Positions 1 to 64,000 of a DNA stretch of 64,000 nt are shown piece by piece. The notes beneath the pieces are model-generated. The model did not search any database and was not told the DNA's origin. It saw only the letters and a program-made list of their open reading frames with translations. Every line of letters begins with the position of its first letter. Position 1 is the first letter of the stretch. Both the position numbers and the translations under genes were made by a program. Origin of the DNA: Candidatus Latescibacterota bacterium (GTDB lineage Bacteria; Latescibacterota; UBA2968; UBA8231); assembly GCA_965248355.1 (NCBI GenBank), contig OZ252098.1:1408001-1472000 (forward strand), read 5' to 3'.

Positions 1-284
1 TCCCCATCCAAGAACATCACACACTCGCCTCGCGCCACAGACGCACCCACATTCCGAGCCTTACACCTCCCCTCTCTCTTGGAAAGACGCACTTGGCGTA
101 TCACTAGACCTTGGGACTTCCAATACTGCACCCTGACGTGGCTATTGTCATCGCATCCATCTAGGACCACTACAATCTCATACAGTTGCCTGCTGACCGT
201 CTGCGCACTAAGGCCAGCAAGAACCAAATGCAGTCGATTCTCCTGATTATGTGTAGCAATTACCACACTGGCCAGAGGACTCAA
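1..284 (-). CDS. Family 2 glycosyltransferase, N-terminal part (runs off window)
   Basis: Manual translation (not in the ORF track): MSPLASVVIATHNQENRL...YEIVVVLDGCDD...KARNVGASVARGECVMFLDG, the typical GT2 N-terminal motifs. TTG start overlaps the stop of the upstream gene (TTGA). Confidence 0.85.
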   Translation of the reverse strand, partial: MSPLASVVIATHNQENRLHLVLAGLSAQTVSRQLYEIVVVLDGCDDNSHVRVQYWKSQGLVIRQVRLSKREGRCKARNVGASVARGECVMFLDG

Positions 285-2761
285 TCGAGAATCTCCGCCT
301 CCAGGTGGGTCCACCAAGCCGAATCTTGGCTCTTCTTTGCGTCCGGCCTTGTCCACAGAACGTGGGGTATCTGTTTCACCGCGTTTGAGCAAACCACTCG
401 ATGGAGGTCCAGACTGCCAAAATAGTACTCTTCGAAGGGGGCCTCCTCTTGTTCAGCTTCAGTCCTCAATCGTCTACTCTTGCAGTTTCTCCCGTTCATC
501 CCACCCAGTCCGATAACCATGCTGTGGAACTCCACAGAGAGCCATCTCCCTTCGACGAACACCTCCGCCCAAGTGTGAGCGAACGGTGTCTCCCTCCAGC
601 CGCCACACACGAATCTGTGTCCCAGTGGATATCCAAGTAATGCTCCGCTGACCTCTCGAGCAGGGATGCCTGCCAAGCGACAGAGGGAAATGAAGGCTCG
701 AGCAGCGGTTATGCAATGCATCCCGGAACCCCCATCCAGTGCCTGATAGGTGCTACACTCCAAGCACTGGCAGGTTTCCTCTGTCTTCTCGAAGCGCTTC
801 CCCTGCCTTATGAAGTCGTACAATGCCCGCGCCTTCTCAATGTCGCTCCCCGACCCAGCAACCCCCACTAGCACCTCTCTGATCCGCCGATCGTCCGCAA
901 TGGAAGGTGGCACCGACATGAACTCCCCACTGTACGGCGCTGCCAAGAGACCCACTTCCATTTCCCCGCTCCGAAGTGCGTTCACTCTCAAATCGCAGCA
1001 GTAGCCCACCTCCGCTGAACCACCCGGCTCCAAGTCTACCCCAAATCCATAGAAGAGACCGCAGGCCGAGAGTAGATGATTCCGCATCGCCTCTGGTTCC
1101 ACCGACCGCAGTTTGATGTCCCGTTGTCGTCTATGCTGAATCGGGAATGGCACGAAGAGCAGAACTCTCCCGGAGGAAGTGCCAGCCTGCACCGATACCC
1201 TATATTTGAGTCTCAGCACACAGCTGTCTTGTCTAGTCTGGACAGATCCCCGTTCTACAAAGAGGAAGCGTTGTCGCCTTGCCATTTGCGCGCGATACTC
1301 CGCCTCGAAGAACGTCGAACTGTTTCGGTGCAACCAGTTCCACGATCGCAACAGGTCGTACGGGGTGGCAGACTCTTGACTAGAGGGCATACCCGCTCTC
1401 CTGGCCTCTGCAAGTAGTCTATGAACCTCACCCTTGCTTCCGAGCAACGGGTGCCCAATTCTCAGATATTTGACAAAGGTTGTCTCAGAGACTCGATGTA
1501 AGCCGCCAGAGACCCCACTACGGGGATCCTCCTTAGGGTCGACCATTTCCTCAATCACTTGGGATACTCGGTCTACATTGTCCCACTCCCTGACGTGTCT
1601 CGAGAAGGCTCTGCATCGCTCCTCGTACTCCTGATTTTCGATTACGCGATCAACTGTCTTTCTAATTTCCTCTGCATTGGTCCACTGATTCCACTCCAGC
1701 TTAATTCCGAGACCAAGGCTACCTACTCGGTTTAGGTGGTACTCTTGATCAAGATGATCCGCCGCCCCGACAACCGGCACCCCACTCCGAAGAGCATGGT
1801 ATACGGTACCGGCGCCCCCTACCGTGATGACTGCAGATGCCTCTGCCGTAATCCAAGAAGCCGGTAGAAAATCCACTATCCGCACATTTCTAGATGGTGT
1901 AGTGGGAGCAGCCTCCCGGCTCCTGGGGCCTAACACGGTGCAGATAACACGATAGCGCTCCGAGAGCACGGAAAGGGTGTCTATCAGAAACCCCTCAAGA
2001 GCATGTCCCGTGCTGCCGCAATTGAGATAGATTAGGGGCAGGGTTGAGTCCCATCCATTTGAATCCAGGGTGACCACCTGGCGTGGCCGAGCAGGAAGGT
2101 CCAGCAGAGGTCCCACATAGTAGGCTCCCTTCCATTGGCCGGTAGGGTGGAACTGAGGCACATCCGCCACTAGAAGGCAGCTGCGCTTTCTCTTCGCCGG
2201 AGACGAACGGCATCTCCTCAAGTACTCCTCAAACGGCCCCGGCTCTGTCTCGAACCAGGTGGGAAGTTGAATCCTGTGACCGTAACTTGGGCTATTGTAC
2301 GCGGCCTCGACCATGGCTAGATGGAGTCCCATGAGGCCAGCCGAGATTTGAAGGGTGGGCCGCATGTCACCAATTACGACATCGGGTCTGGTGTCCTCAA
2401 TAACATCTCGTTCTGACTCAACGCAGGCATCGATGGACTCCATGTCGTAGAAGTCATACCTTGCAGATTTTATGGATCTGTCCATGGCTTCCTGAGAAAG
2501 GCTCTTCACATGCCGTACGGGGAAACCATGGTCCTTCACCATTGCAGAATTCACTCCGACACCGGCAAACTCAACATGGTGGGTTCGCCTGCGCAAGAAT
2601 CGCCCGATCTTTATTGGGCGCAACGTATGCGCCAAGGAGTCACCATGAAAGAACACCAGGACTTTGAGTCGCCGCGAAGGAACACCGGAAGAAGTGAATC
2701 TCGGGATGAGCCTTTCCAGGCTCTTCTTGGCTCTCTGGGCCAACTGGGCTGATTGGATCAC
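281..2761 (-). CDS. GT-B (UDP-glycosyltransferase/MGT-like) domain fused to a C-terminal transglutaminase-like domain
   Basis: N-terminal LAHTLRP and FLPASW..AVITVGGAGTVYHALRSGVPVVG...DQ (UGT signature). C-terminal CITAARAFISLCRLAGIPAREVSG...HTWAEVFVEGRWLSVE (transglutaminase core). Start uncertain. Confidence 0.8.
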   Translation of the reverse strand: MIQSAQLAQRAKKSLERLIPRFTSSGVPSRRLKVLVFFHGDSLAHTLRPIKIGRFLRRRTHHVEFAGVGVNSAMVKDHGFPVRHVKSLSQEAMDRSIKSARYDFYDMESIDACVESERDVIEDTRPDVVIGDMRPTLQISAGLMGLHLAMVEAAYNSPSYGHRIQLPTWFETEPGPFEEYLRRCRSSPAKRKRSCLLVADVPQFHPTGQWKGAYYVGPLLDLPARPRQVVTLDSNGWDSTLPLIYLNCGSTGHALEGFLIDTLSVLSERYRVICTVLGPRSREAAPTTPSRNVRIVDFLPASWITAEASAVITVGGAGTVYHALRSGVPVVGAADHLDQEYHLNRVGSLGLGIKLEWNQWTNAEEIRKTVDRVIENQEYEERCRAFSRHVREWDNVDRVSQVIEEMVDPKEDPRSGVSGGLHRVSETTFVKYLRIGHPLLGSKGEVHRLLAEARRAGMPSSQESATPYDLLRSWNWLHRNSSTFFEAEYRAQMARRQRFLFVERGSVQTRQDSCVLRLKYRVSVQAGTSSGRVLLFVPFPIQHRRQRDIKLRSVEPEAMRNHLLSACGLFYGFGVDLEPGGSAEVGYCCDLRVNALRSGEMEVGLLAAPYSGEFMSVPPSIADDRRIREVLVGVAGSGSDIEKARALYDFIRQGKRFEKTEETCQCLECSTYQALDGGSGMHCITAARAFISLCRLAGIPAREVSGALLGYPLGHRFVCGGWRETPFAHTWAEVFVEGRWLSVEFHSMVIGLGGMNGRNCKSRRLRTEAEQEEAPFEEYYFGSLDLHRVVCSNAVKQIPHVLWTRPDAKKSQDSAWWTHLEAEILD

Positions 2762-3287
2762 TTTAGAAGTCCCTATTCCAGGCTCATTCCGGGAATACTC
2801 CTCGAGGCTCTCCCGGCCCCGGCCGTTGGCGACGGTTCCACGCCCGATGGACCGACTCCACGGTACCAGAGCATCTTGGGGCGCCCAGAGCCAAGAGCGG
2901 GGTGACGTCTACGTGTACCATGAGCGCCGGAATCTCCCCCAACCGGGGAATGGCGCCATTCTGAACACGCGCGGCCGCCCCCCAAGTGCGTAATCCGCGG
3001 CCATCTTGGAGGTGCTAGGCCGAGCCCCGATGTGGGCGTCAGTGCGATGGGATCGATCAGATTTCCCACCCTGTGCGATTGAATGTCATGGCTCGCCATC
3101 TGGCCTAGGCAGCCCTGGAAAGGGGACGCTGGCTTGAGAAATAGTAGCTATGGTGTGGCCTCTGACATTAAAGAGGCTCCGAGGGGAGGTCCTGTGCAAT
3201 CGAGAAACCGAAATTAGGCGGTCCTTCTCAATCTCTACCGGTTGGCCGTCCTGGAACCTCCTTATATAAACCTCGGGCTAAGAGGTC

Positions 3288-3670
3288 CGTCAAGGGACCA
3301 CCCAGATTCGCGCACCCCGGATTTGGTCGGGGTCGGTGGTACCGGATCGGTTCTCCCCCTCCTGAGATGAGGTGCACCGAGAACGGGGACCTGCACCGCA
3401 AACCCCGGAGCGGCCCCCGGTCCAGCCAGTGACGCTTGGCGAACGAGGGAATGGGTGTGAGGGATGGTCTTGGCCTCCTTCCGCTCCACGTGTCATTCGG
3501 CCAGTTGCTGCTCCATGTCCCGGAGGCCGAAGCTACGGCCATTGATCTGCAGGACATCGCAGTAGTGCAGCAGTCGATCCCAGATGGCCGTGGCCAGACC
3601 CGTCGGCAGCATCTCCGGCCATTGGCGGATGCTCTTCTTGGAGGTGATCGATCAGGGTGCTGGCGCGCTG
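3288..3670 (-). pseudogene. istB: IS21-family remnant: istB C-terminus plus probable right end
   Basis: Minus strand 3670-3493 reads QRASTLI/ITSKKSIRQWPEMLPTGLATAIWDRLLHYCDVLQINGRSFGLRDMEQQLAE* with a frameshift. CGTCAAGGGACCACCCAG at 3288 resembles a degenerate IS21 terminus. Confidence 0.75.
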
Positions 3671-4843
3671 CTAGTGTCATGTCGTAGAAATTACTGTACA
3701 TCTTCATGAGGATGCTGTAGGTTTCTCTTATTCTCTTTCCGAAAGGAGAAACCTATGGCGAGGGGACGACCGTTACCGGCGATAGAGTTGAGTCCGTCGG
3801 ACCGGGACCAATTGGAATCGATGGCCAGATCACGGAGTCTCCCCCACGGGTTGGTGCGCCGAGCCGAGATGGTTCTGCTGGCCGCCGACGGCTGGCCCAA
3901 TCAGGCGGTCGCCGCCGCGGTAGGGGTGACGCGGGCGACTGTGGGCAAGTGGCGGCGACGCTTTCTCGAGGGCGGGCTGCCGGGCTTGCATGATGAGCTG
4001 CGTCCGGGGGCGCCGCGATCGATCACGGATGAGCAGGTCGCCGAGGTGGTCTACAAGACCCTGAAGACCAAGCCCAAGGACGAAACCCAGTGGTCGGTGC
4101 GCTCCATGGGCCAGGAAACCGGCCTGTCCAAGGATGCGGTACATCGCATTTGGCGCACCTATGGTCTGCAACCCCACCGACACAAGCACTTCAAGCTGTC
4201 CACCGATCCCTTCTTCGTGGACAAAGTACGGGATATCGCCGGGTTGTACCTGAATCCCCCGGAGCACGCCATGGTTCTGTGCGTGGACGAGAAGAGCCAG
4301 ATCCAGGCCTTGGAACGAACTCAGCCGATGCTGCCCTTGGGCTTGGGATACGTGGAAGGGGTTACGCACGACTACAAGCGGCACGGCACCACCACCCTGT
4401 TTGCCGCCTTGGACGTGGCCACCGGCGAAGTGATGACCCAGTGCAAATCCCGGCATCGTCACCAGGAATTCCTCCAGTTCCTACGCCACATCGAGACCAA
4501 CGTGCCCGAGGATCTCGATATCCATCTCGTCGTCGACAACTACGCCACCCATAAGCATGCCAAGATCAAGCGATGGCTGGCCAACCGTCCCCGGTTTCAC
4601 GTTCACTACACCCCCACGTATGCTTCGTGGCTCAACCAAGTGGAGATCTGGTTCGGGATCATCACGCGCCAGGCCATTCGGCGCGGGTCGTTTCGGAAGG
4701 TCCCGGAGCTGGTCGAGCGGATCGAACGGTACACCGACAAGTGGAACGCCAAGGCCCGGCCCTTCGTCTGGACGGCGACGGCCGATTCCATCCTCGCCAA
4801 GGTCAAACGACTTTGTGAGCGAATCTCTGCGACATGACACTAG
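3671..4843 (+). mobile_element. IS630-family insertion sequence
   Basis: Terminal IRs CTAGTGTCATGTCGTAGAAATT (3671) and AATCTCTGCGACATGACACTAG (to 4843), with CTAG/TA at both ends. Confidence 0.92.
3755..4837 (+). CDS. IS630-family transposase
   Basis: HTH region, [54 protein letters not shown]. Intact, with RBS AAAGGAG. Confidence 0.95.
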
Positions 4844-6367
4844 CAGTCCGTTGGAAAAAGGCGAGGGATGAGGGAGGTACCAACTCCCCTCGTACGGGTC
4901 CTTTACTAGATTAGGCAGGCCACGTACCCAAGGAGCCGGATCGATGTCGCTGAGCCGACGACCCGAGAGCCAGCAACAGGAGATGTGGGTGCCGACCCAC
5001 ACGCTGCCGGAGGCGCCGGGGTGTCCGTTCTACACGCAACTGATTCAGTTGCTGCTGGCGGCGCATGGGTTTGACCGCTTTGTCGAGTCTCGGTGCGCCC
5101 CGTATTACGCCGAGACGCTGGGCCGGCCGAGCATCGCGCCGGGGGTCTATTTCCGCATGCTCTTGATCGGCTACTTCGAGGGCCTGGGCTCGGAGCGGGG
5201 CATCGCCTGGCGGGTGGCCGACTCGGTGTCGCTGCGCCGTTTTCTGGGCTACGCCCTGAGCGAGGCCACGCCGGATCACTCGAGCCTGACGCGCATTCGT
5301 CAGCGTCTGCCGTCGGAGATCTACCAGGAGGTGTTCAACTGGGTGCTGACCGTGCTGGCCAAGGAGGGGCTTTTGAAGGGCAAGACCCTGGCGGTGGACG
5401 CCACGACCCTGGAGGCCAACGCCGCCCTGCGCAGCGTCGTGCGGCGGGACACCGGGCAAGGCTACCGCGAGTACCTGGAGGACTTGGCCCGGGCCGAAGG
5501 AATCGAGACGCCGACGCGCCAGGACCTGGCCCGGCTCGACAAGAAACGGCCGCGCAAAGGCTCCAACCAGGACTGGAAGCATCCCCGAGGATCCGGAGGC
5601 CCGCATCACCAAGATGAAGGACGGGCGGACCCACCTGGCGCATAAAGCCGAACACGCGGTCGATCTGGACACCCAGGCCTTGGTGGCGGTCCAGGTGACC
5701 GGCGCCGACGAGGGAGACACCTCGTCCCTGTCTTGGACGCTGATCCAGAGCGATCTGAATCTGCAGGCCGTGTCGCAGGATCCGAAAGCCAAGAACCATC
5801 TGCATGGCCAACCGATGTCGGAAGTGGTGACGGACAAAGGGGTATCACAGCAACGACACGACCAAGAGGCTGAAGGGCGCTCAGATTCGCGGCTACCTGT
5901 CCGAGCCCGACCGGGGGCGCCGTCGGTGGAAGGACCGGGCCGCCCAGGCGGCCGTGTATGCCAATCGACGCCGGATTCGAGGGCCCCGGGGCCGCGCCCT
6001 GCAACGGCGTCGAGCCGAATGCGCGGAACGCAGTTTCGCTCACACCTACGAACGCGGGGGGCTGCGACGGACGCACCTGCGGGGCCACGCCAACATCTAC
6101 AAGCGGCTGAGCCTTCATGGCAGCGCCTTCAATCTGGGCTTGGCCATGCGGAAGCTCACCGGCTGCGGGACCCCGAGGGGTCTGCGGGCACTGGGGGCCG
6201 TTTTTTCGGTCTTCAAGGCGGGTTTGCAGGTCGCTCGGGCCCTCTCGCGTCGCGCCGGCGGCCTCTTCCTCACCTGGGTCCGGGATCGATTCCTCATCCG
6301 TTGCCGCCGCCTTCACCCAGAGCGACCGGACGTGATCCAAAACGTGGCTTTCTCAACGGGCTGCTAG
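4840..6367 (+). mobile_element. IS1182/IS5-like insertion sequence
   Basis: IRs CTAGCAGTCCGTTGGAAAAAG (4840) and CTTTCTCAACGGGCTGCTAG (to 6367). The left CTAG is shared with IS630. Confidence 0.85.
4944..6367 (+). pseudogene. Frameshifted DUF772/DDE transposase
   Basis: GRPSIAPGVYFRMLL..SER..TPDHSSL, AVDATTLEANA, DKG/YHS and ERSFAH spread over three frames. Shifts near 5585 (CCCC) and 5840 (GGGG). Confidence 0.85.
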
Positions 6368-6400
6368 ACCTCATGTATTGACCGGTACATAAAGGTCTAG
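6364..6400. mobile_element. 37-bp imperfect palindrome flanked by CTAG (IS scar or mini-element)
   Basis: CTAGACCTCATGTATTGACCGGTACATAAAGGTCTAG, lying inside the split istB reading frame. Confidence 0.55.
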
Positions 6401-7249
6401 CGATGATTGATGACCTTGAACAGTAGGTGGGCCTTTGCGACCGGTCCAGGGCCCGGCAATCACGTCGGCGCTGTCGACGCTCCAGCACCAGAACTTCTCC
6501 GCGTACCCCACCACCAGGCGCGTGCCCTCGTCGTGGTCGACGTAGGGCGGGCGCGCCGGGCTGTACATGGTGTCGGTGAGGTCGCGGACCAGGGCCGTCT
6601 CCACGCCCCACTTGGTCATCTGCTTGATGCCGAAGCTGCGGTGGAGGACGCACATGTTGGTGTGCACGCCGAGGATCAGCATGCGGGTCACGCCGCGGGC
6701 CTGCAGGCAGGCGTAGACCAGGCGGCCGTCGTCGGAGATCAGGTCCCGCTCCGGATCGATGTCGATGCCGGGGTGCTGGCTCTTCCAGGCCTTGTAGGAG
6801 TCGTTCTCGGCCACGGTGGTGCCGTTGTCGGCGGCGTCCACCGGCAGGGGCGGGTCGTACTCGGCCGCCTCCCCGCCCGGGGCGAAGAGCTGCCCCACGA
6901 GGGAATCGGGATCCTGGGCCGCCGCCGGCAACTCCTCCGCGGGATCTGCCGGCTCCGCCTCCAGGGCACGGAGGCGGGCCGGGTGCTCCGCGTAGAACTC
7001 CATCGTGCCCGAGGGCGCGTGGACGATCTGCACCCCGGCGGCGCGAGCCACCGTCACCGTCTGATTCATGCGCGGCACCAGCGGCTCCATGCGCTCGCGG
7101 GCGCCGCGGCACCAGTGGCTGTCCCAGACGTCGCACAGCAGCAGGGCCGTGGCCGCCGTTGGCCACGCGGCCTCCTCCGTTACCGTGCGCCACACGCGGT
7201 GGCCGCCCTCGTCGAGGGTCAGCCGCTGGCGGCGCAGGTGGAGGTTCAT
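6371..7249 (-). CDS. Isochorismatase/nicotinamidase-family cysteine hydrolase
   Basis: TALLLCDVWDSHWC, GVQIVHAPS, LILGVHTNMCV, LVRDLTD. The last ~28 aa appear to come from foreign (istB/scar) sequence. Confidence 0.85.
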   Translation of the reverse strand: MNLHLRRQRLTLDEGGHRVWRTVTEEAAWPTAATALLLCDVWDSHWCRGARERMEPLVPRMNQTVTVARAAGVQIVHAPSGTMEFYAEHPARLRALEAEPADPAEELPAAAQDPDSLVGQLFAPGGEAAEYDPPLPVDAADNGTTVAENDSYKAWKSQHPGIDIDPERDLISDDGRLVYACLQARGVTRMLILGVHTNMCVLHRSFGIKQMTKWGVETALVRDLTDTMYSPARPPYVDHDEGTRLVVGYAEKFWCWSVDSADVIAGPWTGRKGPPTVQGHQSSLDLYVPVNT

Positions 7250-7250
7250 C

Positions 7251-8411
7251 TTAGAAGGAGTCCTTCACGTCCATGGTCCGGGACGGCCCCTCCTTGACCC
7301 TGGAGGTGGCCACGCGCTTCTGCAGCTCGTCGTAGTAGAGGTCGGCGTCGACGGGGATATCGACCCAGCTGTCGGTCCAGGTGGACAGGAGCATGGCGTT
7401 GAACAGCTCGACGCTGTGGATGCCGTCGAGGCCGGGGGCCAGCAGCTCGGTCTCGCCGCCGTCGCGGATCGACTGTACCCAGTTGGCCGTGATCGTCCGG
7501 TGCTCGCCGTCGCCGCCAGCGGGCGGCACCTGGCAGGTCCACACGTCGGGGCTGCCGAAGCCGCCGGGGTACTCCTTGAGAAAGCGGCTCACCGACTGCT
7601 CGGTGCGGTGGAAGACGATGCCGCCGTCCTCAGCGACGATCTTGCCGCGGTCGCCGGTGATCTCGAGGCGGTTGGTCCCCGGGGCGTCGCCGGTGCCGGT
7701 GACGAAGACGCCCGTGGCGCCGTTGGGGTACTCGACGAAGGCGGTGACGTCGTCCTCCACCTCGATGTCGTGGTGCTTGCCGAAGTAGCAGAAGCCCCGC
7801 AGGCGCGAGGGCATGCCGCAGACCCACTGCCACAGGTCGAGGTTGTGGGGGCACTGGTTGGCGAGCACGCCCCCGCCCTCGCCGGCCCAGGTCGCCCGCC
7901 AGCCGCCGGAGTCGTAGTAGCTCTGGGCGCGGAACCAGTTGGTGATGATGTAGTTCGTGCGCTGGATCTCCCCTAACTCGCCGGAGGAGACCAGCTCCTT
8001 CAGCTTCCGCGTCTGGCCGCGGGCCCGCTGGTTGAGCATCAGGGCGAAGACCGTCCCCGCCTTCTCGGCGGCGGCGTTCATCTGTTTCACCTGGCGCGTG
8101 TACACGCCCGCGGGCTTCTCCGACATGACGTGCAGGCCGGCCTCGAAGGCGGCCACGGCGATGGGCGGGTGCAGGTAGTGGGGGGTGGCGATGAGCACGG
8201 CGTCGATCTCGCCCGATCCGATCATCCCCTCCGGGGTGTCGAAGCGCTTCACGCCGTCGCCCAGGCTGCTCTCGGCCCACGCGAGCCTCTCGGGGCTGGC
8301 GTCGGCCACCGCGGCGAGCCGGCCCGCCGGGATCTGCCCCTTCGAGAGGTACTCGCAGTGATTGCCCCCCATGCCGCCGATGCCGGCGACGCCGATCCGT
8401 ACCTCGTCCAT
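7251..8411 (-). CDS. Gfo/Idh/MocA-family oxidoreductase
   Basis: RIGVAGIGGMG, IATPHYLH, HVMSEKP, WRATWAGEGGGVLANQCPHNLD. Confidence 0.93.
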   Translation of the reverse strand: MDEVRIGVAGIGGMGGNHCEYLSKGQIPAGRLAAVADASPERLAWAESSLGDGVKRFDTPEGMIGSGEIDAVLIATPHYLHPPIAVAAFEAGLHVMSEKPAGVYTRQVKQMNAAAEKAGTVFALMLNQRARGQTRKLKELVSSGELGEIQRTNYIITNWFRAQSYYDSGGWRATWAGEGGGVLANQCPHNLDLWQWVCGMPSRLRGFCYFGKHHDIEVEDDVTAFVEYPNGATGVFVTGTGDAPGTNRLEITGDRGKIVAEDGGIVFHRTEQSVSRFLKEYPGGFGSPDVWTCQVPPAGGDGEHRTITANWVQSIRDGGETELLAPGLDGIHSVELFNAMLLSTWTDSWVDIPVDADLYYDELQKRVATSRVKEGPSRTMDVKDSF

Positions 8412-8443
8412 CCTGTCTCTCCTGTTTTCTTCCGGTGGTCAGG

Positions 8444-9334
8444 TCAGCCGGCGGCGGAGCCGAGGCGCCCCGGCGCGCCGACGGGTTGGCCGGAACGGCA
8501 GACGACCGGGAAATGGGGTCCCGCCCCGGCCATGGGAGCCCCGTCCGGCAGCTCGACGAACTGCTTCATCACGTGGTTGCCGCTGGCGTCGTAGCGGGCC
8601 TCGCCGGTCATGTAGTGGATGGCGATCGCCCGCCGCGGACGCCCCGAGGTGTTGGGGGGCGAGCCGTGCCAGGTCAGGGAGTGGTGGAAGGAGATCTCCC
8701 CCCGCCTCACCGGCCAGGGCCGCGGCTTCACCTGCGTCACGTCGGTGCCGTCGGGCGGCTCGAAGGCCTCGATGGCCGAGAAGTCGGCCAGGCTCTCCAG
8801 GTGGCGCTGGGTGCGCAGGAACTCGATCTGGTTCCCCCACCGGTGGCTGCCGGGAACCATCCACATGCAGCCGTTCTCCTCGTCGGCGTCGTCCATGGGG
8901 ATCCACGCCGAGACCGGGGTCATGGGCTTGATGATCGGCCACAGGGGCGCGTCCTGGTGCCAGTTGGTGGGCCCCCCCGCCGCCGCCGGCTTGTACTGGA
9001 TCTGGTCGTGCCACACCTGCAAGTCCCGCTGCCCCGTGAGCTGACTGACCGCCTTGACGATGAAGGGATGGTAGATCAGGCGCTCGAAGGCCGGCGAGGC
9101 CTCCCAGATGTTGACGATCTGCCACACCGGCGACGGGCTGACCCCTCCGCCCCGGGACTTCATGTCGTGGAACAGCACCGGCCGCGGCTGCCCGTCGGCG
9201 AAGCCGTCGGGGCCGATCTCCAGGATCGCCTCCAGGCCCTCGGTGATCTCGTCGACCTCGCTCTGCCGCAGGACGGGTCCGCTGTTGAGGAACCCGTCCT
9301 GGTGGAACCGTTCGATCTGTTCGGGAGTGAGCAT
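8444..9334 (-). CDS. Phytanoyl-CoA dioxygenase (PhyH)-family Fe(II)/2OG oxygenase
   Basis: MLTPEQIERFHQDGF, WHQD, SAWIPMDDADEENGCMWMVPGSH, FHHSLTWHGS..N...RR. This is the C-terminal part of ORF 8444..11425. Confidence 0.92.
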   Translation of the reverse strand: MLTPEQIERFHQDGFLNSGPVLRQSEVDEITEGLEAILEIGPDGFADGQPRPVLFHDMKSRGGGVSPSPVWQIVNIWEASPAFERLIYHPFIVKAVSQLTGQRDLQVWHDQIQYKPAAAGGPTNWHQDAPLWPIIKPMTPVSAWIPMDDADEENGCMWMVPGSHRWGNQIEFLRTQRHLESLADFSAIEAFEPPDGTDVTQVKPRPWPVRRGEISFHHSLTWHGSPPNTSGRPRRAIAIHYMTGEARYDASGNHVMKQFVELPDGAPMAGAGPHFPVVCRSGQPVGAPGRLGSAAG

Positions 9335-9502
9335 CGGGCAAGTGTACGCCGGCGGGATGAGATCTTCAATCGCCCAGCGGGCACCCTTGTATCCCCCGTG
9401 GCGCGGCCCTTCGTTCTTCCGCGCGCGGGGACCGGCGCCGCGGGGGATCGCACCCCGGACGGACGCCCCACCCTCTCCCCCATTCCAGATGGAAGGCCTC
9501 CC

Positions 9503-11449
9503 GTGACCGAATCGGACTGGCTCCGCTACATGTTGCCCCTGCCCCGGCAGGTGTCGATCCCGGGCTCCGTGAGTCGCTCTCGAAAGGCGGTCCGGGTGAC
9601 CGCCGCCGGACCGGCCGACGAGGTCCTGGAGGAGGCCGTGGATCTCCTCACCGAGGCGGTGGGCCACCGCTGCGAGGGGGAGGCGCAGCTGACGATCACC
9701 CTCGGCCGGATCGGTGATCTCGAGGCCGTGCCGGATGAGCGCCTGGCCGGTGCCCGCAACCCCGGGCAGGCGTACGTGATCACCGCTCCCTCGGAGGGCG
9801 AGATCGTCATCGCCGGGGGCTCGAGCGTCGGCGCCCTCTACGGCGCGGTCACCCTGGCTCAGTTGCTGGACGCATCGGCCGGCGCCGACCCCGTCGAGGC
9901 GCCCCTCGCCGAGATCGTCGACTGGCCGGAGATGGAGGAGCGCGGCGTCTGGAACTATCCCGACGCGCCCCGCTGGGTCCCGTGGATGGCCGGCCTCAAG
10001 CTCAACTACGGGAAGATGGCCGGCACCTCCCTCGGCCAGGTGGAGCGCGGCCGGCCGGTTGCGGCAGAGATCGACGCCGACCTCATGGTGCGCGCCCGGC
10101 GGCGGGGATTCGCCTACGTCCCCTTCATCTCGCACCTGAACTTCCTCCACGACAGCGGGATCTTCCGCGCCTGGCCGGAGCTGGCCGGCCAGGGGGACGC
10201 CGCCCTGGCGGGGCGCTACTTCGCTCACAAGGAGGGCAACCAGCACCGGGCGCCCTGCGCCTCGCAGCCGGTCCTCGTCGACCTGCTGGCCGAGTGGATG
10301 CTCTCCATCGCCGAGCAGGGGGCCGGCGAGATCAGCTGCTGGCTCAGCGAGCGCCCCTGCCAGTGCCAGTGCGAGCGCTGCACGCCCGTGGGCCAGTTCG
10401 TGCTGGAGACCCGCGCCTTCGTCGCCGCCTGGCAGCGCGCCCGCCAGCGCTTCCCGGGCCTGGTGATCCGCATCTTCTCCTCCACCACCACCCCGGAGCA
10501 GGACGACCGCGTCCTGGCCGAGCTGCCGGAGGAGGTGCGCTTCGAGCGCGCCTGCGCCACGGCCATGGAGCGCTGGCGCAACCTGCCGCGGGACCGCTTC
10601 GCCAACCCCTGCCTCGACGCGGCCGCCGCCGCCGGCCGCTGGATCGCCAGCTACGACGTGCCGCTGCAGGCCTACGGCAACGTCGACACGCCGGAGTTCA
10701 AGGTGCCCCAGTTCTCGGCCCAGCGGGTGCGGGACTTCGTGGCGCAGCTGGCGCGGCGGGGATACGCCGGCGCCTACGGCATGATGGCCTGGAGCAACAT
10801 GACCCGCGAGACCAGCGGGCTCTGCGTCTGCGCCCTGGCCGAGTACGCTTGGAACCCCGGCGGCCGCGGCGTCCGGGAGTTCGCCGAGGCCTGGGCCACT
10901 CGCGAGGGCTTGTCGGACCCGGCCGCCGTCGGCGCCTGGGCGGAACTGATAGGCGAGGTCGAGTTCGACGTCTACGACTCCGACTTCCCCATGTGCTGGT
11001 CCTGGGGGCACGCGGCGGCCATGGTCGAGGAGGGGCAAGCGCCGCGCTTCGGCGACGGCATGTTCCGCCACTTCTCGGACGAGGAGGACTTCGAGCGAAA
11101 GCTGGAGACCTGCCGGAGGGCGGCCGAACTGGTGGAGGGGTTGGAGCGCGGGGACCTGGCGCTGGCCACGGAGGTGGTGGGCTCGTACGTGGCCCTGATC
11201 CGCGCGGTCTGGAGGATCGCCCACGAAATGGCCCACGCCGACCGGACTTCGGAGGCCGGTCAGCGCGGGCTCATGAAGGGCGTGGAAGAGCTGGAGGAGG
11301 CCGGCGAGGCCAACGTCGAGGCCATCCGGGCCTGGCGCTCGCACTTGGGGCCGGAGCCGTGGAACCAGCGGGTCCACGACGCCATGGCCGGCACCCGCGA
11401 CACGGTGCGGCGCATCGCCGGCCACGTCCGCGACCGCTACATCTACTGA
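9503..11449 (+). CDS. Putative glycoside hydrolase with GH20-like zincin N-terminal domain
   Basis: LPLPRQV...QAYVI...IAGGSSVGALYGAVTLAQL...IVDWPEMEERG. GC-rich third-position codon usage. Start GTG inferred. Confidence 0.65.
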   Translation: MTESDWLRYMLPLPRQVSIPGSVSRSRKAVRVTAAGPADEVLEEAVDLLTEAVGHRCEGEAQLTITLGRIGDLEAVPDERLAGARNPGQAYVITAPSEGEIVIAGGSSVGALYGAVTLAQLLDASAGADPVEAPLAEIVDWPEMEERGVWNYPDAPRWVPWMAGLKLNYGKMAGTSLGQVERGRPVAAEIDADLMVRARRRGFAYVPFISHLNFLHDSGIFRAWPELAGQGDAALAGRYFAHKEGNQHRAPCASQPVLVDLLAEWMLSIAEQGAGEISCWLSERPCQCQCERCTPVGQFVLETRAFVAAWQRARQRFPGLVIRIFSSTTTPEQDDRVLAELPEEVRFERACATAMERWRNLPRDRFANPCLDAAAAAGRWIASYDVPLQAYGNVDTPEFKVPQFSAQRVRDFVAQLARRGYAGAYGMMAWSNMTRETSGLCVCALAEYAWNPGGRGVREFAEAWATREGLSDPAAVGAWAELIGEVEFDVYDSDFPMCWSWGHAAAMVEEGQAPRFGDGMFRHFSDEEDFERKLETCRRAAELVEGLERGDLALATEVVGSYVALIRAVWRIAHEMAHADRTSEAGQRGLMKGVEELEEAGEANVEAIRAWRSHLGPEPWNQRVHDAMAGTRDTVRRIAGHVRDRYIY

Positions 11450-11474
11450 AAGCGGCGGCGGACGCCGGCCGGGA

Positions 11475-11912
11475 TCAGCCGGCCACGGCGGCGTGTATCT
11501 CCGTCCAGTCGTCGAGGTTGTTGAGGTTCACCGCGTCCTTGATCGAGCCGTCGTCGGCGACCCCGGCGGCCGACAGGATGGCGCCGCGGGTGTCGTCGTC
11601 GTGGTCGTAGCCTCGGATGGCGGCGTTGGAGGCCTCGATCTCCCCCTGGGGGATGCTGCCGCCCCGCTGCTGAACGACCCAGGCCTCGAACTGGGCATAG
11701 GTGGGCAGGTTGGACTTGATGTAGCCCACGGCCGCGTCGCGGTCGACCGACAGCCCGTCGAGGACCATCTGGTCGAAGCCCTGTCCGCACTCGTCGTACC
11801 CGTCCTCGAGCTGTCCCTTGGCGCTCAGCAGTACCTTCGACCACAGCCTCGGCAGGTGGATGGCCCCGAGGGGACCGGCCAGGTCCGAGCTGATCAGCGG
11901 AATCGTGCCCAT
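11475..11912 (-). CDS. DUF5069-like protein
   Basis: GPLGAIHLPRLWSK...GY...GFDQMVLDGL motif, with GGAGG RBS before ATG 11912. Confidence 0.65.
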   Translation of the reverse strand: MGTIPLISSDLAGPLGAIHLPRLWSKVLLSAKGQLEDGYDECGQGFDQMVLDGLSVDRDAAVGYIKSNLPTYAQFEAWVVQQRGGSIPQGEIEASNAAIRGYDHDDDTRGAILSAAGVADDGSIKDAVNLNNLDDWTEIHAAVAG

Positions 11913-11980
11913 AATGGTTCCTCCGGTGTGAGTGGGGCGGAGAAATAGGGCGGCCCGGTCGCGGGCGTCAAGCATCGGGC

Positions 11981-12009
11981 TTGCCGGGCACGCGGCAGCC
12001 TGCTATGGT
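11981..12009 (+). promoter_or_regulatory. Putative sigma70 promoter of uxuA
   Basis: TTGCCG-17 nt-TATGGT, about 40 nt upstream of the ATG. Confidence 0.45.
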
Positions 12010-12049
12010 GCACGCAACCCGATATCGACCCGACACCAGGAGCGCGGAC

Positions 12050-13030
12050 ATGCACGCCGGCACCCAGCAGTTCAACACCAGCGATCACGATCTCGAGTTC
12101 CTCGCCCGCCACGGGGTGACCGCCAAGAGCGAGAACCACATCACCTTCCACCGGGAGTTCGGGTGGGACGTGAAGGAGCTGATCGAGAAGAAGGAGAAGT
12201 GCGCCCGCTTCGGCGTCGACCTGGAGATGGTGGCCATCCCCGTCCACTCCCTCGGCGTCGACGGCTGCAGCACTCCCAACTACATGCGCGGCCGGTACGA
12301 CGAGGGCGACCAGGAGATCGAGCTGGTCTGCAACATGATCCGCCAGGCCGCCGAAGCCGGCATCCCGGCGGTGAAGTACTTCCTGTGCGAGATGGAGAAC
12401 CAGCGCACCGAGTCGACGCCCCCGGGACGGGGCAACTCACAATACAGCACCTGGAACCTGGAGAAGGCCGACGACTCGCCGCGCTACGACGAGCCGGTCA
12501 CGGCCGAGCAGAACTGGGAGCGCATCACCCATTACCTGGAACGCGTCGTGCCGGTGGCCGAGGAGTGCAAGGTGCGCATGGCCTGCCACCCCTGCGACCC
12601 GTGGCTGCCGCCGGGCTTCAAGGGCGTCGACCGCGTCCTCGGGGGCCCCGAGGGCTTCCGGCGCTTCATCACCATCTGCGAGAGCGACTACCACGGCGTC
12701 AACCTCTGCCTGGGCTGCATGGCCGAGGCCTCCACCGACCCGCGCAACGAGGTGCCGGAGATCATCCGCTACTTCGGGTCGCGCGACAAGATCTTCCTCT
12801 GCCACTTCCGCAACATCGTCGGCGGCCGCAACAAGTTCCAGGAGGTGTGGCCGGACGAGGGCGTCATGAGCATGCACCGCAACATCGGCGCCCTGAATGA
12901 GGTGGGCTATCCGCACATGGTCGTGCCCGACCACGCCCCCGGCCACCCCGACTCCGACGGCTACCAGGCCTGGGCCTACGAGTTCGGCTACATCCAGGCC
13001 ATGATCCAGTCGGTGACCGACGAGGACTGA
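12050..13030 (+). CDS. uxuA: Mannonate dehydratase-family protein
   Basis: LERVVPVAEECKVRMACHPCDP, GVNLCLGC, HFRNI, E.WPDEG, VPDHAP. AGGAG RBS. Confidence 0.8.
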   Translation: MHAGTQQFNTSDHDLEFLARHGVTAKSENHITFHREFGWDVKELIEKKEKCARFGVDLEMVAIPVHSLGVDGCSTPNYMRGRYDEGDQEIELVCNMIRQAAEAGIPAVKYFLCEMENQRTESTPPGRGNSQYSTWNLEKADDSPRYDEPVTAEQNWERITHYLERVVPVAEECKVRMACHPCDPWLPPGFKGVDRVLGGPEGFRRFITICESDYHGVNLCLGCMAEASTDPRNEVPEIIRYFGSRDKIFLCHFRNIVGGRNKFQEVWPDEGVMSMHRNIGALNEVGYPHMVVPDHAPGHPDSDGYQAWAYEFGYIQAMIQSVTDED

Positions 13031-13052
13031 GCGCCCCGAGAGGCGCGGCTCT

Positions 13053-15590
13053 CTACAGAGCCGAGGCGCGCCTCGTCAGCTCGGCCCGGGCCTCGGCGAA
13101 GAGGGCGATCAGCCGCGCCCGCACCTCCTCGTCCCTGAACACGCCGATGCGCTCGGCCCAGGCGACGCCGCCCTCCATGTGGGTGAGCAGGTACTCCCCG
13201 TCGCCCTCCTCGAAGGCGCCCCTCCGGCCGACGTCGACGTAGACCGGCGACGAGTGGGCCATCACCGGCCCGGCGTCGGTGGCGTACGGCCCCCAGCAGC
13301 GGGCGGCGATCCAGCAGGGCTTGCCGCACTCGATCTCCGTCTTCAGGGTGATCGAGCGATCGCCCTCCCCCGCCGTCTCCCGCTCCCGGGGGACGCCGTT
13401 GACCACCAGCTCCACCGCGGTCAGGGGCCAGACGCTCCAGGCCCGGGCCTCCACCTCCACGGTGCCGCCGTTGCCGGGCAGGTCGAGCTGGCCGCCCATG
13501 GGCACGCCGTCGACGCGCAGGTCGATCATGGCGCCGGTGCTGGCGAAGGTCTGACCCGAGCGCACCGCCCGGCACCAGTTGTCGAAGGTGAACTCCCGGC
13601 CCTCGGCGAGGCGGGCATAGGTCCGCGAGCCGCCGAGGATGCGGCCGTTGGACATCTTGTCCGTGCCCCCGACGATGGGCAGCTTCTGGCCCACGTTCAG
13701 CCACCGGTAGTAGCCGCGCTCGCCCTGCCCGATCCGCTCGCCCTCCCAGATCCAGCACATCTCCGCGGCGTCGGCCTGGCCGAGGACGATGTTGGCGGCG
13801 TTCTCGAAGTCGGGGACCGGCATGTGGGGCATGATGACGAGGCCGCCCTGGGCGCGGCACTGCTCCGCCCAGTCCGCCATCAGCGCCTGGATCTCGCCGC
13901 CGACCCAGTCCTCCTGGGGGCCTCCCGTGCACATGGGCGCCACCAGTTCCCGCAGGCCGAGCAGGCTGATGTGGCCGAGCACGTGCTGGCGGTTCTCCTG
14001 GCTCACGTAGACGAGGTGGTTCTCCGTCGACGTGGGCGCCACGCCGCCGGTGAACTCCTCCCAGCTGGTGAACAGCCGCCCCCACTGGCTGGCCAGCAGG
14101 TGCACCACGTTCAGGTCCTCCCCCTCGGCCTCCAGCACGCTCGACTGGGAGGAGAGAAAGTGGACGTGGGTGTCCCCGGACCAGTAGCCCTCGGCCTTCA
14201 TGTCGAAGGCGCGCTGCACGGCCAGGGTCAGGTGCCGCTGCCCGGGCTTGATCTCCAGCTGCCGGCGCGCCGGCTCGTACTCGAAGCCGCGGGCCACCTC
14301 GACGAAGCTGGCCCCCACGGGCAGCTCGATCTGGCAGGTCCCGTCGATGTAGGCGTACGGGGTGCCTCCCGTCTTGCAGTCGCCGCCCATGTCCTCGAAC
14401 CAGGCGATGTTGACGTCGGCCTGGTGGCCGTGGGGGGCGAGGTAGACCCCCTCCTTCGAGCGGAAGTGGACGCGGCAGCCCACCGGGTCCCCCGTGTCGG
14501 CGTCGACGACGCGCACGTGCACCCACTGCCGGCCCTCGCCGTCCACCACCTGGACGCGCACGGGTCCGGACTCGGCCTCGCCCCGCTCCAGGACCTCGCC
14601 CCAGCGGAAGCCGGCGGCCGCCTCCCCCGAGGTCACCTCCAGGTTGGCCAGCGGCGAGCCGTGGACCTCGACCTGGCCTCCCGGGCCGACCTGCTGTCCG
14701 CCGCGGCCCCAGCCGGTCTCGTCGGTGGTCAGGAAGTCCGGGCCGGGAAGGAACAGGTCGTCCTGGCGCGCGATCACCCCCCGGTCCACGCCGACCTCCG
14801 GGGCTTCCTCGCCGCCCTCCACCGTCACCGCCACGGTGCGCCGCGCCTCCCAGTGGAAGGGGTCCTCCTGCTCCTGGCACAGGGTGACGGCGCCGAGGAC
14901 CAGGGGCGTGGGCGTCGCCGCCTCCAGGACCACCTCGGCGATCTCCGCCTCCGGGCTGGGCACGGCCAGGTCGAAGAGCCACCAGCCCGTCAGGTCGCCG
15001 CCCATGGCGCCCGTCCCGCCGGCGGGACGGCCGTCGGCCCGGTCGTAGCGCGAGTACACGCCCACCTGGGAGCCGCCGTACCCGAGGGCCGGCTCGTGGA
15101 GGCCCACGGAGTCGAAGTGCCGGCCGTTGCGGCACAGGAAGGGATGGTGGCCCCAGGGGGCGTTGATGTCGTGGATCTCCCAGCGCCGGCGCAGGGGCTG
15201 CGCGGACTCGGAGCCATCGGCGAAGCGGACGACGTAGCGGCCGAGGGCCTCGCCCGCCCCCTCGAGGGTGGCCCACTCCCCGTCCACGGGAGCGCAGGCG
15301 TGGGCGAAGAGCAGGCGGCGGGCCCGGGCGCCCACGGGGATGACCACCCGCGACTCGGCGGCCTCCCCGGCCGCGGCGACCACGAAGCGCCGCTCGGCGT
15401 CGGCTTTCGCCAGCTGGAAGGGGACGCCGAGGAAGAGGCACTCGCCGGCCGGCAGACCATCCAGAGGCGTGGCGTGCGGATCGTCGCCGGAGTGGGGCCA
15501 CAGCCAGCGCCCGCCGAGATCGATGTTCCCCGTGCCGGCGTTGCAGAGGCTCGTCAGGTCCAGAGGTTGGAAGGAATCGTTCATTGTCAT
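13053..15590 (-). CDS. CehA/McbA-family (PHP-like) metallohydrolase
   Basis: VARGFEYEP, YWSGDTHVH, SQENRQHVLGH, YRWLNVG..PIVGGTD, RTYA, AHSSPVYV. Confidence 0.8.
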   Translation of the reverse strand: MTMNDSFQPLDLTSLCNAGTGNIDLGGRWLWPHSGDDPHATPLDGLPAGECLFLGVPFQLAKADAERRFVVAAAGEAAESRVVIPVGARARRLLFAHACAPVDGEWATLEGAGEALGRYVVRFADGSESAQPLRRRWEIHDINAPWGHHPFLCRNGRHFDSVGLHEPALGYGGSQVGVYSRYDRADGRPAGGTGAMGGDLTGWWLFDLAVPSPEAEIAEVVLEAATPTPLVLGAVTLCQEQEDPFHWEARRTVAVTVEGGEEAPEVGVDRGVIARQDDLFLPGPDFLTTDETGWGRGGQQVGPGGQVEVHGSPLANLEVTSGEAAAGFRWGEVLERGEAESGPVRVQVVDGEGRQWVHVRVVDADTGDPVGCRVHFRSKEGVYLAPHGHQADVNIAWFEDMGGDCKTGGTPYAYIDGTCQIELPVGASFVEVARGFEYEPARRQLEIKPGQRHLTLAVQRAFDMKAEGYWSGDTHVHFLSSQSSVLEAEGEDLNVVHLLASQWGRLFTSWEEFTGGVAPTSTENHLVYVSQENRQHVLGHISLLGLRELVAPMCTGGPQEDWVGGEIQALMADWAEQCRAQGGLVIMPHMPVPDFENAANIVLGQADAAEMCWIWEGERIGQGERGYYRWLNVGQKLPIVGGTDKMSNGRILGGSRTYARLAEGREFTFDNWCRAVRSGQTFASTGAMIDLRVDGVPMGGQLDLPGNGGTVEVEARAWSVWPLTAVELVVNGVPRERETAGEGDRSITLKTEIECGKPCWIAARCWGPYATDAGPVMAHSSPVYVDVGRRGAFEEGDGEYLLTHMEGGVAWAERIGVFRDEEVRARLIALFAEARAELTRRASAL

Positions 15591-15609
15591 CCTTTCGGTT
15601 CGTGCCAGG

Positions 15610-16578
15610 TCATCCGGCTCCGAGCACTCGGGCATAGTGGTCCAGGGACAGGTTGCCGCCGCTGAGCACCCCCACCACCCGCCGTCCCGCCAGCCGCGGG
15701 CCCAGACGCGCCGCCGCCGCCAGGGGCGCCGCGGCCGCTCCCTCGGCCAGGAGCCGGGCGTCGCGGGCGTACCAGCGGATCGCCTCCTCGATCTCCTCGT
15801 CGGTCACGAGGACGAGGTCGTCGAGGTGGCGCCACAGGATCTCCATGGTCATCTCGAAGGGCACGCGCGTGGCCAGGCCCTCGTGGACGGTCCGCATCTC
15901 CGCCTCCACGTCGAGGCGGCGCTCCGACCAGGCCCGCCAGACCGCGGGGGCCGCGGCGGACTGCACGCCGATGACCTCGATCTCCGGGTTGCGGGCCTTG
16001 GCCGCCAGGCAGGTCCCCGCGGCCGCGCTGCCGCCGCCAACGGGCACGAGGATCACCTCCGTCCCGGGCGCGGCCTCGAGGATCTCCACGGCCATGGTGC
16101 CCGCCCCCGCGATCAGCTCGGGCTCGTTGGCCGAGTGCACGTAGCGTCGCCCCTCCCGCCGGGCCACCTCCTCCACCTCGACCCGCGCCTCGTCGAAGTC
16201 GCGGCCGTGGCGGCGCACCTCGGCGCCGAGGCGCTCCATGGCCTCCAGCTTGGCCGGGTTGGCGCCCTCGGCCGGGGCGTAGATCACCACCGAGGCGCCG
16301 AATCTTCCGCCGGCCCAGGCCATGGCCTGGCCGTGGTTGCCGGTGCTGGCGCTGATCAGGCCGCCGGCGAGCTCGGCCTCCGACAGACGCCCTACAAGGT
16401 TGACGGCGCCGCGGACCTTGAAGGCGCCCACGGGCTGGAAGCTCTCGCACTTGACGGCGTAGTCGCAGCCGAGCCGCTTCGACAGGGCCTCGCTGCCGAT
16501 CAGGGGCGTGGGCGCCAGGTGCTCCTTCAGGAAGGACCTGGCCGCGTCCACGTCGGCCGCCGTGGGAAGCCGGGTCAT
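15610..16578 (-). CDS. PLP-dependent threonine/serine dehydratase-family protein
   Basis: KCESFQPVGAFKVRGA, ASTGNHGQ, VPVGGGS, VLSGGN. Confidence 0.92.
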   Translation of the reverse strand: MTRLPTAADVDAARSFLKEHLAPTPLIGSEALSKRLGCDYAVKCESFQPVGAFKVRGAVNLVGRLSEAELAGGLISASTGNHGQAMAWAGGRFGASVVIYAPAEGANPAKLEAMERLGAEVRRHGRDFDEARVEVEEVARREGRRYVHSANEPELIAGAGTMAVEILEAAPGTEVILVPVGGGSAAAGTCLAAKARNPEIEVIGVQSAAAPAVWRAWSERRLDVEAEMRTVHEGLATRVPFEMTMEILWRHLDDLVLVTDEEIEEAIRWYARDARLLAEGAAAAPLAAAARLGPRLAGRRVVGVLSGGNLSLDHYARVLGAG

Positions 16579-17354
16579 GGCCGGTGCTCCCGGACCGCGG
16601 CCAGGGCTTCGGCCAGGTGGCGGCGGTAGAGGTCCAGGTCGAGGCCGACGGCGAGGATGCGGTAGCCCTTGTCGAGCAGCTCGCGAGCCTCCTCCGCGGT
16701 GGCGGCGAGGCGGCCCAGGGCCTTGCCCTCGGCCTCGCAGGCGCGGCGCACTTCCTCCTCGGCGGCCAGGTAGTCGGGGTGGTCGAAGAGGCCCGGGCGG
16801 CCGCTGAAGTTGGCCAGGTCGAACTGGCCGATCCAGAGGACGTCGATCCCCTTCACGGCGGCGATCTCCGGGGCGTTCCGGACCCCCCAGGGGCTCTCGA
16901 TCTGGGCGATCACGAGGGTGCGCTCGTCGGCCTGGCGCATCTTCTCTTCCAGCGCCTCGTCGGCGCGGTAGTCGTCGTGGGCGACGCCGAAGGCGGCTCC
17001 CCGGCGTCCGGCCATGGGGTAGCGGCAGAACCCGGCCAGGCGCCGGGCCTGGTCGGCGTCGTCGACCATGGGCGCCATGACGCCGAGGGCGCCGGCGTCG
17101 AGGACCCGCGCCGCGAAGTGGTACTCGGCGGCCGGGATGCGCACGAAGGGCACCGCGCCGGTCCCGCCGCAGGTGGCCACGAGGCCGCGGATCGTCTCCA
17201 TCGACCAGGCCGTGTGCTCCATGTCGAAGAGCACGAACTCGGCGCCGGCGTTGTCGGCGAGGCGGGCCACGCCGGTGGTCCCGAACTCCATCACCATGGT
17301 GCCGAAGGACCGGCCGCCCTCCAGCAGGCGGCGCTTGACGGGGTTCTCTCTCAC
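16575..17354 (-). CDS. HpcH/HpaI aldolase-family protein
   Basis: FDMEH, VRIP, LDAGALGVMAPMV, AQIES, GIDVLWIGQFDL. GTG overlaps the upstream stop. Confidence 0.9.
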   Translation of the reverse strand: MRENPVKRRLLEGGRSFGTMVMEFGTTGVARLADNAGAEFVLFDMEHTAWSMETIRGLVATCGGTGAVPFVRIPAAEYHFAARVLDAGALGVMAPMVDDADQARRLAGFCRYPMAGRRGAAFGVAHDDYRADEALEEKMRQADERTLVIAQIESPWGVRNAPEIAAVKGIDVLWIGQFDLANFSGRPGLFDHPDYLAAEEEVRRACEAEGKALGRLAATAEEARELLDKGYRILAVGLDLDLYRRHLAEALAAVREHRP

Positions 17355-18397
17355 TCGCCCCTCCGGCGGCGGGCGCAGGCCGCCAGCTTCGCGCGGAACG
17401 GTTCCGCCTCCAGCACCTCGCCGTTGACCACGTGGCCGGGGGCGCGTCCCTCGGAGACGGCGAGGATGCCGGCGAAGGCGCTCTCCCCCATCATGCGGAA
17501 GCTCTCGTCCGTCCAGGCCAGGGAGTGGGGCGCCAGGATCACGTTGTCGAGCAGGAGCAGGGGATCGCGAGGATCGACGGGTTCCTCCTCGAAGACGTCG
17601 AGGGCGGCGCCGGCGATGGCGCCCTGCCCCAGGGCCGCGGTCAGCGCCGCCTGATCGACGATGGGCCCGCGGGCGACGTTGATCAAGTGGGCCGTCGGCT
17701 TCATCCGGTCCAGCTCCGCGGCGCCGATGAGGTGGCGGGTCTCCGGGGTCAGGGCACAGCAGATGAGGACGAAGTCGGCCTCCCTGAGCAAGTCCGCCAA
17801 CGACACCAGCCGCGCCCCCAGCCCGGCGGCGGCCTGCTCGTCGGCGAAGGGATCGGCGGCCAGCAGGGTCATCTCGAAGGGCGCGCACAGCCGGCAGACC
17901 TCGCGGCCGATGTTGCCCAGCCCCACCACGCCGAGGGTGCGCCCCCGCAGGCCGAGGCCCATGTGGTCGACCCTCTCCGGCCAGCGCCCTTCGCGGGTGA
18001 GCCGGTCCTTGGCCGGCAGCCGGTGGGCCAGGGCCAGGAGGAAGGCCATGGCGGCGCTGGCCACGGGACGCCGTACGCCGTCGGGGGTGATGGTCAGGGC
18101 CACCCCGGCGCGCGTGCAGGCGTCCACGTCCACCGAGTCGTAACCGACCCCGATGCGGGCCACCACCGCCAGCCGGCCGGCGTCCGCCAGGGTTGCCGCC
18201 GAGATCCTCGGGGCCAGGACGAGCAGGGCGTCGCAGTCGGCGACGGCCTCGGCCGGCACCTCGTCGGCGCCCTCCTCGAGGCAGTGCCACTCGACGCCCT
18301 CGGTCCGGTCCAGCGGGGAGAGGTCGATATCGGGAAAGGCCTGGCGGCCGTCGGGCCGCAGGAAGTCCATGGTGAGACCGACGCGAAACATCCTCAT
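17351..18397 (-). CDS. D-isomer-specific 2-hydroxyacid dehydrogenase (SerA-like)
   Basis: ARIGVGYDSVD, GVVGLGNIG, LINVARGPIVD, AALDVFEEEP, ILAPH. Confidence 0.92.
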   Translation of the reverse strand: MRMFRVGLTMDFLRPDGRQAFPDIDLSPLDRTEGVEWHCLEEGADEVPAEAVADCDALLVLAPRISAATLADAGRLAVVARIGVGYDSVDVDACTRAGVALTITPDGVRRPVASAAMAFLLALAHRLPAKDRLTREGRWPERVDHMGLGLRGRTLGVVGLGNIGREVCRLCAPFEMTLLAADPFADEQAAAGLGARLVSLADLLREADFVLICCALTPETRHLIGAAELDRMKPTAHLINVARGPIVDQAALTAALGQGAIAGAALDVFEEEPVDPRDPLLLLDNVILAPHSLAWTDESFRMMGESAFAGILAVSEGRAPGHVVNGEVLEAEPFRAKLAACARRRRGE

Positions 18398-19134
18398 CCT
18401 CCTCCGGAACGGATTCGGGCCTCGGCCTCGCCCAGGGCCGCGGCGTTGTCCCAGGCGGCGATCAGATCGGCCCGGGCCCGCTCGGTTTCCCCGCCGAGGC
18501 GCCCTGCTTCGGCGACGAGGGCCGGCAGGGCGCGGACGACGTTGTCCACGATGGTCACCGTGGCGGCGCGGGCCGTGCGCGACAGCGGGTTCAGGTCGAC
18601 GGTCAGGACCTGGCGGCCCATGCGGCGCAGGGCCTCGCAGCGGTCGCCGTCCTCGAGGGGGACGAAGATCACGTCCGCCTCGAGCAGTCCCTCGGGGTGC
18701 ACGTGGCGGCGGTTCGAGTCGAGCCCCTCGAGGGCGGTCCCGGCCTCGGGCAGCAGGACACGCTCGGCGCCGTGGGCCTCCAGGTGGGCGGCGATGGCGC
18801 GCTCCCGCTCGCGGGAGCCGTGGAAGATGTTGACCTCGAGGGGAGCCCCGGTGAGCCGGGAGAGCCGCACCAGCTCCCCGGGGACCAGGGCGGCGGCGTT
18901 GCCGTTCACCGAGAGCACCGGTTGGCCGGCGGCCAGCAGCCAGGCCGCCGCCGCTTCGCAGGCGCGCCGGGCCCAGGGTCCGCTGCGCTCGCCCAAGAGG
19001 TAGTCGCAGGCCTCGCCGCGGCCGTGGGCGATCAGCCCGTGAGGCGAGGTGATGCCCGCCTCGACGCCGGCCACGATCAGGTCCCGCGTGAGCAGGGAGG
19101 CGCGGCGCGGATGGCTCTCGGGGACGTCGGTCAC
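18394..19134 (-). CDS. Archaeal-type 4-phosphopantoate--beta-alanine ligase (phosphopantothenate synthetase, PPS)
   Basis: VPESHPRRASL, GLIAHGRGEACDYLLGERS, PVLSVNGNAAAL, VPLEDGDRCEAL, VDLNPLSRTA, TIVDNVVRA. Confidence 0.92.
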   Translation of the reverse strand: MTDVPESHPRRASLLTRDLIVAGVEAGITSPHGLIAHGRGEACDYLLGERSGPWARRACEAAAAWLLAAGQPVLSVNGNAAALVPGELVRLSRLTGAPLEVNIFHGSRERERAIAAHLEAHGAERVLLPEAGTALEGLDSNRRHVHPEGLLEADVIFVPLEDGDRCEALRRMGRQVLTVDLNPLSRTARAATVTIVDNVVRALPALVAEAGRLGGETERARADLIAAWDNAAALGEAEARIRSGGG

Positions 19135-19976
19135 GGCTCGATGAGCCCGACGCGGCGGGTCGACAGGGCGGTCTCGGTGGAGCCCGGGAAGGGGACGTCG
19201 CTGAAGACGGCGTTGCCGAGCATGATCATGGAGGCTTGGCCGCCGCGCCGGGTCACCTCGTCGACGGCGGCGCGCACCCCTTCGTGGGCCATGAGGCCGC
19301 TGCCGGACGCGAAGGCCCGGGACTCGCGGATGACGCTGCCCAGGTCCAGGGACGGCGCCTCGCGGAGACCCCCCAAGGCGGCCAGGGCCGAGTCGGCGGC
19401 GGCGTTGATCCGCCGGCGGCGCTCCGGGTCGGAGAGGATGTCCCGCGTGCGGATGGGGCCGAAGTGCCGGTAGTGGATGGAGGCCCCGGGGGCCAGGGGC
19501 ATGCGCTGGGCCGCGAGGGGGTCTCCGGCGACGAGCTTCACCAGGCAGCCGCCGTGGTACTGGGCGCAGACATCCCCCAGGCCGGTGAGGTTCTCCACCT
19601 CGGCCACGTGGGCGGCGGTGGCCAGGGCGCGCTCGGACAGCCCCAGGTCGAGCAGGGCGTTGGCCGCGTAGGCCGCGGCCAGCGAAGAAGCTCCGCTGAG
19701 GCCGAAGCCGCTGCTCAGGGGCAGGGGCGTCTCGACGTCGACGGCCAGCCGCTGCCCGGGCGCGACCCGCTCCAGCACGGCCGCCACCGTGGGGAACTCG
19801 ATCTCCTCGCCGTTGAAGGTGATGCCGCCGCCCCCGCGGCGGACCGAGACGGTGGCCCCCTCGCGCACGGTGAAGCCGAGGCCGAGGGAGTGCATCCGCG
19901 CCGGGTCCTCGTGGGGGATCACCTTGAAGACGCCGGAGATGTTTCCCGGCGCGAAGGCGGCCGCCGCCTCAGCCAT
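19131..19976 (-). CDS. Archaeal-type pantoate kinase (GHMP kinase, PoK)
   Basis: AFAPGNISGVF, SLGLG, PLPLSSGFGLSGA, AHVAEVENLTGLGDV, SMIMLGNAVF. Adjacent to PPS. Confidence 0.88.
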   Translation of the reverse strand: MAEAAAAFAPGNISGVFKVIPHEDPARMHSLGLGFTVREGATVSVRRGGGGITFNGEEIEFPTVAAVLERVAPGQRLAVDVETPLPLSSGFGLSGASSLAAAYAANALLDLGLSERALATAAHVAEVENLTGLGDVCAQYHGGCLVKLVAGDPLAAQRMPLAPGASIHYRHFGPIRTRDILSDPERRRRINAAADSALAALGGLREAPSLDLGSVIRESRAFASGSGLMAHEGVRAAVDEVTRRGGQASMIMLGNAVFSDVPFPGSTETALSTRRVGLIEP

Positions 19977-20658
19977 GGACGGCCTCCGGCGCCAGCCGCT
20001 GCGCCTGCAGCCAGCCCGGCAACCGGGCGACTCCGTCGAGCAGGGCCAGGGGCGCGTAGGGGGCGAAGGCCGGAGCCCCGGTGGTGCCGCTGAGGACGGC
20101 CACGAAGCGGATCGCCCCCCGCCGCGCCGCCTCGGCGTCGGGAAGGCTGTCCCCCACGTAGAGGGACTCGGCGGCGTCGACCTGGAGACGGTCCAGGGCC
20201 AGGTGCAGGCAGCCGGGATCCGGCTTGTGCTCGGAGACGTCCTCGGCCCCGATCACGGCCCCCACGAGGTGACGCAACCCCTCCCGGTCGAGGATCCCCT
20301 CGATGCGGTAACGGTACTTGGTGGAGGCGATGGCGCAGGCCAGGCCCCGGGAGCGCAGTTCCTCCAGCACGCCGGGGACGGCGTCGTAGACCACGGTGCC
20401 CGCGGCCATGACCTGGTCGGCGCGCTCGAGGAAGAGCCTTCCGAACTCGACGCTGCGCCCCCGCTCCGCCTCGCCGTTGAGTGCGGCCAGGATGTTGGGT
20501 ACGGAAAGGCCGATGGTGCGCCGGATCTCCTCCTCCCCGGACAGGTCGAGGCCCATGCGCCGCTGGGCATAACGCACGCAGTCGATGACGCCCACGGAGG
20601 AGTCCGCCAGGGTGTAGTCGAAGTCGAAGAGGACCGCCTTGAGCGGCGTCAGGCCCAT
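19969..20658 (-). CDS. HAD-family phosphatase
   Basis: VLFDFDYTLADS, IASTK, KPDP, YVGDSLPD. Confidence 0.9.
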   Translation of the reverse strand: MGLTPLKAVLFDFDYTLADSSVGVIDCVRYAQRRMGLDLSGEEEIRRTIGLSVPNILAALNGEAERGRSVEFGRLFLERADQVMAAGTVVYDAVPGVLEELRSRGLACAIASTKYRYRIEGILDREGLRHLVGAVIGAEDVSEHKPDPGCLHLALDRLQVDAAESLYVGDSLPDAEAARRGAIRFVAVLSGTTGAPAFAPYAPLALLDGVARLPGWLQAQRLAPEAVHG

Positions 20659-20663
20659 GCCGG

Positions 20664-21476
20664 TCACGCTTCGGCCGGCGAGGCCGTGGCCCCCGCCTGG
20701 GCGCCGGCGTTCACCCCCAGCCCGCGGCGGTAGGCCTCCAGGGGCAGCAGATCCTCGGGGCCCACGTTGCCGATGTTGGCCTGGGGGCCGAAGCGGTCGA
20801 TCAGGTCCCGGCGCATGCTGTGCACGTGATGCTCGCTCACCCCGGCGATCCACGGGCCGGGCAGCTCGAACATCACCTTCTCCAGGCCAACGGAGTCGAC
20901 GATCCCGTCGATGTCGGCCGCCGTCCCCGCGTCGCCGCGGATCAGCTCCGCCGCCTCCACCAGAAGCAGGCTGGCTCCCGCCTCCATGCACGCCCTGGCG
21001 TCGTCGGCCAGGGGTACGGCGTTGGCCAAGCCTTCCTTCTTGCCCACCTCCCCGAGGACCTTCAGCCCGAACTCCTCTACCGCCCGGACGATGACCCGCT
21101 CCTTCCACCGCAGCGTCACCGGGGCCAGGTTGTCCGAGACCTCCACCCAGCGGTAGCCGGCCTCGACACAGGCCGGGAGGTAGCGTTCCAGGAGGCCGTG
21201 GACCTCGGCGTACTCCAGGAACTGCCCCCCGGGGAAGGGCTCCACGTGCCACGACAGGTAGCGGTCGATCTTCTCCGTCAGCAGCTTCGCCGGGTGCAGC
21301 CGCGAGAGCCCCACGGCGATCTTGGCGAAGTCGAAGCAGTCGGCCCCGACCGCGATCAGGTCCCGCTGCCGGTGCGGCCCGAGGCCCCAGTCGATGACCA
21401 TTGTCAGCCCCGAGGCGCGCGGCTTGGCGGTGCGCTCCGGGGCCAGATGTCCGTCGAGTCCGTCGAAGGGATGCAC
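20664..21476 (-). CDS. comA: Phosphosulfolactate synthase (ComA)-family protein, divergent
   Basis: KPRASGLTMVID, PGGQFLE, VEVSD, EVGKK, MFELP, FGPQANIGNV, LEAYRRGL. Confidence 0.82.
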   Translation of the reverse strand: MHPFDGLDGHLAPERTAKPRASGLTMVIDWGLGPHRQRDLIAVGADCFDFAKIAVGLSRLHPAKLLTEKIDRYLSWHVEPFPGGQFLEYAEVHGLLERYLPACVEAGYRWVEVSDNLAPVTLRWKERVIVRAVEEFGLKVLGEVGKKEGLANAVPLADDARACMEAGASLLLVEAAELIRGDAGTAADIDGIVDSVGLEKVMFELPGPWIAGVSEHHVHSMRRDLIDRFGPQANIGNVGPEDLLPLEAYRRGLGVNAGAQAGATASPAEA

Positions 21477-21640
21477 TTCGCGGTCCTTCGTGGTGGGTTT
21501 GGAAGCGCGCTAACCTACGAAAAGGCCCCCTACTCCGTCACGGCACTTGCCGCGTTCCCCCGAGGCCCGCGATGTTTCTGACCGCCGCGGGCGACCGAGA
21601 GCCCGCCGGCCGGTTCCGGTCCGAGTAGGAATGACCATCC

Positions 21641-24600
21641 ATGGAAACAGGCTCTACTCTCCCATGTCTCTCGCTGGACCTCGAGGTCGGAAAGCAGGAC
21701 CGTCGCATCCATGCGTTCGCCGCGATCCGATCGGATACCGACGACCGCCTCGTCTTCAACGGCGGTAACCTCGCCGCAGAACTGGCAAGACTGGACGATC
21801 TCGCGCACGGTGCCGACTTCCTGCTGGGCCACAACCTGGTCCTCTTCGACCTGCCGCATCTGAAAGCCGCGAAACCCAACCTCCGGCTGTTGCGGTTGCC
21901 GGCGGTGGATACGCTGTGGCTCAATCCCCTCGCCTTTCCGCGTAACCCCTATCACGGTTTGGTCAAGCATTACCAGGACGGACAACTCAAGCGAGGGCGG
22001 CTGAACGATCCCGAACTCGATGCCCGGCTCGCGCTCGACGTCTTTCGTGACCAATGGCGCGCTCTCGGCTCCGCTTCACCGGATCTCTTGCTCGCGTGGC
22101 ATTGGTTGACAACGGCGGGCGATATCGGGGACGGCTTCGACAGATTCTTCTCCTCGCTGCGTGAGTCTCCCCGGCCCTCGGACGCGGAAGCCCGCGCGGC
22201 GATAGAGGGACGGTTGGCGGACAGCGCCTGCCGGACCCACGGGCGCGAGGCCACGACAGATCCGGCCCTCTTTGGCTGGGCGCTGGCCTACGCCCTCGCC
22301 TGGCTTTCGGTGGCCGGTGGCAACTCTGTCATGCCGCCGTGGGTACGCCACCAATTCCCCGAGGCGGGACGACTGGTTAGCCGGCTGCGGGATACAGCTT
22401 GTGGAGACTCCGCCTGCGTGTGGTGCCGGGAGCGGCATGACGCCCGCAGGGAACTCTCCCGCTGGTTCGGCTTCAACGGCTTCCGTCCCGAACCTTCGAG
22501 CGCGGACGGAAGCCCGATGCAGCAGTCCATCGTTGAAGCGGCGATGGCCGGGGAGCACGTCCTCGGGATCCTTCCCACCGGCACCGGAAAGTCGCTCTGC
22601 TACCAGATCCCGGCTCTTTCGCGTTACGACAAGACCGGCGCCCTTACAGTGGTGATCTCACCCCTGGTCGCGCTCATGGCGGACCAGGTGGCGGGACTGG
22701 AAGCACACGGCATCGGGTCGTGTGTCGCCATTAACGGCCTTCTGTCCATGCCCGAGCGGGCCGATGCGCTGGACCGGGTGCGGCTCGGAGACGCCGGACT
22801 GGTGCTCGTCTCGCCCGAGCAGCTGCGCAGCCAGTCCTTCCGCCGCGTGCTGAACCAGCGCGAGATCGGCGCCTGGGTCATGGACGAAGCCCACTGCCTG
22901 TCGCGATGGGGGCACGACTTCCGACCCGACTACCGCTACGTGGGGCGCTTCATACGCGAGAAGGCGGGATCGGGGCCTGTCCCGCCGGTGTTGTGCCTCA
23001 CCGCGACCGCGAAGCCCGATGTCGTCGAGGACATCGCCCGGTACTTCCGAGACTCCATCGGAGCGGAGCTCACAGTCTTCGACGGCGGAGCCCAGCGCAC
23101 GAACCTCGAGTTCGTGGTGGTTCCGACCACCGGTGGCGAAAAGTTTTCTCACATCCACCAGATCCTGATGGCTGACCTGCCCCAGGACACGCCCGGCGGT
23201 GCCATCGTCTACTGTGCGACCCGGCGTCAGACCGAAGAGGTGGCGGAGTTTCTGCAGATGAAGGAGATCGCGGCGGACCACTTCCACGCGGGTCTGCCGC
23301 CCGAGACCAAGAAGAGCGTCCAGCTACGCTTCATCGCGGGCGAGCTCCGGGTGATCGCCGCCACCAATGCCTTCGGCATGGGCATCGACAAGCCGGACGT
23401 GCGGCTGGTGATCCACGCCGACATCCCGGGCTCGCTCGAGAACTACCTGCAGGAGGCGGGGCGCGCCGGGCGGGACCGGGAGACCGCGCGCTGTGTGCTG
23501 TTGTACTCGACGGACGACGTCGAGCGCCAGTTCGGGATGTCCGCCCGGTCGCGCCTCACGCGCCGGGAAATCCACGGCATCCTGCGGGCGCTCCGGAACC
23601 TCGACCGGAAGAAGCGTCTGAAGGGCGAGGTGGTTGCCACCGCGGGCGAGATCCTCCTGGAGGAGGACGAGAAGGTATTCGAGCGGGACTCAGCCACCGA
23701 CGATACCCGGGTGCGGACCGCCATCGCCTGGTTGGAGGAGGCGGTGCTGCTCACCCGTGAGGAGAACGAGGTGCGGGTGTTTCCCTCGTCCCTTCGGGTG
23801 AGTTCGGTGGAAGAAGCCCGAGCCAAGATCGAGAGCTCGCCCATTGCGGACGCCTACCGCCACCAGTTCCAGCTCATCGCTGAGAAGCTGATCGACGCCG
23901 ACCCGGACGAAGGCATCTCCACCGATGAGCTGATGGGCGTGTCTGGCTTGAGCCCCGAAGGTGTACGCGCCGCCCTCTACGACCTGGAGCGCCTCGGCAT
24001 CGCGAGGAACGAAACGGCGCTCACCGCCTTCGTCCATACCGGGGTGGAGAGAAGCTCGCTGAAGCGTCTTGACGAGGCGGAGAGTCTTGAGAAGGCATTG
24101 ATCGAGCACCTCCGTCTTGCTGCGCCGGACATGGGTAAGGGTGAGTCCTGGGCTCTGCATTTACGAGTCGCGTCGCAGGTTCTGCGAGATGCTGGGGTTG
24201 TCGATCCTCTTCCCGAGCGGCTATGGCGCATTCTTCGCAGCATTGCCGCTGACGGCCGCGGCGAGGGGGGCGGCTCTGGGAGCCTCGGGATCCGGAAGCG
24301 CGATGCGGAGACCGTGCAGGTAACACTGCAACGCGACTGGCAAGCCCTGGAGGAGACCGCATCGCGGCGCCGTGCGGGGTCGAGACGCCTGCTGGAACAC
24401 CTGCTCGCCGGCCTGTCGCCTGGGAGCCGGGGCACGGATCTCCTGGCCGAGACCACCCTGGGAGAGCTCATGGGCGCGCTAATGTCCGACTTGCTCCTCA
24501 AGAGCAGGCTCAAGAGTCCTGAGAAACTGCTGGACCGAGCTCTCCTGTGGCTGCACGAGCAGGAGGTCATCCGCCTCCACAAGGGTCTCGCGGTCTTTCG

Positions 24601-26845
24601 CCCCGCCATGACCATCCGGCTCACGGACGAGAAGCCGGGGCGGGGATTCGCCACGGCCGACTTCGAGCCGCTCAGACTGCACTACGAGGGGCAGGTTCGG
24701 CAAATCCACGTCATGGTGGAATTCGCGCGGCGGGGTCTGGAGGCCATGGCGGAGGCGCTTCGTCTGGCCATGGAATACTTCGGCATGAACGAGGAGGAAT
24801 TCCTGCACCGCTGGCTTCCGGAACGGAGTCGAGAGATCGCCCGCGAGACCACCCCGGAATCGTGGCGGACCATCGTCGAGAGCCTCAAGAACCCCGTCCA
24901 ACAGCGGATCGTTGCGGATGATCGAGAGCAGACGAACGTGCTGGTTCTCGCCGGTCCTGGTTCAGGAAAAACGCGGGTGCTGGTGCATCGCATCGCCTAC
25001 CTGGTGCGGGCCAGACGCGAGAATCCCCGCGGCATCCTGGCCCTTGCCTACAACCGGCACGCGGCGGTGGAAATTCGGCGGCGCATCTTGGGATTGATCG
25101 GTGATGAAGCCCGGGGGGTGACCGTGCTCACGTGCCATGCGCTGGCCATGCGACTGGTGGGAGCCAGCTTCCAAGAGCGAGAACGGCGGCGGCTCGACGA
25201 CGATGCATTCCGGGAGGTGTTGCGCCAGGCAGTAGCACTGCTGCGCGGCGAGGGGCTGGAACCGGAGGAAGCGGACGAACAGCGAGAACGACTTCTTGCG
25301 GGCTTCCGCTGGATCCTTGTGGACGAATACCAGGACATCGCTGCGGATCAGTACGAGTTGATATCGGCCCTGGCCGGACGGACTCAGAGAGATGAGGATC
25401 GCAAGCTCACCCTCTTTGCAGTAGGGGACGACGACCAGAACATCTACGCCTTCAATGGCGCGTCGGTCGAGTTCATCCGCCGCTTCGAAGCGGACTACGG
25501 TCCGAAGCCCACCTACTTGACCGACAACTACCGCTCCACCGGCCACATCATCGCTGCGGCCAATGCATTGATCGAGCCGGCGCGCGAACGGATGAAGACC
25601 GGATATCCCATCTGCATAGATCGGCCTCGTGCGAAGAACCCACCGGGCGGCGACTGGCGGGAACTGGACTCGGTCGCTCAAGGCCGTGTGCAGGTTCTAC
25701 CAGCGCTACACGATCCGATCATACAAGCGCAGGTTGCGATCACGGAGTTGCAACGCCTCGCTACCCTAGCTCCCGACTGGGACTGGTCCAGGTGCGGGGT
25801 CGTCGCGCGGGAATGGAAGTACCTCGATCCGGTACGTGCATTCTGCGAAGTAAATGGTCTTCCGGTCCAGATGGGAAACGAAGACATCCCGAGCTTCTGG
25901 CTCCTGCGAGACACCCGGACGATGGTCGAATGGCTGCGTGGACGGGATACCTCCTTGGTGAACAGCCCCGACCTCCGTGATTGGGTGAATGCACGTCCTT
26001 CAGGACCCTGGGTCGAGCTTCTTCAGGAGGCTCTGGATGAACATGAGCTTGAAACCGGAGCAGGTGCGGAAGTGAGGGTGGACCCCTTCATCGAGTGGCT
26101 GGCCGAGTGGGGCCGGGAACTTCGTCGCCGCCAGCGCGGGCTCCTGCTGTTGACCGCACATCGCGCCAAGGGATTGGAGTTCGACCACGCGGCCGTGCTT
26201 GACGGAGGCTGGAACAAGATCGACGTCGACAAGGGGGAGGACGAGGACGCGCCAAGACGGCTCTACTACGTGGCCATGACCCGCGCCCGGAAGACCCTTG
26301 CTCTGATTCGATTTCCCGGGCCGCATCGGCTGCTTGATGAATTGCAGGGCAATCCCTCGGTGCTGCAACGAGACGCCGGGTGGCCTGACTTCGCGAGGGA
26401 ACCTGAGGCCCCGGCGTATTCGGGGCGATCACGCCCGCACCACGCCCCTGGCGGCTTGCTGCCGGAAACCCTGGAACTCGCGCGTCAATATCGACGGCCG
26501 GGCCTGCGCAGGGTCGATCTGGGATTCGCGGGGCGTCTTCGGCCCAACCATCCGGTGCATCGTGCGATCTCCGCCCTGTCGTCCGGCGATAAGCTGGAGA
26601 CACGCGTGACCGAGGCGGGACGTTGGGAATTGCTCGACCTCTCAGGAAGGGTGGTGGGGCGCCTTGCCCGTGACTTCAAACCCCCACCGGGAACGCAGTG
26701 CAGGTCCGCAACAGTTCTGGCCATCATGTCCTGGAGCCGTGACCTGTCGGACTCAAAATACCACGACAGCATACCGTGCGATTCCTGGGAGGTCGTGGTG
26801 CCGGAGTTGGTGTTCGAACCAGTGGCGAGCAACCCGGAAGGTTGA
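21641..26845 (+). CDS. Large helicase: exonuclease-like N-terminus + RecQ (SF2) + UvrD/Rep (SF1)
   Basis: N-terminus LSLDLEV..LLGHNLVLFDLPHL. RecQ motifs LPTGTGKS, DEAH, WGHDFRPDY, ATNAFGMGID, QEAGRAGRD. UvrD motifs AGPGSGKT, LVDEYQD, VGDDDQ, NYRS, HRAKGLEFD, YVAMTRA. Confidence 0.92.
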   Translation: METGSTLPCLSLDLEVGKQDRRIHAFAAIRSDTDDRLVFNGGNLAAELARLDDLAHGADFLLGHNLVLFDLPHLKAAKPNLRLLRLPAVDTLWLNPLAFPRNPYHGLVKHYQDGQLKRGRLNDPELDARLALDVFRDQWRALGSASPDLLLAWHWLTTAGDIGDGFDRFFSSLRESPRPSDAEARAAIEGRLADSACRTHGREATTDPALFGWALAYALAWLSVAGGNSVMPPWVRHQFPEAGRLVSRLRDTACGDSACVWCRERHDARRELSRWFGFNGFRPEPSSADGSPMQQSIVEAAMAGEHVLGILPTGTGKSLCYQIPALSRYDKTGALTVVISPLVALMADQVAGLEAHGIGSCVAINGLLSMPERADALDRVRLGDAGLVLVSPEQLRSQSFRRVLNQREIGAWVMDEAHCLSRWGHDFRPDYRYVGRFIREKAGSGPVPPVLCLTATAKPDVVEDIARYFRDSIGAELTVFDGGAQRTNLEFVVVPTTGGEKFSHIHQILMADLPQDTPGGAIVYCATRRQTEEVAEFLQMKEIAADHFHAGLPPETKKSVQLRFIAGELRVIAATNAFGMGIDKPDVRLVIHADIPGSLENYLQEAGRAGRDRETARCVLLYSTDDVERQFGMSARSRLTRREIHGILRALRNLDRKKRLKGEVVATAGEILLEEDEKVFERDSATDDTRVRTAIAWLEEAVLLTREENEVRVFPSSLRVSSVEEARAKIESSPIADAYRHQFQLIAEKLIDADPDEGISTDELMGVSGLSPEGVRAALYDLERLGIARNETALTAFVHTGVERSSLKRLDEAESLEKALIEHLRLAAPDMGKGESWALHLRVASQVLRDAGVVDPLPERLWRILRSIAADGRGEGGGSGSLGIRKRDAETVQVTLQRDWQALEETASRRRAGSRRLLEHLLAGLSPGSRGTDLLAETTLGELMGALMSDLLLKSRLKSPEKLLDRALLWLHEQEVIRLHKGLAVFRPAMTIRLTDEKPGRGFATADFEPLRLHYEGQVRQIHVMVEFARRGLEAMAEALRLAMEYFGMNEEEFLHRWLPERSREIARETTPESWRTIVESLKNPVQQRIVADDREQTNVLVLAGPGSGKTRVLVHRIAYLVRARRENPRGILALAYNRHAAVEIRRRILGLIGDEARGVTVLTCHALAMRLVGASFQERERRRLDDDAFREVLRQAVALLRGEGLEPEEADEQRERLLAGFRWILVDEYQDIAADQYELISALAGRTQRDEDRKLTLFAVGDDDQNIYAFNGASVEFIRRFEADYGPKPTYLTDNYRSTGHIIAAANALIEPARERMKTGYPICIDRPRAKNPPGGDWRELDSVAQGRVQVLPALHDPIIQAQVAITELQRLATLAPDWDWSRCGVVAREWKYLDPVRAFCEVNGLPVQMGNEDIPSFWLLRDTRTMVEWLRGRDTSLVNSPDLRDWVNARPSGPWVELLQEALDEHELETGAGAEVRVDPFIEWLAEWGRELRRRQRGLLLLTAHRAKGLEFDHAAVLDGGWNKIDVDKGEDEDAPRRLYYVAMTRARKTLALIRFPGPHRLLDELQGNPSVLQRDAGWPDFAREPEAPAYSGRSRPHHAPGGLLPETLELARQYRRPGLRRVDLGFAGRLRPNHPVHRAISALSSGDKLETRVTEAGRWELLDLSGRVVGRLARDFKPPPGTQCRSATVLAIMSWSRDLSDSKYHDSIPCDSWEVVVPELVFEPVASNPEG

Positions 26846-26996
26846 GCAACGTCTTGCGGAACAGCTGCGGTGCCCCGGTGCCTGCGCTCGGATTCGCTCA
26901 AGCGGCGGCTGCCTCGGGGCGATTTTCCATCCGCCGCCCGCAAAGCTACCTTCCCGGCAGGCGTCTCGACCCGGCGCCGATCCCGAGGAGGCCGCC

Positions 26997-27905
26997 ATGA
27001 CCATCACAGCCGACGTTCAGACCCTTCCGCAGCGCATCCTCGGCAAGACCGGCGAGCGCGTCCCCGTCCTCGGCCTCGGCTCGGCCTGCGGAGGACTGGG
27101 CCTGGGCGACGCCGAGGCGATCGAGCTCTACGAGAAGGCCATCGACCGCGGCGTCACCTACATCGACACCGCCCCGGGCTACGAGCGCGCCCAGCGGCAG
27201 CTCGGACACGTGGTGCCCCGCCGCCGCGACGAGCTCTTCCTGGTCACCAAGTCGCCCACCGCCGACGGCGCCGAGGCCGTGCGCCTGCTGGAGCAGAACC
27301 TGCGCGATCTCGGCACCGACGCCGTGGACCTGTGCTACGTCCACTCCCTGGGCAACTACGACGTCGACCAGGTCCTGGCCCCCGACGGCGCCCTCGCCGG
27401 TTTGCGAGAAGCCCAGAGGCGGGGGCTGACCCGCTACGTCGGCTTCACCGCACATCACAAGACCGGAAGCTCGGAGCGCGTCCTCCGGGAGGCGGAGGTC
27501 GACGTCATCATGGTGGCCCTCAACTTCGTCGACCACCACACCTACGGCTTCGACCGCACCGTGCTGCCCCTGGCCGCCGAACGCAACGTCGGCGTGGCCG
27601 CCATGAAGGTCTACGGCGGCGCCGAGGCGATGGAGTACCAAACGCGGGAGGACGAGGACCAGCGCCCCTCCGCCCTGGAGGCCAGCGCCCCCGCCTTCGA
27701 TCACGAACGCGCCCTGCGCTGGGCCCTCGGCCTGCCGGGCGTCAACGTCGCCGTGGTCGGCATGTACTCCGAGGAGGAGCTGGACCGCAACATCGAGTGG
27801 GCCCGCCGCTGGCAGCCGCTGACAGCGGAGGAGGAGGCGCAACTGCTGGAGGAAGGCCGGCGTATCGCCCGCTCCTGGGGCGACCACTACGGGGATACCA
27901 CATGA
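26997..27905 (+). CDS. Aldo/keto reductase
   Basis: RILGKTGERV..LGLG, YIDTAPGY, LFLVTK, DLCYVH, AMK. GAGGAG RBS. Confidence 0.92.
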   Translation: MTITADVQTLPQRILGKTGERVPVLGLGSACGGLGLGDAEAIELYEKAIDRGVTYIDTAPGYERAQRQLGHVVPRRRDELFLVTKSPTADGAEAVRLLEQNLRDLGTDAVDLCYVHSLGNYDVDQVLAPDGALAGLREAQRRGLTRYVGFTAHHKTGSSERVLREAEVDVIMVALNFVDHHTYGFDRTVLPLAAERNVGVAAMKVYGGAEAMEYQTREDEDQRPSALEASAPAFDHERALRWALGLPGVNVAVVGMYSEEELDRNIEWARRWQPLTAEEEAQLLEEGRRIARSWGDHYGDTT

Positions 27906-28852
27906 CAACGCCCAAGGGCCAAACAGAACACGCACTGATCGGCGAAGTCGAAAAGCTGATCGATGAAGGAGCGCGGCTCTACGAGAAGGAAACGGAGGAG
28001 TTTCCCCGCCTCCACTTCGACCGGCATCTCTACCAGCCCCTGTTGGTTGAGAAGAGCGACAAGGTAAAGACGGCGCCCCCGGCGTTGAACCAGAGCGAAC
28101 AGCGGTTCGTGAAGGATCTGAAAGCCCACTGGAAAGCCGAACGCGACCGATCCCTCGCCGGGATGGAACTGTTCCTCCTGCGGAATCTGAGCCGTGGGGT
28201 CGGCGTTGGCTTCTTTGAGACAAGAGGCTTCTATCCTGACTTCATCCTCTGGATCAAGAAGGGGGAGCAACAGCACATCGTCTTTGTGGAGCCGCACGGA
28301 ATGATCCACGCAGAAGCATACCAGCACGACGACAGGGCCCGGCTTCACGAAAGGCTGGCGGAGTTGACAAGGGAACTCGGCAATGAGAATGTGACCTTGG
28401 ACTCCTACATCATTTCCGCAACTCGTTACGACGACCTTCGCAAGAGGTACGACGACGGTTCATGGGACATGGAGAGATTTGCAGGGGCGCATATTCTGTT
28501 TGCGGAAGACTGCTACATCAAGAGGATCTTTCAGGGAGTTTGCCAGGCAAGGCTGCACTTCCCTGAAGACAGAATCGCCGAATTCTGCCGGCGCCATCAC
28601 ATCCGGCGCATGGCCCTGTTCGGCTCGGTTCTCCGCGACGACTTCACCTCCGAAAGCGACGTCGATGTGCTGGTGGAGTTCGCGCCCGGCCAAACGCCGG
28701 GACTGGCCTTCATCACCATTCAGGACGAGTTGTCGGAGATATTCGGCCAGCGAGTGGATCTGCACACCTTCAGCGGAATCGAGGGAAGCCGGAACCGGTT
28801 GCTTCGGGAGGAGATTCTCAAGTCTGCGGAGATTCGGTATGAGCAGGCGTGA
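27902..28852 (+). CDS. Type III restriction Res C-terminal nuclease fragment fused to MNT nucleotidyltransferase antitoxin
   Basis: HLYQPLL...LFLLRNLSRG...FYPDFILW..IVFVEPHG, then LFGSVLRDDFTSESDVDVLVEF (GSx10DxD). ATG overlaps the AKR stop (ATGA). Confidence 0.8.
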   Translation: MTTPKGQTEHALIGEVEKLIDEGARLYEKETEEFPRLHFDRHLYQPLLVEKSDKVKTAPPALNQSEQRFVKDLKAHWKAERDRSLAGMELFLLRNLSRGVGVGFFETRGFYPDFILWIKKGEQQHIVFVEPHGMIHAEAYQHDDRARLHERLAELTRELGNENVTLDSYIISATRYDDLRKRYDDGSWDMERFAGAHILFAEDCYIKRIFQGVCQARLHFPEDRIAEFCRRHHIRRMALFGSVLRDDFTSESDVDVLVEFAPGQTPGLAFITIQDELSEIFGQRVDLHTFSGIEGSRNRLLREEILKSAEIRYEQA

Positions 28853-29183
28853 TGACCGGGTAAGCCTGGTCGATATGCTCATCTACGCCAGGGAAGCCGT
28901 CGCCTTGTCCGGGCAGAAAAGTCTGAAGGACCTGGAAAAGGATCGGGTTGTTCAGCTCGCCCTGCAGAAACTGGTGGAGATTGTCGGCGAAGCGGCCAAT
29001 CGCGTTTCCCAGGAGACACAGCAAGGTCATCTGGAAATCCCTTGGCCCCAAATCATCGGAATGCGCAACCGCCTGGTTCACGGCTACGATGAGGTCAATC
29101 TCGAGATCCTGTGGAAGATTGTTGAGACTGACTTCCCTCCACTCATCCAGCAACTGGAAGAGATCGTTGGAGACGAGCCATAG
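28839..29183 (+). CDS. HEPN (DUF86/HepT-like) ribonuclease toxin
   Basis: EIVGEAA, IPWPQIIGMRNRLVHGY (Rx4H plus Tyr). Overlaps the MNT gene. Confidence 0.92.
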   Translation: MSRRDDRVSLVDMLIYAREAVALSGQKSLKDLEKDRVVQLALQKLVEIVGEAANRVSQETQQGHLEIPWPQIIGMRNRLVHGYDEVNLEILWKIVETDFPPLIQQLEEIVGDEP

Positions 29184-29242
29184 CGGCACTTGCCGCCCCG
29201 GACCGGGGGCGGCGATGTTTCGGGCGAGGGCGATCCTACCAC

Positions 29243-29691
29243 CACAAGACCGGAAGCCGGAACGCGTCCTCCGGGAGGCGCAGGTCGACGTCATCATCGT
29301 AACCCTCAACTTCGACGACCACCACACCTACGGCTTCGACCGCACCGTGCTGCCCCTGGCGGCGGAGCGCAACGTCGGCGTGGCGGCCATGAAGGTCTAC
29401 GGCGGCGCCGAGGCGATGGAGTACCGCACCGGTGAGGACGAGGACGGGCGCCCCTCCGCCCTGGAGGCAAACGCGCGGGACTTCGACCACGAGAGAGCCT
29501 TCCGCTGGGCCCTCGGCCTGCTTGGCGTCGGGGTCGCCGTGATCGGCATGTACTCGGAGAAGGAGCTGGACCACAACATCGAGTGGGCCCGCCGCTGGCA
29601 GCCGCTCACGGCGGAGGAGGAGGCGCAATTGCTGGAGGAGGGCCGGCGCATCGCCCGCTCCTGGGGCGACCACTACGGGGACCTGCTGTGA
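29243..29691 (+). pseudogene. Diverged duplicate of the 3' half of the aldo/keto reductase
   Basis: 29243-29681 aligns to 27456-27895 at roughly 90% identity by eye. No 5' half is present. Confidence 0.9.
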
Positions 29692-29933
29692 CCCTCTCCG
29701 CTTTGCGGCGGGAGCCGCCCGAGGGCCGCGCCGACTTCGTCAGGGAGATCGCCGACGACGTGAGCCGGCGCATCCGCGAGGGCCTCGTGGCCGAGGCCGA
29801 GGCCCGGGAGTTGGCCGCGGGTCTGCGCTTTCAGGCGGGACTGCTGCTGCCGGGCCGCCTGGAGGCGTTCGACCGCATCTACGGCTCCCGCTTCGAGCGC
29901 CTGATCCGCCAGTTCCTGCGCGGGGAGAGCTGA
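29688..29933 (+). CDS. Small hypothetical protein (81 aa)
   Basis: GTG overlaps the AKR-remnant stop (GTGA). Ends FDRIYGSRFERLIRQFL. Host-like codon usage. Confidence 0.6.
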   Translation: MTLSALRREPPEGRADFVREIADDVSRRIREGLVAEAEARELAAGLRFQAGLLLPGRLEAFDRIYGSRFERLIRQFLRGES

Positions 29934-30061
29934 AGGCGACGGCGGTGGTCCCTATGCGTTCGGGTATCGTCGACACCAGCCGGCCCGTCTTGCGAGGTAG
30001 GAGGACAGCGCCGAGCGTTGATGAAGTTGGCTCATCGATCGGATGAGGGAAGCTCGGGTTT

Positions 30062-30853
30062 CTACGGTAACAGAACTGGCTTCAGATCAAACCTGTTCCC
30101 ATCGGTGCTCATTTGATAGAGTGGTATATCGGGCATTTCCTTGAGAAGAGCAAGAACCGTCTCGATGTCTGAACGGGAAGCACGTATACCGAAGGTGATG
30201 GACCGTACGCGTGCATCCGTACTCTTTTCACGGACGAGTTCTCCGGGCTCTTTTGAAAAGAAAACTAGCCGCCACTCAAGCTCGTACCTCCAGCACGGAG
30301 CTTTCGTGTACAGAATCTTATTCATGAAGCCCACAGGGTCTTCAAAGAAACTGAGATCCTCGGTTATTGGACGCCTGTTACTGTATTCGACCCTCCTGCA
30401 TGCACTTCCTCCCAGGTCGTTGTTGGGCGTGCGTTCGTATTCGATACAGATACCCCTGTGGTTGTCGGCGTAGTGAGACCACATAAGCACTTCGAACGGC
30501 GTAGCACTGAGCGAAGCAACACCACAAGTCCGTATTGCTTCCTGCATCCACGAGAGGGCTTCAATCATCTTCTGTCTCTCGTCATGCACATTGTCAACGG
30601 TGTAGTTCTCCGGTTCGCCCTTGGATCGTGCGCATTCGTTCAAGTGGGCGGCAATGTCCGCGTCCGAAAATGAAGGCTTGAAGACAGAAAGTGTATCAAA
30701 GGGATCATTGAATGAGCGGGGCTTGGCGAGCCAGAGAATCCCTTTGACCAAGCTCGATATGGAATGTTTGTCAATGGGGCAGTACCTAAACAGTGAAGTA
30801 GGGTTGTCCGAAGAGATTTCCTCTCTTGAAATCAAGACTGCATTCCTCCTCAA
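30062..30853 (-). CDS. DUF2971 domain protein
   Basis: LFRYCP, FNDPFD, LMWSHYADNHRGICIEY, KAPCWRYELEWR. Much lower GC than its flanks. Start uncertain. Confidence 0.85.
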   Translation of the reverse strand: MRRNAVLISREEISSDNPTSLFRYCPIDKHSISSLVKGILWLAKPRSFNDPFDTLSVFKPSFSDADIAAHLNECARSKGEPENYTVDNVHDERQKMIEALSWMQEAIRTCGVASLSATPFEVLMWSHYADNHRGICIEYERTPNNDLGGSACRRVEYSNRRPITEDLSFFEDPVGFMNKILYTKAPCWRYELEWRLVFFSKEPGELVREKSTDARVRSITFGIRASRSDIETVLALLKEMPDIPLYQMSTDGNRFDLKPVLLP

Positions 30854-30928
30854 AGAAAGTGCCTGGCAAGGAGAGGCTTGGATTTCCTCTTCGCAGTCCT
30901 GACGGTTCCGCCGCCCCGGCGGTAACCC

Positions 30929-33601
30929 TCAGAACGCCGTCGCCGAGACCGCCTTGGCGATCATCAGCGTGGCGGCGCAGAACATGCCCACCAGGGACAT
31001 GCCCACCCCGAAGCCGACGGCCAGGACCATGGCGTACTGGCGCCACTGCTGGCGGCCGTAGCGCGGCCAGAAGTAGTGCTTGGCGATGAGGGCGCCGATG
31101 ACCTCGGTGAACATGGCGAAGAAGGTCGCCGCGCCCGCCGAGGCCACGCCCCGGATGAAGCCCCAGACGAAGAACATGGGCATGCCGAGGAACCCGAGGA
31201 TCGAGTAGAGGCCCAGGCCGAAGACCAGGCCCACGACCATGATGGGCCACTTCACGCCCTTCGTGGGGTGGCCCAGGTCCTCGTCGATCTCGCCGTCGCC
31301 GTCGTCGTCCTTCTGGTTGAGGACCTCCTCGTCGGCCAGGCCGTCGAAGTCCTCGTCGCGGCCGTCGCCCGTCGACTTCGGGTCCTTCCAGAAGATCTGG
31401 AAGAACATGGGGGTCTCCAGCGAGCCCTGGAAGAAGTCGCCCCGGAAGCCGGGATGCGTGTCCAGCTCGAAGAGACAGACCACCTCGCGGTCGTGCCAGG
31501 CCTCCGGCAGGCGCACGCGCAGCATGGTCTCGGCCTGGGCCACCACGCCGCCGTCGGCGGGAGACAGCCGCAGGGGCCGCGGCAGGTCCGGGTTGGTCCT
31601 GCTGTCCGGGGGCGGCTCGAGCAGGACCGGCTGCTGCCGGTCGGCGCCGGCGCCGGGGAAGTCGGTGTAGAAGTACCCCGTCGCCGACCAGGGCCCGTAG
31701 CGCCGCAGCCCGGGATTCTGGATCTGCACCTCGTCGGAGACCCGGACGCGCCAGTAGTAGAGGGAACGGTCCTTCAGGTTGGCCGGGCTCCAGGCCACCT
31801 CTCCCGGGGGCAGGACGCGGCCCTCCACCTCTTCCCCCGCCTCGTAGGTGAGGCTGTACTGGGTCGCCGAGAACCGCACCGCCTCCTGGAAGGCGCGGGC
31901 GGGCCAGAAGGTCTGCACGTAGGGGTAGGCGTCGGAGGGGATGGGAGCCAGCTTCCACAGGAAGCTCCAGTACATCAGGCTGGCGCCGAGGACGATGGGC
32001 ACCATGACCAGCTCCGCCTTCAGCAGGCTGGTGAAGCGCATCCCCGTCAGCTCGATGATGCGGAAGGTCTCGGCGTTGCCGCCGAAGTCGGCCCCCGCCA
32101 GGGGCACGAACCAGATCTCGACGCCGCGGTACCCGGTGAGAAAGACGATCGCCTCGTGCAGGTGCGGGATCTGCACGTTCTGCCCGATCAAGCCGTCCAA
32201 CCGCGCCGAGACGAAGGACATGATGGGGGCGTAGACGAAGGCGAGGACCAGCATCACCACCAGGATGCCGGTGGTGACCAGCGACGGGAACAGGGTCTTG
32301 GCCAGGAGGAGGGGATAGGCGGCGGCGAGGAAGAACAGGCTGAGGCAGATCCACACCGGGAAGTCGCCCCGGTTGAGATGCTTCACGCAATAGCCGCGGA
32401 TGCGGGACGGCTCATGGCACTCCGGGTGCCGGCAGACGTCGGGGTCGTGGCCTTGGGCCTCCGCCTCGGACCGGTCCTCCCGGTGCTCCCGGGTGCCGCG
32501 CACCACCTGCACCAGGGAGATGATGGTGGTGGCGAAGATGACGCCCAGCCCGAAGGGCTGCCAGAAGTCGACGCCGGCGGTGATCTGCGTCTGCACGGCG
32601 CCCATGCCCGGCACCCAGTGGGGCATGAACCCGTAGTGGTGCAGCAGCGGCGACAGGACGATGAAGGAGACGACCGCGGCGAAGGAGCCCATGACGCTGT
32701 AGAACGGCAGCAGCAGGCCGGCGAAGATCGGCGACAGGCTGAAGCTGATGGCGATCGGCGTGGCCCCGAGGTAGCGCCCCAGGGTCGGGGTGAGGTCGGC
32801 GAAGGGGATGGGCAGGATCGTGACCTTGGTGCCGGCGAAGACCTCGGTGAGGGACGGGATCCCCACGTAGACGAAACCGAAGACGAGGCCGATCGCCCCC
32901 CCCATGGTGAAGCAGGGCCACTTCCAGGTCTGCTTCTCCGAGCCGCTCTCCTCGGCCAGGGCCATGGCCCCGAGGGCGGCCTGGGGCGCCGTGGGGAAGG
33001 GCAGGCGCTCGCGGTCGGAGACCAGCCGGAAGAGGACGTACCCGGAGGTGAACCAGGTGATGCGGCCGACGATGATGCCCAGCACCAGCAGGGCGATGGG
33101 CAGGGCCCAGTCCATGTGGAGGAAGGTGCGCTGCAGGATCGCCTCGGAGTCGGGCGGCGGCGAGAACCACCCGTACCCGAGCCACTTCAGGCCCACCAGC
33201 TTCTCCGTGAGGCCGAACTGGGCGGCCTCCTGGGAGCCGACGAAGTACTGCCGCCAGATCAGCTGCAGGAAGGTGCCGGTCTCGGCGCGCACGATCAGCT
33301 GCGAGGCGACGTAGGTGAGCAGGAAGATCTCCTGCCGCCTCAGGGTCGTGAAGGAGCGCTTGGCGATCTCCAGGAAGAGGATCACCGTCACCCACTGGGC
33401 CGCGTCGCCGATGCCGATGCCGGTCACCAGCGACAGGTACATCTGGCCCGGGGTCATGATGAAGGCGATGAACAGCACCCCCACCAGGGTCTTGATGGTG
33501 TACCCGTGCTCGAAGCGTTCCGGCGCCTGCAAGAGATCCCGGTATTCGTTGATCTCCTGGTACTGGCGCTCTCGCTTCGTCTGTCGGGATTTTTCCGCCA
33601 T
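30929..33601 (-). CDS. OPT-like oligopeptide transporter with inserted soluble domains
   Basis: Many TM segments, ERLPFPTAP motif, a large hydrophilic insert with YYWRVR and DxDxDG repeats, and a C-x4-C-x9-C-x2-H loop. Confidence 0.7.
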   Translation of the reverse strand: MAEKSRQTKRERQYQEINEYRDLLQAPERFEHGYTIKTLVGVLFIAFIMTPGQMYLSLVTGIGIGDAAQWVTVILFLEIAKRSFTTLRRQEIFLLTYVASQLIVRAETGTFLQLIWRQYFVGSQEAAQFGLTEKLVGLKWLGYGWFSPPPDSEAILQRTFLHMDWALPIALLVLGIIVGRITWFTSGYVLFRLVSDRERLPFPTAPQAALGAMALAEESGSEKQTWKWPCFTMGGAIGLVFGFVYVGIPSLTEVFAGTKVTILPIPFADLTPTLGRYLGATPIAISFSLSPIFAGLLLPFYSVMGSFAAVVSFIVLSPLLHHYGFMPHWVPGMGAVQTQITAGVDFWQPFGLGVIFATTIISLVQVVRGTREHREDRSEAEAQGHDPDVCRHPECHEPSRIRGYCVKHLNRGDFPVWICLSLFFLAAAYPLLLAKTLFPSLVTTGILVVMLVLAFVYAPIMSFVSARLDGLIGQNVQIPHLHEAIVFLTGYRGVEIWFVPLAGADFGGNAETFRIIELTGMRFTSLLKAELVMVPIVLGASLMYWSFLWKLAPIPSDAYPYVQTFWPARAFQEAVRFSATQYSLTYEAGEEVEGRVLPPGEVAWSPANLKDRSLYYWRVRVSDEVQIQNPGLRRYGPWSATGYFYTDFPGAGADRQQPVLLEPPPDSRTNPDLPRPLRLSPADGGVVAQAETMLRVRLPEAWHDREVVCLFELDTHPGFRGDFFQGSLETPMFFQIFWKDPKSTGDGRDEDFDGLADEEVLNQKDDDGDGEIDEDLGHPTKGVKWPIMVVGLVFGLGLYSILGFLGMPMFFVWGFIRGVASAGAATFFAMFTEVIGALIAKHYFWPRYGRQQWRQYAMVLAVGFGVGMSLVGMFCAATLMIAKAVSATAF

Positions 33602-33787
33602 CAGGCCACCTGTCGCAGGGCGAGATCAGCCAACAAGAGTTTCGCGCCAGCGAAACTCGCAACAAAGCCGCGCAGCGGCTTTGCGATCTCCTGGTACTGG
33701 CGCTCGCGCTTCGTCTGTCGGGGTTTTTCCGCCATCAGGCCGCCTGTCGCAGGGCGGGATCAACCCACACGCGCAGCGGCTTTGCGC
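33551..33787. repeat. Imperfect tandem duplication (134-bp period) of the OPT start region with hairpins
   Basis: 33551-33628 matches 33685-33761. Hairpins GAGTTTCGC-GCCA-GCGAAACTC and CAAAGCCGC-GCA-GCGGCTTTG lie between the copies. Confidence 0.9.
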
Positions 33788-33790
33788 GTT

Positions 33791-36700
33791 TCACGAGATC
33801 TCCTCCACCGGGTCCAGCTCCAGCTCGCCCGCCGGCAGGGACACCTCCCGGCAGTGGACGGCGTGCTCCTCCTGGATATCCGTCTTCAGCGTCTGCCACA
33901 CCAGGAACCGCTTCCGCATCTCCAGCATGAAGCCGAGGTTGAGGCGCTGCCAGAAGGCCACGGGCCCGCTCACGCGCTCGATGTAGAGCTGGATCTCGCA
34001 GATCGACGGATTGCCCGTGGGCGCGATGGTGAACTGCAGGTACTGGCTCACCCCCATGTCGAAGGGCGCCAGCCACAGCAGCAGCTGCACGGCGCGCTCC
34101 CCCTCCTCGACGACGATGCGCGTGCGCTCGGTGTACATGTGCCCCACCGATTCGTGGCCGTACGAGCAGAAGAAGGAGTGGAGGTACCCGCACAGGGAAT
34201 CCACGGCCTTCACGTTGACGGTGAAGGGGAAGGGAAAGCGCCAGACGTCGTCCTCGGGATCGGGCAGCTGCCAGCGGCGCACCACGTCGGGGACGGCCAG
34301 CTGCGCCGCCGTCCGGGCGGGGTAGACGCTGGACAACAGGACCACGGCGATCACCAGCAGGGCCGAGCCGATGGCCGCCGTGGAGGAGTAGTTGAGGGAG
34401 ACCCCGCCGAGCAGGCCCAGGGAGAGCAGCACCTTGCCTCCCACCTGGCCGAGGACGTAGCCGATGACCACGCCGAGGACGCCGTAGACGCAGGACTCGG
34501 CGACGAAGAGGAAGGCGATGTGGACCGGCGCCAGCCCCACCGAGGAGTAGACGCCGATCTCGCGGAAGCGCTCGTAGACCGCCCCCATCATGGTGTTGAG
34601 GACGATCAGGGCGGCGATCAGGATGGGGATGACGAGGGCGCCGAGGCCCTCCACGCTGGTCAGGCCGATGCTGCTGTAGGCGTAGGTCCTCGGCTCGCCC
34701 TCCTCGTCGGGCATGCCCACGAAGAGGCGGAAGTTGGCCCGCGTGAGGTACTCCTCGATCAGCTGACGGCTCGGCACCTCGTCGTCGAAGGAGATGGCCA
34801 CCGACATGAGCTCCGCCCCCAGGCTCTCCAGCCGGGCGTAGGGCATGACGGCCAGCCGGGCGGCGGACAAGTGCTCGTAGCCGACGTCGATGTCGGCGTC
34901 CATGAAGAAGTCGTTCATCATGAACATCTGGTCGAGGCCGGGCATGTTGAACTGCTCGAACTGCTCCTTGGCCGGCGTCAGGGGCTCGTTGTTCAGGTCC
35001 CGCACCTCCTCGAAGAGGAGAGGATCGTAGATCCCCACGACCTGCCACCCCTGGCCGAAGACGCGCACCAGGGGCCCCTCCCCGCGCTCCACCTCCTCCT
35101 CCGAGATGCCGAGCTGCTCCGCCAACGGCGCCGCCAGGATGGTGCTGCTCTCGCCGGGATCGACGAACCAGCGGCCGGCGGTCAGGGCGCGGTCGATGCC
35201 CGTCACCTCGGGCTCGGCCGGCGTCAGGCCGAGCACGCCGAGAGCGTCCGCCTCCCGCCCCCGGAAGCGCATGGGGATGTAGCCCTCTTCCTCGAAACCC
35301 ATGGTCATCCAGGTGCGCGCCACCACGGTGCCGGCCTCGCCGAAGTGGGAGTGGAGGTAGTCGTAGACCGGCGGCTCCCAGGACCACCAGTGGATGTCGT
35401 GCATGAGGACGCCGCGGTAGAGGGGCTCCCAGTCCTTCTCGAAGCCGACGAAGCGGATGGCCGGCTTGAAGGAGGTGAAGGAGAGGACGGTGAAGGTCAG
35501 CATGGTGATCGTCGTCAGGGTCAGGCCGGTGCGCAGCACCCGGCGGCGCATGTTGGAGATGCCGAGCATGAAGGCCACGTAGGCGGTGCCGGAGCGGCTG
35601 AGGTCGCCGCTGGCGGTGCCCGCCGAGCGCTGGCGCAGCTCGGCCATGTAGGCGTTGAAGCGGGAGACGACGAGGGTGATGACGAAGATGGCCATGGCCA
35701 TCACCATGAGCGCCAGCAGCACGATCACCGGGTGGGCCAGCTCGAAGGCCGGGTGCACCTGGGACAGGATCACCCAGATGACGAGCATGATGGCGGTGAA
35801 CCAGGCGATCTGGCGGCGGATGTCGGGGGCCGCGAAGAGCAGGCGCTCGGCGAAGAACGCCGCCGGCACCAGGAGGGCGACGAAGAACACGAGGCCGGTG
35901 ATGATGTCGTTCTGGGTGCTGCGCACGTCCGGGTAGGCCCGGTACTCCAGGCCGATCGCCTCGCGCACGTACTTGGCGTAGCGCCCCCAGTCGAGCCCGG
36001 CCATGGCCTCCTCGGCCTTCTCCACGGCCACCAGCGCGCGCTGGTGCAGAGCGTCGAGGCGCGGGTTCTCGATGGCGAACTCGCGCATGCGCTCCATGCG
36101 CACCTCGTCGAGGCGCCACATGTCCCGCGTCGACTGCAGGGTGGCGTACGGGATCATGCGCCGCCGCGACAGGTCGAAGCCGGCCCCCTGGGCGCTCAGC
36201 TCGTCCACGGCGCCGGTGTTGTTGAGCAGCACCATCGACTTGTCCACCAGGCGCAGCGGCTCCTCCGGCGGTCCGTAGAGGACCATCATGCGCTCGAGGA
36301 AATCGCCCATGACGTAGCCGTACTGGCGGGGCACGGCGCCGCGGTCGTCCAGCACCTTCATCCCCCTGTGGGAGTTGCCGAAGGTGAAGTGGAACCCGGC
36401 GTGGATGCGGTCGTGGATCTCGATGCTCTCGGTCTCGAAGAGGATCGTCGTCCACACCGTCTCCGCCTTGGTCAGGCCCTGCCGCCAGGCGCCGATCTTC
36501 TGGGCCCGATCGCCGAGGTCCGTGGCGTAGGTGATCTCCCCCGTCTCTTCATCGAGGAGGAAGGCGTGCACCTCCATCCTCCCCCGGGACAGGCCGTTGA
36601 CGGCGTAGTTGCCCTCGTCGTCGGCCAGGGCGATCCAGGGGCGCCACATGTCGGGGTAGTAGTCGTGGAGGAGGACCACGGCGCCGTGGGGCACCGGGTC

Positions 36701-38608
36701 CTCGGGCGTGGCCGAGCGCCTCGGCAGCAGCCGCAGCCGGCCGTCGATGGCGACCCGGCCGTCGGGCAGGTTCTTGTCGTGGGCGGGACCGAGCTTCTCC
36801 CACTCGGACCCGAAGAGGCCGGGGTCGGCCAGGGCCCGGGTGAGGACGTGGTTGATCATCTCGCTCTGGCGGGCCACGTTGCCGAAGTCGACCCGGTCGG
36901 GGCGGTCCAGGGGGCTGTCGAGGGCCGACCGCCGGTCGGTGGTGGTCACCAGGTTGAGGGCCACCAGACCCACGTCGCGGGCGATCTCGCCGTCCTCGCG
37001 GTAGACGTCCTCGTCGAGGTAGCTGTCCCACGACAGGCCCTTGATGGGGCTGACGAGGTTGACGAGGCCCCGGGGCTCGCGTCCGAGATCCGCGGCCGCG
37101 CCGGCGGCATGGCGCGAGAAGCTGCGCCCGAGGGCGACGAAGAACCGGCGGTGGGCGGACGCACGGGCGCTGTGCACCAGACCGACCTGGTCGGACTGGC
37201 TCGACAGGTCGAGGGCCAGGAAGAGATTGATGTCGAGGCTGTCCGGCTCCAGGCGGATGCCGAGGGAGTCCGGCTTGATGCGCCGGCGCTTCAACTGGGC
37301 CCTGAGCCGCGGCAGGTCGACGGACTCGAGGACCGGTCCGCCGGCCGTGTCGCGCAGCCGCACCCCCAGGGTGTCGAGGGGGATGGCGAGGGCGTCGGTC
37401 TGCCGGACCAGCTTGTCGACCTTCAGGGAATCGGCGACGAAGCGCTTCGGCATGCGGCCGCGGAAGGGGGCCAGCCGGCGCGCGTGCTTGTTGAGCCACT
37501 GGAACAGCCCCCTGTCGCCCTGGAAGTGGGAGCCCGTGGCCACCAGCACCACCGAGCGCGCCGGCGGGTGGTCGCGCAGGTGGCGCGCCAGCTCGAGGAG
37601 GGCGGCGATGCCGCAGGCGCTCTCGGCGGCCGGCGCCTCCGAGGGAACCACCGAAAGCCCGTCGTAGTAGGCGTGGACGGCGACCAGCTCCTCGGCAAGG
37701 CCGGGCGTGGTGCCGGGCACGCGGCCCCATATCGCCCAGGTCGTGTGCCTCTCGAAGTCCATGCGCGCCCGCAGATGCACGGCGATCTCGCCGTCGCCGA
37801 GGCGCTGCCGCAGACGCAGGGCCGCCTGCCGCCCGAGCCAGAACCTCGGCACGTCGACGGGGGTCCAGCTCCACTTGGTGCGCGACTCGAAGTTCGTCGT
37901 CTCCTCGGGCTCGACGAAGATGATCGCCTGGGCGCCGAGAGCGGCCGCGTTCTTCCAGTTCGTCCAGGTGTTGAACTCCATGAGGACGACGGCGCCCTCC
38001 ATGGCATGGCCGTTGAAGTCGGCGTGCTCCCCGGCGCCGCCGTAGAACAGGTGCCCGCGCCGGCCCTCGGGCCCGAGGGTGTTGGTGCGCACCAGGTTCG
38101 GCCACAACGACTGCAGCGGGATCCTCTCCACCACGCCGCCGCCCTCGTCGAGCAGCTCCAGGGAGGCGCCGTGGTCCATGGGCACGACGATCTCGTAGGG
38201 CTCGCGCTGCACCTCGCGGACCCCCGCGGCGCGCAGCTCCCGCTCCACGAAGTAGGCGGCGAAGCGGTCGCCCGGGTAGCCGGCGATCCGCGACCCGTGG
38301 GAGGAGAGCTGGCGGATGGTGTGGGCGATCCGGCCGAAGGCGTCGCCCTCCGCGGGGGCCGCGGCCTTGGCCGGGGCCGTCTCCGCGGCGGAAACCAGGG
38401 CCGGCGCTGCGAGGGCGGCCAAGGCCAGCGCCGACAGGAGCGCCAAGGCAGCGCGCCGGCCGCTCCGGGGGCGCGGCCCGGGAGGGACCGGTGGCGCGAG
38501 GGCCGCCAGGCCGGTGAGAACCCGGCCACTCCAGAGGCGCGGCCGAGGAAGGGGCGGCGGCGCGGCGTCCCAAGCCGCGGCGCGGTGGAGGCGCATCCCG
38601 GCCTTCAT
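33791..38608 (-). CDS. PA/M28-peptidase-like ectodomain fused to MacB/FtsX-like permease (1605 aa)
   Basis: Hydrophobic signal-like segment, SRIAGYPG, PA-like YGGAG..GAVVLMEFN, VHAYYD, GIAALLELA, and FtsX-like LNTMMGAVYERFREIGVYSSVGL..LFVAES. ATG overlaps the upstream stop. Confidence 0.78.
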   Translation of the reverse strand: MKAGMRLHRAAAWDAAPPPLPRPRLWSGRVLTGLAALAPPVPPGPRPRSGRRAALALLSALALAALAAPALVSAAETAPAKAAAPAEGDAFGRIAHTIRQLSSHGSRIAGYPGDRFAAYFVERELRAAGVREVQREPYEIVVPMDHGASLELLDEGGGVVERIPLQSLWPNLVRTNTLGPEGRRGHLFYGGAGEHADFNGHAMEGAVVLMEFNTWTNWKNAAALGAQAIIFVEPEETTNFESRTKWSWTPVDVPRFWLGRQAALRLRQRLGDGEIAVHLRARMDFERHTTWAIWGRVPGTTPGLAEELVAVHAYYDGLSVVPSEAPAAESACGIAALLELARHLRDHPPARSVVLVATGSHFQGDRGLFQWLNKHARRLAPFRGRMPKRFVADSLKVDKLVRQTDALAIPLDTLGVRLRDTAGGPVLESVDLPRLRAQLKRRRIKPDSLGIRLEPDSLDINLFLALDLSSQSDQVGLVHSARASAHRRFFVALGRSFSRHAAGAAADLGREPRGLVNLVSPIKGLSWDSYLDEDVYREDGEIARDVGLVALNLVTTTDRRSALDSPLDRPDRVDFGNVARQSEMINHVLTRALADPGLFGSEWEKLGPAHDKNLPDGRVAIDGRLRLLPRRSATPEDPVPHGAVVLLHDYYPDMWRPWIALADDEGNYAVNGLSRGRMEVHAFLLDEETGEITYATDLGDRAQKIGAWRQGLTKAETVWTTILFETESIEIHDRIHAGFHFTFGNSHRGMKVLDDRGAVPRQYGYVMGDFLERMMVLYGPPEEPLRLVDKSMVLLNNTGAVDELSAQGAGFDLSRRRMIPYATLQSTRDMWRLDEVRMERMREFAIENPRLDALHQRALVAVEKAEEAMAGLDWGRYAKYVREAIGLEYRAYPDVRSTQNDIITGLVFFVALLVPAAFFAERLLFAAPDIRRQIAWFTAIMLVIWVILSQVHPAFELAHPVIVLLALMVMAMAIFVITLVVSRFNAYMAELRQRSAGTASGDLSRSGTAYVAFMLGISNMRRRVLRTGLTLTTITMLTFTVLSFTSFKPAIRFVGFEKDWEPLYRGVLMHDIHWWSWEPPVYDYLHSHFGEAGTVVARTWMTMGFEEEGYIPMRFRGREADALGVLGLTPAEPEVTGIDRALTAGRWFVDPGESSTILAAPLAEQLGISEEEVERGEGPLVRVFGQGWQVVGIYDPLLFEEVRDLNNEPLTPAKEQFEQFNMPGLDQMFMMNDFFMDADIDVGYEHLSAARLAVMPYARLESLGAELMSVAISFDDEVPSRQLIEEYLTRANFRLFVGMPDEEGEPRTYAYSSIGLTSVEGLGALVIPILIAALIVLNTMMGAVYERFREIGVYSSVGLAPVHIAFLFVAESCVYGVLGVVIGYVLGQVGGKVLLSLGLLGGVSLNYSSTAAIGSALLVIAVVLLSSVYPARTAAQLAVPDVVRRWQLPDPEDDVWRFPFPFTVNVKAVDSLCGYLHSFFCSYGHESVGHMYTERTRIVVEEGERAVQLLLWLAPFDMGVSQYLQFTIAPTGNPSICEIQLYIERVSGPVAFWQRLNLGFMLEMRKRFLVWQTLKTDIQEEHAVHCREVSLPAGELELDPVEEIS

Positions 38609-39327
38609 GACGCGCCGGTCCGCCTTCGGAAGCAGGCGTCCCAGTCGGCGGTGGGCTCGAAGCCGAGGATGCGGCGCGCCTTCTCGAAGGTGTAGATCCC
38701 GGGGCCGCGGAAGGAGAGGACGTTGAAGCTCTGGAAGTCGTCCGGGATCTCCTCCGCCTCCAGGGCCAGCCGGCAGATGTGGTGCAGGTCCTGCCAGACC
38801 ACGGTGAAGGCGGGCGCGTCCCGGGGCTCGGCCGCGGGCTCCGGCGCCGGGCCCAGACCGTTGAAGACGAAGTAGGCGGTCTGGATGCCGTGGGCCTGGG
38901 CGAAGACCCGGCAGATCTCGGCGCTCAGCCACTTGGAGAGGACGTAGCAGCCGGTGCCCGGCGCGGCGGGCGCGTCGTCGACGCCGAAGTCGTGATCGTA
39001 GGCCGAGCGCACGGCCTGGGGGCCGGAGTGGATGACCTTGCGGATGCCCAGCTCGGCGGCGGCCTTCATCACGTGCCAGGCGCCGGCGGTGTTGACGTCG
39101 AAGCTGTCCACGGGGTGCTCGCGCACGACCGTGAAGTTCATGATCGCGTCCATGCCCCGGGCCGCCTCCAGCACCTGCTCGTAGGAGCGCACGTCCACCC
39201 TCTCCACAGGGCGGCCCTCCGGGTGGTCCTGCACGTCGGTGAGGCGCAGCTCGTAGTCCTTCTCCAGGCCCGGGGTGAGATAGGGCCCGACCAGACCGGA
39301 GGCGCCCAGGAAAAGGATCTTCTTCAT
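38605..39327 (-). CDS. NAD-dependent epimerase/dehydratase (uronate dehydrogenase-like SDR)
   Basis: MKKILFLGASGLVG, FDVNTAG, YVLSK. Confidence 0.85.
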   Translation of the reverse strand: MKKILFLGASGLVGPYLTPGLEKDYELRLTDVQDHPEGRPVERVDVRSYEQVLEAARGMDAIMNFTVVREHPVDSFDVNTAGAWHVMKAAAELGIRKVIHSGPQAVRSAYDHDFGVDDAPAAPGTGCYVLSKWLSAEICRVFAQAHGIQTAYFVFNGLGPAPEPAAEPRDAPAFTVVWQDLHHICRLALEAEEIPDDFQSFNVLSFRGPGIYTFEKARRILGFEPTADWDACFRRRTGAS

Positions 39328-40094
39328 GCGCCGGCTCCGGCCGCCCACTGGCGGTGGAAGTCGTGCCGGGGCTCGAAGCCCATCTCGCGAATACCGTCGA
39401 GGAGGAACTTCGGGTGCGGGGGCTGATGGCAGACGTGCCGCACCTGCCAGCGCCCCACCCAGTTGCGGGACCCCGCCCGGTCCCGGCCCAGGGCCAGCTC
39501 CACGGCGGCGGCCGCATCCCGCGGATCGAGCCAGGTCAGGTCCGGTTCGGTGCCCTCGGCGACTTCGTCCTCGCGGGCCAGGCGTCCCAGCCGCAGCACG
39601 GTGACGGTGACGGCGTGGTCGCGGGCGAACTCCCGGGTGACCTGCTCGGCCAGGTGATACGCCAGGCGACTCATGGCCGTCCCCGGCCGCGGACGCTGTT
39701 GCTCGGAGACGTACACGTCGTCCGGGACCTCGTGGAACACCTCCAGGGAGCTGCAGTAGACGAGGCGCGACACACCCGACTCGACTGCGGCCTGCAGCAG
39801 GGCGCGGGTCCCGCGCGTGGCCCGGTCGAGGAGGGCGCGCTCGCACTCGTAGGAATCGGCGGGCGGAAGAGCGGGAGGCCCGGCCGGGCCGGTATGGACG
39901 ATGGCGTCGACCCCGGCCACCGCGAGGCAGGCGCCGTCGGCATCGTACAGGTCGGCGTCGACGACCTCGAGGCCGGAGGCGTCCGGTGCTTCGGCGCCCG
40001 GGGGGCGGGCGACCCGGAGCCGGTGATCCCCGGAGAGCCTGTCCAGGAGGACGCGGCCCATGCGGCTCGTACCCTCGGATACAAGAATCCGCAT
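39324..40094 (-). CDS. NAD-dependent epimerase/dehydratase-family protein, degenerate motifs
   Basis: MRILVSEGTSRMGR, GVDAIVH, RLVYCSS, VLRLG. The canonical YxxxK is not evident. Confidence 0.7.
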   Translation of the reverse strand: MRILVSEGTSRMGRVLLDRLSGDHRLRVARPPGAEAPDASGLEVVDADLYDADGACLAVAGVDAIVHTGPAGPPALPPADSYECERALLDRATRGTRALLQAAVESGVSRLVYCSSLEVFHEVPDDVYVSEQQRPRPGTAMSRLAYHLAEQVTREFARDHAVTVTVLRLGRLAREDEVAEGTEPDLTWLDPRDAAAAVELALGRDRAGSRNWVGRWQVRHVCHQPPHPKFLLDGIREMGFEPRHDFHRQWAAGAGA

Positions 40095-40184
40095 GTCGGG
40101 GACAACTCCGGTGAGGATCCGCGCTCGGGCCCGCGCGCGAGTTGGGGAAGGGCTGCCGGCAGAGTGAGTTACGCCGGAAGCGGC

Positions 40185-40214
40185 AACCTACCGACGCCCC
40201 GGAGGGGCTGTCAA
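40185..40214 (-). promoter_or_regulatory. Putative sigma70 promoter of the SDR-SDR-FtsX-OPT operon
   Basis: Minus strand TTGACA-18 nt-TAGGTT. Confidence 0.45.
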
Positions 40215-41416
40215 GCCAAGGGGCCCGGGCCCGCGGCGGGGTCCTGTCCGCAGAAGTTCAGGGCGGTGGCCGCGTAGACCCGCGCCACCCGCACCAGCTC
40301 GGCCACGGGGACCCGTTCGCCGGTGGTGTGGGCCCCGGTCGCCGCCGGACCATGGGTGATGGCGGGGATCCCGGCTTGCGCGCAGAAGCGGTTGCCGTCA
40401 TCGAGGAAGGGCTTGTCCGCCCAGGGCAGGGCGGCGCCGTCCATGGCCTCCACCGCGCCTTGGAAAGCCCTCACGAGGGGGTCCTCCGGGCGCAGCTCGA
40501 AGGCCTCCCCCACGATCTGGAACTCCACCCGGGCCTCGGCGCCGAAGCGGGAGGCCACGGACCCGGCCAGGGCCGCCAGCTCCTCGCGGACCGTCTCGCC
40601 CCGGCCTTGGGAGACCCATCGGCGCGTGCCCTGGAGCCGGCAGGCCACCGGGGCCTGGTTGAAGATCTCCCCCGACCCGAGCTTGCCCACGAAGACGGAG
40701 TCCCGGCCGCTCACCTCGTGGCGGGTCTGGCTCAGGCGCGCGTCCAGATCTCTAAGCTCCCCCACCAGGGCGGCCCCGGCGGCGACCACGTCCGGGGTCT
40801 CCGGGGGCCGCAGGACCTCGTGCACGGCCTCCCCCGGCCGGGTCAGGCGGATGTCGAAGACGCCCATGCCGCGGCCCGCTCCCGGCAGCCGGTCGGCCAG
40901 GTACTCGGGCAGGAGCACGCCGTCGCCCACGTATCCCTCCCGGATGAGGGCCGCCAGCTGACGGCCGTCCCCCCAGGGAGCCTCGTGGTGGTCGTGGGCG
41001 GTGAGCAGGATCCCGCCGGCCCGCGGCAGGCCGGAGTCGCGCAGGGCGCGCAGGGCCTCCACGGCGGCGGCGATTCCGCCCTTCATGTCCGCCGACCCCG
41101 AGCCCGTGAGCACGCCGCCGCGGACGGCCGGCGGCTCGAAGGGCAGGTGCACGATGTCCAGGTGGCCGTTGAACTGCAGCCAGCGCCCCGGGGCGCCGCT
41201 GTCGAGACGGGCGACGACCGCCGGCGACTCCGGCCAGTCGGCGGCCGGACGCTCCACCTCGAAGCCGTCCGCCCGCAACCGCCGGTCCAGCCGCTCCGCC
41301 GCTTCCCCGGCGGATCTCGTGGGGCTGGCCGCGGCGACCAGGTCCACCGCGGTCTCCAGCAGGCGAGTCTCGTCGACGGCCTCGGCCACGGCGCGGTGAT
41401 CAGCAGCGCCGGTCAT
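40211..41416 (-). CDS. M20-family metallohydrolase (ArgE/DapE-like)
   Basis: FNGHLDIV, GSGSADMKGG, HDHHE, GP..TGAHTTGE. RBS GAGGAG. Confidence 0.88.
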   Translation of the reverse strand: MTGAADHRAVAEAVDETRLLETAVDLVAAASPTRSAGEAAERLDRRLRADGFEVERPAADWPESPAVVARLDSGAPGRWLQFNGHLDIVHLPFEPPAVRGGVLTGSGSADMKGGIAAAVEALRALRDSGLPRAGGILLTAHDHHEAPWGDGRQLAALIREGYVGDGVLLPEYLADRLPGAGRGMGVFDIRLTRPGEAVHEVLRPPETPDVVAAGAALVGELRDLDARLSQTRHEVSGRDSVFVGKLGSGEIFNQAPVACRLQGTRRWVSQGRGETVREELAALAGSVASRFGAEARVEFQIVGEAFELRPEDPLVRAFQGAVEAMDGAALPWADKPFLDDGNRFCAQAGIPAITHGPAATGAHTTGERVPVAELVRVARVYAATALNFCGQDPAAGPGPLA

Positions 41417-41484
41417 GCTGTTCTCCTCCTCCACGGCCTCTCCCCTTTCACTGTCACGGGAACTTTGGTAGTCTAAGCCGCACC

Positions 41485-43074
41485 ATGCGCCCGACACCAC
41501 CACCCTACGGCATCATCTACAACTGGGACGGGGCCCCTCACGGGTACGACGAGGTCCCCCAGTCTATGGAGTCCTTCCTGGAGCGCGTCTACGCGCCGGT
41601 GGAACAGACCCAGGTGGGCGCCCTGTTCTGGTGCGTCGGCGAGCACGGGGCGCGCTGGCCCTCGACCGTCCTGGAGCAGCTCGGCGACATCCACTCGCGG
41701 CGCTACGAAGGGGCCGGCCCCCTGGCGCACACCGAGAACATCCGCCTCATGGTCGAGCGCGGGGAGGACCCGCAGGCGGCGCTCATCGAACGCGGCCGCA
41801 GCCTGGGGCTGCAGGTCTACGCCTCGATGCGCATGAACGACAACCACTTCAACGGCGCCCAGGTCTCCGACCTGCCCACCCTGCACCACACGGAGATGAC
41901 CGACCTGCGGCGCCAGCACCCCGAGTGGCTCCTGGGCTCCCGCACCTCCGAGTGGTTCGCCCTCTCCTGGGACATGTCGGTCCCCGAGGTGCGCCGCCAC
42001 CGGCTCGAGCACATCCGCGAGGTCTGCGAGCGCTACGACTGGGACGGCGTCGAGCTGGACTGGCAGCGCCACGCCTTCCACCTGCCCGCCGACGACGCCT
42101 TCCGCCTGCGCTACGTCCTCACCGACCTGCAGCGGGCCGTGCGCCGCTGCGCCGACGAGATCGGCCGGAAGCGCGGGAGGCCGCTGTTCGTGGCCGTGCG
42201 GGTCGCCGGCAACCTGCACATGTGCGAGCAGCTCGGCTACGACCTGCCCGCCTGGCTGGAGGAGGGTCTGGTGGACCTCGTCGCGGCCGGCGGCGGGGCG
42301 GCCACCGACCCCGACGTGGACGTGGCCGGTTTCACCGACCTCTGCAGGACCCATGGCGTGCCCATGTACCCCGGCTTCGACGGCGGCCTCCCCGACCCCT
42401 GGGTCGGCCCCGAGCCGGCCGATGACAAGGACCGGCTGCGCACCCGCGCCATCGCCGCCCGCCACTGGCACCAGGGCGCCGACGGGATCTACGCCTTCAA
42501 CTGGCACGCCGGCCGGAACAACCGCCGCGAGCTGCTGAACCAGGTCGGCAGCCCGGAGAGCCTGGCCGCCACCGACAAGGTCCATGCCGCCACCCACCGG
42601 TTCCTCCAGCACGAGGGGGATTGGCGCGGCGCCTACAGCAACGACCGCGTGCGGGGCACGGTCCCGGTGGCCCTCAAGGAGACGATCACCGAATCCGGCC
42701 CGCTGATCCTCCTCGACGTGGCCGACGACTTCGAGACCCACCCGCCCCGCGCCCTGGAGCTGCGCCTCCACCTGAGCGAGTGGGCCCGGGGCGACGAGGT
42801 CACCGTCCGCTGGGACGGCGCCGAGCTGCCGGCGCCCACCGTGACCTACGACACCACCGGCGATCCCCACGGGATCTCGGGGGTGCAGGCCGCCGCGTGG
42901 GTGCGATTCGCACTGGCCCCCGGCCAGGTGAAAGGTGGGCGGCATGGCGTCGAGGTCATCCTGCGGCGACGTCATCCGCAGATGGCCTGCGATCTCGTGT
43001 TGACCGACGTGGAGCTGGTGGTGGCCTACTCGGAAGGCCTGGCCGGCACCCTGCTGGAAGCCGCCGGCTCCTGA
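41485..43074 (+). CDS. GHL10-like TIM-barrel protein
   Basis: IIYNWDG, VYASMRMND, HPEWL, PEVR, YDWDGVELDW, GADGIYAFN. Confidence 0.7.
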   Translation: MRPTPPPYGIIYNWDGAPHGYDEVPQSMESFLERVYAPVEQTQVGALFWCVGEHGARWPSTVLEQLGDIHSRRYEGAGPLAHTENIRLMVERGEDPQAALIERGRSLGLQVYASMRMNDNHFNGAQVSDLPTLHHTEMTDLRRQHPEWLLGSRTSEWFALSWDMSVPEVRRHRLEHIREVCERYDWDGVELDWQRHAFHLPADDAFRLRYVLTDLQRAVRRCADEIGRKRGRPLFVAVRVAGNLHMCEQLGYDLPAWLEEGLVDLVAAGGGAATDPDVDVAGFTDLCRTHGVPMYPGFDGGLPDPWVGPEPADDKDRLRTRAIAARHWHQGADGIYAFNWHAGRNNRRELLNQVGSPESLAATDKVHAATHRFLQHEGDWRGAYSNDRVRGTVPVALKETITESGPLILLDVADDFETHPPRALELRLHLSEWARGDEVTVRWDGAELPAPTVTYDTTGDPHGISGVQAAAWVRFALAPGQVKGGRHGVEVILRRRHPQMACDLVLTDVELVVAYSEGLAGTLLEAAGS

Positions 43075-43400
43075 CGGCCGCCCGACGCCTGGGCGCCTGA
43101 GACCCGTTGCAACCCCCTCTCCGTTGAAGATCACCGCCCTCGAGCTGACGCCGGTGCGCACCCACCGCGAGATGGGACGCCGCGCCCCCAGCGATCCCGA
43201 GCCGGCCGAGTCCCGCCACGTGGTCGTGCAGCTCCACACCAACGCGGGCGTGACCGGGCTCGGCGAGATGTCGGATGTGGGCTGGGAGTTGGACGCCGGA
43301 TCCGCCGCCCGCCTGCAGGCCGCCCTGGAGCCGCTGCTGCTCGGCGCCGACGCCTGGCGCCGGGGCCCGCTGCTGGAAGAGCTATCGCGCCGTCCCTGGG

Positions 43401-43907
43401 GGAAGTGTACCCCGTCAACTGGACAGGAATTGGGCTTGTACAAGCGAGAGTCTCGAGGGGAGGGTCCAGTTCGGCGAGGAATTCTTCAAAGCTCATCGGG
43501 CCCAGATGTAAGTATTGAATGCGCCCTACGGGCATGGTAAAGGTGTGGGAGCCCGCGGCGACAACCGGCAACTCGGGGTGGTCCTCGAGGAAATAGCGCA
43601 GGGCGGGCAGGGCGTGGGGGGTCGCCTGGATTTCGTCGAGGAAGAGTATGCTGCCCGGTGCCAACAGCGGTTGATCCAGGAGCCCTTGGAGTTCCCGGCG
43701 GATGTGCCTCAGGTCCAAGGTCTGGAACACGGGGTCCAGGTCCGGGTGGCGCTCGAGGTTGATTTCGTTGAGGTGCAGGTGATTGGACTGGGCGAATTGT
43801 CGCACCAGGGTGGATTTGCCCACTTGACGGGCCCCGCGGATGACCAGCGGCTTTCGCTGTGGAGCGGCCAGCCATTTGGCCAGAGCGCGTTCAGCCGACC
43901 TGTACAT
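43401..43907 (-). pseudogene. Truncated AAA_14-type ATPase (DUF4143-associated family) inserted in the enolase-family gene
   Basis: RKPLVIRGARQVGKST, LFLDEIQ, LRYF, AAGS, PVGR, LGPMSFEEFL. C-terminal two-thirds missing. Confidence 0.85.
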
Positions 43908-43917
43908 GATGAATAAG

Positions 43918-43962
43918 AATGCCCCCGTTTTCGTGCGTATAGCGTACGAAAACGGGGGCATT
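43918..43962. promoter_or_regulatory. Perfect 17-bp inverted repeat upstream of the AAA ATPase (operator-like)
   Basis: AATGCCCCCGTTTTCGT-11 nt-ACGAAAACGGGGGCATT, with TTGCAA adjacent on the minus strand. Confidence 0.6.
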
Positions 43963-45528
43963 TTGCAAGGAGGGCGCCGAGCTGCCGGCGCCCACCGTGA
44001 CCTACTGCTGGAGGAGCTGTCGCGCCGTCCCTGGGAGCACCAGGTCCTCTGCGGCATCGACATGGCCGTGCACGACGCGGTGGCGCGTGAGCTCGGCGTG
44101 CCTCTAACCGCCCTCCTCGGGGGCGCCTTTCGCGACCGCGTCCCCTTCGCCTATCCCCTCGCCTGCTGCCGGGACGAGGCGACGTGGCGGCCAACCTCGA
44201 CCGCATCGAGCGCCGCCTCGGCGAGGGGCATGGCGCCTTCCGCTACTACTTCGGCGTCGACCTGGATTGTGACGAGAGCCTCCTCGACCGGGCCCGCTCC
44301 CGCTGGGGCGACGGCCTGACGCTGACCGCCCTCGACGCCAGCGGCCGCTTCTCGCCCGCCGACGCCGTGGCGGCGCTGAAACGCCTGGCGCCCTTTGCTC
44401 CGGACGTCTTCGAGTCCCCGGTGCGCGGCCGGCACCGTGCGCCGGCGGAGGACTTCCTGGCGGTGAAGGCCGAGATCGACGTGCCGATCTCCGAGCACAC
44501 GGCCGACGAAGCCTCAGCCCTGCGGATGGCCCGGGCCGGCGCCGTGGACGTCTTCAACACCGGACTCGGGTACGCCGGCATCGAGCCCTGCCGCCGCACC
44601 TTCGCCATGGCCCGCCAGTTCGGTCTGGGAACGCTGATGGGCAGCACCGTGGAGATGTCGATCGGCACCGCCGCGAGAGTCCACGTGGCGGCGGCCACGG
44701 CGAACCTCGATCACGGCTGCTACATGGCGGGCCCCTTGGTGTACCACGAGGACCTAACCGTGGAGCCGGTCCGCTACGAAGAGGGGCAGGTGCTGGTGCC
44801 CGACGGCCCGGGGCTGGGCGTCGAGCTGGATCCCGAGAAGCTGCGGGCGCTGCAGATCTGAGCGGCGCTATTCGATGCGGCTCCAGCCTCTCATCGAAGC
44901 AGAGTCAGTTTCCTCATCTTGACGACATCGCCCGCGACGAGACGGGCCAGGTACACCCCGCTGGCAAGGGATTCGTGCCCTTCGGTGTCCCACACGGCCT
45001 CGTAGGCGCCGGGAGAGTGCATCCCGTTGGCCAGAGAGGCCATCGGCTGACCGAGGGCATTGTAGATGGTCAGCGTTACCTGACCGTCCCGGGAGACCGT
45101 GTAAGGAATCCTCGTCTCGCCGTTGAAGGGGTTGGGATAGTTGCTGTGCAAGGCAGATACGGACGGTTCGGAGAGATGGTGCACAGCTGTCCTGGCAGGG
45201 AGGTAGAGGGCGATGCTTTCTGGACGTTCGTTGTTTCGCCCATAGAGGAAGTGTTCAAAATAAACGGAATGCGCATCTATTTCGTCCCTGTCCAACCGAT
45301 GGAGACTCACCCAATCCGCCGCCTGCAATGGGCCCAGCGGACTCGATTGCCAAGTCATCCAGTATACCCGATCACGAGCCAGGGCGATGGGAGTGCGGTC
45401 CCATACAAGAAAGCCATGTGGGTCTCGGTAAAGGCTTTCCCTTTCACCGCCATCCGAATCAATCCTCCACAATCCCTTTTCGTCTGCCCAGTAGATCAAC
45501 TCTTGTTGACCATCAACAGCAATGTCGT

Positions 45529-46382
45529 GAACCTATCTCAAAATTGAAATTGCTTAAGTAAAATCAGGATGGAGGCAAGTTGGACGAAGCCAAGAAAATT
45601 CTCCGGATACAATTCCCAGCGAGTGATCACTCGACGCTGCCATTGAAGCCAAGCGAAGAATCTCTCCACCATCCAACGCCGCACATAGCGACGCAATCGG
45701 CGTCCGTCCTGAGTCTTTTTCTTGGTTCGGTTCTGGCGATGGGGAGCGATCATCTCGACCCCTTCTTTCTTCAGCTCCTCATCTAACGGGTCGCTGTCGT
45801 AGGCTTTGTCTCCAATCAAGTTCTTGGGTTTGTCTTCGATCAGGTAGAAGTCAAACGTCAACTGAACCAGCGTCACTTCATGATGGTTCGCTGCATGCGT
45901 GCTCACCGACAAGGGAAGCCCATGGCGGTCCACGATCCCCATGACTCGTACGCCCTTGCCTCGCTTGGTGTGGCCGATATCGGCACCTCCACCCTTGGCC
46001 GCCGAGAACATGCCATCAATGAAAGCTTCCGATTCGTCCAAGTCCCCTTGCTCGTGAAGAGTCTGGGCCAGGTCCACGAGAACTTCGCGTAACACCCCTT
46101 GACGACACCAATTTTGAAAACGGCGATGCACGGTTTTGTAGTTCGGATAGCACTGCGGCAACATATGCCATTGAGCCCCGGTATTGAGAATCCAAAGCAC
46201 AGCTTCAAGAACGTCACGGGTGGCAATCGGTTTACGACCCGGATGGCTCCCGGGGCGATGCTCCTCAGGAAAGTGATGACGGATCCGTTCCCATTGCTGG
46301 TCGGTCAGAGTAACCATACAGTAATGGTACATCATCAGCAATCAGAACTCAAGGTTATGTGTAGTGATTTTGAGATAGGTTC
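45529..46382 (-). mobile_element. IS5-family (IS427-like) insertion sequence
   Basis: Perfect 16-bp IRs GAACCTATCTCAAAAT / ATTTTGAGATAGGTTC and a 2-bp GT target duplication. Confidence 0.92.
45538..46317 (-). CDS. IS5-family transposase
   Basis: LTDQQWERI, LWILNTGAQW..LP..YP..KTVHRRF, FIDG, GDKAYDSD, RWMVERFFAWL. Single intact ORF. Confidence 0.92.
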   Translation of the reverse strand: MVTLTDQQWERIRHHFPEEHRPGSHPGRKPIATRDVLEAVLWILNTGAQWHMLPQCYPNYKTVHRRFQNWCRQGVLREVLVDLAQTLHEQGDLDESEAFIDGMFSAAKGGGADIGHTKRGKGVRVMGIVDRHGLPLSVSTHAANHHEVTLVQLTFDFYLIEDKPKNLIGDKAYDSDPLDEELKKEGVEMIAPHRQNRTKKKTQDGRRLRRYVRRWMVERFFAWLQWQRRVITRWELYPENFLGFVQLASILILLKQFQF

Positions 46383-47899
46383 GTATAGAGGACGATCCAA
46401 TCCATCCACGAGCAGCTCAATGTCTGAGCCATCCTGACTTGCGCAGTAGATGTTCATTGCCTGCCAGCACACTCGCTCTCTGACTGAATCGTAAGCTATG
46501 CTCATTGGAGGCCATAGGGAAACGACAGGAAAGGACTCGCCCAACTGAATCACAGGCTCGGCGTCGGATCCATCGAGATTGGAGGACCAAATCTCTGCTG
46601 TTGCATTGTCGGACCAGTACAATCGGCCATCGGTGGCCAGCACATCAGAAACATCAAGGGACTCTGAAGCAATGACCCGAAGGTCTGATCCGTCCAAGCC
46701 GGCCTCAAAGACGGAGCCTGACAGTCTGTCCCCCCACAGGATTCTCCCCCGCTTGGAATCCGCAAAGATGCCCGATGGACTGCGCACGGTCGGAGCGAAC
46801 AACGTCTGCAGATCCTTCCCATCTCTATCACAACTGCGGAGAGTGCCGGCGAGATCCGACCAGAATATCCTTCCCTCGTACACAGCCATGTCCACGATAT
46901 TCGATGTCGCCTCCCAGGGCAGCCCTGACACTCCCTCACCAGCCATCTCATCCCGGAACCCAGGTACATCGACAACCAGGTCCGACGGAAGCCCCTCAAG
47001 TGTCGTTCGGAAAATCTCACCGTCCTTGGCCCAATAGATTTCCTCCTTCTCTGAGTCAATCGCGATCTGCTGAGCCGGGACTTCCATGAACAAGGAGATT
47101 CCCTCCTTTCCATCTGCAAGCCGTGATCTCCCTATGCCACCGGTCGCAGACCAGTAGATGACCCCATGCATGTAGTCCATCTCCAGGTCGAAGACGCCTT
47201 GCGGGCTCCCATTGTCACGGTAGCCCGTCATCTCCTCCAGGAGGTAAACCATCTCTGCAGCACCTTCCGAATCAGGGAGGATGTCAAGGGATTTCAGACC
47301 CTCCACGTCAATGAAGTAGAGCTTCCTTCGGATCGGATCCATCACTACTTCATACGGTCCGTACAACCCCAGTCCATTCGCTTGGGATCGAAAGGACCGG
47401 GACCAGTCATCCGGAGCATCCAAGGCACTACCGCCGACAATGAAACCGTGGGTATCGCTGCCGGGCGCGTATCCTGTGGAGTATATCTTGCGATCCTGGG
47501 GATCTATATCAATGTTAACAAGGCCGTTTCCACCGTTGTAGTTCCATGCCTCCAAGTCCGAACCATCCAAATTGGAGCGATAGGTCGTTGATTTCTGCCC
47601 CGGATAGCCCCAATCGAAATGAGTCCAATATAACTTCCCTTCTGCCTCATCTATCGCAATACCACCGGGACGCCGCAGGTCTGCTTCGACAATCCACTCT
47701 TGACTGCCGGAGTGCATGTTCCACCGCGCGATGCCTCTCTCGGATGTCCAGTACATCATGTCCCCAACCTCAGCCATCGCCGAGGAAGGCCAGAGGTCCA
47801 TGAGAGCAACCAGGAAGGGACAGGCGATCAGGATGATGGACATGGGGAAGCCTCCTTGGTCAGTTGAACCGCACGGTTGCCTCTGCTTGACCGCTGGAC

Positions 47900-48613
47900 C
47901 TACGCAAGTATCTCCACCGTCGCCGCCAGCAGCTTCTCCCCCTTCATCATCTGGCACCTGGCCTTGCCGATCGTCCCGTCGACGATCCGGCCGCGCGCGC
48001 GCAGCACCTCTTCGATGCGGGCGAAGGCAACCGTGTGGCCCATCATCTCCGTCAGGGTGATATCCATCTCCCCGTGCTCGGGATGGTTCAGGACCACGAC
48101 CTCCGGCTTCTCCGGTGAGAACCTCCCGTGGCGGTCGGCGCCGGCATAGTCCTCGCCGATGTGGATCGATGAATTCGAGGTGTGATCCACCCCGAGAAGG
48201 AAGATGTAACCCCCCTTCCTGATCAGGCGGTCCAGGGCGCAGTCCTTGCCGAGGGCGCCGCGATTCAGGTCGTCCTCGACCAGGCTTTGTGCATCGGGAC
48301 CGATGGCGGTCACCGCGTGGGTCGGGTGGAGACTCCGTACCGCTCCGGGGTAGTGTCTTGCCGCTTCCGTGACCGCCCCGTTGAGCGAGGCCGACTTCAG
48401 GGGATCGAAGTACTGGCAGCTGCTGTGGGTGAAGGTCGGCACCATCAGGGTGCCCTCGGGGCCCAGAACATCAAGAAACGCCTGCACTACCGTTGCGGCT
48501 CCGCCCTCGACGTGTCCCATGCTCGACAGAGAGCTGTGGACCATCACCCGGTCGCCGGCTTGGAGGCCCATGGCCGCCACGCTGGTTGAGATGTCGGTTC
48601 GCGTGACGCTCAT
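47900..48613 (-). CDS. AAC(3)-family N-acetyltransferase
   Basis: GDRVMVHSSLSSMGHVEGGA, GTLMVPTF, RSLHPTH, LLGV...NSSIHIGE. Confidence 0.88.
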   Translation of the reverse strand: MSVTRTDISTSVAAMGLQAGDRVMVHSSLSSMGHVEGGAATVVQAFLDVLGPEGTLMVPTFTHSSCQYFDPLKSASLNGAVTEAARHYPGAVRSLHPTHAVTAIGPDAQSLVEDDLNRGALGKDCALDRLIRKGGYIFLLGVDHTSNSSIHIGEDYAGADRHGRFSPEKPEVVVLNHPEHGEMDITLTEMMGHTVAFARIEEVLRARGRIVDGTIGKARCQMMKGEKLLAATVEILA

Positions 48614-50073
48614 CGATCCCAGATGCCGTACTCGACGACCAGCTCCACGTCCTCGATCCCCACCTTGCTGCGCAGTCCGGCGGCGCGCTCCAGCAGGGCG
48701 ATCTCCAGGCGGTTCGTCCCCTGCCTGAGGGAAGACCGGTCCACCTCGATCTCCAGCCACATCCCCGTGTAAGGAGCGACCGCCTGCATGGGGCTGCGCC
48801 GCGCCCCGTCGAGGGAGACCGCTTCCCCGTTGAGGCGGACCTCCAGCCGGTCGTCCCGCACCAGGTCGCTGAAGCACAGGCGCAGGCGGGTGGAGCCGAT
48901 GCGGGCGTTGCCCTCCACGTCGTCGGCGATGGTCAGGGGGATCTCGTGCATGCGGCCGAGGTCGGCGGCCGGATCGATGGAGATGGGCAGGTGGGAGGGG
49001 TAGTTGACGTCCTGCACGTGCTCCACGTCGGTGCGGCGGCGCAGGAAGTAGTGCTTGTCGCCCTCGGCGATCTGCTCCGGCCCCGAGAGCTGGCCGAGGA
49101 CGGCGCGCTCCCCCTCCCCGAGGGGCCAGGGCATGAACCAGGTGTAGAGGCCGTCCACCCCCAGGCGCCAGGCATTGGCCGCCGCCGCCCGGAACATGGA
49201 CGGCGAGGGATGCAGCCGGGCGTTGAAGCGGCGGCTCTCGTCGGCGTAGTAGGGGTGGAGCATGTAGTAGACGGAGACGTCGCGGGCGTGGGCCGCCTCC
49301 ACGAGCCACTCCACCGGCATGGCGGAGTCGAGGATCATGTGGGCGTATACCATGGGTACCACATAGTCCACGAGCCCTTCCTCGAGCCAGCGCTCCACTT
49401 CCAGACCGGTCTTGCGGTTCACCTCCGCCGTCGGATAGATCCGGGCGCCGACGATGCCGGCGTCCTTCCCGGGCCGGTTGAGCACCGCGTCGGACGCGCG
49501 GCGGAGCCACTCGGTCATCACCGGCCCCAGGCCCTCGGCCTCCTCCTGCGGGAACCAGAAGGCGGTGCCGCCGGGGGCGGCGGCGAAGTCCAGCTCCACG
49601 CCCTCGGTGTCGTAGTCGACGGCCAACTCGGTCACACCGCGCAGCATGAAGTCGCGCACATCCTCCTGCGCCATGCCCGGCCCCCCCTCGCGGGGCGAGA
49701 CCTCCTTGGGCAGGCCGGCGTAGGCGCCCATGCGCAGGGAGGCGAGGAAGTCCATGCCGCGGTCGTGGGCGCGGTCGACGAGGACCTGCAGCGGGTCGTG
49801 GCCGCGTTCGATGAGGCTCTGCATGTTGTGCCACACCCGCCAGTAGGCGCACTGCTCGAAAGCGCCCTGCATGTCCTGGCCGAAGGGCAGCCCCACCTTG
49901 GACGGGTAGAACCAGCCGTCGTCGCGGGCCATGCCGTAGACGAAGGTGTCGACGCCGGTGTCGGCGACCTCGTCGACGGGGGCCCAGGCGTCCTCCAGGC
50001 GCATGGGCGGCTCGTGGACGAAGAGGTAGTAGTGGCGGGCGTCGTTGAAGTAGATGGTGCGGCGCTGGCGCAT
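48610..50073 (-). CDS. GHL10-like TIM-barrel protein
   Basis: IYFNDARH, DPLQVLVDRAH, ASLRM, YDTEGVELDF, GVDGLY. Confidence 0.7.
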   Translation of the reverse strand: MRQRRTIYFNDARHYYLFVHEPPMRLEDAWAPVDEVADTGVDTFVYGMARDDGWFYPSKVGLPFGQDMQGAFEQCAYWRVWHNMQSLIERGHDPLQVLVDRAHDRGMDFLASLRMGAYAGLPKEVSPREGGPGMAQEDVRDFMLRGVTELAVDYDTEGVELDFAAAPGGTAFWFPQEEAEGLGPVMTEWLRRASDAVLNRPGKDAGIVGARIYPTAEVNRKTGLEVERWLEEGLVDYVVPMVYAHMILDSAMPVEWLVEAAHARDVSVYYMLHPYYADESRRFNARLHPSPSMFRAAAANAWRLGVDGLYTWFMPWPLGEGERAVLGQLSGPEQIAEGDKHYFLRRRTDVEHVQDVNYPSHLPISIDPAADLGRMHEIPLTIADDVEGNARIGSTRLRLCFSDLVRDDRLEVRLNGEAVSLDGARRSPMQAVAPYTGMWLEIEVDRSSLRQGTNRLEIALLERAAGLRSKVGIEDVELVVEYGIWDR

Positions 50074-50087
50074 GGGGAGAGACTCCT

Positions 50088-51680
50088 TTAGGAGACACCT
50101 TCGTTGTAGGGGCCAAGGTCCGGGTCGACGAAGCCGCGATGGTAGGCGCGCCCCATGAGGTAGCGGACCTCCAGCTCCACGTCGCGCAGAGTCAGCGGCG
50201 GGATCACCTCCGGCTCGCGCTTCACCAGCTCCACCTCGATCTCGTTGGTCCCCCGCCGCGGCCAGTGGTCGGGCCCGAGTCGGTAGACGAACCAGTAGCA
50301 GGTGCCGGTGCGGAAGCGCGGAGCCCGCATGCGGTAAGCCTCGTTGATGCGGCGCAGGCCCTCGGCGGGCAGCTCGCGGCCGTTGAGGCGCATGCGCACT
50401 TCGTCGGTCTCGGTGCAGGTCAGCAGGCGGAATCGCAGGATCACCTCGTGGACGCGGCCGTCGGCGTGCCAGCGCGGCAGGTCGTCGGAGAACTCGAGGG
50501 GGACGCGCAGCGGCTCGCCCTCGGCCAGCTCCGCCGGCAGCGGGCAGCGGGCCCCGGGCTCCAGCTCGGGGTCGGGGTAGCGGCCGGTGGCGGTGGGCAC
50601 GTAGTAGTACTTGTCCTTCGGCGCCATGACCTCCGGGTGGGGCAGCTCGCGCAGCTTCTCGTAGAAGTCCGCCTCGTAAGGCCAGCAGCCGAACCAGTGC
50701 CCCAGGTAGAGGCCGTCGACACCCTGGTCCCAGTAGTTGCCGGCGCAGGCGCGGATGGCCTCGACCGGCGCCTGGTTGAGCCGGTCGGAGTCGACCAGGC
50801 TCTGCACCGTGGCCATGAGGTGCACGTCCCGGCCTTCGGCCTCGCTCACCAGCTCCCGGTAGTCGGCGTTGCAGTCGACCAGCTCCGGCCCGTGGAAGGT
50901 CTGGCCGATGACGATGTCCACCAGGCCCTCCCGCATCCAGCCGGCCAGGTCGAGGCCGATGTCGTAGCAGCCCTGCAGGCCGATGGGCACGCGCACGGCC
51001 AGGCGCCGGCCCTCGCCGCTGCCGCGCACGGTCTCGGAGACCCGGCGGATCCACTCCGTCATCACCCGCCGCCCGTCGGCGACCTCGTCCGGGTGGAAGT
51101 AGTAGGCCTGGTAGTTGAGCTGCAGCTCGAAACCGTCCACCGGGTAGTCCCGCACCGCCTCCTCGACGAGGGCGAAGCGCTCCTGGCGCACCTCCTCGTG
51201 GGCGAAGTCGAGGCAGTTGTAGCCCTTCCACGACTCCTCGACGCCGCTCTTGGCGCCGATCTCCAGGTGGGCGTTGTCGAAGCGGAACTCGGAGCAGCGC
51301 ACGTCCTCCTCGCGCGGCCCCCTTCCCTGCTGCACCAGCAGCGTCGGGTACACGGGCAGGCCCTTGGCCCGGGCGCGCTCGCAGATCACCCGGAGGGGGT
51401 CGTCGCCGCGGGCGATCATGTCGCTGGCGTTCTGGTGGGCCCGCCGGAAGATCAGGTGCGGCCAGCGGTCGACGTTGTGGCCCCACAGCTCGCCCACCTT
51501 GGTGTCGTGGAGCACGGTGCGGCCGTCGCCGAGGCAGAACATCAGCGCGTCCACGGGCGTGCCGAGAAGCTCGTCCACCCCCTGCTCGTACTCGACGCGC
51601 TGCATGGGGGGCTCGTACATGTAGATCAGCGGATGGCGGCCGTCGTGGTAGAAGGCCAGCCTTGGGAGTTCGGTCGTCAT
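50088..51680 (-). CDS. GHL10-like TIM-barrel protein (paralog)
   Basis: FYHDGRH, DPLRVICERA, LDFAHEEVR, YPVDGFEL, GVDGLY. Confidence 0.72.
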   Translation of the reverse strand: MTTELPRLAFYHDGRHPLIYMYEPPMQRVEYEQGVDELLGTPVDALMFCLGDGRTVLHDTKVGELWGHNVDRWPHLIFRRAHQNASDMIARGDDPLRVICERARAKGLPVYPTLLVQQGRGPREEDVRCSEFRFDNAHLEIGAKSGVEESWKGYNCLDFAHEEVRQERFALVEEAVRDYPVDGFELQLNYQAYYFHPDEVADGRRVMTEWIRRVSETVRGSGEGRRLAVRVPIGLQGCYDIGLDLAGWMREGLVDIVIGQTFHGPELVDCNADYRELVSEAEGRDVHLMATVQSLVDSDRLNQAPVEAIRACAGNYWDQGVDGLYLGHWFGCWPYEADFYEKLRELPHPEVMAPKDKYYYVPTATGRYPDPELEPGARCPLPAELAEGEPLRVPLEFSDDLPRWHADGRVHEVILRFRLLTCTETDEVRMRLNGRELPAEGLRRINEAYRMRAPRFRTGTCYWFVYRLGPDHWPRRGTNEIEVELVKREPEVIPPLTLRDVELEVRYLMGRAYHRGFVDPDLGPYNEGVS

Positions 51681-51687
51681 GTCGTCC

Positions 51688-52812
51688 TCAGGTCCAGTTG
51701 CGGGGATCGGGAACGGCGACCCAGGTCGATCCTTCAGCGATCGACTGCTGGCTCGCCAGGCCGGGCAGGGTCATGTCCATGGCCGCGTCGATACCGACGG
51801 TGGGCTCGGTCTGTCCGCGGAGGGCGGCGACGAAGTCCTGCACCTCCCAGTAGTCGCCGCCGCCGTGGCCGGCCTGCAGGGCCTCGGGCGGCGGACTCTT
51901 CCAGAACTCGGGCAGGAACTCCTCTTCAAGCGCCGCCAGGGGCTCCCACTTGCGCTCCTCGCCGCGGGAGCGCAGCCACACCTTGGGCTCGGCCTCGTAG
52001 CCGTCGCCGGACTCGTAAGCGCCGTCCGTGCCCTGCAGGACGTAGTGGGTCATGTGGTGGGGCCGATCCGAGAGCATGTCGACGCGGATCTGCACCAGGC
52101 CGCCGCTGACCATCCGGCACATCATGGTCACCGAGTCCTCCATCTCGTAGCGGTCGCCCCGGGGATCGAGGTAGTGGTGCCCGGTGCCGGCGGCGCACAC
52201 GGCGGCGACGCGGTCGGGGCGCGGGGCCCCGGCGTTGAACCACTGGTACACCGGGCCGAGGCTGTGGGTCGGGTAGGTGCAGCCGTTGACGCCGGTCTGC
52301 CAGCGGCGGCGCCAGGGGGTCGCCTCGTTGAGGTCCCTGAGCTGGTGGACGTAGGCGCCCTCGCCGTAGTAGGGGTCCCCGAACAGCCCCCGCCGGGCGA
52401 TCTCGCGCACGAGGACGTTGGGCTTCATGTAGGTGAAGTTCTCGGCCATCATGTAGGTGGCCGTGCTGCGGCGGGCGGCGCCCACCAGGTCCCGGCACTC
52501 CTCGATGGAGACCCCGGCGGTGACCTCGCTGAGGACGTGGATGTCCCGCTCCAGGGCCAGGATCGCGTGGGGGACGTGCCACGGCATGGGCGTGCCGAGG
52601 ATGACGGCGTCCACGGCGCCGGAGTCGAGCAGTTCCCCGGCGTCGGTGAAGGCGTGCTCCACGCCCAGCTCGGCGGCGTTGGCCTGGAGCGGCTCGAGGC
52701 GCACGTCGCAGAGGGCGGTCAGCTCGGTGGCGGGATTGGCCCGCAGGGCCTGCACGAAGCTGTTGCCCCGGCCGGCGGCGCCGATGATGCCGAAACGGAT
52801 GCGGTCCGCCAT
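51688..52812 (-). CDS. Gfo/Idh/MocA-family oxidoreductase
   Basis: RFGIIGAAGRG, GTPMPWH, HVLSEV, YMMAEN, YPTHSLGP, GHGGGD. Confidence 0.9.
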   Translation of the reverse strand: MADRIRFGIIGAAGRGNSFVQALRANPATELTALCDVRLEPLQANAAELGVEHAFTDAGELLDSGAVDAVILGTPMPWHVPHAILALERDIHVLSEVTAGVSIEECRDLVGAARRSTATYMMAENFTYMKPNVLVREIARRGLFGDPYYGEGAYVHQLRDLNEATPWRRRWQTGVNGCTYPTHSLGPVYQWFNAGAPRPDRVAAVCAAGTGHHYLDPRGDRYEMEDSVTMMCRMVSGGLVQIRVDMLSDRPHHMTHYVLQGTDGAYESGDGYEAEPKVWLRSRGEERKWEPLAALEEEFLPEFWKSPPPEALQAGHGGGDYWEVQDFVAALRGQTEPTVGIDAAMDMTLPGLASQQSIAEGSTWVAVPDPRNWT

Positions 52813-53531
52813 CAGTCCTCTTCCCAGGGAAGGGGCACGCCGAGGCGGGCGCCGGCGCCGCGGACCATGCGGTCCACCTCGGCGCGGAAGGCCTCCTCCG
52901 AGACCGCCGAGCCCACGTGGATGGCCAGGATCGTGCCGCCGCTGGTGGCCTTCGGCCAGCGCTCGGCGGTGGCCGGCTCGGCCTCCGTGATCCCGGCCAG
53001 GCCGCCTCCCATCAGGGAGGCCACCGCCGTGTAGCCGACGCTCTTGAAGAAGGCCGCCGGGATCATGGGGATCAGAGCGTCGAACTCCGGCCCCGTCTGG
53101 TAGTCGGCGAGGATCCGCGTGGCCGCGGCGCGGCGGCAGTAGTGGCCGGCGGAGCCGTAGTGGCCGATGGAGCGCACCGTGGCCATGCCCAGGCCCAGCT
53201 CCCGCGCCCGGGCGACGGCCATGTCGGTCGCCTCCAGCATGGGCACGTATCCCAGGCCGCCGTCGCCGTCGAGGGCGGCCACGGCCGGTGTCTCGCGGAT
53301 GACGAAGGGACTCGGGGCGGGGTTGAGCCGGCCGGTCTCCAGGGCGCCGCAGTAGCCGTCAAGGGCGCGGCAGCCGTGGCTGCGGACGCCGCGCAGGTCG
53401 GAGTCGACGAGCAACCGGCTGACGGCGCGCGCCTGACCGGGCGGCGATCCGGCCTTTTCGAGGCAGGCCGCGGCAAAGGTCAGCAGCCGTTCCTCGCGCA
53501 CGTTGACGGCCGTCTCGGGGGGCCGGTTCAT
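52812..53531 (-). pseudogene. Ldh_2 (malate/L-lactate/sulfolactate dehydrogenase)-family gene, apparently internally deleted
   Basis: SDLRGVRSHG, LDGDGGLG, GHYGSAGHY. Only 239 aa; the central and late segments typical of the family appear to be missing. Confidence 0.65.
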
Positions 53532-53543
53532 GGCCTGATCTCC

Positions 53544-53572
53544 TTGCCCGTCAAAAGGGCCGAGGCTACCTT
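53544..53572 (+). promoter_or_regulatory. Putative sigma70 promoter of the argE-like gene
   Basis: TTGCCC-17 nt-TACCTT. Confidence 0.4.
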
Positions 53573-53619
53573 GCCCGGCCCCTCTTTTTCACCTGCAAAC
53601 GAACTGCGAACTGGACCCG

Positions 53620-54762
53620 ATGAAACTCGACGTCGTGGAACTGACGAAGGAGTTCGTAAGCTACAAATCCGAGAGCCGCCTGAGCAACGTCCCGGTCACC
53701 GAGCGTACCGCCGAGATTCTGAAGTCTCTGAAGTTCGAGGTGGAGCGGCTTCCCTACACCGACGACCGGGGCGTGGACAAGCTCTGCGTCGTCGGCCGGC
53801 TGGGGAAAGGCGGCGGCGGGCTCACGCTGATGAGCCACGACGACGTGGTGCCGGCGGCCCTCGAGGACGGCTGGAAGCAGGACCCCTACACGGCCCGGAT
53901 CGCCGGGGGCAAGCTCTACGGCCGCGGCGCCTGCGACATGAAGGGCCCCCTGGCGGCCTCGATCTGCGCCGCCGCGAAGTTCGGGGACCGCGGCCTCAAG
54001 CAGCCGCTGTTCATCGTGGTCACCGCCGACGAGGAGGTGCAGGCCCGGGGGGCCCGGGAGGTGACCCGCAACTCGAAACTCTTCGACGAGGCCAGCTCCG
54101 GGTACGGCGTGATCTGCGAGCCCACCCTCCTGCGCGTGGTCTACGCCCACAAGGGTTCCATGTCGATCCGCGCCACGGCCAGCGGCCGCGCCGCCCACAC
54201 GAGCACCCTGAAGGGAGTCAACGCCAACCTGGCCATGATCCCCTTCCTGGTGGAGATGAAGAAGATCAACGATCTCGTGCTCTCCTCGAAGCGCTACCGC
54301 AACGAGGAGTTCTCGCCCCCCCACTCGGAGTGGAGCATCGGCATCAACGACGGCAACGTGGCCACCAACATCTCGCCGGTGCGCAGCGTCTGCACCGTGA
54401 GCTACCGGCTCATGCCCGGCATCGATCCCGAGAGGCTGCTCGAGCGCACCAAAGCCAAGGCCCGGGAGTGCGGCCTCGAGGTGGAGGTCAGGTTCCCCGG
54501 CGAGCCGGTCTACACCCCCCCGGACGCCGCCATCGTGCGCACCGCCCTGCGCCTGTCCGGCACCCGCAAGCCGACGACCGTCGCCTACGGCACCGACGGC
54601 CTCGCCTTCCGCGAGAAGATGCGGGATCTGGTCGTGCTCGGGCCCGGCAACATCGCCCAGGCCCACACGGTGGACGAGTGGGTGCGGATCGATCAACTGC
54701 GCAAGGGGGTCGACCTGTACCAGCGCTTCATCGACCACGTCTGCGTGCGCGGAGAGAGCTGA
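53620..54762 (+). CDS. M20-family deacylase (acetylornithine deacetylase ArgE-like)
   Basis: SHDDVVP, YGRGACDMKG, TADEE, CEPT, HKG, YGTDG, GPGNIAQAHTVDE. Confidence 0.88.
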   Translation: MKLDVVELTKEFVSYKSESRLSNVPVTERTAEILKSLKFEVERLPYTDDRGVDKLCVVGRLGKGGGGLTLMSHDDVVPAALEDGWKQDPYTARIAGGKLYGRGACDMKGPLAASICAAAKFGDRGLKQPLFIVVTADEEVQARGAREVTRNSKLFDEASSGYGVICEPTLLRVVYAHKGSMSIRATASGRAAHTSTLKGVNANLAMIPFLVEMKKINDLVLSSKRYRNEEFSPPHSEWSIGINDGNVATNISPVRSVCTVSYRLMPGIDPERLLERTKAKARECGLEVEVRFPGEPVYTPPDAAIVRTALRLSGTRKPTTVAYGTDGLAFREKMRDLVVLGPGNIAQAHTVDEWVRIDQLRKGVDLYQRFIDHVCVRGES

Positions 54763-54811
54763 AGCAGGAGGGCCAAGAGCGGGGCCCGCACTCCGCCGGC
54801 GGCCGGCGGAC

Positions 54812-55834
54812 TCAGGACCCCAGTTGTCCGCCCTCGGCCAGGGCCTCGGCGATCTGCACCGCGTTCAGGGCCGCGCCCTTGCGCAACTGATCGCCGCACA
54901 GGAACAGGCTCACGCCGGTGCCGTCGGGCCGCGACAGGTCCTGGCGGACGCGGCCCACGAGCACCTCGTCCCGGCCGCTGGCCTCCAGGGGCATGGGGAA
55001 GTGGTTGGCCTCGCGGTCGTCGACCAGCTCCACGCCCGGCGCCTCGCCCAGGATCCGCCGCACCTCCGCCTCGCTCACCGGCTCCTCGAACTCGACGGTC
55101 ATCGCCTCGGAGTGGGCCCGCAGGACGGGGACGCGCACGCAGGTGGGCGATACCAGGATCGACTCCTCGTGGAACATCTTGCGCGTCTCCCGGATCATCT
55201 TCACCTCCTCCTCGCAGTAGCCGTCCTCGTCGATCTCGGTGTTGTGCGAGAACAGGTTGAAGGCGATCGGGTACGGCAGCTCCCGGGGCACGGCGGGCCT
55301 GTCGGCGAGCACCTCCCGCGTCTGCTCCACCAGCTCCTCCATGGCCTTGGCGCCGGCGCCCGAGATCGCCTGGTAGGTGGAGACGACGACGCGGCGCACG
55401 CGATGGGCGCGGTGCAGGGGCCACAGGGGCACGACCATGATGATGGTGGAACAGTTCGGGTTGGCGATGAGGCCCTTGTGGGCGGCCAGGTCGCCGGCGT
55501 TGACCTCGGGCACCACGAGGGGCACCTCGGGGTCCATGCGGAAGGCGGAGGTGTTGTCCACGACCACGGCGCCGGCCGCCACCGCCGCCGGCGCGAACCG
55601 CCGGCTGAGGCTGCCGCCGGCCGATGACAGCACCAGGTCGATGCCGTCGAAGGAGTCCTCCGTCAGCTCCTGCACCGTGAGGCTCTCGCCGCGGAAGTCG
55701 ATGCGCCGGCCGGCGGAACGGCTGGAGGCCAGCAGCCGCAGCTCGTTCACCGGAAAGTCGCGCTCGGCCAGGATCTCGAGCATGACCTGGCCCACGGCGC
55801 CGGTGGCGCCCATGACGGCGACGCTGTAGCTCAC
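54812..55834 (-). CDS. asd: Aspartate-semialdehyde dehydrogenase
   Basis: VAVMGATGAVG, VDNTSAFRM, IANPNCST, STYQAISGAG, CVRVPVLRAHSE, DQLRKGAALNAVQIAE. Confidence 0.96.
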   Translation of the reverse strand: MSYSVAVMGATGAVGQVMLEILAERDFPVNELRLLASSRSAGRRIDFRGESLTVQELTEDSFDGIDLVLSSAGGSLSRRFAPAAVAAGAVVVDNTSAFRMDPEVPLVVPEVNAGDLAAHKGLIANPNCSTIIMVVPLWPLHRAHRVRRVVVSTYQAISGAGAKAMEELVEQTREVLADRPAVPRELPYPIAFNLFSHNTEIDEDGYCEEEVKMIRETRKMFHEESILVSPTCVRVPVLRAHSEAMTVEFEEPVSEAEVRRILGEAPGVELVDDREANHFPMPLEASGRDEVLVGRVRQDLSRPDGTGVSLFLCGDQLRKGAALNAVQIAEALAEGGQLGS

Positions 55835-57126
55835 AGGTCCTGCATGCGGATCAGGCGCAGGCCGCGGGTCACCAGGGGCAGGGCCTCGATGGCCCTCACC
55901 GCCTGCTGCATGGACCGCTCCCGCGCCTCGTGGGTGACGATGACCAGGGGCACGGCGCCGCCCTGGAGGTCGCGCTCCTTCTGCAGCACCGAGGCGATGC
56001 TGATCCGCTCCTCGGCGAGGATGCGGGCGATCCGCTCGAGCACGCCGGGACGGTCCTCCACCAGCATGCGCAGGAAGTAGCGGATCTCGGCCTCGCAGAT
56101 GTCGGTGAAGCCGACGGCCTCCTCGCCGAGGATCATGTCGCCGATGGAGGTGGCGGCTCCCCTCCGGCGGCGCTCGGCCAGCTCCACGAGATCGGAGACC
56201 ACGGCGCTGGCCGTCGGCATCCGGCCGGCGCCGGCGCCGGAGAACACCTGCGTGCCCACGGCGCTGCCCACGACCTCGATGGCGTTGAACTCGTCCTGGA
56301 TGTTGGCCAGCTGCGAGTCGGCGGGGACCATCACCGGATGCACGCGGGCCTCCACCCCCCCGGGGGCCTGCCGGGCGATGGCGAGCAGCTTGATGGCGAA
56401 GCCCAGCTCGCGGGCGTACTCGATGTCGCTGGCCTCGATGGCCTCGATCCCCTCGCAGTAGATGTCGGCCGCGGTGCCCCGGGTGTGAAAGGCGATGCGG
56501 CTGAGGATGACGAGCTTGGAGGCGGCGTCGGCGCCGCTCACGTCGGCCGCGGGATCGGGCTCGGCGTACCCGGCGGCCTGGGCCTGCGCCAGGATCTGGT
56601 CGTAGTCCCCCTCGCCGCGGGCCATGCGCGTGAGGATGTAGTTGGTCGTGCCGTTGAGGATGCCGTAGAGGCTCTCCACGCGGTTGGCCACGAGGCCGTT
56701 GCGCAGGGAGCGGATGATGGGGATCCCGCCGGCGACGCTGGCCTCGAAGAGGAGATCGACGTCGCCCTCGGCGGCCAGGTCGAACAACTCGTCGCCGTGC
56801 TCGGCGATGACGGCCTTGTTGGCGGTGACCACGTGCTTGCCCGCTCTCAGGGCCTGCCGGATCCAGCCGCAGGCCCCCGGCGCCCCGGTCAGCTCGACCA
56901 CCACCTGCACCCCCGGATCGGAGATCACCTTTCCCGCGTCGCCGGTCAGCACGCCCGGGGGAAGCTGGACGTCCCGGGCCCTGGCGGGATCGCGCACGGC
57001 CGCGCGCCGCACCTCGAAGCACGCCTTGCGGCGGCGCACGGCGGCGGGCGCCTCGCGCAGGAGCTGCACGACGCCGGTGCCGACCGTGCCCAGGCCGATC
57101 AGGCCGAGACCGATGGCGCCGCTCAT
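55831..57126 (-). CDS. hom: Homoserine dehydrogenase with C-terminal ACT domain
   Basis: GLIGLGTVG, KHVVTANK, FEASVAGGIP, GILNGTTNYIL, GYAEPDP, EDRPGVL. Confidence 0.96.
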   Translation of the reverse strand: MSGAIGLGLIGLGTVGTGVVQLLREAPAAVRRRKACFEVRRAAVRDPARARDVQLPPGVLTGDAGKVISDPGVQVVVELTGAPGACGWIRQALRAGKHVVTANKAVIAEHGDELFDLAAEGDVDLLFEASVAGGIPIIRSLRNGLVANRVESLYGILNGTTNYILTRMARGEGDYDQILAQAQAAGYAEPDPAADVSGADAASKLVILSRIAFHTRGTAADIYCEGIEAIEASDIEYARELGFAIKLLAIARQAPGGVEARVHPVMVPADSQLANIQDEFNAIEVVGSAVGTQVFSGAGAGRMPTASAVVSDLVELAERRRRGAATSIGDMILGEEAVGFTDICEAEIRYFLRMLVEDRPGVLERIARILAEERISIASVLQKERDLQGGAVPLVIVTHEARERSMQQAVRAIEALPLVTRGLRLIRMQDL

Positions 57127-57310
57127 GGGCTCGCGGGGGCGCGCACGGCGGACGGCGCTCGTGGCCCGGGCGGCCCGGTCCGGCCGTCGGGGGCGGTGGT
57201 CTGAGGCCTCGCGGCGATCATCTGCGAATCGTTCGGTTTCTCTCGGTGAGGCGCGGCTCCGGGGCGCCTGCGCGGAGAGGCGGGCGGTCCGGAACGGCAC
57301 AAGACGTTCG

Positions 57311-57339
57311 AAGTTACCGGGGCCTCCGGATATCGTCAA
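57311..57339 (-). promoter_or_regulatory. Putative sigma70 promoter of hom-asd
   Basis: Minus strand TTGACG-17 nt-TAACTT. Confidence 0.55.
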
Positions 57340-57416
57340 TCAGAACGCGCCCCGGGTGCGGGAGGGCCTTCGTTGCCGCCCCGGGCGGGGGCGGGTAGGT
57401 TGGTGCGGGAGGATAC

Positions 57417-58367
57417 GTGAGGGGATTCCGCAACATCGCCATCGCCGCCGCCGCGGTGACCTTCCTGGTGATCGCCGCCGGGGGCTTCGTGCGGGCCGCC
57501 GGCGCCGGCCTCGGGTGCCCGGACTGGCCCCGGTGCTTCGGCCGCTGGATCCCGCCCACCGAGGTCAGCCAGCTGCCGCCGGAGATCGACCCCGAGAGGT
57601 TCGACTTCGCCCTCGCCTGGATCGAGTACGTCAACCGCCTCCTGGGGGTGGTCGTCGGCCTGCTGATCCTGGCTGTCCTGGTATCGGCCTGGCGCGTGCA
57701 CCGCCGCCGGCCCGCCATCCTGGGCCCGGCCCTGGCGGTGGGTCTGCTCGTCGCCTTCCAGGGGTGGTTCGGCGGCCAGGTGGTGGCCCACGAGCTCGAC
57801 CCGCGGCTGGTGACCGTCCACCTCTTCGTGGCCCTGGCCATCGCCGGCCTGCTCCTGCACCTGGTGGTGCAGGGCTTCGACGCCGAAGGGGACCGCCTGC
57901 CGAGGCCTCCGGCCGGGGCGTCGCCCTTGTTCCGCCTCGGCCTTCTGGTCCTGGGGGCGGCGGTGGTGCAACTGGTGCTCGGCGCCTTCCTGCGCGGCAG
58001 CCTCGAAGGGGTGATGGCCGCCGACCCCGACCTGGAGCGCTCCCGGCTCCTAAGCCGCGTAGGCATGGCGGACGAGGTCCACAAGACCGGCGCCCTGATC
58101 GTCGCCCTGCTGTGCGCCTCGCTGCTGTGGGCGGCCCACACCCGGCTGGGGGACCACCCCGGCCTGCGGCGGCTGGCGCAGGCGCCGGCGTGGCTCACGC
58201 TGGCGCAGATCGCCGCCGGCCTGGGGCTGACCTCCCTGGCCCTGCCCCCCGTCCTGCAGTTGGCCCACCTGGTGCTCGGGAGCCTGTTGTTCGGCTGTCT
58301 CGTTTTGTCCGTGCTGCTGCTGGCCCCGGCGCGGGCGGGCCCGCCGGGGGAGCTTCAGGAGAACTGA
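57417..58367 (+). CDS. ctaA: COX15/CtaA heme A synthase-family protein
   Basis: GGFVRAAGAGLGCPDWPRCFG, WIEYVNR, FQGWFG, VTVH. About 8 TM segments. Confidence 0.88.
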   Translation: MRGFRNIAIAAAAVTFLVIAAGGFVRAAGAGLGCPDWPRCFGRWIPPTEVSQLPPEIDPERFDFALAWIEYVNRLLGVVVGLLILAVLVSAWRVHRRRPAILGPALAVGLLVAFQGWFGGQVVAHELDPRLVTVHLFVALAIAGLLLHLVVQGFDAEGDRLPRPPAGASPLFRLGLLVLGAAVVQLVLGAFLRGSLEGVMAADPDLERSRLLSRVGMADEVHKTGALIVALLCASLLWAAHTRLGDHPGLRRLAQAPAWLTLAQIAAGLGLTSLALPPVLQLAHLVLGSLLFGCLVLSVLLLAPARAGPPGELQEN

Positions 58368-58378
58368 CAGGTGGCTCC

Positions 58379-58849
58379 GTGAAGGCTGTCCGTAGAATCC
58401 TGCCGGTGCTGCTGGTATGGGGTGCTGGGGCTCAGGCTCAACCCGCCCCGCCCGATTCGGTCTGGAGCGACGAACAATGCTGGACCATGGTCACTGTCGA
58501 GGCGAGGGATGGGCAAGTTCCCCGGATCTGCCTGTGTTGGACCACCGTCGAGGAGGCCGACGCGTATCGAATCTGGCGGGAGATCTTCGTCACCGTGGGC
58601 TTGGACGATGCCGGCAACATAGTGGAGCTTGACACGCCGAGATTGGCCTGGGTGCCATGGGGAATGGTGACTCGACCGAAGGATCAGGGGCCGATCCTCT
58701 GCGCCGTGATCGCCAGCCTCGATGGTGATCCCACCAGGTGGGGCGTGTCCAGTGTCCAGGACGATCTCCACTCGGAACCGACAACAGCAGGTGACGCGGC
58801 AACGGCTGTCCGGCGGCTCAGTTGGGGCGAGGTCAAGGAGAGACTGTGA
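58379..58849 (+). CDS. Small secreted protein with C-terminal TAVRRLSWGEVK tail
   Basis: Signal peptide VKAVRRILPVLLVWGAGAQA, FN3-like W...ADAYRIWRE. Lower GC than its flanks. Confidence 0.65.
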   Translation: MKAVRRILPVLLVWGAGAQAQPAPPDSVWSDEQCWTMVTVEARDGQVPRICLCWTTVEEADAYRIWREIFVTVGLDDAGNIVELDTPRLAWVPWGMVTRPKDQGPILCAVIASLDGDPTRWGVSSVQDDLHSEPTTAGDAATAVRRLSWGEVKERL

Positions 58850-58889
58850 GCCCGAAGAATCCGGAAAAGGCCACCTTGCCGTTCTGGCC

Positions 58890-59720
58890 TCAGAGGCGCA
58901 GCCGCCGCTGGTTGGCGTAGACGTTGAATCCCCGGCCCCGGACGAACCCCGTGAGGGTGACCCCGGCTTCTTTGGCCAGGTCCACGGCCAGGCTCGAGGG
59001 CCCGGAGACCGAGGCGATGAAGCCGATGCCGGCGAGCCGCGCCTTCTGCACGATCTCGAAGCTGGTGCGGCCGCTGACCATGAGAATCGACGCCGAGGGC
59101 GGCCACCGGCCGGCGGCGACGAAGTGGCCCACGAGCTTGTCCACGGCGTTGTGGCGGCCCACGTCCTCGCGCAGGACGAGCAGCTCCCCGGCCGGGTCGA
59201 AGAGACCGGCGGCGTGGAGGGAACCGGTGCGCTCGAACTGGTCCTGGGCCTCGCGCAGCCGGTCGGGCAGGCCGTGCAGGGTGGCGCCGGCCACCTCGAA
59301 GTCGGTCAGCTCCCGGCGGGCCTGGAGACGGACCTGGTCGATGCTCGCCTTGCCGCAGACGCCGCAGCTCGAGGTGGCGTAGAAGTTGCGCTTGATGCCG
59401 GCGGCGTCGAAGGCCAGACCGTCGGCGAGGCGCACGTCGACGACGTTGCGCTCGTTCGGCGGCGAGGCGGAGGGGCAGTAGGAGAGGGCGCCGAGCCCCG
59501 CCGGCTCGGGGAGGATGGCCTCGGTGAGCAGGAAGCCGGCCACGAGATCGAAGTCGTGACCGGGCGTGCGCATGACCACGGCCACGGGCTCGTCGTCGAT
59601 GCGGATCTCCAGGGGCTCCTCCACGGTCACGGCGTCGGGCTCCGGAGCGGCGGCGACGCCGTCGCGCACGACCACGCGCCGGCGCTCGGCCAGCCCCTGG
59701 GCGGAAGCCGCAGGCTTCAC
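58890..59720 (-). CDS. fdhD: Formate dehydrogenase accessory sulfurtransferase
   Basis: VEEPLEI, MRTPGHD, SSCGVCGK, TGSLHAA, REDVGRHNAVDK, SGRTSFEIVQKA. Confidence 0.95.
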   Translation of the reverse strand: MKPAASAQGLAERRRVVVRDGVAAAPEPDAVTVEEPLEIRIDDEPVAVVMRTPGHDFDLVAGFLLTEAILPEPAGLGALSYCPSASPPNERNVVDVRLADGLAFDAAGIKRNFYATSSCGVCGKASIDQVRLQARRELTDFEVAGATLHGLPDRLREAQDQFERTGSLHAAGLFDPAGELLVLREDVGRHNAVDKLVGHFVAAGRWPPSASILMVSGRTSFEIVQKARLAGIGFIASVSGPSSLAVDLAKEAGVTLTGFVRGRGFNVYANQRRLRL

Positions 59721-59947
59721 GCGGTGGCCCTCCGACCCGGGCGGACCCGGCCGGGCTCCGCGGTCACCGGCGCGCGCACCCGCACCTGGCGGGAACCCGC
59801 TCTTCCGGGTCCGGGTCCGTCTGCTGCGAGGCTTCCGCCTCTACCGGGGAAAGGATGCACTGGCTGCGCCGCGAATCGATCTTTCAAGGAGGAATGGAGC
59901 GAATCTACCTTGACCCACGGCGCCCGGCAATCGCTGAGAGCGGCTGA

Positions 59948-61858
59948 ATGACGCCCTTCCTCGACGCCTTGCGAGAGGGCCCCCTGCTGGCCGACGGCGC
60001 CATGGGGTCCTACCTCTTCGAGCTGACCGGCCGCCTGTCGGAGGAGAACCATGTGTACGAGGCCTTCGGCGCCGACCGGCCGGAGGTCCTGCGGCAGGTC
60101 GGCCTCGCCTACCTGCAGGCCGGGAGCCGCTGCCTGACCACCAACACCTTCGCCGGCAACGGCGCCTGCCTGGCCGCCAGCGGCCTGGGCCACCGCACCG
60201 CCGAGCTGAACGCCGCCGATGTGGCCGTCACCCGCGAGTCGATCGACGAGTACTGCCGCGCCGCCGGCGCCGACCGGGGCCGCTTCTTCGTCCTCGGTTC
60301 GGTGGGCCCCACCCCGGCCGGGGACGAGTCCGGCCACGCCCTGACCGCGGCCTACGCCGACCACCTGGCCGCCCTCGTCGACGGCGGCGCCGACGCCCTC
60401 CTGCTGGAGACCTTCCGCTCCCTCGAGCAGCTGCGCGGGGTCCTCGCCCTCGTCTCCCGGCTCGCCGCCGGTCTGCCCGTGATCGCTCACATGGCCCTGC
60501 AGCAGGACGGCGAAGGCTGGTCCGTGGACCCCCTCCTCCTGGCCCGCGCCGCGGCCGAAGGCGGCGCCCACGTGGTCGGCATCAACTGCTGCACGCCCTG
60601 GGAGGCGGAGCGGTTCGTGGCCGAGGTGGCGGCCTCGGGCGTGGCCGCCGACCGGGGCCTGCTGGTCTCGGCCATGCCCAACGCGGGAGGCTTCCAGCAC
60701 ATCGGCAACCGTTACATGACCCGCGTCAACCCCGAGTTCATGGGCCGCCTCGGGCGCACCCTGTGCGAGTCGGGGGCGCGGCTCGTGGGCGGCTGCTGCG
60801 AGATCCACCCGCCCCACGTGGCGGAGATGGCCAACTACCTGCACAGCCGCGCCGCCGGGGGCCGGACCGTCGCCGTGGGGTGGCCCGGGGAGCGGACCCC
60901 CACGGGCCTGGAGGTCAAGGCCGCCAACGGCGGCTTCTCCCGCAAGATCTTCGATGGCGGGTTCGCCGTGAGCGTCGAGATCCTGCCGCCGCGAGGCACG
61001 GCGCCGAAGCGGCTGCAGGGCCGCGTCGACTTCGTGGGGCGCCTGGCCGCCTCCGGGCTGGCCGACGCTCTCGACATCACCGACGGCTCGCGCGGCATCC
61101 CCCTCATGCCCCCCGGGGACTTCGTGCACGTGCTGCGCCAGCGCCTGGGCTGGAGGGCCGACGGCGGCGACGGGCTCGAGCTGATCCCCCACTTCACCTC
61201 GCGGGACCTGAACCTCATGGGCCTGCAGGCGCGCCTCGTCGGCTACTGGGCGAACCGCATCCACAACGTCCTGTTCATCACCGGCGACCCCCCCAAGATG
61301 GCGCCCACCTATCCGCGCTCCACGGCGGTCTTCGACGTCGATTCCGTGGACATGGTGCGGCTCACCCATTCCAGGCTGAACGCCGGCGCCGACTTCGGCG
61401 GCCAGCCCCTCGGCCGGCACCGGGACCCGCGCACCCGCTTCACCATCGGCACCGGCTTCGAGCCGGAAGCCCCGGCCCGGGAGCGCGAGCTGGACCGGCT
61501 GCGGCGCAAGATCGACGCCGGCGCCGACTACGTCATGACCCAGCCGGTCTTCCGCCGGGAGGCGCTGGACGGCCTGGAGCCCTTCCGGGAGCGCGTGGCC
61601 GTCCTCGCGGGGGTGCTCGTCCTGCGAGGCCTGGACCACGCCCTGCGCATGGGCACCGTGCCGGGGGTGGTCGTGCCCGACGAGGTGGTGGGCCGGCTCG
61701 GCGACCGCCGGGGGGCAGCCGACCAGGCCCGCGTGGGAGCGGAGATCGCTGCCGAGCAGATCCGCCGCCTCCGCGCCGAAGGCTGGTCCGGGGTGTACCT
61801 CATGTCCCCGGCCGGACCCGCGCCGGTCCTCGAGGTGCTGGCCGCCGGCCTCGGCTAG
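59948..61858 (+). CDS. Bifunctional homocysteine S-methyltransferase / methylenetetrahydrofolate reductase (YitJ-like)
   Basis: LADGAMGS, TNTF, GINC, PNAG, VGGCC, then SVEILPPRG, RDLN, ITGDPP, KIDAGADYVMTQPVF. Confidence 0.92.
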   Translation: MTPFLDALREGPLLADGAMGSYLFELTGRLSEENHVYEAFGADRPEVLRQVGLAYLQAGSRCLTTNTFAGNGACLAASGLGHRTAELNAADVAVTRESIDEYCRAAGADRGRFFVLGSVGPTPAGDESGHALTAAYADHLAALVDGGADALLLETFRSLEQLRGVLALVSRLAAGLPVIAHMALQQDGEGWSVDPLLLARAAAEGGAHVVGINCCTPWEAERFVAEVAASGVAADRGLLVSAMPNAGGFQHIGNRYMTRVNPEFMGRLGRTLCESGARLVGGCCEIHPPHVAEMANYLHSRAAGGRTVAVGWPGERTPTGLEVKAANGGFSRKIFDGGFAVSVEILPPRGTAPKRLQGRVDFVGRLAASGLADALDITDGSRGIPLMPPGDFVHVLRQRLGWRADGGDGLELIPHFTSRDLNLMGLQARLVGYWANRIHNVLFITGDPPKMAPTYPRSTAVFDVDSVDMVRLTHSRLNAGADFGGQPLGRHRDPRTRFTIGTGFEPEAPARERELDRLRRKIDAGADYVMTQPVFRREALDGLEPFRERVAVLAGVLVLRGLDHALRMGTVPGVVVPDEVVGRLGDRRGAADQARVGAEIAAEQIRRLRAEGWSGVYLMSPAGPAPVLEVLAAGLG

Positions 61859-63210
61859 ACTTCCTCCACCCAGCGCCGCCGGACGGCTTCCAGGGCCGAG
61901 GCCCGGTCCCGGAGGCGGCCCTCCAGCTGCTCGTCCTCCACCCAGCGCAGGATCTCGGCGAAGGCCGGACCGGGTGGCAGGCCGAGGCCGATGAGGTCCC
62001 GGCCGCTCACCAGCGGCGGTGGACGCAGCCGGTCCTCCTCCCCCTCGCCGGCCGGCTCCAGGGCCCGCCGGCAGAAGTCGTGGAGATCGAGCATCCCGTG
62101 GCTCGCCAGGCAATCGATGCGGTGCAGCTCGAGCAGCTCCTCGAAGCCCTCCTGGCGCAGGAAGCGCTTGAGCTTGCCGGGGCGCATGCGGCGGGCGTTG
62201 GGGAAGCGCATGTGCTGGGCCGTGAGCATGCGCACGCGCTCGCCGTCGCGCTTGGAGAACCGCAGGCGCCGGGCGATCTCCTCGACCATCTCCGCCCCGA
62301 GCTGGTCGTGGCCGTGGAAGCGGATGCGGTCGGACTCCGAGAACGTGGGCGGCTTGCCCACGTCGTGGAGCAGGACTCCCCAGGCCAGGGTCGGCGACGG
62401 ATCGTCGAGGGCGTCGATCTGCTCCAGCATGAGCAGCACGTGCCGCCAGACGTCGCCCTCCGGGTGGTGCTCCGGCGACTGGCGGACCCCCTTCAGGGCG
62501 GCCACCTCGGGCAGGACTCGCTCGAGCAGCCCCGACCGCCGCAGCAGCCGGAAGCCAGGGACGGCGGCGCCCTCGACGAGGATCCGCGTCAGCTCGTCGC
62601 GCACGCGCTCGGCGGAGAGGAGGTCCACCATGTGGGCGCACTCGCGAATCGCCTGCCAGGTGCCCGGCTCGATCTCGAACCCGAGGCTCGCGGCGAGGCG
62701 CACGGCCCGCAGGGTGCGCAGCCCGTCCTCGGCGAAGCGCTCGGCCGGATCGCCGATGGCGCGGATGAGCCCGGCCTCCAGGTCCTCCCGGCCGCCGACG
62801 TAGTCGAGCACCCCCTCGCCGCCGGGATCGTAGAACAACCCGTTGATCGTGAAGTCGCGGCGGCGGGCGTCCGCCTCGGGACCGGTGAACTCCACCCGCT
62901 CCGGGTGACGGCCGTCGACGTACGGCCCCTCCCGGCGGAAGCGGGCCACGTGGTACTCGCCCTCCGGCAGGCGGACGAGGACGATCCCGAACTGCGCCCC
63001 CACGGGGACGGCGTGCTCGAAGAGCTGCATCACCCGGCCGGGGTCGGCGTCGGTGGCCACGTCCCAGTCCCTGGGCGGGCGTCGCAGCAACAGGTCGCGC
63101 ACGCCGCCGCCGGCGAGGCAGGCCTTGTGCCCGGCCCCCTGGAGCCGGCGGATCACCGCCGCGGCGCCGGGGTCCACGCGCCCGGCCGGGATCGGTTCTA
63201 CTTGCTCCAT
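61855..63210 (-). CDS. cca: CCA tRNA nucleotidyltransferase / poly(A) polymerase family with HD domain
   Basis: AGGGVRDLLL..DWDVAT, RRDFTING, RFAEDGLR.LR, HHPEGDVWRH, LLHDVGKP. Confidence 0.9.
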   Translation of the reverse strand: MEQVEPIPAGRVDPGAAAVIRRLQGAGHKACLAGGGVRDLLLRRPPRDWDVATDADPGRVMQLFEHAVPVGAQFGIVLVRLPEGEYHVARFRREGPYVDGRHPERVEFTGPEADARRRDFTINGLFYDPGGEGVLDYVGGREDLEAGLIRAIGDPAERFAEDGLRTLRAVRLAASLGFEIEPGTWQAIRECAHMVDLLSAERVRDELTRILVEGAAVPGFRLLRRSGLLERVLPEVAALKGVRQSPEHHPEGDVWRHVLLMLEQIDALDDPSPTLAWGVLLHDVGKPPTFSESDRIRFHGHDQLGAEMVEEIARRLRFSKRDGERVRMLTAQHMRFPNARRMRPGKLKRFLRQEGFEELLELHRIDCLASHGMLDLHDFCRRALEPAGEGEEDRLRPPPLVSGRDLIGLGLPPGPAFAEILRWVEDEQLEGRLRDRASALEAVRRRWVEEV

Positions 63211-63272
63211 TGCGGGCCCCCGGCTAGCCTCTGTGGGAGGAACACGAAGCGGACGAGAGGGATGGAGGAGAG

Positions 63273-63890
63273 ATGCGTCGGAACCGTGTGAAGGCCTCCA
63301 GGGCCCTGCTGAGCACGTCGGACCGGAGGGGCCTGCCGGAGTTCGCCGCGGCCCTGGCGGAACTGGGCATCGAGCTGGTGAGCACCGGCGGCACCGGGGG
63401 CGCCCTGCGCGAGGCGGGCCTGGAGGTGACCGAGGTCTCGGAGGTCACGGGATTCCCGGAGATGATGGACGGACGGGTGAAGAGCCTGCACCCGAAGATC
63501 CACGGCGGCCTCCTCGGGCTGCGGGACAACGCCGGTCACATGGCCACCCTGGAGCGTCACGGGATCGCGCCCTTCGAGCTGGTCTGCGTCAACCTCTACC
63601 CCTTCGAGCAGGCCATCTCCCGCCCCGGCTGCACCCTGGCCGAGGCGATCGAGAACATCGACATCGGGGGCCCCGCCATGTTGCGTTCGGCGGCCAAGAA
63701 CCACGCCTCGATCTACGTGGTCAGCTCGCCGGAGCAGTACCCGGAGACGATCGCGCGCCTGCGCGCCGGCGGGGGCCGCATCGATCCCGCCTACGGCCGG
63801 CGCCTGGCCGTGGAGGCCTTCCGCCTGACGGCGCGCTACGACACCGCCGTCAGCGGCTGGCTCGCCGCCCAGGCGCAGCCGCCCTCCTGA
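63273..63890 (+). CDS. purH: IMP cyclohydrolase (N-terminal domain of PurH only)
   Basis: ALLSTSDR, STGGT, TGFPEMMDGRVKSLHPKIHGG, VNLYPF, ENIDIGGP..RSAAKN. Stops before the AICAR transformylase domain. Confidence 0.88.
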   Translation: MRRNRVKASRALLSTSDRRGLPEFAAALAELGIELVSTGGTGGALREAGLEVTEVSEVTGFPEMMDGRVKSLHPKIHGGLLGLRDNAGHMATLERHGIAPFELVCVNLYPFEQAISRPGCTLAEAIENIDIGGPAMLRSAAKNHASIYVVSSPEQYPETIARLRAGGGRIDPAYGRRLAVEAFRLTARYDTAVSGWLAAQAQPPS

Positions 63891-63899
63891 GCCGCGGGC

Positions 63900-64000
63900 T
63901 CACCGCCCCTCCCCCGCCAGCACCTGACGCAGGCGGCGAGCGACGACCTCCTCCTCGCCCTCCTCCATCATGTAGGGGTTGAACTGGAGGGACCGCTCCC
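63900..64000 (-). CDS. C-terminus of a probable SelA-like PLP-dependent protein (partial)
   Basis: Manual translation ERSLQFNPYMMEEGEEEVVARRLRQVLAGEGR*. Only 32 aa are visible. Confidence 0.4.
   Translation of the reverse strand, partial: ERSLQFNPYMMEEGEEEVVARRLRQVLAGEGR

Follow-up and report, generated by a model that had tools for sequence, protein, structure and literature searches.

What is an archaeal-type pair of genes for coenzyme A (CoA) biosynthesis doing in a bacterial genome? In archaea, pantoate kinase (PoK) phosphorylates pantoate and phosphopantothenate synthetase (PPS) then carries out the ligation, as laid out in the accessible parts of PMC6650551 and PMC7883664. The order of these steps has been proposed as a marker that separates bacteria from archaea, with a published exception that the same parts of PMC7883664 tie to sponge symbiosis. 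A preliminary description of the window (by which we mean the whole 64-kb stretch of DNA analyzed) claimed that both archaeal-type genes are present here and record an old cross-domain transfer that replaced the bacterial route. Are the two genes sound, has the bacterial route really gone, and where did the pair come from?

The gene pair and its surroundings

The pair sits within a run of genes on one strand:

20664..21476, minus strand: ComA (phosphosulfolactate synthase)-like gene, which opens the run; matches PF02679, with TIGR03849 below cut-off
19969..20652, minus strand: HAD-family phosphatase, whose stop overlaps the PoK start
19131..19976, minus strand: pantoate kinase (PoK), GHMP-kinase fold, 281 amino acids; ATG start, no internal stops
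19131..19134, minus strand: 4-bp GTGA stop/start overlap, PoK stop plus PPS start
18394..19134, minus strand: phosphopantothenate synthetase (PPS, 4-phosphopantoate--beta-alanine ligase), 246 amino acids; GTG start, no internal stops
17351..18397, minus strand: D-2-hydroxyacid dehydrogenase, whose ATG overlaps the PPS stop (ATGA)
16575..17354, minus strand: HpcH/HpaI aldolase family gene
15610..16578, minus strand: PLP-dependent (PALP) threonine dehydratase-like gene, often near PPS in the host family

The PPS protein scores 218.5 bits against PF02006 (cut-off 26.4), covering positions 1-175 of the 176-position profile, and 318 bits against NF010324, above the cut-off of 227; its 287 bits against NF041123 fall slightly below the cut-off of 300. 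It is matched by Thermococcus PPS 3wdk at E 7e-63 and retains 32 of the 32 columns that are invariant across 25 diverse family representatives. In PoK, a GHMP_kinases_N domain is detected and the two top NCBIfam models are both for pantoate kinase (E 1e-41 and 2e-18). The PoK scores lie under the cut-offs of these models (143 bits versus 380 for NF040725; 67 versus 500 for NF041122), which are named for particular archaeal groups and the first of which reaches its cut-off in none of the four archaeal control genomes that give a match. Against PDB sequences, phmmer returns 6jbc as the best match (E 3e-13; runner-up, E 3e-4), and the predicted PoK model (pLDDT 95) has Thermococcus PoK 6jbc as its top Foldseek match (E 2e-21, TM 0.83), followed by a homoserine kinase (E 3e-14, TM 0.71). 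The Thermococcus PoK residues that we take to be functionally important are S28, S104, H131, E134, D143, R155, and T186; when the window PoK is aligned with 6jbc, S30, S94, H123, E126, D135, and T177 are identical and K147 is a conservative change. Among 49 aligned homologues (bacterial and Woesearchaeota), the putative active-site residues S30, S94, H123, D135, K147, and T177 are found in every one and E126 in 48.

These profile, sequence, and fold matches, the reading frames free of internal stops, and the shared GTGA bear out the description of two intact archaeal-type genes with a 4-bp overlap, and the overlap suggests that translation of PoK and PPS may be coupled. Codon usage is host-like, as had also been stated: among 2210 genome ORFs selected heuristically, codon adaptation places PoK at the 93rd and PPS at the 81st percentile. 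An Rfam scan of the 64-kb window matched nothing, and a promoter/terminator scan of positions 12900-21800 returned zero promoters and one terminator-like site, which is the chance level. As candidate expression evidence we considered an RNA run from a sponge metagenome (word share 0.06), which yields a 1007-nt contig, ∼92% like the window, across the PoK-PPS junction; we set it aside, as depth is found in all bins and contigs cannot show transcription.

The surrounding genome is bacterial and not archaeal. It is a single 5.50-Mb contig (68.9% GC, 95.7% complete, 4.2% contaminated) that carries one bacterial 16S gene and bacterial rpoB. Is the contig chimeric at the pair? Identical gene order is found in the separate assemblies L003, L005, L007, L009, and L010, which says that it is not, and contigs from public runs span the HAD-PoK, PoK-PPS, and PPS-dehydrogenase junctions. 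The nearest loci of the same order encode PPS proteins 70-91% identical to that of the window and have record titles of Ca. Latescibacterota or Gemmatimonadaceae; according to the accessible parts of PMC10581226, Gemmatimonadota-labelled genomes were later re-classified to Latescibacterota and related phyla, which makes Latescibacterota the probable phylum of the host.

Loss of the bacterial route

Does the host retain the bacterial enzymes elsewhere, a check that the preliminary description had proposed? Profile searches of the host genome found no PanC, CoaX, or CoaA (controls match in 9/14, 7/14, and 10/14 genomes, respectively), and tblastn queries taken from relatives (three PanC proteins and four of the CoaX family) returned nothing below E 0.3. 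In five genomes besides the host, CoaA gave two weak matches, both below cut-off, and the type II PanK family PF03630 matched in none of five genomes, with control genomes equally lacking a match. The former locations of panC and coaX can be traced through relatives. In G113, G133, G156, and G093, panC lies after folK and faces an FlgD-domain gene; coaX lies between M23 and S41 peptidase genes in G113, G133, and G094, and in G156 it again lies before that S41 peptidase gene. Both sites are empty in the host: at about C1:5003750, folK directly abuts the stop of the FlgD-domain gene, and the M23 and S41 peptidase starts are 155 bp apart (C1:1314187-1314342). Because the flanks are kept and the genes between them are not, the absence of panC and coaX reflects deletion and not an assembly gap.

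The steps on either side are present, namely PanB, CoaBC, CoaD, and CoaE (bacterial) and IlvC; a PanE/ApbA-type reductase, searched for with ApbA_C, was not found in the host. In other words, the host has the features of an archaeal-order route (PoK and PPS present, PanC, CoaX, and CoaA not found, flanking steps present). A full archaeal CoA pathway was not found: the host has no archaeal-type aspartate decarboxylase and no ApbA_C match, and its CoaE is bacterial, so only the PoK-PPS module is archaeal-type.

Proposed pathway

We consider it very probable, from gene content and homology, that PoK and PPS form the only recognizable route from pantoate to 4'-phosphopantothenate in this host, and that the steps run in archaeal order. 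PanB would convert ketoisovalerate to ketopantoate, which is probably reduced by IlvC, following precedent cited in the accessible parts of PMC7883664. PoK, judging from its Thermococcus homologues, would convert D-pantoate and ATP to 4-phosphopantoate, and PPS, on the same grounds, would join 4-phosphopantoate to beta-alanine to yield 4'-phosphopantothenate. The PPS reaction is AMP-forming. The bacterial CoaBC, CoaD, and CoaE would then complete coenzyme A.

Where might the beta-alanine come from? PanD was searched for in the host and not found; the only PF00282 gene resembles the aromatic-amino-acid-decarboxylase type and is frameshifted; motif searches for a beta-alanine source revealed no PreA and no M20 carbamoylase motif; and the three class III aminotransferases besides ArgD reached no specific named function. 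A link between PanD loss and the swap was rejected: PanD matched in 4 of the 76 genomes of the family, and in the two large genera with PanC all 39 genomes lack it. The missing beta-alanine source is a family-wide gap that is not tied to the swap.

Distribution of the two routes

A search of 168 genomes of the phylum found PPS in 33, PoK in 32, PanC in 125, and CoaX in 130. Within the host family (76 genomes), 32 genomes spanning 14 genera have PoK and PPS without PanC or CoaX, and another 43, from four other genera, have CoaX in every case and PanC in 40, without PoK or PPS; all four are missing from the remaining genome, G157, in which a contig break falls two genes short of the expected site. 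In the 92 genomes from other families of the phylum, PanC was found in 85, CoaX in 87, PoK in none, and PPS in one (G031). Kin are not independent, and genome counts such as these are therefore a pattern and not a statistical test. The division of the family (32/76 versus 43/76) argues for an inherited replacement and not contamination. That the bacterial route was replaced, as first proposed, is thus upheld by the failure to find PanC, CoaX, and CoaA, by the empty ancestral sites, and by the mutual exclusion of the two routes across the family.

Beyond the phylum, a scan of species genomes gave 201 PPS relatives, of which the best 80 were kept; PoK lies inside the retrieved locus in 42 of these best 80. 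The genomes behind 47 of the best 80 loci (by title, 31 Poribacteria, 6 Gammaproteobacteria, 6 Woesearchaeota/Nanoarchaeota, 1 Verrucomicrobiales, and 3 other bacteria) have PoK in all 47 cases and PanC and CoaX in none. The six gammaproteobacterial carriers all come from a single order, in which 11 of 53 genomes have PPS, and 8 of 301 sampled Nanoarchaeota genomes have it (the unpublished G458 counted among the eight). Neither the 168 genomes of the phylum nor 48 genomes of the PPS-locus set include one with both complete routes, and PPS had no match in plasmid and phage collections. Additionally, a locus titled groundwater Latescibacterota (L028) has the pair and similar neighbors, and its label argues against a trait confined to sponges.

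Neighboring genes and alternative readings

The pair is surrounded by catabolic-looking genes and is distant from the remaining CoA genes. Among 33 family neighborhoods, a ComA-like gene is near the pair in 8, a PALP gene in 9, and an aldolase gene in 8; the D-2-hydroxyacid dehydrogenase adjoins PPS in 4 of the 33 (with an ORF filter applied) and, by tblastn, also in the window-like loci L003-L010. Could the dehydrogenase be the ketopantoate reductase? This assignment is unsupported, because the gene is confined to few loci. The ComA-like gene was rejected as a co-acquired partner: 24 of the 76 family genomes have such a gene, and 5 of these are PanC/CoaX genomes. We read the neighbors as the site of insertion.

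A different reading of the same neighborhood is that the pair and its neighbors serve another pathway (for example, that of a sulfonate or other 2-hydroxy acid) and that CoA precursors come from elsewhere. The genes from the ComA-like to the PALP gene do form a tightly overlapping run on one strand, and the recurrence of ComA-like, PALP, and aldolase genes near the pair also speaks for it. Yet neighbors of this kind are unseen by the pair in Poribacteria, gammaproteobacterial, and Woesearchaeota loci; a Woesearchaeota-type locus (L037) instead groups the pair with panB and coaBC; ComA-like genes are found in PanC/CoaX genomes too; and the mutual exclusion of PoK/PPS and PanC/CoaX is a prediction of the CoA role. 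We regard this other pathway as very unlikely. Less credible still is an artefact, whether archaeal DNA assembled into a bacterial contig or panC and coaX missing through incompleteness. The assembly is of metagenome type, with the completeness and contamination given above and at least one frameshift elsewhere, but it is a single contig in which the ancestral sites are present and empty, separate assemblies share the gene order, public-run contigs bridge the junctions, the pattern is common to 32 genomes, and the codons are host-like. The empty sites and the family-wide pattern refute the artefact, to which we assign next to no probability.

Evolutionary history

When and from where did the pair arrive? 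In an RpoBC tree of 41 rows, the PoK/PPS genera form one clade (SH-aLRT 89) with one change of state; in a careful RpoBC tree of 29 rows, this clade has support of only 41/24. The simplest interpretation is that the replacement happened once, although support for such a single origin is weak. Within the host subclade, the PoK tree tracks RpoBC, uniting the host genus with g15 and g18 (99/91 versus 100/100) and adding g7, g9, and g10 next in both trees, a match that indicates vertical inheritance. Given this match and host-adapted genes, the event is old. We propose that an ancestor of part of the family gained the pair from an inferred donor, that panC and coaX would have been cleanly deleted, and that vertical descent would have followed.

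The PPS trees (87 rows under LG+G4; 70 rows under C20 in a quick run, long or redundant rows dropped) include five rows with other record titles that were assigned to the host family, and their archaeal sampling is thin, with few labelled representatives. Sequences of Latescibacterota, Poribacteria, Gammaproteobacteria, and Verrucomicrobiales and one Planctomycetota-labelled protein cluster together (93 and 83), and this bacterial cluster joins Woesearchaeota (99), nested in a wider, thinly labelled archaeal diversity. Monophyly of the Latescibacterota sequences is marginally rejected for the concatenated genes (p 0.038), Woesearchaeota monophyly is not rejected (p 0.67), and a grouping with a clade containing Methanosarcinales, Woesearchaeota excluded, narrowly survives (p 0.061). 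Woesearchaeota may therefore be sisters and not donors. The marginal rejection of Latescibacterota monophyly, together with a clade in the PoK tree (98/90), is consistent with onward transfer of the pair to the gammaproteobacterial order. Two further proposals were set aside. A gift of the pair from Latescibacterota to Poribacteria appears in the concatenated tree (95), but the AU test does not reject the alternative (p 0.67) and the PoK tree instead has Poribacteria basal; free trees suggest that the G031 PPS arose separately, which the AU test does not establish (p 0.17). Of the cross-domain transfer originally described, the replacement and its age stand; the immediate donor may or may not have been an archaeon, since the closest homologues beyond the family belong to bacteria and the transfer could have run either way.

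One scenario, which we offer tentatively and at less than even confidence, is that Woesearchaeota-related PoK and PPS entered bacteria once and then crossed phyla, replacing panC and coaX, with the Latescibacterota family as a hub that would have given the pair to the gammaproteobacterial order and possibly to sponge Poribacteria. Another history, plausible though somewhat doubtful in our estimation, keeps the same enzymes and is compatible with the CoA mechanism: both routes coexisted near the root of the family, with differential loss afterwards, or bacteria handed the pair among themselves, with Woesearchaeota copies as sisters or even recipients. It gains from a family base that RpoBC does not firmly resolve, from the rarity of PPS in sampled Nanoarchaeota, and from the two AU results of p 0.67, which do not reject Woesearchaeota monophyly or a position of Poribacteria outside Latescibacterota plus Gammaproteobacteria. 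It is opposed by both best RpoBC trees, which unite the PoK/PPS genera, by the failure to find a genome with both complete routes in either genome set, and by the placement of the bacterial and Woesearchaeota PPS clade within wider archaeal diversity. If the entry of the pair into bacteria and its passage through a Latescibacterota hub did occur, the swap would not depend on sponge symbiosis.

Implications

With the swap now in another phylum, a clean natural case of non-orthologous pathway displacement is at hand, clean because close relatives retain the bacterial genes at traceable sites. For annotation, such genomes should not be counted as lacking vitamin B5/CoA synthesis. Carriers would also be without the usual pantothenate salvage, being unable to use the usual kinase for it, and without that kinase as a feedback point, which is relevant to how vitamin exchange in these communities is modelled. 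The chemistry of the PoK/PPS route is already known, and the surprise is moderate. A full-text search, with most subscription literature outside its coverage, returned no paper on the swap in Latescibacterota or Gammaproteobacteria. The swap itself is already published (PMC7883664), and what is new is the Latescibacterota lineage, the empty panC and coaX sites, and the groundwater-labelled carrier.

Comparison with known systems

The earlier bacterial cases that the preliminary description mentioned are real: sponge Ca. Poribacteria (Entoporibacteria) made the same swap, tied to symbiosis (Thomes and Lescure 2020, PMC7883664, accessible parts). There, as here, PoK and PPS replace PanC and type III PanK while relatives keep the bacterial route, and CoaE is bacterial, IlvC is present, and no classical ketopantoate reductase is described in those parts of the paper. 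Poribacteria PPS proteins are 54-62% identical to that of the window, and the PoK proteins form one clade (98/99). Poribacteria are, however, a different phylum, and what the available sections of PMC7883664 treat as a sponge-symbiont trait has a groundwater-labelled carrier here. The pair is adjacent in Latescibacterota; in many Poribacteria loci, by contrast, PPS has no PoK next to it. Additionally, these sections put the enzymes near Euryarchaeota, whereas the nearest archaeal relatives here are Woesearchaeota; a term search of the accessible supplement found no 'Woese' or 'Latescibact'.

The characterized Thermococcus enzymes, PoK (6jbc/6jbd) and PPS (3wdk-3wdm, 4mb0/4mb2), belong to the same families and share the fold and conserved aligned residues, although the window PoK is only ∼24-30% identical to Thermococcus PoK and has Lys for Arg155. 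Woesearchaeota are the nearest archaeal branch to the window PPS in the trees (99), and PoK and PPS are adjacent in five of six Woesearchaeota/Nanoarchaeota loci (L037, L040, L055, L061-L063), as in the window. A Woesearchaeota pair can adjoin panB and coaBC (L037), whereas the window pair is remote from the rest of the CoA genes.

PPS outside the window's family

One member of the Latescibacterota outside the window's family, G031, carries PPS beside a different kinase:

L083:5739-7305 (G031:C45), PPS, with a type III pantothenate kinase of divergent sequence 26 bp after it

The kinase matches PF03309 at 63 bits, and searches of the G031 genome, which is 96% complete, found no PoK, PanC or CoaA. 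Judged from sequence, PPS and the type III pantothenate kinase constitute a predicted hybrid route; free trees place the G031 PPS outside the window's PPS clade, but the AU test does not establish this separation (p 0.17).

PPS also occurs in one gammaproteobacterial order, where 11 of 53 genomes carry it (L047, L054, L056, L058, L073 and L074 are among these loci); all six carriers examined have PoK, and none of the six has PanC or CoaX. A genome titled as Verrucomicrobiales has a PPS with its own surroundings:

L049 and L143, PPS flanked by D-Ala-D-Ala carboxypeptidase and alanine racemase

This genome gave no match to PanC or CoaX, and its PoK is long-branched and lies on a contig other than that of PPS. 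Additionally, PPS is found fused to PanB in proteins of 521-529 aa (P0011, P0018 and the cluster member P0166); one cluster member carries the label Ca. Bathyarchaeia.

Beta-alanine and decarboxylase genes

Matches to PanD are found in just 4 of the 76 genomes of the window's family, regardless of the route used. The window's genome, G000, contains a split decarboxylase gene:

G000:C1:4703008-4704112, PLP-dependent group II decarboxylase, reading frame broken across two frames

The break may reflect either a sequencing error or a pseudogene.

Genomic surroundings of PoK-PPS

Three genes of the window deserve mention:

13053-15635, CehA/McbA-family metallohydrolase, 860 aa, without a Pfam match
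20664-21476, divergent ComA-like protein (TIGR03849, 156 bits against a cut-off of 280)
21641-26845, RecQ-like fusion, 1734 aa, with DEAD/Helicase_C and UvrD-type helicase domains

The helicase fusion gene, possibly a more recent acquisition, has low codon adaptation (10th percentile) and lies in a stretch of lower GC; elsewhere, positions 1-5000 and 45000-48000, at a GC of 0.54-0.61 versus 0.69 for the genome, are possibly islands. The metallohydrolase and ComA-like genes are each close to PoK-PPS in several genera. Phosphosulfolactate may not be the product of the window's ComA-like protein, as far as its residues indicate: it has DWG and EAAE in place of the expected motifs DKG and EARE.
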